Assembly: GCA_051362555.1 (NCBI GenBank)
Contig: CM120647.1
Span: forward strand, 1,364,001-1,428,000
DNA from: Lingula anatina
Lineage: Eukaryota; Animalia; Brachiopoda
DNA length: 64,000 nucleotides
Reading direction: 5' to 3'
The notes below the pieces were generated by a model, which saw only the letters and a list, made by a program, of their open reading frames with translations, searched no databases and was not told the DNA's origin. The translations under genes were made by a program, and so were the position numbers. Positions within the stretch are counted from its first letter, which is position 1. The number at the start of each line of letters is the position of its first letter. Below are positions 1 through 64,000 of this stretch, piece after piece.

Positions 1-1649
1 GTCAATAGCCCATCCACAACCAACGCTAACATCGACATTGTAAGTATAAGTATGCTACCTGCTTTGAAACCTCGCAGCTTCTCGATTCCTCTCGCGAAAT
101 GTGTAGATCTCGCGTGAGAAGACGGGAGCTTTTGGGATGTATTGGTAGACTTCGCTGGGTGAATTTGATATTGTATCTTTTAGAAGATTTGTTTCTGAAT
201 GACATGTTCCTAAAGGATAGAGATAATTATTGCACTCAGAGGAAAATGCTCTAAGAAAAATAAAGCCCTCAATTTAAAGTTAGTAACAATATACTTGTGA
301 TATCTGCTGATTTGTGATTTATAATTTAAAAACTCTCATTGCCTTTTGATTCCAACAGTTATTGTGAAACAACTTGACAACCAGAACAGAATATATAGCA
401 CTGTAGGCTTTTCTTATCGTAACATATACTAATTATCCTGCCTGTGTTCCAGGGCTGTTACGACAAAGTAAAGGACTTGGTGATGTCGTATAGCAGCATC
501 GTTCTCGGGATCGGCATTGGCATCGCTGTCGTGCAGGTAAATATTTCAGTCCCTTTGTCACCACCACCTCATCCTTGTCAGCCATCTTTGTGGTAGCTAG
601 AACACGGCTCATTAGTGTACTGGTCTAGTGCACTGAACTATTGCAAGGGTGCAGTAGTCAGTTTGACCGCCCGTGTAGCGGGACAGTGGCTCATCTACGG
701 TACGGCATATAACACTGTAGCAGGTCCGGTGTAACATGACAGAGAGTCCCCCATGATAGAGTCCGTTTCCCATTCATTTGTACAGGCAAGCCTCGCCCTG
801 GATTTTGATCCACTTAGGTCAGGCTAACCCTAACCATTATAACAGAAGGGAGGGCGGACTTTTTATTACAAGGACCTTTAGTTTCGTAACACCGACAAGC
901 ACGGGGATTTATCTAAGTACACGTTTCCATTTGGGAACATTTAGGCGCAAACAGTTGAACAGCCGCGTCCTGGTGTTGTAGTTAGCACGTGCCATACCTG
1001 CCGTAGCCTAGATATGACGCTGCCCTCAGCGCTTTCTGAGTGAGGTGCGTTTGTGTCTGTGTGTGCATGCGCGTGTGTGTGTGTGTGTGTGTGTGAGGGC
1101 AAGTAGAAGAGAGGGTCGGGGTACTTAGAGTGTGTTAGGTGTGACAACATGGCGGCTGGGCGCAACTAACCGCTTGGTAGATTTTTTTTCACTGCTGGGA
1201 GTCTTTGTGCAGTAGGTGAATTCAGACAGGGGCATTTAACATATTGCTAACAGTGTTTTGCTTAGAAGTTTTTAACCTATCATTAACTTCTCCTAATCCA
1301 GACCCAGAAGGTTCCAAAAATAAGATCATTTCCCGGTCTTAAAAAAAACTTGGTTGAAACAAGGCAAGGGTTTATTCCTTACAAACGCCCTTGATCTTTT
1401 GAATTGCTTCTATCAAAGACGACGCAATGAGACCAAATGTTTTTGCAAAACACGCAAATAAGAGAAAAAAAGGGCCTGAAGCCTAATGCTTTAATCTTTT
1501 AAAGGCAAAGTAGAAGGTCGTGAGGGCTAATTTGCCACATCCGTTACATTTAGCTGTACTTTCTGTTTCTTGCCTTACAGCTGCTGGGCATCATATTTGC
1601 ATGCTGCCTTTGTCGCTCCATCACGAAGAACTTGAACGAAGTCGTTTAG
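1..1649 (+). CDS. Tetraspanin paralog 1, 3' part (end of large extracellular loop, TM4, tail); isoform using last exon A; 5' part outside window
   Basis: Exons <1-39 (VNSPSTTNANIDI|gtaagt), 453-536 (ag|GCYDKVKDLVMSYSSIVLGIGIGIAVVQ|gtaaat), 1581-1649 (cag|LLGIIFACCLCRSITKNLNEVV*). All phase 0. Exon boundaries and the 84-nt GCY exon match the complete paralog at 10862-15512. AATAAA at 2211. Confidence 0.9.
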
Positions 1650-2636
1650 ATCCCGAACAACTTCTAGCAGCTTTTTTCTTGTAAGCTAGAACCTGTTTCT
1701 CATTAGATGTGGATAGTTGGCTGCATAGTGCTTGTTACTGCGTACATTTCTGATACCGCGCGCCTGATAAGAGTACTCCCACGCTTAATGAGGAGATTGA
1801 TTTCAAAAATCCTGTTTTGTTTCTTTCTTGTGATTTCATTGGAAATCACCTAATTCTGCATCAGTTCTGAAAAAAATGTTCCTGTAACTCCTCCCTGTGC
1901 TTTGGTTTACTCCTCTACACACTGCTTATAGTGCGTTGTGAATCATCGGGAATAGTCATTCAAAATGCCGTTAGTATAGCCGTTTTAGTACCCCTTCTTC
2001 TAAACAGAGTATAACAAGCAAATCGTTTCCCCTCTTATACCCTGCATATCATAATGTAATTGTCTTAGTCTGTTACATCATAATTGTTTTCCATTCTGAT
2101 TTTATTTATTTTATTTCATATTTCATTATGGAAATCTTCATCCCACACATAACAAAATTTCGGTTCTGTTTCACGTAGACCTCATCCACCCCCACCCCAC
2201 CCAAAATAATAATAAATCAAAATTATGCTGCATACATACTAATCTCTACAAGCTGCTTTTAACCGCACTGCACCCTCTTCATTTCCTGTTTAGTCTTTTA
2301 AATATTTAACCTAGAATCTAGAACTAACGTCAGTACCCCACATAGACATAACTGGACAGAGTGGATGGAGTTCTTAATGTAATTGTAACCAAAAAAAAAA
2401 TAACTTACTTATTTATTTGTTTGTTTGTGTTAATGTTTTTAATTGCTGTACTACTATGTAATCCTGATGTATTGTAACCTCCAAGTCTTACGTAACTATC
2501 TCACTGACCAATCAACCGGCTTCCTCAGCATTAACGTATGAGTTATTCTAAGGCTAACAACTGTAACGTGTTATGTTGAATGTTTTCTCCCTCCTGTCTT
2601 TTGTGGTTTTACACTGCCCTCTATTGTTCTTTTCAG

Positions 2637-2696
2637 TTACTCGGTATCATTTTCGCATGCTGCCTGTGTCGGGCCATTGGAAAAGAGGAGGACTAA
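2637..2696 (+). CDS. Tetraspanin paralog 1, alternative last exon B (LLGIIFACCLCRAIGKEED*)
   Basis: Polypyrimidine tract plus tttcag acceptor, phase 0. The first 12 residues match exon A through synonymous codon changes. Stop TAA; AATAAA at 3113. Confidence 0.8.
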   Translation, partial: LLGIIFACCLCRAIGKEED

Positions 2697-3465
2697 TCAC
2701 ATCCCGTTTGCACGAGACTTTATTTTAACTTTATCTGATCACGTTTCTTCGAGATATCTGAATTATAGCCTTACTAGACTTTCTTGAAACTGTTTAGAAC
2801 AGAGATCATCTCTAATATATATTGTGTATCATTTATTTATTTATTTATTTATTTACGATGAATGTTTTTTTTTTTTTTTACTAAGTACCTTACATCGATA
2901 ACACAGCTTTCAGCAATGTTAATAAGCCGTGTTCCTTGTTCTGGTAATTGTTTTATATCTTTGACATATACCCAGTCTCGCGTAGTTTATTTAAGATCAA
3001 GTTTATGTTTTATTTGAAGGTTTTTGATCAGACAAATAAGTCTATATATCACATATATTATGATACCTGTACGCAGGGATATTTCTCAGTCGTGTCACTT
3101 CACAGTGCTGTAAATAAATGCTGAGAAGTATTGCCAATTGTACCAAAAGCAGTATTTCATTACTTCATTTAAAGTTATAAATTGAGCCTTGGTTGTTTAG
3201 TGCGAATATACGTCATTTTATCCAATGTCAAGGATTAGCTCCAGCTTCTCCGTATTGATAATGCACACGAGAAGTTATTTAGATAAGAAGGAATGTTATT
3301 TACATACTCTTCAAGATGGTGAAATACATTTTGCATGTGTTTTTAGTTGATGAGTGTTGTGTAAAGCTTGTTATGATGTATTGCTTCAAAGGAGAGCACT
3401 GATTTTTTTCCAAGTCCTATATTATAAAAGCGACAATTTTTTTATATATTCTACTTTCTTTATAG

Positions 3466-3531
3466 CTCCTGGGCATCATATTCGCTTGCTGTCTGTGCAA
3501 AGCTATTGGAGACGAAAAGGACGACGACTAA
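3466..3531 (+). CDS. Tetraspanin paralog 1, alternative last exon C (LLGIIFACCLCKAIGDEKDDD*)
   Basis: ctttctttatag acceptor, phase 0, same LLGIIFACCLC core, stop TAA. AATAAA candidates at about 4347 and 5282. Confidence 0.8.
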   Translation, partial: LLGIIFACCLCKAIGDEKDDD

Positions 3532-6070
3532 GGATTGAGTAACGCGGAATGTGATGCCTGTATATGTAACACAACATTATAGTAAATGGACTTTGTCATG
3601 AATTTCATTATTGCCATGCAACTAGAGTGGAATTATTTATAACAAGATCAACTTGGAGCACGGTTGCTGTGATGAAAAATTGGAATATGTTATAATATTA
3701 TATTATAATCAGACTTACTGGGTTGTTGCCCTAAATCTCTATGTAGAGTGCACATTTCCTTGCTCTTTTTTATATTATTATTATTGTTATTACTCTTACC
3801 AGTGGAAGGTTTCACTCAACAAAAAGCGCTTTTACAACGGTTACATTTTGAAAAAAAAAACACCATTGTTCTTCAGCTTTCCGAGATTTAGGGCAGCTTT
3901 CATAGATAAAGGAATCTGATAAAACTCTTAAATTTTTTTTTAGCTTCTAACACTGTAAGCATTATCTATTTAAAAGTTAAATTGATCGTTGTAGTCTGTA
4001 CATAGTCAAGTCTCAAATTATTTTTATTGATGAATTGTATACCTATCAAATCTATGTATGTGCCCATTTCGTTGAATTCGTAATGATGACATTTTGTCCA
4101 ATACATACGTCACATTCCAACTAATGTTACTGTGATAGTTATATAGAATATATTTTTGTGTACAATTATTTTACATACGTTGTAAACTACAGGTATATCA
4201 TATGCCCATGCCTTATAAATATTTGCACTTCTGCTATGGTACAATTTACACACTTTATGGAACAATTCTATGTTCGTTTTCGATGCCTTGCTTCCAAGTG
4301 TCAGAGTGGTGATTTGAAGTTCATAAATGTGCAGTAGCTGATCAAAATAAATAAATAAATAAATAAATAAATAAAAGGGTGAGGTGGTCCAGTTGGAAAG
4401 GGACATGGACTTTTTAAAAACAGTGAACATTCCTATTTCGCAATATTGAAAAAATATTGAACTATCTGTTAAGATATTACAGCTGATTGCCTTCTAAGCC
4501 TAGGATAACCCGATTATTAGATATAATTGACCTGCTACTGCACGCTGTGAATATTTCTAACTTTCAATTTCATCACAATTTGTTCATAGAGGTTTAGATG
4601 TATTGGTCATTTTTGTTATGAGATTGGCTACTGGAAAATTGGCGACTTCAACAGACACGGCAATGACGACTTGTTGTGACGTCATTTGAGGATTTGGCGC
4701 CAGTTACAGAACCACGTGTGATTCTGCACTTTGTGACGTAACAACGCTTTTATTGTGACAACATGATATGAAACAGATTGAAGTTACGTCATAATGAAGG
4801 TTTTCCTCAAAGAACCGTCCAGCTGTCATTTGGACGGCCATAAGCCTCAGAGGACGACCTATACGTGTATGTCCAAAGGCGACTGGACGGCTTTCGAAAT
4901 TTTTTAGGGGTATTGGATGGGCTTGCTTGAGTTGGTCTCCCTGTAAATTGTTAGCCAAAGAGCAGCTTCACATTTTGGACTCCCAGTAACACAATTCCTG
5001 GGGAAGCTCCTGGCTATGATCATACACCAAACATTTGTAGCTGACGCCAAATCTTGACATGGCTCAGGACAGCCTGATGTTGTGTTCTGTCAAGTACGTT
5101 GACACACTTAAGTCCCTCCCTCGCTCTGTGTCTGATATAATAATCTGACTATCTGGTATCATTTGCAGTTGTTGCGTAATATGATTTTGATGTACTTATT
5201 TTACATGGAAGAAAATTTGTTATTTTATCATTATTAGGAAATGTATGAGCATGTGTTAAAAACTATGTATACGTAAACGGAAATAAACATCACAAGACTT
5301 ACCTCTGTAGCTCGAGTTTGTTTATTTTTTTATTAGTTATTGTTTTTCTTGGTCATACATTTTTATATTGTCAAATATGGACACATCGCTTTTAATGAGA
5401 TCTAAAGAGGCTTTAGAAAAGCCATAAGCTTATTTGATTTTGCTGACATGAAATATCTGCAAAGAATGATATGTAGTAATAAAGGCGTGGATAAAAGCAA
5501 GAAAAAAGTCGTTTTAGCATTGCTTTAAAAGCGCAAAATATGCATTACACCTTTAAACACCCAAACATTAATTGTCATGGACATTTCCTTTCATAAATAA
5601 TGAAAAGACATAATATTATCCAAAACCGTTCACAAAATTACGATCCATAAGCCAGACAGTTGATATTTGTCATTTATTCCTTCCTGGTTCTGAATTCGTA
5701 ATTATAACGATCATTATTATTTCAACGTTTAACACCACTTTTTTTTTCTTCTGATAAAAACTTCTTGCCAGATCTTCCGCCCCGTGGCTGCGGTAGAGGA
5801 GAAGAACACACTCCAGCTGTCTACACGGTGGCAGGGGTTAGGTAATCCTCGCATCGATTCCTCTTCGATCGGTGTACTTATCCACACAAAGCAAATATTA
5901 GTTGTCTTACTTAGTGTCTTAAAGGCTCTCTATTGTCCTGGGTAAGGAATCAATACGTGGTTATATGTAGGACGACGCGGTGCAGAAGGGAACGTGTGTG
6001 TGTGTTAACTTGGACGAGTGCGTTTCCCGGTCATGGTAAGTGTTTGCATGAACATTGCGCCTCTCTCGCT

Positions 6071-6117
<47 letters not shown>

Positions 6118-7042
6118 GCACATTCACACACACGCAAACAAACACACAAGATATCTAAAACTTTGTCTATAACATACGAGCGCATTTTACTTGAACTTAT
6201 AATGCTAACAATGCAAGCAGCGTAATGGACCCAACATCAAGCTTTTGTTGGGCCTGTGGCATAGCACGTAAGTTTTATCTGAGAGTTTTGGATAATTATC
6301 CCCGTTCTAACAGAAAAAATACTATATTGAAATTGATAATATAAAGCTATCAGCAACAATTGCACAAAGCCTTAATCCATTACCGAGAAGATAAAATCAA
6401 TAGTACAGTACGGTATGTACAATTTTTCCCTTTGGGGATTGTCAACGTTGACATATATTAGGATGAACGGAGATCAACTAGGAACGCAGTTAGGGCGACT
6501 TTATTGAACAAATTCAAGTCCTAAAACGACAGCTACAGGAGACGGTGGCCGGATTGCACTTCCCCCGTATGACGTCATTATCCTGACTTCCATAGAGCGG
6601 TTTCACTTAAGAATTTTAGATAGAAAATTGGTCGAAACTTTTAGCCTTAAAATTTGCCTGCTTCGGTTTAAGATAGATCCGTAACAATCTACTCAAATAC
6701 ATTTAAATTAAATAGTTAAACAATAATTAGACTATTGATCAGAAACATTGACCGTATACGGGAATATTTCCAGTTATAAAAACAATATCTCATTCAACTG
6801 AATTGACATTGGTTTCAATTTGTCCATAGTAGGCTAAAATTATGATCTCCAGGTACAGACTTTGAGCTATTTTTTTCTTTTTATCGTTATTTATATTTTT
6901 TATTTATTCATTTATGAAAGAGGGGACTTGTGTGAAGTCATCAACACAAAAGGTGGCGATGGAATGTGCTTAACTGGAGAATTGCAATCAAACGCCTACT
7001 TCCGGGTTCTAAAACCGCAACAACTTCATGAAGGCAGACTTA

Positions 7043-7268
7043 GGGTGCTTTCCCAGAGATTTAGATCGATCTAAGGATTAAGTTTTAGATCGACCTAACT
7101 CCCTGGGGGCTCAGGCTAAATTGCAGTCAGCCGAGCGGACACCATAATTAATTACCCCCTTACAGCTTTTAGTAGGCGGGACAGACGCTTAAGCCGGCCA
7201 AGCTGACAGTAATCTAGTGAGACTCCCCACAGGGATAGATCGATCTAAAAATCTATGGAAATGGGGTG
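7043..7268. mobile_element. ~225-bp MITE, PIF/Harbinger-like, copy 1
   Basis: Imperfect TIRs (ttcccagagatttagatcgatcta / tagatcgatctaaaaatctatggaa). Highly similar second copy at 23194-23418. Confidence 0.7.
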
Positions 7269-7655
7269 TTAGTTTGCTTTGTCGTTTTGAATAAAATTCG
7301 GCTATTTTTTTCCATTTGGACCAGAATATGGCAAGATAAGTGTGTGAATAAATGTAAATAGGACCGCTTGGAAATTGACTTGGGATGTGTCTGTGGTTAC
7401 AAAGGCACCTGTGTAGTCGTTATAAGATGATTGCAAGATCACATTACACACAGTCAGTGTGACACTAATGGCTGCACTCTACTAGATTGAATTCCTGACT
7501 ACAATACATTTTCAGCTTTATAGAATTCGATTCTCAACAGCACACAGCACACGGGGAGGTTAGTTAGAGAAAGGTGTAGGAAGACCAGGTCGAGTGGGAC
7601 AGCTAGTGGACGCTAAGGTGAAGAGGCAACCGCGGAGGGCAAGTATGTACAAGTG

Positions 7656-8225
7656 CCCTCTACCAGGGCCAGAGATTAATGTTTCCCTAGATATTCACAG
7701 CTTTCTGGTTAAATTAACGGTTATTTTCCGTACTTCGCTCAGAAAAAAATATCCACATAATAAAAATGCGGATGGTAATATACAATGCGAGTACAAGAAA
7801 GTGGTGGACACACTTGACTTTTGGGTTCAGCTTATTACATGTAACTAAAGACATCTTTATGAAGGGAACTGACAGAGTCAGTCGGTGTTGGTGTGCATGT
7901 GCGTGTAAACAAGTATGTGCGTGCATGTGTGTGTGAGCAAATGTGTCTGTGAGCAAATGTACATGTATATGTACAAATGTTTATATTTGTGTGCGCACGT
8001 CAGGACTCATGAGCGCGTGTGTATGTGAGCTTATGTGTGTTTGCGGGTATTGTATGTGAGCGCGAGTGTATCGTGGCTTGTCTCTGACAAGTGATATTCT
8101 TCTTTAATTTTGTGTGTATGTGTGGGTACCCTTCAGCTTGAACTTCAGTTGAAAATGACAATCTATCTAGCTAGAGACATATCTGTGAATATCCGTAAAA
8201 ATCTATCAGTCGCCCTGGTAGAGGG
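7656..8225. mobile_element. Non-autonomous TIR element
   Basis: 14-bp TIR ccctctaccagggc / gccctggtagaggg. Its right end (gacatatctgtgaatatc...cgccctggta) recurs inverted at about 38414-38485. No clear TSD. Confidence 0.5.
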
Positions 8226-8238
8226 TAATGTGGGGGCA

Positions 8239-8282
<44 letters not shown>

Positions 8283-9480
8283 TGTGACTACGGGTTTGGT
8301 TTAGTGTGTTTGTGCATGTGTTCATACAAGTACATGTACATTGGGTGTCTGTTTAGTTCTGAAAAAGTATATATTTCCAGATGTATGTATGTATCACTGT
8401 ACTAGATATGAGCTTTGAAATACCTCCTAAGGCTGTCTAGGCTGCCCACCGGTCACGTGACCTGGAGGAATTACTGGTCTGATTCAGAGTTAATTTCTCC
8501 AAACACGAAATTCATAGATAATGGAAAATAATCAATAAGATTTCTATTTGTCTGATGGAACAAATGGTGTTATACAACATCAGTTATAATAATCGTGCCA
8601 GCACATAATCTACCTGTGCCTGTACCGTCATTTGCCTCGGATCTACGACTGAAGACCGAGCAGTGTTTTTTAAAATGCATCATTTTATCCTGAATTGACA
8701 TCAGCGTCCTTAACATTCCCCGACAGTGTCTTCAAAGAAAAACGCGCCAAAATCAATCAAGAGTATTGAGCTCGATAATTGCTGTGCATGAAGGATTGTT
8801 AATCTTCGTGAGGACGGACAGGTGGCTCTGATTTCCTGAAATCTAACAATTCTCCCACTAATTGGTTCCGAATTGCTTTGCAACGACCCAGAGAAAAAAA
8901 TACCGACTTTTTTGTTTGAAAAGAAAACAAATTATCAAATACAGGCATATGCATTCGTTTTACCCACAGAGTTTTCTTTAAAACATTACGTCTTCTTCAT
9001 TATTTCTACTGTTTCCTAGCCTGTAGTACGTTAAGTTTCTCTTGTATTTTGCATTAGGCCTAGCTATCTCCGAGGCTGCATATTCTGACAGGCAAGCACG
9101 TGTTGAAAGTAGGTCAAGTCAATAAAACCTTGATATCAAATATAGACCAATAATACAGATACACTTGCTGTACGGCCACACAAACAAACAAGCACAGTGT
9201 GTGCGCACAATGCTAGTTGTGGAGCAGACCAAGATACAAGGCCCCGCGCCAAAAGCACACTAGACATTTCTAAACATGCAAGAGGTTAGAATAACCCAGT
9301 GAAATGCCGGGCTGTTGTTGAAGTGTGAACCACGCAGACTTTGTAAAAGCGCAGGTCTTGTTCTGGTCGGGTTTATGCACAGTGCGGTGTAATGTACGGC
9401 TGGAGCTCTACGTGATCGTCTTAGACCGTTCACTTAATTACAAGGTATGTGAAGGCGCTGTTTGTACCTGTGGGTTGGTG

Positions 9481-9484
<4 letters not shown>

Positions 9485-9560
<76 letters not shown>

Positions 9561-9728
9561 AGAGAGGGGGAGAAGAGAACGTTCTTGTGTGTGTGAGTGA
9601 GAGAGAGAGGGGAGAGAGAGAAAGAAAGAGTCAAGAAACACAGAGAGAGAGAGAGGGAGAGAGAAAATGAGAGAGGAGAGAGAGAGAATGAGAGAGAAGA
9701 GAGAGAGAGAGCGAGAGAGAAGAGAGAG
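9485..9728. repeat. Compound (GT)n/(GA)n microsatellite
   Basis: Directly visible; source of the spurious CVCV/ERER/HTHT ORFs. Confidence 0.95.
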
Positions 9729-9985
9729 GTAGCTCTGGGTACAATACATCAAAGTACATCATACATCCGTACACACAGGGCATAAATATATCAATTGTTG
9801 CCACACACATGTACGCGTGACTTACGCACAGCTTTAAGGTATATACAAGTACATATAATCTTCAACCCTGGGGGAAGAGGCATGAAGGGGCCTTGTTCCT
9901 TTGTTTGAACTGTACTTTGTGTAGTGTACAGATATCACACCTTATATACCGGCACGTGAACTGAACTGGCCATTTTTATTTACAG

Positions 9986-10187
9986 CTTCAAGAGTGACAG
10001 AGACACAGTGCAAGCATCGCGAGACTTACGTACTCTACTAAGTACATAGACTTTACAGTACCAACATGGAGTTAAAGATGGCAGTGGTTCTACCTGCGAT
10101 TTCAACCAGCTGAGGGTTAAAATATCAGCACTGACATAATATACAGGTGTTTAACTCCAGTCAGAGAAGACCTTTAACACTTCACAG
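9986..10187 (+). other. Probable non-coding 5' exon of tetraspanin paralog 2
   Basis: tttttatttacag acceptor and cag|gtgagt donor about 670 bp upstream of the first coding exon. Contains a short ATG ORF (MELKMAVVLPAISTS*). Confidence 0.45.
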
Positions 10188-10861
10188 GTGAGTAGTTGCC
10201 GAGAATTTCAGTACACTACCCTGAGGTTCAGAGGTCCAGGGTTCTGGAAACAAGAACAGCACGGGAGGGGGGGGGGGGGGGTTCCAGGGATCTCTGACAC
10301 AGGGTATAGTGACTTACTCTCTGGCAGCAGCTACCGGTATGAGGCTATACCGCTGTTAACACCCGTGGAATACCATACCTGCTTCTGCTGATCACCTGGT
10401 ATCTCAGAGATTGAGATATATGTACGTCAGATGTCTTAACATAACAGAGATTACTTTCCAATGAGCTTTGACTCACAGGGTTACTTCAGCTGAAATAAAA
10501 TTTGAACACGAAGTATGCGGTAGCTACAAGTCTGCATATTTAAGGTGCATTTCCACGTGAAAGTGCGTCAGAAACGAAATCTAAACTTTGGCCTGGTGAA
10601 GTACGAAATATAAGGTATGGTATTCTTTTGTGGTTAGGGGGATGCTTAAATTTACAGGACAATTAGATTTTTGCTGTATTAAGATCAATTACTTATCGTT
10701 TTCCACATTAAGAAAAATCATATACTTCATACAAATGAAATAATGTCGATTGGGTCCTAGAATTAGGATCGATTGTTCTTCCCAAGACGTGTCGACATCT
10801 TTGTGCCTGAGGAATGGTTCTCTCTATTTCATATCAATATTTTTTATTTCTAGGTTCCAGA

Positions 10862-13800
10862 ATGTGGCGGGCTGGGGTGACCTGTATAAAATACGTCCTT
10901 CTGATATTGACTGTGTTGATATGTGTAAGTATGACCGTTATCTCTTATCTGTGAAGCTCATACTCAGGCAACTATATAAATAAACAGTTTTTTTTTAATT
11001 GTCTCTTATCAACTTTAGTGCTTTATTCTAGAGGCCAACTGAGTGATGAAATTGATTCCCTGCCAAAATCCCTGTTAAAAATGGTTACAAATTAGCTAGA
11101 GGCTTATCTTTGAATATCCAATGATAATCAATCCGTTGCCTTAGTATAATATAGTTTTATAGTATGATGAAGGCGTTAAAAGATTAAGATGACGTTATTT
11201 GCATGGTTTTTGGCATACGGATGAAATGTACAAATGGAAGTCCGTTATTTTAATTACGAACGTGCAATGAGCTTTGGATTTATCAACAATGATTCATCAA
11301 GAACAAATAGATTTAGTAGAACGGTTGATGATAAAATAGATAAATAAAAAATGAAAAAGACAAAGTTCATAAGATGTAAGTCTTTTTGTAGATTTGAGCA
11401 CCAGCTTTAATTTTTTTTTAATTTGAACCAAATAAATGACATTTTCGTAATTATTATTTGTACATTTCAGTTGCTGGGAGCGGCTCTTCTTGGCTCTGGG
11501 TTATGGCTCCTCCTAGACAAGAACGCAAATCATGGAGTTGATCGTCTGCTCAGACTGAACGCTGACATCCAGGGGGAAACCAGCGCATTCAACGTGGGGG
11601 GTCTGCTGAAAAGCGGTGCTTATGTTGTAATCGGGACGGGCGGTGTCATATTTGTTATTGGTTTCTTTGGATGTTGTGGAATTATCAAATCTTCGAAGGT
11701 GTTATTGAAAGTGGTGAGTCTTAACTTTTTACCGCCTTAGTTCGATGTATTTTCAATTTTTTTAGATAATCCCATGACACAAACTGAAAACCAACTTCGT
11801 ATTCCCAAATGTATCTTTAACTCATGAGATAATATATATTTTTGCGTCTGTGACGTTTGAGCTATGATTACAATGTTAAGCAACCGACTATTTGTGAGAT
11901 CCAAAACATTAGGTTATGAAGTTTTTTGTTGATAATTTCACATTTGAAACCTATAGTAAACACACACCGCAAAAAGAAGTATTCTTTATCGGGGTCATGT
12001 CGATACTCCCCCGCACCGTTACTTCCCCGCATCATTACTCCCCCGCACCGATAATCCCCCTTAGTAAATTTTTGTATTATGCGCATCGAAACGACCCCAC
12101 ACCGATAGATCCCCGCACCGATACTCCCCCTTATTATAGCCTATCTGTAATTGTGGGGGGAGTATCGGTGCAGGGACGTATAGCATTTATCATTCTATTT
12201 GGTTTGGCATTCCGTCGGCCCAGTAGGATCTTTGAAAAGCTTCATCATAATGGTGAATAGCAGAGATCAAAAGCTCTTTTGTCACATTCTTGGATTTTTT
12301 TGCTCGCGAGATATCGGACCTTTGTCTCATTGAGACTGAAGAAAATGACCGATATGACACGTCAAAATATCTCTCTTGAGTATAAAAAAGTTGGTGTCAC
12401 AGGGTCTATTTTCCTTTATTTGCCTTAATTTGCCTCTGATCGGGCATCAAATCGATCAGATTGCACTACAAATTATATGTCACACATGATATAAGCAGTA
12501 CTGACATTTACATGTAAGTGACAGGTATAAACAGAAATACTTTTTTTATATTTAATGAGAAAAATGTTAATGTTTTTTCCCCTTCAGTTTGCCGTGCTGA
12601 TGGCCATCATATTACTGGCTGGTATAGCGGGCGCCATACTTGTAGTTATATTCCAGAACAAGGTAAGTGATCCAATGGATTATTATTATTATTATTATTA
12701 TTATTAAATTTTGAGATTGCATACTAAGGCAATCGATTAATTAATTTATTAGTTAATTTAAGACTAACCAGGTAGTTCATATTCTTCCAGGTGGAGGTAG
12801 CAATTCGTAATTACTTAAATACCACCATAGTGGACCAGTACGAGGGACGGCTCAATACATCACAGCCGGCGTCTCTCGCTTGGGACGCAGTCATGATGGG
12901 GGTGAGTAGCGAGTGTGTTAGGTGTACGCACATTGTGTAGGGTGAGACAGAAATGCGTTCGCTGCCACAAACTTTGCTCTGGGTTAGACAGAAGTATTAG
13001 TTAGTAGAGCACACCAGTGGCGGGTTTGAGGGGGGGGGGGGGGGTCAGGGGGGTCATGATCCCCCCCCCCTTGATTTCTGAAAAAAAAATCGCATCAATG
13101 TTTCCCTCTTAAAATCAGAATTTAGACTGGCTGAATTAAAGTTCTAAACCGTGCTTAATGGCCCCTTCTAAATTACCAAAATTTCGGGGTCATTCAGCAG
13201 ACCCTGAACCCCGCGCCGAGAGGGGGTGAGATGGAGTCGGCTTGGCATCTGCGGACCCCCCTTCAAATAGTCCTAGATCGGCCCCTGCACACATTGTGTG
13301 GTTAATGCGTAAACTACTGTATCCGACAGACTTAATATTATGATGATGCCACAGAGGGCATTGTCTGTATGCTTCTAGGTGTATTTCTTTTTATTACATC
13401 TATGCTGGCCCTCTGCGACGTAATGTTGTCACCGTTATTTTATTTTATTTTATTTTATTTTTTTTTTTTTTGCCAAGCGTTATTCTGATTGAGGATATGA
13501 TATAAACCTCGTTGGCTGAAATCGCCAGTTAAGAGCAACAGGTTAGAAAGTGGGGTTCAAAATTACCTGTGAATAATGAAAACCCAACAGAAACTCTAAT
13601 CCCCCTCCCCCCCTTTTTTATTATTTTATGATACGATTTTATTAATATTTTGAAATCTGTGTAGAAATGATGATGTTACCTATATTTTGTCTGACCAGTG
13701 AAAAGATGCGCGAGTTCCAATTTTTTACACACAAGGAAAAATAAGTTATGAATATTATATTTACGTACAGGTGTTATGTGTATTTAAAGAAAACGTGCAC

Positions 13801-13982
13801 GTATAATGTAGCTTGTTGTTTAAAGATTTATCTTATTAACAGATGCGGTGCTGTGGTATTGACGGCGGCGACGACTTCAGATATGCCACCAGATGGGATC
13901 ACACTATAGTGGACACTGGGAAAGTAGTCCCAGGTGAGTCCCCCCCCCCCCCCCCTCTCTCTCTCTCTCTCTTTCCATTAAA

Positions 13983-14014
<32 letters not shown>

Positions 14015-15512
14015 ATACCCCCCTCTCTCAGTGTCCCTTAACTCTCTCTCTTTCTCTCTTCCCCCTCCTTATCTCTCCCTCTCTCTAGTAAAGCCGACTT
14101 CTGTTTTGCTGACTTCCCCGCCCTTTCCCTTACGCTTCGTATGTAATGTAAAAAGCACATTTTATATTTGTATATGTAGGAAAACATTGTCATCCCGATT
14201 TTACCATTGTTAAGATTATAATTTAATTTAATACTAATGTTAAATGTTAAATATAGTTATAATCCAGTCAGAGAAATAAAATTTCACATTTTCAATAACC
14301 GCGTTAAAATTTGGTTTTTAAATTTGGTTAATAAATATACAAAGTTATTGAAAAAGTTCACATCTGTTATACAATGTTCCTTATCGTTTTGTCTTTTTAC
14401 TTCCCTTTCACAGCGACAGTGCCGCGATTTTGCTGTGAGATGACGGCGGAAGGGAAGGAAAAGTTCCAACTGGGAAAGATGACGTCAATAGATGACAATG
14501 ACTACGTGGACCTATACGGTTGTGCCACATCACCAAATGACGTCAACTCTAATATACAGACGGTACGAATAGTTATCAGTGTGTTATGTGTATTAATAAT
14601 TCTGTCAATGTGAACAGAATAACTTTTTACTGTTATGTGTGCACGCTTGTATGTCTAACAAATAAATACTCGTCCTTTTAATTTTCTTTTTTTCTTCTCA
14701 TATTAATTTCTCACGCTGTTATTTGTAGACAGAGAATAGATAAATGGATACACGAACAAATAAAAAACTAGGATGAAGATACGGAGTGAAAATGTATGAA
14801 GAAAAATGAAAAAGCAAGTAATGGTTAGATGTATATTGAATCTTGTATTACTATATACTCGTATGCATCGTATGTTCTCTTTTTCAGGGGTGTTACAATG
14901 CAGTGAAACAAGTGATAGAAAACCACCTCGGGTTAGTGATAGGGATCGGGGTAGGAATCGCCCTGTTGGAGGTGAGTGATAAAAAACAACGCATTGGGTT
15001 AGTGATATGGGTCGGGATAAGTATAAAAAAATCAGGGACGGAATATGTCCGTTTGTGGTTTGGTGTGTTTTCGGACTTAATTGGTATTTATTTAAGCACT
15101 GCTATAGTGACGTCATTAGACATATTTCGGATCGAAGTGAGTACTTATGTGAGCCTGACTAGATACTTCAGTACAAAGTAAGCAACATGCTCTATTGTTA
15201 GACTTCATAATTATATGTTCTAACTTCAAGAAAGAGAAGAAATTTTTAGTTTTTTGAGATTTTAAACGTTTGCAGTTTTTTCTTCCATTAGCTGATGGTC
15301 AAACCAATTATTTTCCCATTTTGAGTTAAAGTAACCATTATTGTACCACAAGGTAACTTCTTTCACCTGAAAATGCTCCTCTGTTATATTTACAGCTGTT
15401 GATCATAATATTTTCCTGCTGGTTGTCTTGCTGTTATAACAAGGAGGACGAGGACGATTACAAATACGAGAAACCCATGTCTACAATGGAGGAGGAGACG
15501 GCGAACATTTAA
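10862..15512 (+). CDS. Tetraspanin paralog 2, complete, 310 aa, 8 coding exons
   Basis: Exons 10862-10924 (MWRAGVTCIKYVLLILTVLIC), 11471-11713 (LLGAALLGSGLW...IGFFGCCGIIK...), 12588-12662 (FAVLMAII...FQNK), 12791-12901 (...AWDAVMMG), 13843-13933 (MRCCG...), 14414-14562 (VPRFCC...GC...), 14888-14971 (GCYNAV...), 15396-15512 (LLIIIFSCWLSCC...ETANI*). All GT-AG with consistent phases, 933 nt. Four TM segments plus the tetraspanin GCCG, CCG, PxxCC and GC motifs. Confidence 0.93.
11996..12178. repeat. Short repeat/MITE built from ccccgcaccgatactccccc units with an inverted terminal copy
   Basis: Several direct copies, plus inverted gggggagtatcggtgcagggac at the right end; lies in a tetraspanin intron. 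Confidence 0.55.
13015..13287. mobile_element. CAG...CTG MITE with 5-bp TSD (CACAC)
   Basis: Ends cagtggcgg / gatcggcccctg, flanked by CACAC on both sides. Internal segment shared with 42955-43206 and about 47868-48000. Confidence 0.65.
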
Positions 15513-16227
15513 CATAGAACATGGAGGCAAGTCACGTGATCACAAGACACGTGATCAATGTCAATTCAAAGTGATCCCAAAGGCTGGTGATGATACGAGA
15601 ATTGACCTCCTGGTTTTCCAGAAACGAGAAAGGTTTTTGAATGAATATTCGACACCTGTATACTACCACGAGGCCACCTTGGAATGGGGGATTATAAATG
15701 CCTAAGGAGAGGCGGCTTTTAAATCAGCTTTTCACAGTGAAAAGTTTATACTGGTACAGGTACTTCAATGTCTTCAGAGGAGTCGTTAAGGGCTCAATGA
15801 TTGAAAGGAGCTTTGCGTAAGGTAGTGACGTCACGATTAAAATAGGAGTGTAAAATCACTATGTACATTAAACCACAAAGGAAGACATATCACAAATTGA
15901 CGAAAGGAAAAGCTACATATCACGTTGTTTTATTCTAAACATATATCGCAATAGAAGACGTTCGTTAGCAAGACAGTTGAATGCAAGAAGCGACCCACTG
16001 GTATTTGTATTATAACTATGATAAATAAGTGAATGATGATACGACATATTTTTTACAAGGATGAAGCCTTTCGGTCATTTCCTGGTCGTCTTTTGACTGA
16101 GTTGTGAGATGGTTACCCTTGCCAATTCGGACAGATAAAGTCACATTCGGGGTCCCATATCAGAGGGATGATCATCGCATGATGAAGCCACGTGATCTGT
16201 GACGCGGGTGCAGGTTTCCTCAGTTTA

Positions 16228-17195
16228 GGCCACACTTTTTTAATTTTATGGATGACATCCTGCGCGCGCACGGATTTTCGCCCGTTCTCCAAAAAAAAAA
16301 AAAAAAAAAAGCCCCCCCCCCAGCCCCCAACGAAGTCGGTTGTCGCAAACATTGTTATTGAATTTGCAAGGAAATGAGCTTTCTGCGCATGCGTATTTTC
16401 GCCACGTGGAAATGCGGCCACTTTGCTGTCAAATTCATCTCTAGGATTACTTTCAAATTACACAACAATAAAAGCCATAAAAAGAACGGGCGCCATCGTT
16501 TTGGATTGGTATGCTATTGATATTGGGCATGGAGATATCCCCTTTTTACAATTGTGCGAAAGGCTGGCGGCGGCCGAAACATTTCTGTGACATTCTGTAT
16601 AAAGCAGCACATTAATACCAGGTTTTCTGTAGCGAAAAAAGGGTCGACAAGGGCGTCGAGGTATTTGGTGGGCTGAAGGTCGGACAGGCCACCTGACAGT
16701 TTCGCAGCTTCGTGTGAGTTGAAGTTGACAAAATGGCATCGTCTGAAATGACCTTTAATAGATTTGGTAGTATTAAGCATATCTTTGCATCATTTTTTAA
16801 ACATTTCTGTGAAGTGTTCAAAATGTTTTAATATTCTGAGAATACAAATAAAGACACTGTTTGATTGATATTTGTTTTATTGATTGCTATACCAAATGAA
16901 TGCATGAAATAACCTTAAATAGATTTGGTAATATGAAGTATATCAATTCATGACCTTTTTTTTTACATTTCTACGAAGTATTCACAATGCTTTAATATTT
17001 TGAAAGCATGGATAAAGACATATTGTTAGTTTGATACGTGTTTCTGTGGTTAAATTTGTGTTTCCAGCTGTGTACTGACAGCATTCCTTTACTTAAGCCG
17101 TTTTTTTTTTTGGACTGTTTTTTTTTTTTTCGCCCTCTCGCACCGATTTTGGGGTACCCAGAGGATGTCATCCATAAAAATAAAAAAGTGTGGCC
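16228..17195. mobile_element. 968-bp non-autonomous PIF/Harbinger-type element
   Basis: 33-bp TIR ggccacacttttttaattttatggatgacatcc / ggatgtcatccataaaaataaaaaagtgtggcc (1 mismatch). TTA TSD at 16225-27 and 17196-98. No transposase ORF. Confidence 0.85.
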
Positions 17196-17937
17196 TTAAG
17201 ACCAAGAATGGATTACACGAACCCAGTAACGGGAAAATTGTACTGACACACATGTACAGCTAGGATTATAGCTGTTGGATAATTAAAAAACAAACACAAC
17301 AAGACATTTCAAAATATGTCTGTATTAAATACCGTACATACTGTAGTTTATTTATTTTCAAGTAAAATGTCACATATGTAATATTGAGGATCCCCTCTTA
17401 TGTATAGTTTCACAGGCAGGTTCTTGCAGAGCATATAGACAGACGACAGTATGTATTGTATAGTAATGCACGAGTGAGCGTGGCGGTCTTCGTGTGTGCG
17501 TTTTTTTTAATATACATACAGTAGTAGCATTCAAACTTTGATGCTCTAGAAAAACACTTGCTAAAACAGAGTTGAAGTGGCATGTATGTGTTTTTATAAT
17601 TATGTTACATACAAAAAGAAAATGAACCCGCGAGATGCGTCATTTAATTTCGAAAATAGCACTTAATTTAAGCATGTTTGGATGTCTGCGTACAGTAGCA
17701 TTATACTAATGAGAAATGAATCACAAAAGAATTTCTACGTCATATCACGTCATATTTGCTTTCACAAATAATGTCATGTAAAATAATAAAAATAATAGTA
17801 AAACATTATTTCGCAGTATATCAGGGTTTTATTATTTATAATAATTACTCAGAATGTGTCCGTGTTGACAAAAGCCCCGTCTTCTCACTGCGTACAGGGT
17901 GAGCAGCAGACGACACCTACATCTGCGCGCGCATCTT

Positions 17938-19317
17938 TCACAGTTTTCCCATTCGCGCCAACTTGGCCATGAGCTGCTCCAGGCAGTGTTCAATGGCGCC
18001 GCTGCGGGAACTTTTCGTGGCGGATTCGCTAATTTGAGTGCAATCAGTGCACTGAGCTCGCCACTTCCACTTCCAGCCGCTCACTCTACCATGAACGCTG
18101 TAGTTGACTCTGCACCCAGGTTTCCGCTCAATCTAAAGGCAATGGGATATTTTTTTTTTCAGTCGAAATGAAAATAATTTTCCTTCAAGGTTTCAGTAAC
18201 CATTTTCCGTGCATATAAACTAACGGCATGTGCTGTGTTTACTGCAATTTAAATAGAAATTATCGGTATAACAAATTTACGCATGCTGCTCCACTTTCTT
18301 TTGGACGCAAGCGAAATACCAAACATTTATGAGTGTAATGAGTGTAATCTGTGAGATCATACATGTATGGAACAGGTACGTTCCATTATTCTGTTTGAAA
18401 AGCTCAATAACCCAGAAATTATCAAGTTGGAATACCATGCTAATCATATATAGATGTATTATACTTTACTAACTATAACGTCTCCTATACCAGAAGGGAA
18501 CAGCTCAACACTTGGAACTTGCATTTTTAATTATTATTCTAGCAAAAAGCACAATTAAATACATGTAAATTAGTATTATTACTATTATTATTATTTTGCT
18601 TCCAAATTTGTGAGAAACAACTGAACAGATTCAGATGCTTCGAAGCTGAATCCAAGCTACATGTACATGTATGCGATTGGCATACATGCGCTAGTCAGAA
18701 ATGAGAAAATGTGAGTAGCGTAGACGATTACGTAGGTAAATGCTACATCCGCAAACTTGTAACCCACTTCTGTGTAGCATATGGTACATTTGTATTTCAC
18801 TTAAAGATAGTAAAATCATTTTAGTTAAGCAGCCTGCAAGTTTGCGAAGGGAATTACCGTACTTTTGCCTGCCATGCCCAGTTGTAAACGCACGCTTTTT
18901 TTCGCCATAGCTGTTTTTGTACAACACAGACAAAAATAAACTCAAATTTCTCAAAAAAAAAAAAAATAATAATAATAATAATAAAAAAAAAAAAAACAAA
19001 ACTTATAACTAAGTGATGTGGAAAACGCCTCGTCAGAAACTATTTAATGACTTAATTTGTTAACTCTCTCTCTCTCTCTCTCTCTCAGTATAACTCATGC
19101 AGTAACTTACCGATCCACTCAAGGCATCACAGGCACACACTAGAGCTGGAAGAAGAAAAAGACTCAAATTCACTCAGTGTTGAACAATTGATAACTAAAA
19201 TCACTCACATGCAGAAACATAAATTAATCACGCAGTTAAAAACAAAATGAATAAATGTCAGAACTTACCCAGCAGCAAAAGAACTGCAATGCAAGCACTT
19301 GTCAGTCTACCTCCCAT
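17938..19317 (-). CDS. Secreted cationic 4-Cys protein, anti-lipopolysaccharide-factor (ALF)-like, short form, 92 aa
   Basis: Exons 19317-19269, 19145-19111, 18132-17938 (GT-AG, phases 1 and 0): MGGRLTSACIAVLLLLALVCACDA-LSGSIERKPGCRVNYSVHGRVSGWKWKWRAQCTDCTQISESATKSSRSGAIEHCLEQLMAKLARMGKL*. Signal peptide, upstream TATA box, AATAAA at 17833-17828 (-). Clear paralog of 20745-22179. The gene model is strong; the ALF family call rests on motif recognition. Confidence 0.85.
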
Positions 19318-19369
19318 GTCTGTTATGGCTGTTGTGTTCTCTTTTGTTCGGAATTGAGAGCAGTCGTTG

Positions 19370-19377
19370 TTTTTATA
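19370..19377 (-). promoter_or_regulatory. TATA box of the minus-strand ALF-like gene
   Basis: TATAAAAA on the minus strand about 55 bp upstream of the ATG at 19317. Confidence 0.55.
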
Positions 19378-20129
19378 CAGCACGACGGTCGTTCCCATCT
19401 GACATGCGAGGTCATCAGGTCAAATTATGGGTGTACGGCAACCAGGGCAGTCATTATCAACTACAACGTTTTTTGCTGTTTTGATTTGTATAAAACTCAA
19501 GCTCTTTAATTGCACATGCTGTCCTAGTGATTTTTGCCTTTGATGTTATCATTTCAATTTATTAGTACATATCATTTACGGCTGTGTTCAATTTATGAAT
19601 CAGCGGGAACCCGGGTTCTGGGAAGATTATTGTGGTGTTCCCTTTTTTATGAACCCGGATTTCAGGTCGGAGAGCGCTTTGAGAGAGCAAAAACATAAAG
19701 AGTTGTTTAGGACTTTTATATGTAGCCTACTGGGTAAAAATATGGCCCAGATTTTTAAAATAAACTTTCTAAAAATATAGTAGGCCTTAAAGCTTGCGAA
19801 TGGTATTTTTACTACTGGAAATTTTTCAACGTATATAGAAATAAGTATTGTCGTCGGAGAAGTTATAGACATTTTCGATATAAACTTTTTTCTCATTGAA
19901 GCGGTCACACAAATAAAAATAAATTTCTGTAAATTACAAGTTGGCGTGCATTTTATAAGAACATGTATCAGCGTTCTAGAGCAGGCCAGGGCTTAGTAAA
20001 AAGTTGCAAAATTTTGAAGGAAATTGGAAATGAATTTGAAAATCCTCCTCAGCAAAAGCAGTCGGACAAGTCGCCCCAGGGGATAGTGCCTTCCTATACA
20101 AATTGGTTACTGAGTGTACCATTTACAAA

Positions 20130-20194
20130 AGCAGAGGGCGCAGTGAAAGGATCTGGTGCCCTTAATCCCGAGGTCCTAGGATTGAAGCCTAGCT
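20130..20194 (+). pseudogene. Decayed initiator tRNA-Met copy
   Basis: agcagag-ggcgcagtgaaag...cccgaggtcctaggattgaagcctagct aligns with 47703-47774. Anticodon mutated (cccttaa), indels in the D arm, acceptor stem broken. Confidence 0.75.
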
Positions 20195-20744
20195 AGCTTC
20201 TGGACAAGTTAACTTTTCCTGTCTTCTAAGACATATGGTTAACCCATTTCCTTTACCAAGCGAAGGTGAAAAATCCTGGTTCTCGAATTTCAGGACATGT
20301 TTTCAGATATCACCAGCTTTTGACAATCCTATTTAATGTGACGAATGAAGATTAGGGTAAAAAATGTGTGTCCTGGAGAAGGCTTGTACAGAGGGGGTTT
20401 CGACCGTTTCTTTTCAATTTGCACTACATGAAACCACTAAATATATTTTAATTGTGATTTGAATTGAAGAGAAATTATCTTGAATTTTACTGTTCGTGTA
20501 TATACAATTATCATACACACACCTAGAAAAAAAAACGTTTCAGTTCAAAAATTTAAAATACATTGTGCAGTAATGGACACCCCCCTTAAATCTCCTCATA
20601 TGGAAAACATTTAAGAGCAACTTCAATTCCTGTCTGTGGTACTGTGTTTGGAAGTGGAGAGCGCAGTACGCTGAATTCCCGCCTCAACTTGGTCGCTCTA
20701 CAATTATCTTTTAAGATAAAACTTTCGAGACTCATTGCAACGCC

Positions 20745-21571
20745 ATGGCTCGCGTTCCCTTGCTGCTAGCTGTGGTCGTGTTGGTGGTGGTAACGTGTCA
20801 AAGCCCGGTACAAGGATCATGTAAGTAGAACAGTGCGTGCGTAGAGTTTTTCCAGGGTTTGTTATGGAAGGCGTAGGCCTACAGTCATGTAAGTACTTGA
20901 AGTTGCAACGGCTGGTTTTTTCGCAGCTCTAGATCTTCCATTAGCTTTCTCAATCACGCTCTCGCGCACACACATTCACAATTGAGAGAGAAAGAGAGAG
21001 AGAGAGAGGGAGAGAGAGAGAGAAGAGAGACAGCGAGAGAGAGGAGAGAGAGAGATAGAGAGAGCGAGAGAGTTGGAGGGAAGAGAGAGAGAAAGAGAAA
21101 GAAAGAGAGAAAACGACAGCGAAATTTCCTTTCTTGATTTCAACGCAGTGGCAGGTAGTAGGAAAATGACAACATTAAATACAATTCGTTCATCCATGCT
21201 TTCTATTAGATTAAAGTTAACGCAATCCCTCGCAATCCATAGCATAAATTTCATATATTAATTTTTTTAAATTATTAAAATAAGTGCAGATCAAACATCC
21301 TTCAAACATCGGTCAGGAAAGACACATCTTATTCACATTAAGTCCCGGGTTGAAAATGATGAGTAACGCCGTGGGAACGTAGCGGTCCCGGACCATAGCT
21401 CCACACTCATAGCGTCATAACATAACTCTCCGGGAGTTTTTCTAACCATCATTGTTATTCACTTGAAAACTGAAGCATTTTTTTTTTCAATTTTGTGACC
21501 GTAGTATCTTTGTAAATACTTTTTTTTTTTGTAATAGCATTTATGACTGGATTTGAAAATCCCCAGCAAAT

Positions 21572-21607
<36 letters not shown>

Positions 21608-21700
21608 TTTGTTCCAGCGTTCACGCTCCAGGGGTTGATAGCCTTGTTAAGGGGAGGAGTAAGGATTGCTGACCAACTCACTGGTATAAATGGACAGGTG

Positions 21701-21732
<32 letters not shown>

Positions 21733-22179
21733 ATAATTTGGTCGATATCTCCCCGTAAGCATGCCCCTTCGGCCCTTCGTACAGTCATGTTTTTTTTATT
21801 ACTGTAAATAAATCTTCCTTTTAAATCTTTATTTTTTTTAAATATCTGTTTTATCAAACCGATGTTCACATTCTTAAAAGGGATTATCAGTGATTTACAT
21901 GCACTATTTATCATTACTTATTTAATGAAGAGCAATAAAAACCCGGTGCTATCTAACGCAAGTGTAAATTTGTTCCAGGTGGATCGCGGAAATAACTGCG
22001 CCATCAACTGGAACGTGAACATCTACCCCGGCTTTAAGGTTCGCTGGATGGGTGTCTGTGTGGACACGTGCACGGGGGTGACCAGCGTCTCCAAGAAAAA
22101 CTCCAGAAGTGGCGCTCTCGAGCATTGCCTGGAAGATATTTACACGAAGATGGCAAGAAGAGGCCTTCTCACCGGTTAA
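20745..22179 (+). CDS. Secreted cationic 4-Cys protein, ALF-like, long form, 118 aa
   Basis: Exons 20745-20820, 21618-21697, 21979-22179 (GT-AG, phases 1 and 0): MARVPLLLAVVVLVVVTCQSPVQG-SSFTLQGLIALLRGGVRIADQLTGINGQVDRGNNCAINWNVNIYPGFKVRWMGVCVDTCTGVTSVSKKNSRSGALEHCLEDIYTKMARRGLLTG*. Good Kozak context (gccATGg), signal peptide, SRSG motif and C-terminal helix. Confidence 0.87.
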
Positions 22180-23193
22180 AGCTGCATACAAAGTCAATTT
22201 TTTGTCACAAAAACCAACCAAATGCCAGCGTATAGTTTCAAGTAGTATAACTATAACTAAGAGAATTACCAAAAGGCATTGTTTAATTTTACCTGAAAAT
22301 GATGTTTGAATTGATTTTTCTGCTAGCATTTTATGCTGTATGTCAATGGAGCGGAAAAGTAGGTCACGAAAGTAGGTTAAATTTCCGACCAAAAATTAAA
22401 AAAAAGGAGCAGTCTAAAGCTCTTTTATGGCTGATCGAGTGATCTATTCAGTTTATCCCTTGGCATGTCGTATAAGAAACTAGTAGAAGTGGTTTACATG
22501 TGTTACTGGGAATCCACGCTCCACCGATGCTCGGTTCGTATGTACCTTTAAAGTAGCTTAGCGCGTTTGTCTTTCTTAATAATGTTCGTAAAGGGCGTCC
22601 CTTAAACTGAACTATTCATTTTGCAAATATGGCTTCATTTATTTAAAAACTGTATTCTGTAATATGATTATTCGTCTGTTTTGCAAATACGTGCTTTACA
22701 AATTTTCAAAATAAATAAATAAATAAAATAATTGATATTTTTGACAAAAGATTTGGTTGTACATCATAAAGTGCAGAAACCGGGCAGAGAAGGCCTTGGA
22801 ATAGGATTGTCCACCCCACACCCACCGGCTGCCATTTTTTTTTTTTTAATTTTTTTTTAAAACAATGTTTATTCATAGGAAATGGAGGCAAAGCGCTAAA
22901 AGCATTAGATGCTCTCTATGTAGAACAAAATTAACGTACACAACTAAATGCAAACATTAAAGATCAGATTTCAGTATTGGAACACAAAAGTTAGCAGAAA
23001 TAATTAAATACAGAAAGAAAGTGCCGTGTTAGTGTGGATTTTTTTCTGATCACACAAATTAACTGTAAATGTTTGCATCATCTGATAAATGCAGGGTGTT
23101 CTTAAATATTACCCTAAAAACGCCGAGCGGCCAAGTAATAATGTTTGCTCGATCGATAGCCATATATTAAAAAAAAGAAAAAGTTACCACTAA

Positions 23194-23418
23194 GGGTGCA
23201 TTCCCAGAGATTTAGATCGATCCAGAGATTTAGATTTAGATCGACCTAACTCCCTGGGGGTTCACGCTCAATTGCAGTCAACCGAGCGCGCACCATAGTT
23301 AATTACCCCCTTACAGCTTTTAGTAGGCGGGACAGACGCTTAAGCCGGCTAAGCTGACAGTAATCTAGTGAGACTTCCCTCAGGGATAGATCGATCTAAA
23401 ATCTATGGGAATAGAGTC
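23194..23418. mobile_element. ~225-bp MITE, PIF/Harbinger-like, copy 2
   Basis: Highly similar to 7043-7268; TAA on both flanks (23191-93, 23419-21). Confidence 0.75.
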
Positions 23419-23425
23419 TAAGATT

Positions 23426-23674
23426 GGGTTCCCATACCTAGATCGATCTAACAGGATCGGTCCATCTCCTAGGGGTTTATTGCTAAATTACTTTCAGCTT
23501 TAGCGGTTTAGATGTTTGGCCAACTTAAGCTGCTAAACGATATTTAATTACCCCCTATCAACTTCAGTAGGTGCGACAGACATCTAAGCCGTCTAAGTAA
23601 AATGAAATTTAGCAAGAATCCCCTAGGAGATAGATCGATCCAAAGTTAGTACGATATGCTCTGGGAATGGTCCC
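23426..23674. mobile_element. Related palindromic MITE subfamily directly abutting copy 2
   Basis: Shares tagatcgatc ends and the aattaccccct...agtagg...gacagac core. Long internal inverted repeat (ctcctaggggtttattgctaaatt / aatttagcaagaatcccctaggag). Confidence 0.6.
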
Positions 23675-24570
23675 ATAGATTACCGCCCACCCCTGTTAAA
23701 GCAATGAAAAAAGTGACAAAATAAAGAAAACATTTGCGGTCAACTTAATTTCTTTACAAGAATTGCGAAAAATACAGTGGTTCGAATATGACAAATTTGG
23801 CTCTAAAAATTGAGCCTTAAGAAATTCACAGTAGATAACTTATAGGTTGATACTAATCGTTGTGTGATGACGTCTAAAAGTTGAGACTGACACAGCTATA
23901 CAATGGAGTAACCCGTCTGAACCTGCTTTTGAAGCGTAGAACTCCGATACAAACATGAATCAAAAGGTTTAGTGGATAAAAATGATACTAACAAACAATT
24001 TCAATTAGAACATTTTAAGAAAAGGGAAAAGTTTTGTTTCCATGTGTTCATTTCCCCTTCCGGTCTACTATTTCCGGGACCATGGCTCTACACTTTATGA
24101 AATAAGTCAATCTGTAGACACATAAGGTTTATAACGTCATCACATTACATGAGCTGTAGTACAGAAATCATGATCAGCACTTGACTTTCAGGGCTTCAAA
24201 AATATTTCAAATGTGTCATCACAGTTATATATGCCATAGCCTGTATCTTAGTAAACTGTTACGGCATAACCTTTTGTAAAAATGTTTTAGATACCGTACC
24301 GTAATAAAGATCATTATTGTCAAAATCAGAGTCCAGTTTTTACAACCGAGTTTATTGCACCAAAAGTACAATTCACCACTTTTCATTGCTTATTTCAATC
24401 CGTAACCTGAAAGAAATAAAGTGTTGTTCGTCGATTATAAAAATTGAGTAAAATTGTATCAGAGATTCAGTATCAGAAGTAACCGCGCGCCATTTGATGT
24501 AACGTCATGCCCTCTATATAAGGTCCAAGAGATCTGAAGATAAAAAATAAAATGAGAATTTGAGAGGTTG

Positions 24571-24574
<4 letters not shown>

Positions 24575-24632
<58 letters not shown>
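24575..24632. repeat. (TA)n microsatellite in the SLC20 3' region
   Basis: Directly visible. Confidence 0.95.
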
Positions 24633-24634
<2 letters not shown>

Positions 24635-24811
24635 GATACGAAGACTCCATTGTGCGTTCCGTCCGATGACGTCAAATTTGACATGACGTCATATGGTGAC
24701 GTCATATGGTGCCTTTCAGTCCACGATATTCGAGCCATAGGTCGCAATCCGGCATAAACGCGTGTCTTAGTTTTTCGTTTATCTCTAGAAGCGCAATGAT
24801 GCAGAAAGTGA

Positions 24812-27800
24812 TCAAAGCGCCAACCGAAGCCCAGCAAACATTGCGGCGCTGATTGCACCACTCACGGGTACCGTGACAATCCAGGCGAAGAAAATGTTCC
24901 GGAACAGCTTCCAGTCCACGTTCTCGCGAGACCGGAAACGACCGACGCCGACGATAGATCCGACCTTGCAGTGGGTGGTACTGATGGGGATGCCGATGTT
25001 GGAGGCGACCAGCACGGTCAGCGCTGAGGCTATCTCGATGCAGAAGCCACTGAAGATAAAATAGGTCATTATAAATGTATTACACAAAAGGGTTTTGCTT
25101 ACGAGGTTACAGATTTGTTGAGTAACATTATACGTGTATCTAGAGAAGAACGCCATTAATTTTACGCTCAGGTGTTTACATCATAATTTTTGGAACGCAA
25201 AGCTTAGGTTAACAAGCGTCATTGATCTCATTTCATTTGAAATTGTACGTTATCAACACGCCCTACCTTGACGGTGTGATCTTCGTTAAGTCATCTCCGA
25301 GCGTCTTGATAACACGTCTACCCCACACCCACAACCCCAGTGAAATCCCTAGGCCGCCATAGAACAGGATCCATATCGGTGTCGCCATCTTTTGGTGAAC
25401 TTCTCCCTCTATACCAATTATCCACAGGGCGACCACTGGCCCTATAGCGTTGCTGCAATAAATTAATTAATAAACAAAGACGGTAAAATAATAACAAAAT
25501 GAGATTTTAGATTAAAAAGTACTATAGATCACTATCGTCAGGGCTATTTTAACATTTATTCAGTACGCACTGAGGGCTATTATGTTCTTTTTTATCAAAT
25601 AATTATATAATTTTATTTCAGTCAGATTGTATTTCTTTTGAACGAATGGTTTTGTTTGAAAAATATATTAGACTTGCGATTTTGTATCGAGATAATAAAT
25701 CAGTTACAGCAGTAATGGACCACATAAACAAAACATTGCGATCGTTAATAATAATGAGTACGGATGCTATATTAAAGCAAAAGTAACCCATTAAGTTCTT
25801 TAGCAGAAAACTGAACATTTATCTTTAACAAATGTTAATCAATGTTTTTGTTCTCTAACTTTTAAATAACATCAAGTCATTTTGTAAAACCAGCCCTAGC
25901 GGCCGTAGTAAAGACTAATCGCTTCCCCACCTGACGTCATTTCCGCCATGCGCAAAAGACCCAAACACTGCCGTTAGAATCTGGAGTGCGTAAAACAGCT
26001 TGGCGGCTTCCGGTGAATCTTGGATGTTTTCCCGTCCTTCCTCTTTCCTGGCGCTCTCCTGGGAACAGGAATCAGAATCAAACGTTTTAAAAGGTCAGAA
26101 AAGGAACAAAATTCAATACATTAGCCTTAAAGGCTTTATTTATAGGCCAGTATTTCTAGCGAAAGGCAACATATTTTTACTTAATTTTGAACCAAGTTAA
26201 TGTTTGGAATGGCTTATTGCAGGGTGTTACTACTATACTTGTACTAGTAGTGGTGGTGCGAGCAGTAATAGCAGTTAATTACTATGTACATGTTGTGGCG
26301 TACAGGTGATAGAAGTAATCTATTGAAAATTGACCTGTGTAGTAGTGTTATGAGTTGGGACGAAAGCTTTCCATGTATGCTTTGAGTAAAATTGTGCAGA
26401 AACTGTACAGTTTTAAATTTCATCATAATGAGTGATAGTAATACAGTATTGTGTTGTAAAATACAGCGTAGAAATGCCAGTATTAGTCATTCTCTTTACC
26501 TTCTCCTCGTCGATACTAAGTTGTTCATACTGCAAGCTCCTTCGGTAGGATTTGTGCGAGTGGACAGACTCATTGTCAAGATCTGAAAACGAACAATATT
26601 AATGTATCTAAATAACCACGTTGTACTATGTACACTTTGCATCAGTGCTATATGTACTAGTACATGTGCATTTCATAGTGGTCTATACCCTTTTTTGTCA
26701 CTGTGTGCACAACATAGCTTTATAAGGCATAAACTTGGTTTGTGTAAAGACTGGTATATAACCGGTAGATTTGCCCGTCATCAGCTCGTCACGCACCTTT
26801 AAAAATCGTTTAAAGAGAGGCAAGATCTTTAAAAGCATACAGGTTGCGTTATTAGCGGCCATTTTTATCGCAAAATATAAAGTTTCTTCAACACTTTTGC
26901 CATTTTAACCTTATTCGCTTCGGTAAGCTATATCCAAAAGTGTTCACAGAATTTATAACCAATTTTTTTAATTCAAAAGTAATCATTTTTACCGTCACGA
27001 ATTGAGTTCTAACCACCATCTATTTCTTACCATTGTAAGAGGATTTCCAAAATTAGAAACTCTTATCTGAAAAACGGGTCTAGGATGGTTATGTAGTATC
27101 TATTAATGATTTTAACTATAAAAATGTGGACGAGCTGAAATTTCCAGAAAAAAATATTTGCTACTTTATAAATTGCTAACACTCATAGTGTCCCTTTATT
27201 AAACATGTAGTGTGTACAATAAAAGTGACTGCTGAGGGTGTTCCGGAGAAATACCTTTGTCTTTCTTGAAGTTGAGGCCCAGCAGGGGTTTCACGGAAGG
27301 CGAATGTGGCAAAGAGTCCTGTAAACAACATACTCAGATTTTATGGCAAGGACCGGTTACCAGAACTATTGCAACAAAATTTATCATTTATTTCTGTTTG
27401 TCTGTTTGTTTATCTTTGTAGTACACCATTAATTTTAATTAAAATATCGATATACTGCCTGTTTAATCAGCCATATGGCAATTCATTCACTTATTTACAG
27501 TGTGTATTCATTTGACTATTTATTTATTTACTTTTGTTCACTACTTGCCTCTCTACTAAAATCATTCCGTTCTCCAGAGTCACTGCTACTGGCGCTTCCA
27601 ATTCTTTGTTTCAGTTCTACTTCCGTTGCCTGCTTCTCCTTGGTCACTGCTTCCTTATCGTCTTCACTGACCACGGTTTTTGGGTCTGCAATAGTTGGGA
27701 AATAAACATAAAACATTTAGAGTAAGTAATATACTAATGCTCACCGATTGAATGAAACACATCAACTGAATTTGCAGAGCCAAAATTTAGGAGAAAGTAA

Positions 27801-30800
27801 ATTCTTCAATATCGCCGCGGTTGTTAAACATAAAAATGAATAAAAAAAAACAAATACATCCTAAAATGTTATACCGTTAGAAGAGTCGCTTTCAATCTGA
27901 TTTTCTTCGTCCTCCGTTTCACCATTCCGTTCTTTCGCGCACTGTGCTGTAAGATTACAATGTTCAAATATCAAACTTCAATACAGAAGAAACAATGCAT
28001 CAAATAGCTTCTTCATCCTAAATTATTCTTATTTAATATATTTAGTACCATATAAACTATGATTGTGATTATTATTTATTTGAATAAGTAATACTGATAA
28101 CAATATAAATATTTATTATTTTTCTTATTCGATGTTCAATTGTCTAAACCTGACCGCTCGTCGCGTCTGAAGTTCAATGTTTGACAAAAGTTAACATCAC
28201 CAATCACAGCTGTTAGCCATGCCTGTTAACAACACCAAGCGCCCATAGGAATAACTGGACGCAAGTTTATGATTAGCGCGGTCAACTACAATCAAACCCT
28301 TGCTTACTACTCTGTGACTCTCCAGTGTGTAAGGTAGGTTCTACTTGCCTATTATCCGTCTCCGTTGCCAAGGGACGAGAAACAGCCAGACCAGGAGAGC
28401 GCAGACAAGTCCGCCCCCGAACGCTGCCGAGAACGTCCCCCATATCGGGATCAGGTGGAAGTAGAGCACTATGAGGGATAAAGTGATACTTGGGAGTGAA
28501 TGTGATGATATAAATTAAAGTGATATTTTGCAAAACATTTAATCTTACTCTGATAAGTCACGATTCAGGTCAGTAGCCAGCAATTTCAAAAGGGGGTTAT
28601 TTTCCTGAAAAAGTGGGCCTTTTACTGTGAAACCTTCTTGTACCATATAACATTTGACCCAGAGGGGGGCTTTTCCCGGCAAAAAGGTGGCTTCGTTCGA
28701 ACCCTCCTAACCCCCTATCCCCCCCCCCCCACCCCCGGCTAGGGACCTGAGATTAGTGGATATAATCTTAATCAATGTTTTTCATCTTTTATATAAAAAA
28801 AAATAATTAGTTGTGTAAAAACCACCACCTGTAACTTACTTTGCGGACCCTCGTAGAACACGGAGAACAGGTTGATGGTGAGGGTAGCGCCGTAGAAAAG
28901 GGGAAGAAATCGCATCCCCCATAACAGCGGGTCCGGCTGAAAAAGACCACAATGTGTATCACAATCCTCGCCACGTGAAATATTAGTCATCAATACGACT
29001 TCAAAATATACATGAAATACTTACATCTTATGCCACATCCCTATATGAAAGATTGTATGTATGAGATACATGTTAGTCGTTGAGGAATTGAAGTCAGTCT
29101 TTTACTCCTTGAAGAGCTTGTTCTGTTGACTAAAAACAGCGGTCAAAGGAAAATATTACCATGCGTGTTATACCGAAGAGTCGTTCCCTATGCCACATCA
29201 GGCTACAATTTACTTACAAATCAAGACGACCGGGCCCCGTAACTCGAAAGCATAGCGTATTGCGAATAGGGATATCACATAGAGGCTACAATGTATTACA
29301 TTGTATATGGGGCGGGTTTGGGCGAGTTATGGAATCGAGACGCTTGCGCTAGGTCGCAATGCGCGATGCTTTCGAGTTACGAAGCCCAGCTTGTCCAAGG
29401 TTTCAGCTTTACCAAACGTTGACAAATGAAAGCGTTTTTATGGAAATCTAAAGTTTGGCATAAGACATGTTCTTACTTCTATCTTTGTATACTTACCTTG
29501 GACAGTATGAAGTAATAGACGAAGAAGAACACTCCCACTGACACCAGGCCCGACAATATGGGGGACACGAACCAAGAGGCGACTGAAGATCACAACATGT
29601 AAAATAACGAAAAACAAAATAAATTTATTTGTTTAAAACAAAAAACAAAAGAACAAAAAACGCATGCAAATGTGTGCACGTGCATCTCTTCGAGACGTCA
29701 AGTAACACATGTACATGCATCTTATGAAATCATTCGATAGTAAAAAAAAACATTAATTTGCGTTTAATACTACAAATTTCACTACATAAATCTTTGCAAG
29801 GAAAATCACAAAGCAGGTGCCCATATCATCTCTGAAGTTGAACACGTACTTATCATTCCAATTTTCTTCCAGTTGACTCCCGCGGCGCCGTGCGCAACAA
29901 GGGCGAATCCCATAGTAGCCCCCACAATGCTGTGCGTACCGGAAACTGGCATGCTAAAGAACGTTGCCACTAGCAACCAAATACAGGAACCTGGAACGAG
30001 AAAAAATGGTTTTATGACCATGATGTGATATTGTGAAATAATTGTCATTATCCATGGGCTGATAATAAGAAGGGAATTCAAACATCTTGCCTTCAAACGT
30101 TAATTGTTCAAAAATTATCTGCAGTTTTTCTTTGCCTTTTGTTATTTTTGAAGCAATTACAAGATCACCTCTTTCCTAATTAAGTGAAAAATTTTAATTT
30201 ACTCAAACTTATCAAACTGTTTGGCCGTCTTCCTCAGTGAAATATTAGTGTGAACAATGCGCCAATGACTATTTACTGGTGTGTACGGCTACTAAGTTTT
30301 TTAACTTGCTCAAATCCTGTTCTCAACTTTAAATCCCAAATTGGATCTACTTCTCTGAAAGATTTATCTGTATTAATCCGCATTGAAAACGTTTTAGTCT
30401 CAAACATTAGCCTTGCGTTTCTGGAGGTGCAAAATATTTAATAAGACCACAGGGGCTGATTTATTTGTTTATTGATTTATTGATCAATTTTATTGATTAT
30501 TGATTATTTTTTATTGATTTATTGATTTATTTTCTACCAATGTGAACTGCAATGTTTGTTTCGACTATTATTAGACATTTTTTTATTCTTGCTTGAATTT
30601 TCTTTTTCTTTTTCTTTTAATGTAAAGCCTCACGTGACTTGGCGACCTCCTCTGTAACATTCCAGTTAACATATTACCTGTCTCTTCTCACGTAGACAGA
30701 TATCTGTCATTTCGTGAAAGCCGCTTTCTGCTTGGGGTTTTGATTGAAAGGTGAGCATTTTATCACCGTGTTATTACCATTGTTTTGGCATCATAATCAC

Positions 30801-33328
30801 GCGTGATATCATGAGAAAATGACAAATTGCTATAATTATTTGACGGCAATATCGCTTGTATGGGAGGAAGTGTCGTAAAGCGTTGTCACCAGTGAAGCAC
30901 GCGAAGACATGGAGTGAAATTGTCATCGTCTTCAGGAAAATCATCATAAAAAAGGAAGAGAAAAGAAAAAAAAGTACAAAATTGTGCTCCGTCTCTTCAC
31001 ATGAGGCGCATTTATCGGCTGTCACGTACACGCCACTGTATTCAGAAAACAGGTATGACGGCGGCAACTTTTTTGCGTGGGAGCCAACGATGACAACAAG
31101 AGACTCGTCGCTTTGAGACTTGTTGCCGCTGGTTTGCGCCTGAGAAATTTAAGTGGAAAGAGCAATTACTCTGTCCCCTCACTTGGTCACTGACTGATTG
31201 GACCACTGGCGGGAAGAACTTTCGACCACAGGCTCAGAAAGTGACTGACCCAGCTTATTCTGATATGTAATGTTCAGTCGTTGTCCATGGCAGTGGTCAA
31301 GCAGAAGATCTGAGCTGCATTCACACCGAGGTAACAAGGATGTTAGTCCGCCATGAAACGTAGTCCGCCCCCCCTAATTTGCGCAGGTGACATTAGTCCC
31401 CAAAACCAACCCAAATACCCCAACTAACCCTAACTGTAATAATCCTACGAGAGCCCAGACGTCCATTCCTAGAACTATCATTCCTGTCACACCGGGCATT
31501 TTGATGAGAACCAAGCTGTCGGCTACTTGCGTCTTCGGTCTACCCAACTGAAATTTTTTATAATGGCAATGCCACTTAACTTGATAGGTCCCTTTTAAAT
31601 TAGGAGACGTACGTACTACTGCAGTAAACATTGTTTGAAATGAGAGCACGGGATGTGAAGAGAACACGGATCTTAGTACAGAACATGAAACTGATGAACA
31701 TTTGAGCACGCCCAAACGAGCGCGCCCGCGCGCGTGTATGTGTGTGCGTGTGTGTGTGTGTTGGGCGAAGGGGAGGGGGATAGAGTCAATTTCATTATTT
31801 GCATGAAGCTCTGAAGACGCCTTGCAATACACGTACAGTGTTGTCCTCCAATGTGTCTGTCTAAAATTGGCCTCCTATTTGAGAGACGCAACGTTCTAGC
31901 AATCTCTCACAGATTGGCTCTGTAGTGGAAAGTACAAGGCGAGAACTTTCTCACAGCCTATCCATTATTGTCGGCAGATCGTTTGTCATGATCACCAGCT
32001 AAGGCGTCTCTGGTGGAAGACCGCCTTAAAGCGTCACCTGATGGATGACAGTTAAGGTGAGCCACGGCGTTCAGCCAAGGTTACGACATCAGACCATGGG
32101 AGGATTGTATCTGATGGAAACATGACTGACACACACAAACAAACAAACAAACAAATAAACACACACATACTCAAATACCAACACTCACGTCACATTTTCA
32201 GTCAGCTCAATTTGTCATATTCGCAGTTATAAAATCTATCAACAATACGAACGTCTTCGTCACGCGATCTGTTACGCATATTTCGCAATCTTCTAGAATA
32301 TATCTCCACGTGTCTTACGCAACATTTTTGTCGTCATGTCTGTATAACTTCCCCAATTTTTTTGGTTATCTGAGCATTACTTTAACCTTATTCTTATACA
32401 CTTTTCTATATCTTGCCATCAGTTTCAGTCGTTGTGCGACCTTCAGTGCCATTTTTACTATGGTACTTATTAGTCTCTTTTGAGGCGATCTCGACAGTTT
32501 GACATTCAACCAAGGACCTTTTTTTTCAAAAAATAAAATTAGCCTAAACACTTGTGTAAATTTTCAAAAATTGTCTTAAAAGACAGGAATTATAATAAAT
32601 CTTGACCCAAGATAAATGAGCTTTACTATTCCAATTTAATGAAAAATTGCCACCGTTTAAAAACTGGACTAGCACGTCTAATACTAACCAAAGTTATTCT
32701 ATTCTATTCTATCCTGAGCTACACTGTACGACGGATTTCTTCTTGCCTAACGTAGACAAAATGTTTGGGCTAAATGTAATGGCCTATTTCGGTGTAAAAT
32801 TCTTTGATGGCTCCGGCTCTCTGTCTCTGGCAGTCCCCCCCCCCCCCCCCCCCCCCCACAGAGCTCATATGTCCAGGTGCCAAGTCGTTAAGTTCCGTTC
32901 TCAAAGTTTTCCACTACGGTGTGTTAAACTGAATAAACCCTGTTTTATTCACCCCAGAGTTGTCTAGTTGAAGTGTAGCATGGCCGTGTCATACCTCGAG
33001 AGTTCTTGGACAGTTTAATACTAGGGTACCATCTGGTCAATCACATGACTTTTAAACGGCAAACCAAATTCATCCAAATACGAAACCAACAGAGATTTAA
33101 GAAAACGAAGATTTTACACAATGTGCATTTGAAAAAGTACAGAAATGAAAAATCAATCAAACAGCAAGAGAGAAAATTAATCGCACGTCATGTGCATTCT
33201 GAAGAGACCTTTGCTCGTGACTCGCGCAATTTTAGAGCCTGATCATTACATTTAGCCCTGATCCATTTATATAGCACATGTCACTCTTATTTATGTCACC
33301 TGTCACGAAAGAAGGCGAGGAAGGCATT

Positions 33329-33375
<47 letters not shown>

Positions 33376-33467
33376 TGATTATCTGTCTGAAATAATGGTA
33401 AATTTAGAAACTGGTGTGATGTGTGAGATGACATTGGATCGAGCTTTGCGTCGTTTCTATATGATGC

Positions 33468-33523
<56 letters not shown>

Positions 33524-35850
33524 TGTGTGTGTGTGTGTGTGTGCGCGTGCACGTGTGCTACTCTGACAAAATTTGAACATCCAGAATTTGTCACAAAAGG
33601 TGACGTTTTTTTTTTTTAATTGTCTCTTTGCTTCTTTTGAAATAAGTGAAATAAAAAAGTAAACGGTGCCCGAGATTTCGGCTTCTGTGTCTTCTCCAGG
33701 GTCCAAAATGAAGAATTGCTTATTTTGCGCACGACTTTGTTGTGAATTATGAGTTCAAATACCACTCCACGTGCCGCGGACAATTACAAGTTCCACAGTG
33801 TCCGTATTAAAACTGAGTGAGAGACTTTGTACAGGCACCAGGTGCAACTCTAAGATGAAAGCTGACGGAGATTTTTGAAACAATGGAATAGTCACATCTT
33901 AGAATTTCAACAAAGAACACCTTCTGAAAGCTAACCACAATTCGTGTCGCGAATCTATGTACATGAATTAGCCACCTTGCAAAATATTGTTTTATCTGTT
34001 AATTTTGCACTCGGAATGGAAATTCCGACGTCTGAGAACGAGAACAACGTGAATAAACTTTGCCTTATGGGAGAAATATGACGGGAGTCCATGAGTATTT
34101 TTTGTAATTTCACTTAACGAGTGAACATCGAATGATTGAAACTGGTTATTGTTGTCAGCGTTGGGTTTTCCAATAACGACTTACACGTAAATATTTAGAA
34201 CACGGACTACCATTCCTGTTACACCAGCATGTTTTATTCCATCATCTGACCATTGTCCTTTTCTATAAGCATGTCTTTGAGCTTGCTGCGCACCTTCCTG
34301 CCATGCCATGACGTTGTCATTCATTCCACTCGCCGTCAACAAACAACGTACACAGTATGATAAGCGTTCAAGACGCATCGTTTAACTATGTTTATATTTT
34401 TATAATTGGCAATGTTCTGGATATGGTAGTGTGAATGGAAAATGTCACTTTTTAACCCAGTGGAATGGTGTGTGTTTCTGTGTGTGTGTGTGTGTGTGTG
34501 TGCGTGTGCGTAGTGCATGTGTGCGTATATGCGCGCGCGTATGTGTGTGCTTACTTGGGTGTGTGCGTGTGTATGCGTTCGTTTGTTCAAATTCGCAAAA
34601 AAAAAATGATAATAGATAAAACTTGATCAAAATCTTTTAGACGGACAAACACACATTAAGAGTATTCTTTAAGGACAACGCATATTATGTCTTAACCTTA
34701 ATTTCTCAAGTAAAAGGCGTTTCACCTCCAAGAAGTATTATTGTCATTAACAAGAGACAGAAACGCGCAAGCACCTGCCTCGGGTCAGAAAACACTCTGA
34801 TTTATTCTTATTTCAGCAATCATTAGTTCTCTCAGGTGGGCAGTGATCTAACGCCTGATAACAGCCAGCAGTCAGCGGTTGACGGGGTCCTGGCCGAGAA
34901 GATAAACTTTGCCTCTCAAAGGTCAGCTTGGGTGGGCTTATCGCCCGACATCACGGCAGGATGCTGCTGTACAGACTTATTACCAGAAACAAAACGTCTT
35001 TGGTCCCAGGACAAAAATAGTTCAAGCCAAGAAAAGCAATTTATTAATCGACATACATATAAGGCAATTAGCTTTCACAGAAAGTCGTATATCAAACTGT
35101 AAGATCCAGCACGTTCTGCTGTTTCATGGTACGACTGGTTCTTGTCATCAGCCTTTCCAAACCCACTTTTTCTATTTATTTATTTATTTGATTATTTATT
35201 TATTTTAAACATATAAGACACAAGTGCTGTATTTAGGCATTTATTGTAAAGTTCCTTGAAACTGAAATTGAGCATTGTTACCGATACAATGTACCCCAGT
35301 TACTAAAAAAAATACCGAAATAACCACCTTTTAATTATTTTGGTTTAATCAGATGTTACAAAAAATCGTCTTAACATAACCCTGGAAGATTAACTAACGA
35401 CAAGATAAGGCGTCACCCGCTTCACACTATAACCCTGCCAAGTTTTGGATACAGTGCCTTCGAATATTTGACTAAAGTAAACCGGAGTTTGACGTACGAT
35501 ATAAATGAAAAACTTTAAAATTAAAATCCAATTCAGGGTAACTAAAACGCCAGAAGTATCTGATATTTTGTGAAAGTGCTTTGAGACTGTAATGGGCCTT
35601 GTCATAAACCATTTTATCACGATAATTATTAACACTCGTTAATAGTGGTTAAAGTAAACTGCAACAGCACGATGGAAAAAATAATTGCAGGACAGCATTT
35701 CTTCTCGTTGGTTAAAACAGTTTATGTACAGGTACACTAGTTTTCTTGCTCTGTTTTGTTTAGACGAGCTTTAGCCTCAAGGCATAGTAACTCTGAAATG
35801 AACCGTTTCCACAAGTGTGGTGAGATCCCGCCATTACATTTCACTTGTGT

Positions 35851-35895
<45 letters not shown>

Positions 35896-38800
35896 AAAGT
35901 ATATAAATAATCTTTTTGGTAACTTTCCTAACCCTAATTCCTAATTTTCCTAAGAGAGTATGATAAATAGTAAACCAATAAGTCTTTTTGGTAATTTCCT
36001 TGCCCTAAATTCCTAATTTTCCCAAGCGAGAACGATAAATAGTAAATAAATAAATAATCATTTTGGTAATTTTCCTAACCCGACTCTCTGACCTGAAGCG
36101 ACCGTGCCTCACCTCACTTTTTCTTGTCAACTTCAACACTTTTAATCAGCCCGCCAAAAAAGTCACAAACGCTCTTAATTCAAGATCGTGACAGATTTAC
36201 TGCAGTTTGCCTTTAAGTGTCTTGACAAACGCGGCAGGATCTGGTGACAAATCTCCTATGTCCGTTACTGTACTATGTACACGGCATTTCCCTTATTGTT
36301 ACAGGCACACAGCGAGCCTTAGACATATATCTTGCAAAACTTCTGGATATTTTACAAAAACCTCTTAGCCATTGAGGTATCCCATATTCAAATCTGATCA
36401 CAGAATTACGACCCACAAATCTGTTTTTTAGTTACGAGTTTGTTGTTATTGAGTCATCTTCACGTGGGATGCAAAGGATGGTAGATTTCAATTGTGGTGG
36501 TAAACATTAAAGGTTTATCGTCAGATTGTAGGAATGGCCTGAACGGAGCATATTCTTCAGAAAACATGCCCAACTAACGATATCTTTACTCAAATACACA
36601 AATTCATTTTGTGAATTTTGGGCCTTGAAATAAGTCCTTTTTGCTCGGCCTGGGAGTTAATGAGCTACGTGGTCACGTGGTCCGATGACGACAATCGTGC
36701 CACCTGAGTCTCTTCCCCAAGCAGCGTGTTTAGCTGTCAAGCTGACCTGCATTGTCTACCTGTAAGATGATTTTTCTGACTCCTGATAAAAGTTCATACT
36801 CACTCATTCCCGAGGGGCTAAATGCTCGTAAAGCCGTGTGAAGCCATTTTCGAGTCTATTCAATTATTTAACTAGCATTTAATTATGGTTATCCCAACTA
36901 GTATAAAATACTGCATACGAATGACTTGCGGGCACTTTTGATCATTCGATATGGGGTCCATGTTATTTGTGAAATTCAATTCAATTCCATTGCGCCCTAC
37001 GGCTCATCAGAATGAAATGCAATAAAAATATAAAGTCATAAAAACAACAACAATATAACTACTACTAAAAATAATAAAAACTCATCAGACTGACGTTAAT
37101 CTTAGCTCCGATGCAAATTTTAAGTACTTTCATAACTTGTTTAATTGTGAAACATTGTTAAGTGATAACAATTTAATTAGCTTGAAAACACTTTGCTTTG
37201 TGTAATATATTTTTTGATGTATTTCTGCCTGATTGTTCTGTAGCAAAGACATTTTTAAATTCTTAAAGGAATAAAATGAAATTCATCCTCGATGGCATCT
37301 AAAATACATAGTTTACAGGTTCTTAATTTTTATTTGTGTCCATTTACCTTTAAGTTTCCACAGCTAGATTATGTGATGGAGATTTAAATTTGGCAATTAA
37401 TTCCTTGTATTTCTGTGAAATCGGCTTATTTAAATAGAATTGAACTGTAAAATTATCAACAAGATGTTGGTACAATAGCCCTTTACTCCTTGTGGACATT
37501 TCTCCAGTCAATGTTTGTCTAAAATGATCTTTCAATCTTTACTCTATCAAGCACCTTGGACAAAATATCGAGTAATGCCTGGGCATACGCATGCCGCGGT
37601 GCGTAGTCAACTACCATGCATTTAAAATGCATCAGCACTTAGTAAGGTTGTCAACTGATGACAGTTAAATTGAAAGACTATCACCTTTTGATATGATCTA
37701 AACCACTTGAGGCGACCATAGTCTCGAGCATCACATCTATTGTCACCGAAGTTAGTAAATAAGTCAAGGAAGACCGTCACAGATAAAGAAAGAAGATTGT
37801 CAACGAGTGCTGCTTTTTTATGAATCCCACAGCAACACACTGAGGGATAACGAAAATTGCCCAACCCCGTTCAACACAACTTTCCTAAACTTCTATGTCT
37901 GTATCCAGCATGCATGTCAGCTGAGTCTCAAAACCTTTATCGTCTTTGTCGTCAAAGTACCACGTGACCCAGATCTGTTGCTTCATTTTTGCATATTGTG
38001 GTGAGGTTTATTAAAACGTTTTTTTTCTACCAATAGATTGTTTTTACACTTTTTAGAAGGTGAAGATCGATTAAAACATATATCTAGTGTATGAATTGAG
38101 TGCTGATTCGTCAAAATTCGAGAAATGGAGTTTAACGTGTCTAGAATCCTTTAAATATTTCGAAATTTAGAACAGGTTCACAGGTTTTCATTTTTGCATC
38201 GGCTTTCCATAGGAGATATTTTGGCACTGAAGGGGGGGATTGGAGGGGGCATTGAAGGGGAAAGGGAAAATTTTCAAATGTCCAAAAACATTCATCTTTA
38301 CTATATGTAAACGCGAACCTTATGCCTGTAAAAAGCCCAATAATAAAGACTCCTTCAATATTTTCTGTTAACTCATTCAGTCTCTCCTCGGGTTTTGTAT
38401 TCCTTATGTACATGTACCAGGGCGACGGATTGATTTTTTCACAAGATATTCACAGATATGTCTTTAGATAAATAGACAGTCATTCGATTCTCTGGCTTTT
38501 TAAAAATTTTCCTATAACATCTGCCACCCTGGTAGAGGGAAAGTTTTGTGCAGGAAACAAAACGGCAGTCAAGAACCTTACCTGACAGTGCACACACGTT
38601 GCCTAGCATTAGGAGGTCTTCAGTACCGTTATACGGCATAACGTCAATGATACCTTTTCGAATTGTGTCCGATACTTTTGACCCTGCGGAGACAAATATG
38701 TAAACACATAAATAAGTCAACATATAACAACAGCTAATAGATAAACATATATGCCCAGAAGTAAATACTTAAATAAAAAAATGTGTATAATTTTTAACTA

Positions 38801-40933
38801 AAAATTTACAGCGTCAAAAGAATAAAACGTTTTACATTTGATATTTTTACATATCTACGTGAAATACTGCATTGCAAAAATATTTTACACGTTTAAGACT
38901 GCTTTAAGAAACACATTAAGTTCAATCTCGAAAGATATGGATATCGTGGTCGTTGAAAATATACAGCAGAAGATCGTCGATTTCTACCATTATGACATTG
39001 AATTTTGACACAAAATTTGCGTTCGCTTTTAAAAGACTATTTCCAATTCAGCTGAGTAATGTTTGTGTTTGTGCTATTATATATGTTACGGTTTGTATTC
39101 TGTCGAGGATAAATAATGATAAATAATTTGTGCAAGTTACAAATCAGCACTTGTAAATCACTTCCTTCTTTTTACAACAACCTTTTTATTTTTTGTTATT
39201 CACCTTCGTGATACATTCCTTGGTGTCTTCAAAAGTTGTCTGATAAAAGAATAGACTCCCATAGTCAAGAACAAGACAGATACACACAAGGTCATTAACT
39301 ATGGCACGTTTTTTTTATCATGCAAACATTAAATTGCATATTCTACATGGACATGCACTCACGCGCCTTCACGCCCACATACACATGCACGCAGATAGTA
39401 ACGCGTGCGTGCGTGCATCAGCACACACACACCGATATATACGCCAATCTCCATGCACTCGCACTCATTCACACACGCACACACACACACACAGACACAC
39501 ACACACACACATACACAGTTGTATATATACATGTATATACATGAATAAGCACACACACGACAAACGCAAAATCAGCCAAACGCATGTTAAGTGCCCTTAC
39601 AGTCCATGGTGATCGTTGAAAGCAGCGAAATGCAATACGCGTAAAATGACAAGCACTTTTTCATTCTAGTTGTTTATTGTCCGATGCTTATCTTGGGAAC
39701 TCGACAAGGAAGTGCTATTACGATGAAAAATATGATGCAACTATCTCACGTTATGTGCTACTTACAGGAAATCTCCAAAAACAAACCATTTATTCAGCCT
39801 TTAAATTGACACATGTAGGCGTATTAACATATCAAAAAACCTTTTATATATAACTTATTGAAAATATTGTTTGAAATCAAAACAATGAGCATAACTATGT
39901 AGACAGGAACTATAGACACGATTAAACCGCATAATGGAACGTGCCTCTCTAAGTCAAAGATGATTTCATATAGAAACCCGAAATATAGCCTCGTGATTAA
40001 TTATTAAGAAGGACAAGGGTGTTTATTTCTTATCTTGTGTTCCATCTAGCAGACAAGCTGACATTAATATTCAGTTTGTGTGACACGGCTCTGGAGATGG
40101 CTACGACTACAGCCCGCGCCACTGAGAGCTTGATATGGAGATCATTAGTGATCTTCAGACGATCACAAGTGCAGCCAAATGTCAAGTAACGGGCGGCCTA
40201 GGCTCAAGTGTCTAAGAGCGCAATCAGAAGAGCGGACTAACAGATTCGCGGATCAAATATGGCCGATCCACGCGAATGCGTAATCCCCGCGGAGAATCTA
40301 TTCAGTGTCTAATTGGGAATTGAGCGTTAAGCTTTTTAAGAAGATCGCCATATTTGACCGGCCGATCTGATAGTCCGATGTTTTGTATGCGCTCTATTTT
40401 TTTCAAGACAAAAAAAAATCAGCGGGTTAGCTGCTGATTCAAGATGCACTATCAACGATAAAACGATGTTCCAATGTCATGCGCTTTACTGGACTTTTTT
40501 ATTATACTGTTAAATTAGACCAATTTGTTACTCCGGCACCTACTTAAAATGAATTCCGGCCAAGGGGTTGGTCCTAACTTCAAGAAAAAATTTAAAGTCC
40601 ACTTCCAGAATGTACTCATACAACTGAATATCAATTACTTCTATATCTTTGCAAAACGGGCCTTAAGACTGCATTTAGCTTTACTTAAGACTGAAGAAGT
40701 CTTATGATAATTTTCCACCCAAATGAGGCCAACTTACCTAACAGTACCGCTCCCAGCACCTCAAATACGGTCCCTAGAATGCAGGCCTGTCTTAGAGTTA
40801 ACACACGGGATCCGACAGAAGTTCCGAAAGAATTGGCAACATCGTTGGCACCAATGCCAAACGCCAAAACGAACGCCACGATGAACCCGACTATAACCAT
40901 CCATAGCAACTCTTCCGGAAATAACAGCTCCAT
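24812..40933 (-). CDS. SLC20: Sodium-dependent phosphate transporter, SLC20/PiT (PHO4) family, 549 aa, 13 coding exons
   Basis: Exons 40933-40738, 38683-38582, 29990-29850, 29582-29497, 28936-28840, 28468-28349, 27946-27875, 27685-27549, 27318-27255, 26582-26500, 26058-25931, 25452-25267, 25049-24812 total 1650 nt with consistent phases. Signature motifs [61 protein letters not shown]. Introns 6 and 8 use GC donors. Confidence 0.95.
29233..29386. mobile_element. ~155-bp palindromic MITE in an SLC20 intron
   Basis: TIR ggccccgtaactcgaaagcat / atgctttcgagttacgaagcc with further internal inverted similarity; flanks ccg/cag. Confidence 0.65.
31940..32160 (+). mobile_element. Possible SINE remnant with (CAAA)n tail
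   Basis: GC-richer block ending in a caaa/caca simple-repeat tail; no clear tRNA head. Confidence 0.3.
35905..36080. repeat. ~72-bp tandem repeat, about 2.4 copies
   Basis: aataatctttttggtaa...tcctaaccctaattcctaattttcc...gataaatagtaaa repeated. Confidence 0.7.
36974..37545 (-). mobile_element. Decayed 3' end of a CR1/L2-group LINE
   Basis: Minus-strand remnants [18 protein letters not shown] and [16 protein letters not shown] (C-terminal Cys/His motif of LINE ORF2), frameshifts, and an (ATTGA)n-like tail near 36974-36990. Confidence 0.75.
40215..40395. mobile_element. Old ~180-bp MITE with ~52-bp imperfect TIRs
   Basis: agagcgca...cggactaacagat...tcaaatatggccgatc is the inverse of gatcgccatatttga...atctgatagtccga...tgcgctct. 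Confidence 0.6.
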
Positions 40934-42954
40934 GGTTTACGTTATTCTTCGTTGCAGGGAAGTTAGAGGTTTTTAATTTCTTGATCCTGCTTTTCTTGCT
41001 TCAGCACTTGTTCAAGCGATTTGAAACTAAAAAAAAAGAAAAATGTCATCACCCAGGAATACATGCACGTGCTGCAAGGCATTGCTCCAAGCGTGTTCTC
41101 TGAAACTGCAAATGATACGCCAATGAATAGGAATCCCCGAATGATTTTTGGTTTGTTTATAGCTACTTTAACATAATCTTTTTAAGGACTGATTGTGTTA
41201 CAGTAACGCCATTTAAATAAAAACCATTCAAATAAAAGCCATTTAAATGAAAACTTCCTCACAGAAATGGACAGTTCCGAAAGAAACTGTGCGATATCTA
41301 GCCTCATTTAAAAATGATCTCCTTTAAATAGCTTTTGCCAGCCTACGCGAATGCTTTCTGAGGGGGGGTTCTACATATAGTATATAAATGAATAGTTAGC
41401 TTGCTTTTGTCACTGAGGACAAACTGGTGACAGGAAGACAGGATTTCGTGAAGTCTGGAAAACAAATGACAGGAGAAGCCACAGAGCATGATGCATGCAG
41501 AGACAGTAATGTAACCTGATACAGGGGGGGATGCCATGCCTAATCCATTAATACTATAAGAAGAAGATTTCCCGAGAAAACCCAGGGAAGTTAGTCGACT
41601 ACAGAGAAAGAAGTCAGGCGGGGGGCGTCTGTCTTAAGGACCTATCTGGTGTTTTATGCAATGCAGCTCGTTGCCGCGTCTGTGACACGTGCTCAGGTAG
41701 AGACTTGGGACATATACATGCGCAGAGTACCATAGACGGAGGGGATGTGCATGGATTGCTTGGCACGGGCTTACACGTACCATTTCTGCCAGTGACACTT
41801 GATTAATGGGGCTCTCAAACACTGTCCAACTGCCTCCATATCAACCCAGAAAAACCAAAACCGGTCATGGTCTGACTGACGTGTAGTTTAAAGTGTTGAA
41901 TTATTTGGTCAGTGTAGGGTTTATGTTTAATTAAATGATGGTAATGATAATAAATCACAATCTAAACAAGTCTTAATTCCACATATTTAAATAATTAAAA
42001 TCATATAACTATAAATTTTGTTTCATATTAGCAGTAATGACCAAAGATTTTTCAATAATTAATCATTTTATTACTTAAACAAAAAATGGTCCACTGGTGA
42101 CGTCAGCATAACTATAACCAGTTCAGGTTTGTCTTCCAGTCTGTTACATAAAGGCAGAAAGTGTAATTCGAACATCATGGTGATAAATGACAATACTAAC
42201 AAAATTATAAATAATACTGAAAATAACAAAATGTTTAGAAAATCTGTATTATTCAACCATGCCCCTCCTCTGAGCACGCAGGAAATGTCATCATCTTCAT
42301 ATTTGCTGACAATATTTGTCTAGCACACGTCAGCTTCACTTATATAATGGCATTTTCTGCTTGCCTGAATTGTCAAACAACATGGACATCTCTTACACAC
42401 CTGTAGAGCATTGCGCAAGCCACTTATTCTACATAACTTGTCTCTGTTAACGCCAGTTACTGTAGCAATACTTAAAGTTAAACTATGGAATGTAGAAAAT
42501 GATTTGTATCTGTCTCTGTATTAGTAACACCAAGAAGTTATATCTAACCGCTTAGATTGACAATTTTATGAGTATAACTTCACTAGTATATCTGTTCATT
42601 ATATAAAGATGTATATTTGTTCAGTTACAAACTGGCAACACAATTACATATTGTTATTATGTTATATTGTACCATGACATGATAAAGTATGTAGTATAGA
42701 AATAAAATAGAATTGAATAAATATTCTATAATTTTTAGTTTTTTAGTGTTTAAAATGTTGATAGGGCGGAGCACGGTGAGAGGCAATGAGGGATGCACGT
42801 GAGGGGTTCGACCCCCCCCCTCCCCACCGCCCCCGTCAGTGGTGAGAACAGGTCTTATTGTGCCGTGAGAGGTCAGATAGGGAACCGTTTGTCATGTGAG
42901 GAATTTGGCTCTTGACATATGTACAAGATGTCCTCCAAACACGCTACTGTACAT

Positions 42955-43206
42955 CAGCGGAGGATTTTTTTTATTTGGGGGGGGTATCAGGGGGAGTCCT
43001 GCCCCCCCTTTCGATGGCTGAAAGAAATCACACGAATGATCCTCTTTTGAAATTAGAAGATTGACTAGCTGAATCATAGTTCTTAACCTTACCAAATTTC
43101 ATCGTTCGCCCTCTAAAATACCAAATTTTTTCACCCTACGCCAAGGGGGGGGGGAGGGGCTATGCTCCGCGGACATCCCATGCAAATAATCCTTGATCCG
43201 CCCCTG
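42955..43206. mobile_element. CAG...CTG MITE with 5-bp TSD (TACAT), same family as 13015-13287
   Basis: cagcggaggat / gatccgcccctg ends, TACAT on both flanks, shared internal ctcttttgaaattagaa...gctgaatcatagttct segment. Confidence 0.65.
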
Positions 43207-45163
43207 TACATGTATATGTATAGAAATCTCCGCGCTTAAAAACATTGGTTGTCTGGGTTCAGAGATGTGAACAATGCATACCGTATATTGAATTTTTTTA
43301 CAGAAATGGTTTGCCTATAGTAAAGTTTTTAATTTCACTCTTTTTCCCCTTTTATAGGCTTTTTTCATGCATACCCGTAGATATAGTGAGAACGCGCTGG
43401 AATCTGTATAATTGTGCGCGTCATCAAAAAGCTGGAGGCAAAAGTTGGCCTTAGCGTTAATAAAATTTAAGATTAAAAGTGAAAAGGCATAAAATCATAC
43501 TTTTGTGCTATTGTGAAAGGGAACCCAGAGAAAGATGATACGTCCCGTCTGGGAACTTCAAGCAGACGACAATCCCGGACTGAAGATATTAATGACTTTG
43601 ATGCACATCTTCTACTGTGGTTTTTGTGGCAATAAAACAAAATAAGTGATGTTTCACTTCTACAAGAGCGATACATAAAGAAAACGGCACTTTCTAGTTA
43701 CCAGGTATACATGATCTAAGCCATATGGACGTAGGTGGGGGGAGGTTAAATCCCTCCCCACCCCCCACCCCCCCCCCCACCCCCGAGGAAAAAGAAAATA
43801 CGGGGAAAATTCAGCAAATTAAAGACAGCCTTTATTATCTGTCTTAAATTTAACAATGCCTAATAATGCTTTTTAAACAAAAATCCCAGCACACTTTCTA
43901 AAAACGCAGGACCTTCTAATTTCTTATCGCACCTGTAGGAAGGACAGATGTGAACAAACATGATTGACGGAATTTTTTTTTTTTTTTTTTTTTTTGTTTA
44001 GAGGTGAACAAATGTGATTGAAAGAAATTTCGTTTACTTGCTCAACCAACCATAAAGAGCATTTGGATCTGGATGTCTTCAGACTCTATTCACAAAAGGC
44101 ACTAAAGGTCCTAGACGGTCAAAAATGTCTTCGGTATTTTCACTCGTCCACGGCGTGTCAACTGAGCAAGTTAATGTATCAAACGTTGACGTCGTGGCTC
44201 AGGTTACAAGTGGACAGTGGTCTCGGTTTACGTAACGGAAGCACTTGTTGGTGTGTTTATATCTGTTTTCTAGTCACGGGAGAATTATAACCCCCATGAT
44301 AAAAACTTCTCACTTCTTGTTAAGGATCTTGCACACAATTTGGCGCGAAAATTCGACTTGCAATAAACTCTTAGTTTTTTATCAAAGACAAAATAGTATT
44401 TTGGGTCTTCAGTATTTTTGCAAATGGCTGACCGCATCGAATGCAAAACTTACAATTACATTTTTTAAAAATATTTTTGGACTATATTTTTCATCGACTG
44501 TTTTAAGCCCTGTGAAAGAGTTAGATGTAAAAATGCAGGAGTACTCTTGGAAGTCGAGGATTAATAGCAAGCTTTTCATAAAGAAATGAAAAAAATTAAG
44601 GCAATGATAACTAAAGTTTGCATCATAAAAATATGCACATTATAAGTGGATCTTTTCAAAAATCAATAGGTACATGCGTTTTAAAAAACATCACCCGCCA
44701 TTGTTACACTGTACTATGTTGAACAATGTTTTAATGTGATAAAAGAAAAAGTATCTTAAGAGACATTCTAAACAGGGCCATTTTTGTCATCACTGTGCAA
44801 AATACAATGACAAATATATTTCACTGATGGTTGAAGACTCACCCGCAGATTTTAACGGCTCCCCTTCTGTGCGGTGGTCGTCACTGGGCTATGTGACCAA
44901 ACAATGTTTGTGTACGACAACAAAAATGGCCACTCCTTCACAGAAAGTGCAAAGTGCCAAGTAAGAGGACTCGTACCCGAGATAAGTATCACTTTATGAT
45001 CACACAGATGGCGCTTGACTGCTTACCTTGAGATTCAATCAGGTCCTGTTATTTACGACGTTGACCACTCGGAGAAAATTGGAGACCCCCCCCCCAAAAA
45101 AAAAAAAAAAATAAATAAATAAATAAATAAATGTGCAGTCAGAAGAATGGCCACTCCACTTAC

Positions 45164-45307
45164 CTGTGATAGCTCGTCAGGGCCCGAAATTTCAACTAAG
45201 TTAGTTCTCTCTTCCGTACTGTCCGAACTTCTCACACCAATGGTCAGTTTACCAGAGTGGGCAGCGGCTCAGAAATAAGGTGGTCAGAGCGTCTGCTGCT
45301 ATATAAA
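45164..45307 (-). promoter_or_regulatory. Candidate SLC20 promoter and first non-coding exon
   Basis: TTTATATAG (-) at 45307-45299 and a cag|gtaagt donor at 45164/45163. Further donors at 45026 and 44842 suggest additional 5' UTR exons. The acceptor of the first coding exon is at 41027-41028. Confidence 0.4.
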
Positions 45308-47702
45308 CTTCTTGTGTAGAAGAAAAATTTATAATGCGTCAGCTACCTTTTTTTAACGCTGTTTAACCGAATACACAGGGCAGCGCGTCAGTTGCTATTT
45401 TTCCCCCTAGGGCTCCTCGTGGCTTGTCGCGAGCAAGTGTCACTGTGGGTTGTTTTGCGGGGATTTTAACGTTATATCCCTCGGCACGGGATGGCACACA
45501 CGACCTTGTGGGACTTCTAAGACACGATACATCAACACGGATCCCATTGTCTTAAGGATGTCATACAAATTAACCCAGCCTCGGCTTTGATTTGGAGAAT
45601 ATACTGGTAGAATTAATGCTGTTTAGCTATTGCCGTTTTAAATACAACCAAGGTCTTAGAAATCAGGGATCGTGTCTGTGAGTGTCATTCAATCAGGAGT
45701 GTCAAAGAACAGGCACGCGACATTACATCTTTCGGTCAGTTGACATTAATCACTGCCCAGGTGACGTCACGATTACGTCACAGGCCTGCTTGGCTGTTGT
45801 GTTGTACAAAGAAATGTCGCCGTGGAGAGGATGCAGTGAACGCGGGGGTCTTCATGGGTGTATTACGTCCACTGAACCAATACTAAGTCAATGATACGCG
45901 TTCGTGATTCCAAACACAGCTTGGCAACATAGCTAAAAGGGATGGGGCGAAATAGACAGGAATCAAAAGAAACCTCGTCAATAGGTATTGTGTATGGATG
46001 ATAAACAGAGCCAAGGACTCGTTTACGTGTAGGAAAATATGTCCACCGTCCATCAGGCGTCCAAGTACGTTACGCAACAGGTGGTCGTCAACATGCCAGC
46101 AGCCTCCGGGGGCTCTTCTGTCCCGGCGGAAAGATGCAGCATTTGGTCTCTGGACACTTGTACAATAGATAATATTGGTGTTGTGTAGCCTTTTATTAGA
46201 TTATAGTTCTTTCACGAAAACAAAAAACCCTGCAAAAATTATGGCATCAGCCGCATACACGCACACACACACATACATACATGAATGCACACGCGCGCTC
46301 ACAAACATACGCGTTGTAATGCACGTGTATAGATGTATGTGCAAGCTCGTACACACATACACTCACATGCATGCACACACAAACACATAGACGGACACGC
46401 ATAAACACACACGCACAAACACACACGAGCACGAATCAACTAGACTCGACCAACTTGGGAGTTATATAATGACAAGATTGCAGAGTCTAGGATACGTGCG
46501 TGCATGTGTGCTTGTTTATGTGGTAATGAATATAAAAGTACAATCGCAAAAAAATATCGTAAAATTCATGCGAAATATCTTTTTTGACATAAACGGAATT
46601 AATATGAAAATTGCACAACACAAATTAACTCCTAACTCGAAAATATTTTTCTCTGTCCCAAAGCGTCTGGGTTTTGCGGTGCCTGCGGTGTTTAATATGT
46701 AGGCCTTTCCAGCAAGGACTCTCGCTTGTCGGGGAAAGAGAAACAAACATTTATCAAACTTTTTCTTGAATAACATATTTATAAATAACACGATCTGTCT
46801 CGTTTTGATGTCATTATCAGGTAATTTTTTTGACTTTAATATAGATAAATTAGTTCTTATCATCACCAGTAGATGACTATAAACAGAGCATTCCTAATTA
46901 CCGTGAGTGGCTTCACCTAAAATAAACATGCCGTGATATAAACAATGACATATTAAAACAACAACTGCTAGCGCCCATTTTGTTACTGTCATTGCAGCTG
47001 GCGCCAGAATATGATGAATGGGGGGGGGGGGGGGGGGGGGGGGGGGGGAGGTGCAGTTGACTTCTGCCATTATGCTCTATCTTAGGTAAAGATAAATGAT
47101 ATCCCTTTCCTTTTAAACACAAACATTTTAACTGTTACATTTAAGGCGATACCAATTCCATGTTGTTTAGCATTGTTTCCAAAAAAATACACTATCCTAT
47201 ACTTGATCATGAGAAGTTCAATGGCATTTGAAAAAAACTGCGCTTTTTTACATTGTACATTGTAATTGCGAAGTTAGATGGCCTTTGGGATTTCTTAGTT
47301 GATAAAATGTATCACTTTCTGAAAAATGAAACCTGACAACCAAATGGCCTTAATTTCATTACTGCATTGGTATATTTGCTATTATGATCATTATCAATCA
47401 ACTTTAACGTATATCAAAGTTGACCTGATGCTTGCAGTTTTATTAAATTTTACAATTTTATGACGTGTTATTTCATGTACTGTTATTCTCTGTGGTAACT
47501 CGGATCCAAAGTGATTAAAATTCTGACTAATTTGCATTTGCATATTTAGTAAATAAGAATGTTATTTTCTCTTCATTATCTCATTGTGTCGGTGAGTACA
47601 GTCGCATATCAACTAACACATTCCTTAATGACCAGAGGACAAGGTGTTGCATCATAAAAGTCATGAAAAATATAAAAGATACAACATCATAGAAATTATG
47701 AC

Positions 47703-47774
47703 AGCAGAGTGGCGCAGTGGAAGCGTGCGGGGCCCATAACCCCGAGGTCCTAGGATCGAAACCTAGCTCTGCTA
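47703..47774 (+). tRNA. tRNA-iMet: Initiator tRNA-Met (CAT)
   Basis: AGCAGAGTGGCGCAGTGGAAGCGTGCGGGGCCCATAACCCCGAGGTCCTAGGATCGAAACCTAGCTCTGCTA: A1:U72 pair, three G:C pairs closing the anticodon stem, ATCGAAA T-loop (A54/A60), all stems paired. T5 Pol III terminator at 47780-47784. Confidence 0.96.
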
Positions 47775-48539
47775 AAAAATTTTTCCTTTCACATTGGTCC
47801 GCTTCATCTCTTCAAAATAATTTTAACTCAGGCTTTGTATTGACCGGTGCGCAGTTTGATCGAATTGCAGCGGCCCATTTATTGGGGGTGGTGTCAGGGA
47901 ACCCCGACCCCCCCTCTTTGATTTGTAAAAAAATCACACCAATGGTCCCCTCTTGAAATTAGAATTTTGGCTGAATCAAAGTTATAAACCGTATTACCTT
48001 GTAAATAGCCCTTCAGCGCGCCCCGAACCACACACCAAGAGGGAGTAGGCGCGTAGGCTTTGCATCCGCGGACCGTGGCAGGGCAAGTTGGTCTTAGGAT
48101 CGGAGCAAGTTGGCACTCTACTGGTATACTTAAATGCAGTGAATATCTATATAGTAATAGCAGATCAGCCGAGGACCCCTTTTCACGTTTTTCATCCAAA
48201 CTACAACTGTTAACAACTGACAAGTGTTAGCAATACCTAAGAGCAGTGGGAAGATGGTGGTCCTAGTTTGAATTTAATCATGAGTGTTAAAAGTATATTT
48301 TGGAGACATTTTCTAGCCTTTGGCAATTCCCGTAAAGTTTTGGCATGTGTGACAGGTGTCATATATTGTTAATAACACTACGTCAGATAGCAAGATTTGC
48401 TGCAGGCCCGTAGCCGGGGTTGGGGTGGGGGTGGGGGCTTCATGGGGTTCGACGTAGCCGCAATTTTCTCTGGGAAATTGTCCGCTTTGAACCAAAATTT
48501 GATCTAGAATATATGTCCTGTTTTCATTTCGGTCAACTT

Positions 48540-48616
48540 CGGCTGGCCAAGTGGTAATATCTGTGGCTTCTAAACACGGCGGAGTGGATTCTATTCCTAC
48601 TCAGTCCGTTTTTTTC
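48540..48616 (+). pseudogene. Degenerate tRNA-like sequence (pseudogene or SINE head)
   Basis: A-box-like tggccaagtgg, cttctaa loop, B-box-like ggattctattcc, then a T run; stems are poor. Confidence 0.35.
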
Positions 48617-48633
48617 TTTGATTTATCATCAAA

Positions 48634-48877
48634 TTAAACAGAATAATTTATAGGAACTAACGTGCTTTGTATTGATTAAATACACGAAGTAATGTAGAAA
48701 GCTTTTACACTAACACGGAAAACAATTTTAATTTTCTATTACAGCTAAATAGCATAGCTAAAACATTAACCCCAGCTACCTGTAAGTGAAGAAATAATGG
48801 CAGCTTAGATTAAATCAGCTGGTTTTCTCTCTTTATGCCCTCCGACTTAGAGCTGGCACATGTGGAAACTATCGAAT
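48634..48877 (+). repeat. ~245-bp direct repeat, copy 1
   Basis: Highly similar to 61756-62006 (ttaaacagaataatttataggaact...ggcacatg.ggaaa..atcgaat). Confidence 0.9.
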
Positions 48878-50910
48878 AACTTTCAATTTAATGAATAATT
48901 GCACTGAATTTCAGTGTAACAATTTCCATTAAAGAATTAACTTATCTATAGGCTCCGACATGACTTCAAATCCGACTCAGTCTTTCACGTGCACAGAGAA
49001 GCATAACAGAACATCTTCACATCAGTTCCAACTCTAAAGTGTGTTTATTCCACACAAGCATTCAAATTTTATACACATTATCTACAGGGAATCTATGCGT
49101 ACAAGTGGCGGCTACTTATTTACATACTAATTGTTGTGCAATATTAACGGTGATATGTCTATCAGTCCGGTGGCTTAGGAAAAATTCGTGACACGGCGGA
49201 TAAAAGCACCAAATTTGGCATGTAGTTACCATTTGACATTCTAAATGAAATTACAGCCGTAGCCCTCTCAAACAATTTACTGTTTGGTCAAAAAATACAA
49301 AATGGCCACCAATGTATGGAATCCTATAGAAATATGTTAATACATGTACATGTAGCATGTTGATTTTTATCAAATAAATTATTTTCTCAAAGTTTTCGAT
49401 ACCCTAATTACCCATTTTATTCATATATGTCAGATAGCAAACAAGTTCCCTTGGACTTTTTGAAAAGATCCTAAAGGGCTAATATGCCATAGGAATACTA
49501 GTGCACAACTAATAACAGCTAGAATGATACGTTGTCCACTATCTAATTAAGTCTGTTTCTCATATTTTTGTTACCCACATAATATGTTTGTGGTGAGTAA
49601 CTACGAAGTGTTCTTGGGCATTTTGAAAAATCCAAGATGACTGCCACGTGCCACAAGAATTCTAGTATACGGAGGATTCAACTAATGGCAACTGAAAAGA
49701 TTAATTTTCCACTATCAAATTAAGTTTATTAAGCTTTAAGAGTGTTTTCCACATCCTTTCCACCCACACAATATGTATGTGGTTAGTAACTAACATGTAT
49801 TCTTGGGCATTCTGAGAAAATCCAAGATGGCCGCGATATGTCATAGGAATCTTCTAGTATTACAAAGGGTTAGAACTAATGCCAGATAGGAAAAACATAA
49901 TTTACTATCAAATCCAGTTTATTTTTTCATTATTATTCAGTTTATATTTACATTATCATTACACTGTGATACATATCTAGCAGGTAATAAATGTGCATAT
50001 TTGGTCATTTAAAAAAATCCAAGATGGCCGTCATTGGCCATAGGAATACTACCGGAATTAAAACAAGCGCATTAATGCAGACGCAGACGTAAGTTGCGAG
50101 TTTTTGTACAGTGCGTCGGATAACGAAAAGCCCAGGATGGCACACATTGTGGATATTAATGTATTTTTAACAAAAAGACGAATATATCTCATGAATCTTA
50201 TATAGTGTTGTTGTTGTCTGCTTTTCCCGCGGTTTTAAGTAGGTCAACAGTGACTATGCGATGTCAGAGAGAGCTCCGTCAGTTAAAATCTCTTAAGAGA
50301 TTTTAACAAAAAACCGTACGTTTAGAAAAAAAACCCTGGATTAACTTTGAATGCAGGAATGGGGTCGCTGACCATTGGTAAGTACGGGAAAATTGCCGTT
50401 TACTCCAGGAAAATCCAATTTTTGGCCAAAATGAAGAGTTATTATGACTTTAACATGGGTTTGTTTAAAAACAATTTACGTTTTTAATTCCATTCATTAT
50501 TACCCCTATGATGTATACCTTGCCTGTAGCATGTGTGTATCTTTGGGTATTCTGAAAAAAAATTCAAGATGTCTGCCTTTTGTCATTAGAATATTCGTAC
50601 ACATAATCAAATAATGCAGGAGATACTGTGAGTACAATTTAAATGTTGTTAACTTTAGATTGTTTTTAAATATTTTACCTTTCATATCCTATTTATCCTT
50701 ATGAAAGACTCTGGGTGTGTAGAAAGTGTATGTATCCTTGAGTACTATTCGGAGAAAACCCAAGATAGCTGCCAGTTGTCATAGGAATATATCATTCATA
50801 TGCACATACATGTAGGTGTCAATTAATGGAACAGTTCAGACATTGATTCCAACATGAAATAAAGCCGTTTGATGTTCAAACATGTTAACATCCTTATTAA
50901 CCTTACTCTT

Positions 50911-53900
50911 CCCTTACCAAAATTTCCTATAGGATCCTATAGGATCCTATAGGAAATCTTATAGGATCCTATAGGGCACCTTTCCTATAGGATTTCCTAT
51001 AGGATCCTATAGGAAATTGTTGTAAGTTAAAATCTTGAGAAAAATACATATCTTATAAACAAATATCATTCTAAACAAAAGATATTTGATATAGGTCAAT
51101 TTTATCAGTGGAATTGTCAATTATATATCACTGTTAAAGCAAAAATGCTTTCTATTGTTTATAATGCACAATCTTATAGTCATCTATAGGATTCTATAGA
51201 AATTCTTTAATTTCTATTTTAAAGAAATCTTGAAAAATTGATCATTTGTAAAGTAATCTTTTATGGAGAAATATTTTATCATTAGGAATGTTTTTGTACC
51301 AAATAGTCCGGTTGCTTAGGGCAAAAAAATGGCCAAATCGTGACACAGCGGATAAAAGCACCAAATTTTGCATGTGGGTACCTTTTGACATACTAAATCA
51401 AATTAGAGCCGTAGCCCACGGAAAAAAAAATTACCGTTTGGCCAAAAAATCCAAAATGGCTGCCAATTTGTGAAATTTTGTGGAAATATATACATATCTG
51501 TGTTGATTTTTATCAAATTAAGTATTTTCTCAATGTTTTCCACATCTTTATTACACATATTATGCATATGTGTCAGATAACAAACAAATGTCCTTGGACT
51601 TATTGAAAAATCCAAGATGACATATCCGTATGACATAGGAATACTAGAACATGTACAAGGGTTTTCAACTAACTAATGCCAACTAGGAAGATGCATTGCC
51701 CACTATCTAATTAATTTTGTTTCTTATTACAAAATAATATATTTGTGGTGAGTAACTAACCTTTATTCACAGGCAATTTGAGAAAAATCCAAGATTGCCC
51801 CTTTATATCAAAGGAATACAAGTATACACATAGGGCTTCTTCTGCCATGGAGATATAATATTAATTGATAAATTAGGTTTGTTTCTGAGTATTTTCCACA
51901 TCTTTTTAATTTACATAATACATATGTGATGAGAATGTTATGTGTATCCTTTTTGAAAACAAAACAAAACAAAATGGCTGCCATTAGCCATAGAAGGTGG
52001 GGTTCAGTTAATACCTGCTAGAGATAGGCTTACAAATAAAATGAAGCTGAATTCAGTTGTTCTTCTGTTTTTTTTTTTTTTTTAGTATTATTATCCCATG
52101 ATACATATCTGTTAGGTAATTAATGTCCATATTTTATCATTTTGGAGAAATCCAAGATGGCCTTCTTTTCCCCATAGAAAAACTGGTGCATTAGATTTTA
52201 TAGGCACTTCTAAGGCAAATGAGGGTAATCATGATATTTTTTCAAAATACTTTAGGGTATACACTTGTTACTCACCAGATAGATATCTAAAAGTCCAAAA
52301 GGAATGTGGGAAATACCGAGAAACAAAATTCATTTTATATTGAACCCAATGTCTCTCTGACAGTAGTTGACTGTACTATTCCTATTGTGAATTGCAGCAA
52401 TCTTGAATTTCCTCAAATACGCAAGATGCACACTTGCTACACACCAGATTTATAAAGAGTAAGGTTAATAAGGATGTCAACATGTTTAAACATCAAACGG
52501 CTTTATTTCATGTTGGAATCAATGTCTGAACTGTTCTATTAATTGACACCTATGTGCATTTGAATGATATTCCTATGACAACTGGCAGCTATCTTGGGTT
52601 TTCTCCGAATAATACTCAAGGATACATACACTTTCAAAACACTAAGAGTCTTTCATAAGGATAAATAGGATATGAAAAACATTTAAAAACGACCCAAAGT
52701 TAACGACATTTAAATCGTACTCAGTGTATCTCTAGCATTATATGATTATGCGTTCGAATATTCTAATGACAAAAGGCAGACATCTTGAATTTTTTCAGAA
52801 TACCCAAAGATACACACATGCTACAGACTAGGTATACATCATAGGGGTAATAATAAATGGAATGAAAATCAAAGATTATTTTTAAAACAAACCCATGGAA
52901 ATGTAATTGTATAATGAACCATATGCCTCTCTAGCAGCAATTGAAACCCACTCATTAGTATTCCAATGTTAAATTGTAGGTATCTTTTTCTCAGAATATC
53001 CAAGGATGCACACTTTTTACCCACCAGATATATATCATAGGACTAATAAGGATGGGCAAAACTTGATAAGCAAACACAAATTCACCCTGGTAGTAGATGA
53101 AAAGCCATGGATGTGCAGTTGTAATTCCAGTAGTATTCCTATGGCCAGTGACGGCCATCTTGGGTTTTCTCAAAATGATCAGATATGCACATTTATTACC
53201 TGCTAGATATGTATCACAGTGTAATAATAATGTGTAAAACACTAAAAAAAAATAAACTGAATTTGATAGTGAATTAGTTGGCATTAGTTCCAACCCTTTG
53301 TAATACTAAAAGTATTCCTATTACATATGACGGCCATCTTGGATTTTCTCAAAATGCCCAAGAATACTGTTACTTACTCACCACATACATATTGTGTGGG
53401 TAGAAAGGATGTGGAAAACACTCAGAAACCAGCTTAATTTGATAGTGAAAAACTAATCTTTCCAGTTGCCATTAGTTGAATCCCCCGTATACTAGAATTC
53501 CTGTGGCACGTGGCAGCCATCTTGGATTTTCCAAAATGCCCAAGAACACTTCGTAGTTACTCACCACAAACATATTACGTGGGTAACAAAGATCTGAGAA
53601 ACAGACTTAATTTGATAGTGGACAACGTATCGTTCTAGCTGGTAATAGTTGTGCACTAGTATTCCTATGGTTGTTCCTATGGCAAATGACAGCCATCTTG
53701 GATTTTTTCAAAAAGTCCAAGGGAACTTGTTTGCTATCTGACATATATGAATAAAATGGGTAATAAGGGTGTGGAAAGCTCTGAGAAAATACTTAATTTG
53801 ATAAAAATCAGCATAGGTATGTACATAATTCTAAAGAATTCAATAAATTGGCGGCCATTTTGGATTTTTTGGCCAAACGGTAAATTGTTGCCGTGGGCTA

Positions 53901-55453
53901 CGGCTCTAATTTGATTTAGAATGTCAAAAGGTACCCACATGCAAAATTTGGTGCTTTTATCCGCCGTGTCACGATTTTTTCCTTAAGCCACCGGACTAAA
54001 ATCATTGAAGCTGAAATTATTTTTTAAAATTTATGTTCAGACCATTACAATAATTCCTATAGGATCCTATAGGAAATCTTATAGGATCCTATAGGAAATC
54101 CTATAGGAAATCTTATAGGATCCTATAGGAAATCCAATAGGAAATCCTATAGGATCCTATAGGAAATCTTATAGGATCCTATAGGAAATCTTATAGGAAC
54201 CTATAGGAAATCCTATGCTAATTCATACAGGGAATTTTTATAAGGGCGGCTTGAATGAAAAATAATGAATCTGGTTTAAATATCAGTATATGATTTTGAT
54301 TTTTAATATATGTTCAGAACATTACAAAAATTCCTATAGGATCCTATAGGAAATCTTATAGGAATTTCTATAGGAACCTATAGGAAATCCTATGCTAATT
54401 CATACAGGGAATTTTTATAAGGGCGGCTTGAATTAAAATAATGAATCTAGTCTAAATATTAGTATGTAATTTTTATTTTTTATTTATGTTCATACCATTA
54501 CAAAAATTCCTTTAGGATCCTATAGGAAATCTAATAGGAATTTCTATAGGAACGTATAGGAAATCCTATGCTAATTCATATAGGAAATTTTTATAAGGCC
54601 AGGTTATATGATAAATAATGAAACTGGTCTAAATATCAGTATATAATTTTAAACATATTTTCAGACCATTACAAAAATTCCTATAGGATCCTATACGAAA
54701 TCTTATAGGAATTTCTATAGGAACCTATGATAATTCATATAGTGATTTTTTATAAAGCTGGGTTGAATGAAAAATAATGAAACTGGTCTTAATATCAGTA
54801 TATAATGTATTTTTACTTTTTGTGTGATCATATTCACTTACTTCATATTTTTTCTATTATATTGAACGTCAACCTTATCTAATCGGATTTTACTTGACCT
54901 TGGCTGTTTTAAAAAGTGAAAATGCAATCCTGCCTAATATATAAAATATAATGTAAAAGTATAAGTGAACATTATGGGTATAGTAATGTCCCTCATAAAG
55001 GATGGGAAATGGGGACAAATTAAAATAATATAAAGATACATTATAAATCATGCTCAATCACTTGTAAGGTTTAACAGTCAACTGATGTTAGCTAGAGAAT
55101 GCCCTACTCCACCAGCCATAACCACATATTCAACAACTGTGAATTTCTTTTGTTAGCCTGGCACCTATTATTAGGTCACTACTCCTGTGGCTATTGTTAC
55201 ACTAGTAACAGTAACCGCCTATTAGGTGTTATCAGATGTGTGGTATCCTGTCTAAGTCTTTGTTTGCTTTGAGACAAGCAGCAAATGAGTATACAGCTAT
55301 CAAGACAGTTTAAATTCAGGAGCATAGTGGAAGGGTACAGAGTGTAGAAAAATCGGATTGAGGAAGGTATGTATTACAGTAATGCACTGGATCATCTAAT
55401 CAAATTGAAAATGAGATAATTAATTGATCTAATTTGTAGTGTACCTTCTAAAC

Positions 55454-55516
<63 letters not shown>

Positions 55517-56252
55517 CATTAAACAAGTTATATATTATAATGAAGAAAAAAGGATACATAATGCAATCATTGTTTAGTCTCTTTATTTATTATAGGATAA
55601 AAACTGTGATCAATTGTTCATATTTCTTTAAATGCAGTTGAATCTAAAAAAAATGACATTTCATTTAACTTTTGGTTCGTGATTTATTAAAAATTATCTA
55701 TTTAATGTTATCCACAACTGCCTCCAAGGGACCATCATGATATATAACTGAGGAAGACCCATGCTAATAAATAACATACAATTAACATGTTAGAGGGGCT
55801 GTCAGGGCAAATTTCATTACCTCACACGTTCTTCAGGATCGTTTATTTGCCAAGTTTTCTTTCCCTTTAATTTCTTTTCAACCCTTAATGTGAGGTAAAC
55901 ACCATAGTTTGTTTTAAAATATTTTTTGCTAACTTATACATAACGGAAATGAAATGTGCATTGTGAAAATCTGACCATTTTGCTTACACAAAAGCTATAA
56001 ATTTTAACTTGGGGATTGCTTTTTTGTGGTTTGGGCTGATGATTTAGGTCAAGCAAAGACTGGTGAGAATAGGGGATTACTGTTTACCCTCGGAAATGAG
56101 TTTTCTTATAGTTTTTCGGACTTTTTTGGCCCTGGCAGCTCTGTAATGGCATATTTAACCAGAGTAGAGTTTTCTCCAATGCAAATTTCTGCATTTTAAA
56201 ATGCGTTTCTGATTGTTCCTGTGGACTTGGTCCTATGAAATATGTTAATGTT

Positions 56253-56338
<86 letters not shown>

Positions 56339-56923
56339 CAAATTATCCAGCTTTAATACCTTGTCTTTGAAAAAATTCAGTAAACTAATAAAGGCTATGA
56401 ATTGCTCAAAATAGAATTGGTGCAATGATTATTATTGATCTCATTAGAAAATTTTTCCTTCATCATTTTGCATTTTTGTAGATATGTACAATTAATTGAA
56501 ATTCACAATGTCTATCTTTCAGAATACATCTGCAAATGGTTCAACACAACTCAGGCAGAGGTTAGGAAGGCCATCACAGTAAAGTTGAACAATGTGCAAA
56601 AGACTTTTGTCTGAAATTCTTCAATTATTAAGTGACTAAAGCAGTATGCTGACAATGGACATGGTCTGGCCAAGGGAGGTTTTAGCCACTCATTCTGGCA
56701 GGAGTTCAAACTCACACAAGAAACAGACAGTGACGCCACAGCTTGACAAGACGTATTGGATACTTTTGATAACTTATAGAACTTTTTCCTATAGGATCCT
56801 ATAGGAAAAAGGGACAATTTCCTATAGGATCCTATAGGAAATCCTATAGGAAATCTTATAGGATCCTATAGGAAATCTTATAGGAAATCCTATAGGAAAT
56901 CCTATAGGAAATTTTCGTAAGGG
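50911..56923 (+). mobile_element. CCCTTAC-ended non-autonomous element with CCTATAGG subterminal arrays, copy 1 (both ends present, carries a 2.7-kb insertion)
   Basis: Ends cccttaccaaaatttcctatagg / cctataggaaattttcgtaaggg; internal ~172-bp tandem units at 54040-54800. Confidence 0.75.
51304..53998 (+). mobile_element. Inner 2.7-kb non-autonomous DNA transposon, TAG...CTA ends, 3-bp TSD AAA (Academ-like)
   Basis: tagtccggttgcttagg / cttaagccaccggacta with several hundred bp of imperfect TIR. The uninterrupted site accaaatcattg survives in the sister arm (about 59545-59556, -), fixing the TSD as AAA. The superfamily call is from termini and TSD only. Confidence 0.8.
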
Positions 56924-57112
56924 AATGATCATTGAAAAAATTAACAATGATAATATATAACCTTCCACCTGAAACGCAATTAACGCAAGTGTCAAGATGA
57001 CATCAAGCTCTAGTCTTGCTAGCATGCCATACTAATTTCAGCTTATCTGCAATTATATATTTGTGCATCAGTTAAAGTTAAATACCTTGATTTCGGCTTA
57101 TCTACAGTTCGA

Positions 57113-59935
57113 ACTCCTGCCAGAATAAGTGGCTAAAACCTCCCTTGGCCAGACCGTGTCCATTGTCAGCATACTGCTTTAGTCATTTAATAATTGAAGA
57201 ATTTCAGACAAAAGTCTTTTGCACATTGTTCAATTTTACTGTGATAAGTCTTTTGCACATTGTTCAACTTTACTGTGATAACCTTCTTAACCTCCGTCTG
57301 AGTTGCGTTGAACCATTTGCAGACGTATTCTGAAATAAAGACATTGTGAATTTCAATTAATTGTACATGTCTACAAAAATGCAAAATAATGAAGGAAAAA
57401 ATTTCTGAGATCAATAATAATCATTGCACCAATTCTATTTTGAGCAATTAATAGCCTTTATTAGTTAACTGAATTTTTTTCAAAGACAAGGTATTAAAGC
57501 TGGATAATTTGTAAAAAAAATATAAAGAACATGAACATATTTCATAGGACCAAGTCCACAGGAACAATCAGAAAAGAATTTTAAAATGCAGAAATCCGCA
57601 GTGGAGAAAACTCTACTCTGGTAAAATATGCAATTGGGCCATTACAGAGCTGCCAGGGCCAAAAAAGTCCCAAAAACTCATAGAAAACTCATTTCCGAGG
57701 GTAAACGGTAATTCCCTATTCTCACCAGTCTTTGCTTGACCTAAATCATCAGTCCAAACCACAAAAAAGCAACCCCCAAATTAAATTTTATAGCTTTTAT
57801 GTAAGCAAAATGGCCAGATTTTCACAATGCACATTTCATTTCCATTATGTATAGGTTAGCAAAAAATATTTTAAAACAAACTATGGTGTTTACCTGGTGT
57901 TTATATTAAGGGTTGAAAAGAAATTAAAGGGAAAGAAAACTTGGCAAATAAACGATCCTGAAGAACATGTGAGGTAATAAAATTTGCCCTGACAGCCTCC
58001 CTGACATGTTAATTGTATGTTATTTATTAGCATGGGTCCTTTTCAGTTATATATATCATGATGGTCCCTTGGAGGCAGTTGTGGATAACATTAAATAGAT
58101 AATTTTTAATAAATCACAAACCAAAAGTTCAATGAAATGTAAAGTTTTTTTAGGTTCAACTGCATTTAAAGAAATATGAGCAATTGATCACAGTTTTATA
58201 AGAAATAAAGAGACTAAACAATGATTGCATTATGTATCCTTGTTTCTTCATTATAAATTATAACTTGTTCAATGTAATATAGATATGTTGTTTACAAGGT
58301 AAACTACAAATTAGATCAAATAATTATCGCATTTTCAATTTGATTAGATGCCCAAATGATCCAATGCATTACTGTAATACATACCTTCCTCAATCAGATT
58401 CTTCTACACTCTGTACCCTTCCACTATGCTCCTGAATTTAAACTGCTACAGGAGTAGTGACCTAATAATAGGTGCCAGGCTAAGAAAAGAAATTCACAGT
58501 TGTTGAATCGGTGGTTATGGCTGGTGGAGTAGGGCATTCTCTAGCTAACATCAGTTGACTGTTAAACCTTACAAGTGATTGAGCATGGTTTATAATAAAA
58601 TGTGTCTTTATAAACATATTAATTTATCCTCGTTTCCCATCCTTTATGAGGGACAGTACTATACCCATGCTGTTCGCACTTATGCTTTTACATTATATTT
58701 TATATATTAGGCAGAATTGCACTTTCACTTTTTAAAACAGCCAAGGTCAGGTAAAATCTGATTAGAAAAGGTTGACTTTCAATATAATAGAAGAAATATG
58801 AAGTAAGTGAATATTATGATCACACAAAAAGTAAAAATATATTATATACTGATATTAAGACCAGTTTCATTATTTTTCATTTAACCCGGCTTTATAAAAA
58901 ATCACTGTATCGAATTAGCATAGGATTTCCTATCGAAATTCCTATAAGATTTCCTATAGGATCCTATAGGAATTTTAGAATGGTCTGAACATAAATTAAA
59001 AATTAAAATTATATAATGATATTTAGATTAGATTCATTATTTTTATTCAACCCGGCCTTATAAAAATTCCCTGTATGAATTAGCATAGGATTTCCTATAG
59101 GTTCCTATAGAAATTCCTATAAGATTTCCTATAGGATCCTATAGGAATTTTTGTAATGGTCTGAACATAAATTAAAAATCAAAATCATATACTGATATTT
59201 AAACCAGATTCATTATTTTTCGTTCAACCTTATAAAAATTCCTTAAACATACACATTTATACATATTGAATAAAGAATGTAAACATGATATTATCTTTTG
59301 TTTTGAGGGACCAGTGCTTATTACCAATTTTGCCAAAGATCCAACAATATATAAAAAGCTGTAAAAATATTCAAAGCAGTTAATATGAATTTCTATAGGT
59401 TCCTATAAGATTTCCTATAGGATCCTATAAGATTTCCTATAGGATCCTATAAGATTTCCTATAGGATCCTATAAGATTTCCTATAGGATCCTATAGGAAT
59501 TTTTGTAATGGTCTGAACATAAATTTAAAAAATAATTTCAGCTTCAATGATTTGGTAAAAAATCATTCCTAATGATAAAATATTTCTCCATAGAAGATTA
59601 CTTTACAAATGATCAATTTTTCAAGATTTCTTTAAAATATAAATTAAAGAATTTTTCTATAGAATCCTATAGAAGACTATAAGATTGTGCATTATAAACA
59701 ATAAAAAGCATTTTTGCTTTAATAGTGATATATAATTGACAATTCAACTGATAAGATTGACTTATATCAAATATCTATGGTTTAGAAAGATATTTGTTTA
59801 TAAGCTATGCATTTTTCTCAAGATTTTAACTTACAACAATTTCCTATAGGATCCTATAGGAAATCCTATAGGAAAGGTGCCCTATAGGATCCTATAAGAT
59901 TTCCTATAGGATCCTATAGGAAATTTTCGTAAGGG
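57113..59935 (-). mobile_element. CCCTTAC-ended element copy 2, inverted, lacking its distal end
   Basis: Reverse complement of 50911-51303 plus 53999-56708, with scattered substitutions and indels. Confidence 0.8.
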
Positions 59936-60749
59936 TTGGTAAGCAGAAAAAATTTAAAAGAGGGTTTGAGGCTAGTTGCGCCTCAATGCTAGGCCAAATT
60001 GCCCATGTTGCATAGATTTATAAAATCTAACGACTGCATCGAGCTGTTGTCGAAGATGGATCGATAGTATGACGGTTGCTGTCACGGGTAGCAAGCAACG
60101 GAATTTCCTTTTTTTTTTGTGTGTATCTTAAAAAGTTAACAAGAAAATCGAAAGAGCGCATGTAGCAACAAGTAATTCAAAGGAGAACGCGTATTTCAAG
60201 CAAATCCAATGTGTCGAAAAAGATTCATCTTAGCGCTGAACACAAATAAGAGCGACTATCAAAACAGCTTAAGCAGAACAATAGGCACCACATTGCCGAT
60301 CGCTGTTATGACAAAGGGGGCATGGCGCATCCCTGTCCTATTGTTTCTCTAGTCGTGCTAATGCTGCAAAGGTCCGACAACCGAGTTTACCCATGCCAAC
60401 GGCCCTTGATAACGAAGGCGGGGCATAGACCAGGCCACCGGTGCCGATGTGTGCAGCATCAGAATCCTCAGAAAAAACATATTTTGTTCAAAATTGTATT
60501 CTGTTAAACGTTAGATACACATTTAACCAATATTTAGACATAAAAACCAAAAATTACGATTTTTATCCATATTTGGGTAAATCTATCCCTTAAGTATTTT
60601 GACATAAAATCATGATTACCCTGATTTGCCTTAGAAGTGCCTATAAAATCCAAGGCACCAGTTTTCCTATAGGAAAAAGAAGGCCATCTTGGATTTCCCC
60701 AAAATAATTAAATATGGACATTAATTACCTAACATATATTTATCAAGGG

Positions 60750-60798
<49 letters not shown>

Positions 60799-61755
60799 CT
60801 GAATTTAGCTTCATTTTATATGGAAGCCTATCTCCCGCAGGTATTAACTGAACCCCGCCTTCTATGGCTAATGGCAGCCATTTTGTTTTGTTTTGTTTTC
60901 AAAAAGGATACTATTAACATTCTCAGAAGAAGCCCTATGTGTGTATAGTGTTCCTTTGGTATGGCGGCCATCTTGGATTTTTCTCGAAAAGCCTGAGAAT
61001 AAAGGTTAGTTACTCACCACAAATATATTATAAGGCACTCAGAAACAAAATAAATTAGATAGTGGGCAATGCATCTTCCTACTTGGCATTAGTTGAAAAC
61101 CCTTGTACATGTTCTAGTATTCCTATGCCATACGGCGGCCATCTTGGATTTTTCAAAATGTCCACGGACACTCGTTTGTTATCTGACATATATGCATAAT
61201 ATGGGTAATAAGGATGTGGGAAAAATTGAGAAAATTCTTTATTTTATAAAAATCAACATAGGTATGTATATATTTCTACAAAATTTCACAAATTGGCGGC
61301 CATTTTGGATTTTTTGGCCAAACGGTAATTTTTCCGTGGGTTATGGGTCTAATTTGATTTAGTATGTCAAAAGGTACCCACATGCAAAATTTGATGCTTT
61401 TATCTGCCATGTCACGATTTGGCTTTTTTTTTTTTTTTTTTTTTTTTTTTTTCCTAAGCCACCGGACTATGTCACGGGGTTTTAGTAGTGGGTTTCTTCC
61501 CTTTATTTATGACGCTTTTTCGTCTTCGGGATCTGTGACACGGGGGTATATGAGGTAGGAAAAGAACAACAAAGTCCTGATCGTTCTTTAATCCAGGCAA
61601 GCGGGTTTTATTATATCATGGATGAGAGGTATAACCGAGTACGCCTTCTAAATTTTCTTTTCCTGTAGACCGGTTCTTCTCGGATAGTACAGGTACTTTT
61701 TTGAGACAATAGTGCTGCTAAAGGAACAAGCTAACGAATAACTGTCTAAGCGTAT

Positions 61756-62006
61756 TTAAACAGAATAATTTATAGGAACTGACGTGTTTTGTATTGATTA
61801 AATACACGAGGTAATGTAGAAAGCTTTTACACTAACACGGAAAACAATTTTTTATATTCTATTATAGCTTTATAGCATATCTAAAACATTAACCCCAGCT
61901 ACCTGTAAGTGAAGAACTAATAGCAGCTTAGATTAAATCAGCTGGTTTGCTCTCTCTATGCCGTCCGCGGTAGACTTAGAGTTGGCACATGAGGAAATCA
62001 TCGAAT
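61756..62006 (+). repeat. ~250-bp direct repeat, copy 2
   Basis: Highly similar to 48634-48877. Confidence 0.9.
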
Positions 62007-62536
62007 TGTACAAGGTGTTACGGAAAAACAGCTTTCTGAAAAAGTCAAAGATAAGAACATTTATACTTTTCAAAAGCACCTTCAATAATAATTCATATCT
62101 TAGGTTGTCCATGGGTAAGACATTAAGATTATTACTGTGCCAATTTAAATGCTGAATACTGCCGCTGAGACTATAGAGTGGCCGCTACGTGGGGGAAGAG
62201 GCTTCTCTCCGCCTTTGCTAATTGTGTGATAAGAGCATGGTTGAGAATGAGATTCAGTAGGCTTGTTAAGGACCAAAAATTGGCCAAACGCTGCATTTGT
62301 AGTTCAAATGTCTAACTTGGCATGAATGTTTTTTGGGCAAAACAATTTTTTATCCAAAGAGACACGCTATATCGATGCATTTATTAGCATAAATTATGCA
62401 AATTAGTTACCATCAATATTTGGCCTAAAACACGTATAGATCATCAAACCTGACTAAATTAGGGACAAGGAATCCATTTTTGATATTATGTAAGCAACTG
62501 GCGGCCATTTTGTGCCTCAAATCCAAGATGGCGGAT

Positions 62537-62738
62537 GGTAGCTTTGAGATGGACACCACCTGGAAAAAGAAAGAGAGGAAGGCCCAAGACCACCTGGCGC
62601 CGAACAGTGATGGCAGAGCTGAGGGAGGGGGGCCTTACATGGGGACAGGCCCAGCACGTAGCCAGAGACAGGGCCAAATGGAAAGAAGTGACTGTGGCCT
62701 TATGTTCCACATGGGACGAAGAGCACTGATGATGATGT
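62537..62738 (+). mobile_element. 5'-truncated RTE-clade LINE 3' end
   Basis: ALRWTPPGKRKRGRPKTTWRRTV...TW...ARDRAKWK...ALC, the typical RTE C-terminus, followed by a (TGA)n tail. Confidence 0.85.
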
Positions 62739-64000
62739 TGATTTTTGAAGCGTTCGACCTACATATATGTTGTATATAGATTTCTACTATTTTGGAGGTG
62801 CAAAAGTAATTTTCTATATTGTTTTGGTGATTGAAGTTGATTTGAAGGGGCTAAGAGGGTGTTTTAAGTGACTACCAAGTTATATATGTGTGAACGCTGC
62901 AAAAGCATGGATGTTGATAACCTGTCTTCAATACTTCAGTGCAATTTTCTTTATAAACCAACGATATTGGACAAAATTATGAGCGAGAAACTCTTTTTTA
63001 CCATTATGAAGGCCATTGGTGGCCATTTTATCCCTGAAATCCAAGATGGCCGCCAAAAATCATTTTGAAATTGAGCATAATTCGCCATTTTGAAACTTTA
63101 TGTATTACGTCTTTGTAAATGAGAAGTACGCTGTTTTTTATTTTTTCTGGTGCAGAATACATTTTTATTATTATCTGCTTCATAAAATGTGAGCACAAAC
63201 TATTTTAAGCCTCCAAAATCAATATACATGGAGGCTTAATTAAGTTATCACACAGACTTTACGTCATGTAGTATAATTAGTACAAAATGTTTCATAACAT
63301 CTTAAAGACCTTGAAACAAGTGCATGAAACCAAAATGGCTTAATTAAAGGTAAAGAACACTGGGGCAGACCCAGAGATATTTTCTGACAGTCTTCCAAAT
63401 TATCTTTATTGATCCATCCTCCATTTTTGACCGTCTTCCGACAGAAAAAATTAGATACCCGTCAATGTAAACTTGAAAATCTGACCGTCTAGAAGACCCA
63501 GAAGACAGCCAAAATCCGCCCCTGGAACACATACTTGGCGTTTTGGAGACAATAGAGGCTGTCCGGGTTCTCAACGAGAAGACCAAATTTCCCCGTGATT
63601 TTACGAGATCTGCCTTGAGGTGGGGTTAAAATATGGAGACCACAAGGAAGTAGAGCAGCGATTTCTTTACTTGAAAAATAGCTGAACTTACTCATTTTTT
63701 TAGCTACAGGCTTGTTCTTTTTTCACTTTATAAAGAAAAAGTATTGATATAATATGTACTTACAACTGACATGTTGAATTTGCCAAGCTAAGAGCCGATG
63801 ACGCTTGCAAAGCAAAATTCGCCCGGAGGACGTGCTACGCAGCAAAGGTCGCGTTAAACAGGCTACATCATCAGGAAAATGACATTAGTTACCATGCCCG
63901 TTGATACGCATGCCTTTTAGATGAAAGTGGCTAGGATTGAATGAGAATCGGACGGATGATGCCCCGGCAGCTTCCAATTATTCATGTGGCCAATGTTAAA

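Follow-up and report, generated by a model that had tools for sequence, protein, structure and literature searches.

Remote sequence homology links a divergent pair of four-cysteine genes in the brachiopod Lingula anatina to the ALF/scygonadin superfamily

Anti-lipopolysaccharide factors (ALFs) of crustaceans and horseshoe crabs are small cationic precursors with a hydrophobic leader (16-28 residues in authentic ALFs) encoded by three exons. They form a four-stranded sheet on a helix, one of three helices in authentic ALFs, with an S-R-S-G-type motif ahead of the helix and an alternating amphipathic hairpin of 20 residues closed by two cysteines. The mature shrimp chain measures ~98 aa, and PMC6213531 places its sheet in exon 2 and its C-terminal helices in exon 3. 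The same paper sets shrimp sequences of the MjALF-E1 group, with three or four cysteines, and scygonadin outside the authentic ALFs. Scygonadin is anionic with two cysteines. For the shrimp protein ALFPm3, PMC3701609 names seven charged lipid-A residues and reports that Group D ALFs, which have two of the seven, bind LPS 20-fold less.

The two genes described here lie head to head in a 64-kb stretch of DNA (the window, analysed as a whole) from Lingula anatina, a brachiopod and thus the non-arthropod host that the original prediction had considered. Their products resemble ALFs in precursor size, leader, positive charge, three-exon structure and S-R-S-G-type motif, and in the predicted sheet on a helix with an alternating amphipathic hairpin. 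They differ from ALFs in their four cysteines, which are off the canonical sites, in the missing third helix (and, in the minus-strand protein, the missing first helix), in the length of the mature chain (94 aa for plus, 68 aa for minus), and in having the sheet and the C-terminal helix together in exon 3. Both fall outside the strict definition of an ALF. With the MjALF-E1 group and scygonadin they share, in broad terms, a non-standard cysteine pattern in an ALF-related protein; scygonadin differs from the cationic four-cysteine pair in its charge and its two cysteines. The predicted models also share the strand and helix arrangement of dsRBDs, from which the pair differs by leader peptide and cysteine pairs and the minus protein by the absence of the first helix.

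Gene structure and transcription

The plus-strand gene encodes 118 aa and the minus-strand gene 92 aa, each in three exons (Table 1) separated by GT-AG introns of 797 and 281 nt (plus) and 123 and 978 nt (minus), in phases 1 and 0 in both cases. The two ATGs are 1,428 nt apart and the genes diverge, in agreement with the predicted three-exon pair about 1.43 kb apart that shares a phase-0 second intron. Over 65 aa the two exon-3 peptides share 41.5% identity (tblastn vs the window, E ~1e-12), and the same search found no third copy in the 64 kb.

Table 1. Features of the divergent gene pair, in window coordinates
Feature	Coordinates	Strand	Basis
Minus-gene exon 3, whole ALF-like domain and stop codon	17938..18132	-	junction reads, model pLDDT 94
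Minus-gene exon 2, 35 nt; likely signal-peptide end and first mature residues	19111..19145	-	junction reads
Minus-gene exon 1, coding part, ATG at 19317	19269..19317	-	gene model, read starts
TATA-like box upstream of minus-gene read starts	19371..19377	-	putative function, from position
Intergenic region of ~1.3 kb that separates the divergent transcript starts	19335..20648	.	read starts
Plus-gene exon 1, coding part, likely signal peptide	20745..20820	+	gene model, reads
Plus-gene exon 2, 80 nt; codes for a linker and, by prediction, an N-terminal helix (residues 29-37)	21618..21697	+	loose read ends, model
Plus-gene exon 3; four-cysteine ALF-like domain, stop codon	21979..22179	+	gene model, reads, model

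Both genes are real, spliced and transcribed divergently. The RNA data comprised eight of nine raw runs of the same label, two of which (X1 and X2) had no reads on the coding exons tested and are no test of expression. For the minus gene, covered in three of the four runs examined with reads starting at 19333-19334, both predicted junctions were exact in the stranded run X4 (91 reads at 18132/19111 and 89 at the other), and the letters of exon 2 were found between the joints in X7 and X9. Reads on the plus gene, covered in 6/8 runs, start at 20649-20671. Exon 2 of this gene was masked in read mapping as lying among repeats, so that its inclusion was read from loose read ends, which run from 20820 into exon 2 and from the end of exon 2 into exon 3; these bear out the predicted splicing, and the exon is included in the RefSeq protein P0003. 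Expression was strong in some runs (mean depth ~1,000 to 1,900 in X9), and X5 and X6, two runs from a single study, differed about nine-fold. Among the plus-gene read differences listed, X8 had at least nine silent and at least nine changed codons and X5 at least six and at least four, respectively, too few for a selection test; the domain cysteines were unchanged among them.

The minus gene had been thought hidden. It is indeed absent from the ORF track, but it is already annotated in RefSeq as LOC106180694, and both proteins are present there under the label 'uncharacterized'. The annotated form has a longer, 119-aa start at 19398, upstream of the read starts; the TATA-like box, one of four TATA-like matches within 19200-20760, lies downstream of this ATG. 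The patterns used found no kappaB consensus site between the two genes. Judged from hydrophobicity (best 11-residue Kyte-Doolittle means of 3.84 and 3.45 for the pair) and from the -3/-1 rule applied by eye, both proteins likely carry 24-aa signal peptides. Beyond residue 24, the plus chain has cysteines 59/79/83/102 and a net charge of +5, the minus chain cysteines 35/56/59/78 and +7, which reproduces the predicted core spacing and the hand-counted charges.

Homology, predicted fold and cysteine wiring

Exon 3 of the minus gene matched the ALF/scygonadin family PF11630 at E 0.00058 and that of the plus gene at E 0.029. All scores for the pair (20.4, 15.0, 14.5, 18.3 and 18.4 bits) lie below the gathering score of 25 bits, so this check of the spliced proteins returned a match that stays under the cut-off. 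A profile built from the two exon-3 peptides, run against 1.84 billion proteins, recovered 48 of them at E<=0.001. In a PF11630 scan of 22 sequences, comprising pair members and relatives, 12 scored above the cut-off, four below it, and six had no match, the closest clam proteins among them; 12 of the 38 members of alignment A2 matched at E<=0.05. The family profile had a single match at E<=1 in 177,635 PDB sequences, the shrimp ALFPm3 structure 2JOB (E 0.52), and PDB searches with single sequences gave nothing meaningful. ALF clusters ranked first in the ESM Atlas for the plus protein (0.93 and 0.91) and, as a lead only, for the minus protein (0.83 and 0.82). A word-based search with minus exon 3 found nothing among proteins of 35-112 aa, a range outside which the 119-aa RefSeq form falls. 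Matches to PF25087 GMPPB_C, DUF6736 and G6B were below cut-off and rejected as chance. A locus search with the single protein gave one locus out of 373 candidates, L001, which was rejected as a 16-aa match in unrelated GC-rich DNA.

The under-threshold scores, the six unmatched relatives and the cysteine and intron positions unlike those of shrimp ALFs would suit convergence of an unrelated family on a small dsRBD-like fold, the resemblance to ALFs then lying in composition. We regard this as highly improbable, and it is largely answered by two bridging proteins, P0049 and P0039, which have the canonical C-x20-C and reach 39.6 and 43.8 bits with PF11630. Their identity with the exon-3 peptide of the minus gene is 48% over 50 aa and 39% over 56 aa, respectively. 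On profile evidence the Lingula pair are remote members of the ALF/scygonadin superfamily, the relatedness that had been predicted. They are a branch of this known superfamily and not the separate undescribed family first proposed; four-cysteine ALF-related shrimp sequences are mentioned in PMC6213531.

The predicted fold is a four-stranded sheet against a C-terminal helix. In the minus protein, exon 3 holds all four strands, the single helix and the four cysteines; the plus protein has two predicted helices, including an extra N-terminal one absent from the minus protein. For the plus model, 2JOB was the top Foldseek match (E 3.7e-3, TM 0.52/0.59; VIA Z 7.7, rmsd 3.8, 85 aligned), tied with dsRBDs (Z 7.7). 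The minus model superimposes on 2JOB with rmsd 1.6 over 63/64 residues (Z 7.2), yet 2JOB ranked 28th in Foldseek and dsRBDs stood above it (Z 8.8 vs 7.2). The predicted fold is ALF-like, as the original prediction had it. Neither model had a Foldseek match at E<=0.001, and the modelled fold by itself ties with dsRBDs.

This likeness raises the question of a secreted, cationic, dsRBD-like protein that binds extracellular dsRNA or other nucleic acid, e.g., in antiviral defence. Both fold searches are full of dsRBDs (Z up to 8.8, rmsd ~2, 64 aligned), a faint dsrm match occurred in one of the 22 scanned sequences (E 0.027), and a Ser-Arg pair at the helix start, where dsRBDs have their basic motif, is invariant in the 11-sequence alignment A4. 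We nevertheless consider the idea very improbable: by the comparison tool's own note, common arrangements usually give a Z of 7 to 8, none of the 38 A2 members matched dsrm at E<=0.05, PF00035 (dsRBD) did not appear for either protein up to E 10, and the sequence evidence all points to PF11630. Furthermore, dsRBDs use their N-terminal helix on the minor groove, and the mature minus protein is without it.

The original prediction had read C-x19/20-C as the disulfide closing the ALF hairpin, a reading that alignments and models do not support. In every alignment the first cysteine (C1) lies two residues before the ALF site and none occupies the canonical first position; C2 lies at W+4 vs W+6 in ALFs, and BLAST and MAFFT can pair it with the canonical second cysteine via a two-residue gap. 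In the minus model (strands 10-18 and 21-29), C7 is opposite residue 32, which adjoins C31, and C28 is opposite Y11; the plus model has the same register, with C59 opposite C83. Since C1 is off the ALF site by two and opposite C3 in the models, both bridges are likely rewired. Among 20 complete domains with C2, C1 and C3 were both present in 11 and both absent in nine. C2 and C4 were kept without C1 and C3 in six complete domains, C2 occurred without C4 in three, and in three repeats of P0043 C1 is present but C3 missing from that column. Model register and co-occurrence point to C1-C3 and C2-C4 as the likely disulfides, and the second link between sheet and helix predicted at EHC is likely provided by C2-C4.

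Relatives in other animals

Four-cysteine relatives were found in clams, and other cysteine variants in Clytia, Amphimedon, Acanthaster, rotifers and tandem-repeat proteins; the domain also occurs in cysteine-free tandem repeats and in one death-domain fusion. In their quickly built tree (94 rows x 74 columns, arthropod ALFs left out) 38 of 90 branches stay open, and it supports no origin or direction. According to a 2018 paper, ALFs are absent from such lineages, and an Adineta gene with PF11630 stands uncommented in a table of a rotifer paper (PMC12220480). The literature searched yielded no description of ALF-like genes in Lingula, clams or rotifers, or of a link between ALFs and dsRBDs; a 2018 survey of Lingula immunity may mention these genes.

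A KDEL-like C terminus was present in 15 of 54 single-domain relatives (6/11 of the four-cysteine ones) and a stricter ER-retention pattern in nine of the 54, where composition would lead to expect 0.07 and 0.015, respectively; these counts include non-independent relatives and several fragments, and the looser pattern was picked after seeing the data. In Acanthaster-type proteins the motif is added beyond the domain end. The final Leu of the tails is often aligned with a conserved hydrophobic ALF position. Both Lingula proteins are without such a tail.

Hairpin face and proposed function

The outward sheet face of the minus protein displays R36, H42, R44, K49, K51 and R53; Val, Tyr and Trp line the inner face of its hairpin, with three Trp on the inner side, and the hairpin carries many Trp, Lys and Arg residues and a net charge of +4. 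In the plus protein the outward face has K72 and R74 only and the hairpin a net charge of +1, so that an amphipathic hairpin with a cationic face is clear in minus and weak in plus. Mapped by hand on the alignment of the family profile with 2JOB, with strand 3 read gap-free, one of the seven ALFPm3 lipid-A residues (plus a His) is retained in the minus protein and none in the plus protein. Most of these residues are also missing in some accepted ALF groups.

With slightly better than even confidence, we read the pair as paralogous ALF-superfamily genes whose small, likely secreted products, with predicted rewired disulfides, would act in innate defence by binding anionic microbial surfaces, in a putative antimicrobial role. 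Following removal of the signal peptide, the outward sheet face would bind lipid A, lipoteichoic acid or similar anionic polymers; because the KDEL-like tail is missing from both, both would leave the cell. Of the two, the minus protein would be the likelier one to bind and to damage membranes; the plus protein would more likely be a weak binder or recogniser, like the anionic Group D shrimp ALFs.

The tails of the relatives, which fit ER retention rather than secretion, the use of the domain in cysteine-free repeats and a death-domain fusion, the unretained lipid-A residues and the low charge of the plus hairpin would also suit ALF-fold proteins with a non-antimicrobial task in the secretory pathway or in secretions (binding of lipid, glycan or phosphate; mucus, shell or reproductive fluid), killing then being an arthropod specialisation of an older domain. 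We think this rather unlikely, given that the Lingula pair has no such tail and the minus hairpin is cationic and Trp-rich, and given the limits on the tail counts and the alignment of the final Leu noted above.

Beyond the defence role of the pair, a broader reading, offered tentatively as possible rather than probable, holds that ALFs are no arthropod invention but a branch of an ancient eukaryotic superfamily whose fold resembles that of dsRBDs. The Lingula pair would belong to an unrecognised four-cysteine branch common with venerid clams, with a two-cysteine sister form in Mya, Clytia and a sponge; disulfides would have been rewired and the ER-retention tail kept or lost. Tail-less secreted members may then form an overlooked brachiopod antimicrobial family, and tailed ones, in bivalves and other animals, a form that is stored or resides in the ER.

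These results add brachiopods, bivalves, a hydrozoan, a sponge, a starfish and rotifers to the range of the superfamily, which changes its inferred age. They also point to candidate defence proteins for farmed clams, and the minus protein, with its 68 residues, would serve as a minimal natural scaffold of the ALF fold on which to locate the parts that bind endotoxin.

Gene models and transcription of the pair

Two divergent three-exon genes, referred to as the plus and minus gene with their plus and minus proteins, were present as the original prediction had stated. Each of the four introns is GT-AG, the phases are 1 then 0 in both genes, the net charge beyond residue 24 is +5 for the plus and +7 for the minus protein, each with four Cys, and the start codons, expected to lie about 1.43 kb apart, are separated by 1,428 nt. 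The exon-3 peptides share 41.5% identity (E about 1e-12, against the window), and no further copy resembling anti-lipopolysaccharide factors (ALFs) was found in the window. The plus protein ends in Gly (22174-22176), which we take to be a possible C-terminal amidation signal. At the start of the plus-gene transcript, 26 nt (20649-20674) resemble minus exon 3 (84.6%, E 0.01), with a similar nine-residue peptide, a likeness reflecting either chance or a duplication relic.

Features of the locus (window positions)
Feature	Position	Strand	Basis or product
Plus gene	20745-20820, 21618-21697, 21979-22179	+	exons joined by coordinates, 118 aa
Minus gene	19317-19269, 19145-19111, 18132-17938	-	exons joined by coordinates, 92 aa
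TATA-like box of minus gene	19377-19371	-	pattern match
Nuclear-receptor half-site repeat (DR2)	19409-19422		perfect direct repeat, two-base spacer
Likely polymorphic insertion	22183-22554		372 nt, right after plus stop codon
Tetraspanin gene	about 11400-15200	+	PF00335, E 4e-10
SLC20/PHO4 phosphate transporter gene	about 24800-38800	-	PF01384 in three exons

Plus exon 3 agrees fully (100% identity) with Lingula anatina XP_013420245.1 (LOC106180713), a record that departs from the window's plus protein at three leader positions; the minus protein corresponds to XP_013420223.1 (LOC106180694). The RefSeq start of the latter, an ATG at 19398, lies upstream of both the TATA-like box and the positions where reads begin, which favours the 92-aa form. 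A second, near-identical pair on another contig (LOC106155455 and LOC106155456) may be an allele or recent duplicate; the records of both pairs are named 'uncharacterized' throughout. The two neighbouring genes (Table) came from a Pfam scan in which four of six ORFs gave a match.

RNA evidence came from eight of nine runs, which carry no tissue or challenge labels. The proposed splicing was borne out: in the stranded run X4, 91 and 89 reads crossed the minus-gene junctions 18132/19111 and 19145/19269 exactly, and the two genes were transcribed from opposite strands. Plus exon 2, masked in read mapping as among repeats, was backed by loose read ends: 58 reads in X4 and 241 in X6 continued past 20820 into the beginning of the exon, and 31 and 311, respectively, led from its far end into exon 3. 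Reads began at 19333-19334 for the minus and 20649-20671 for the plus gene. The minus gene was covered in three of four runs and the plus gene in six of eight; X1 and X2, where the gene had no coverage, were counted as no test of expression. Read identity to the window was often only 90-95%, pointing to divergent individuals or a close species as the source.

Reads of X4, X7 and X9 skipped the 372-nt segment at 22183-22554, which is flanked by short direct repeats and to which X1 reads mapped on both strands with the plus gene itself uncovered; it probably represents a repeated element whose insertion into the plus-gene 3' UTR is polymorphic. The DR2, which lies some 30 nt upstream from the TATA-like box, is the sole one in the window and appeared in 0 of 100 shuffles, a post hoc test of a motif first spotted by eye.

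Probable membership in the ALF/scygonadin superfamily

Both exon-3 peptides (E 0.00058 for minus, 0.029 for plus) and the full plus protein (0.042) matched PF11630, the Pfam ALF/scygonadin family, in line with the proposed kinship, but all these direct scores fell below the 25-bit cut-off. A profile of the two exon-3 sequences recruited 48 proteins at E<=0.001, and a second round with 38 sequences 27; names, covering 20 of the 48 first-round matches, include Mercenaria, Ruditapes, Mya, Clytia, Amphimedon, Acanthaster, Didymodactylos and Adineta. With Lingula as host, the pair lies outside the classical ALF lineages, as anticipated for a non-arthropod. When 22 proteins were scanned with PF11630, 12 exceeded the cut-off, four matched below it and six gave no match, scores of repeat proteins being sums over their repeats. 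Two relatives with the canonical C-x20-C pair, P0049 and P0039 (39.6 and 43.8 bits; 48% and 39% identical in sequence to the minus peptide), bridge the gap between the Lingula proteins and PF11630. Against 177,635 PDB sequences, the family profile had one match at E<=1, the shrimp ALF 2JOB (E 0.52), and ALF clusters top the ESM Atlas list for both proteins. The two proteins are thus very probably remote ALF/scygonadin homologues.

PMC6213531 describes ALFs as exclusive to marine chelicerates and crustaceans and takes a pair of Cys around 20 residues as their defining feature, whereas the Lingula proteins have four; under this definition they are not authentic ALFs. It also mentions ALF-related sequences of shrimp with three or four Cys that fall outside the authentic clade. 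PMC8221624, PMC12220480, PMC7017220, PMC13518417 and PMC9409781 were consulted as well. Searches of the literature outside subscription journals turned up no account of ALF-like genes from non-arthropods.

Among the relatives, proteins of 225-640 aa hold two to five Cys-free domain copies. Five metagenome proteins (P0006, P0010, P0011, P0018 and P0020; 525-639 aa) carry 3-5 Cys-free ALF-like repeats, exceed the PF11630 cut-off and mostly have an N-terminal hydrophobic stretch. The Amphimedon relative P0034 (XP_019860122.1) is a leaderless death-domain protein that ends in an ALF-like domain with the second and fourth Cys; it may be a sensor in the cytoplasm or else the product of gene-model fusion. 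Several machine-called fragments (P0007, P0008, P0009, P0013, P0029 and P0084) open with intron-like sequence ending in Gln where Lingula exon 3 begins, which hints at a phase-0 intron common to the family. The four-Cys Mercenaria relatives P0023 and P0025 have near-consecutive accessions and a longest contig of equal length, hinting that the clam genes, too, are clustered locally.

Predicted fold and disulfides

The plus model (pLDDT 69.7 overall, about 75-85 across the domain) has a helix (29-37), four strands and a second helix (95-112); the minus exon-3 model (pLDDT 94.1) has strands and one helix. For the plus model, 2JOB ranked first in Foldseek (E 3.7e-3) and shared first place in VIA with dsRBDs (Z 7.7, 85 aligned, 19% identity); for the minus model, dsRBDs came top (Z 8.8), with 2JOB at Z 7.2 (rmsd 1.6 over 63 residues) and Foldseek rank 28. 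Given that tie and the lead of dsRBDs, the modelled fold fits ALF without singling it out, whereas the sequence links do.

In the profile-to-2JOB alignment, the first Lingula-type Cys (C1) is matched to His32, two residues ahead of ALF Cys34. In a gap-free count starting at the strand-3 aromatic, C2 is at +4 and the canonical second Cys at +6, while aligners can match the two via a two-residue gap. Both Cys being shifted two back, the cross-strand register would be broken and the C-x19/20-C spacing would be a coincidence. In the minus model (strand 10-18 with 21-29), C1 faces the loop bearing C3, and C2 sits on the inner, helix-facing side. The proposed tie between sheet and helix agrees with the position of C2, but the equation of C1 and C2 with the ALF hairpin pair is not supported.

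Cys patterns were counted in 97 domains of 68 proteins, leaving out 24 duplicates and cluster mates, two domain-less proteins and one partial domain. All four Cys occur in 11 domains, C2 and C4 only in six, C2 only in three, the canonical pair in 17, none in 51 and C1 only in three (a single protein), with six truncated; co-occurrence in these counts rests on non-independent relatives. In Mya, Clytia and Amphimedon C4 persists although C3 is lacking, which speaks against a C3-C4 bridge, and the modelled Lingula-type domain probably has bridges C1-C3 and C2-C4.

Candidate function

According to PMC10672452 and PMC3701609, ALFs bind lipid A via charged sheet residues. Of the seven charged ALFPm3 residues contacting lipid A, hand mapping leaves one in the minus protein (R53 for K46; His at K35) and none in the plus protein. 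In the minus protein a basic face is rebuilt closer to the tip of the hairpin (R36, H42, R44, K49, K51 and R53), over three Trp; on this face the plus protein carries just K72 and R74. From these residues, the minus protein would be expected to attach to anionic surfaces of bacteria and perhaps to damage membranes, and the plus protein to bind more weakly or to have another target.

The relatives provide the main rival explanation, that the ancestral role of the domain may not be killing: a KDEL-like motif terminates 15 of the 54 single-domain proteins, and nine fit the stricter ER-retention pattern used for such tails (expected <0.1). The Lingula pair, however, ends without this motif, which fits secretion. 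The genes are real and represent a variant of the known ALF/scygonadin superfamily, and for the Lingula pair we lean towards a role in defence.
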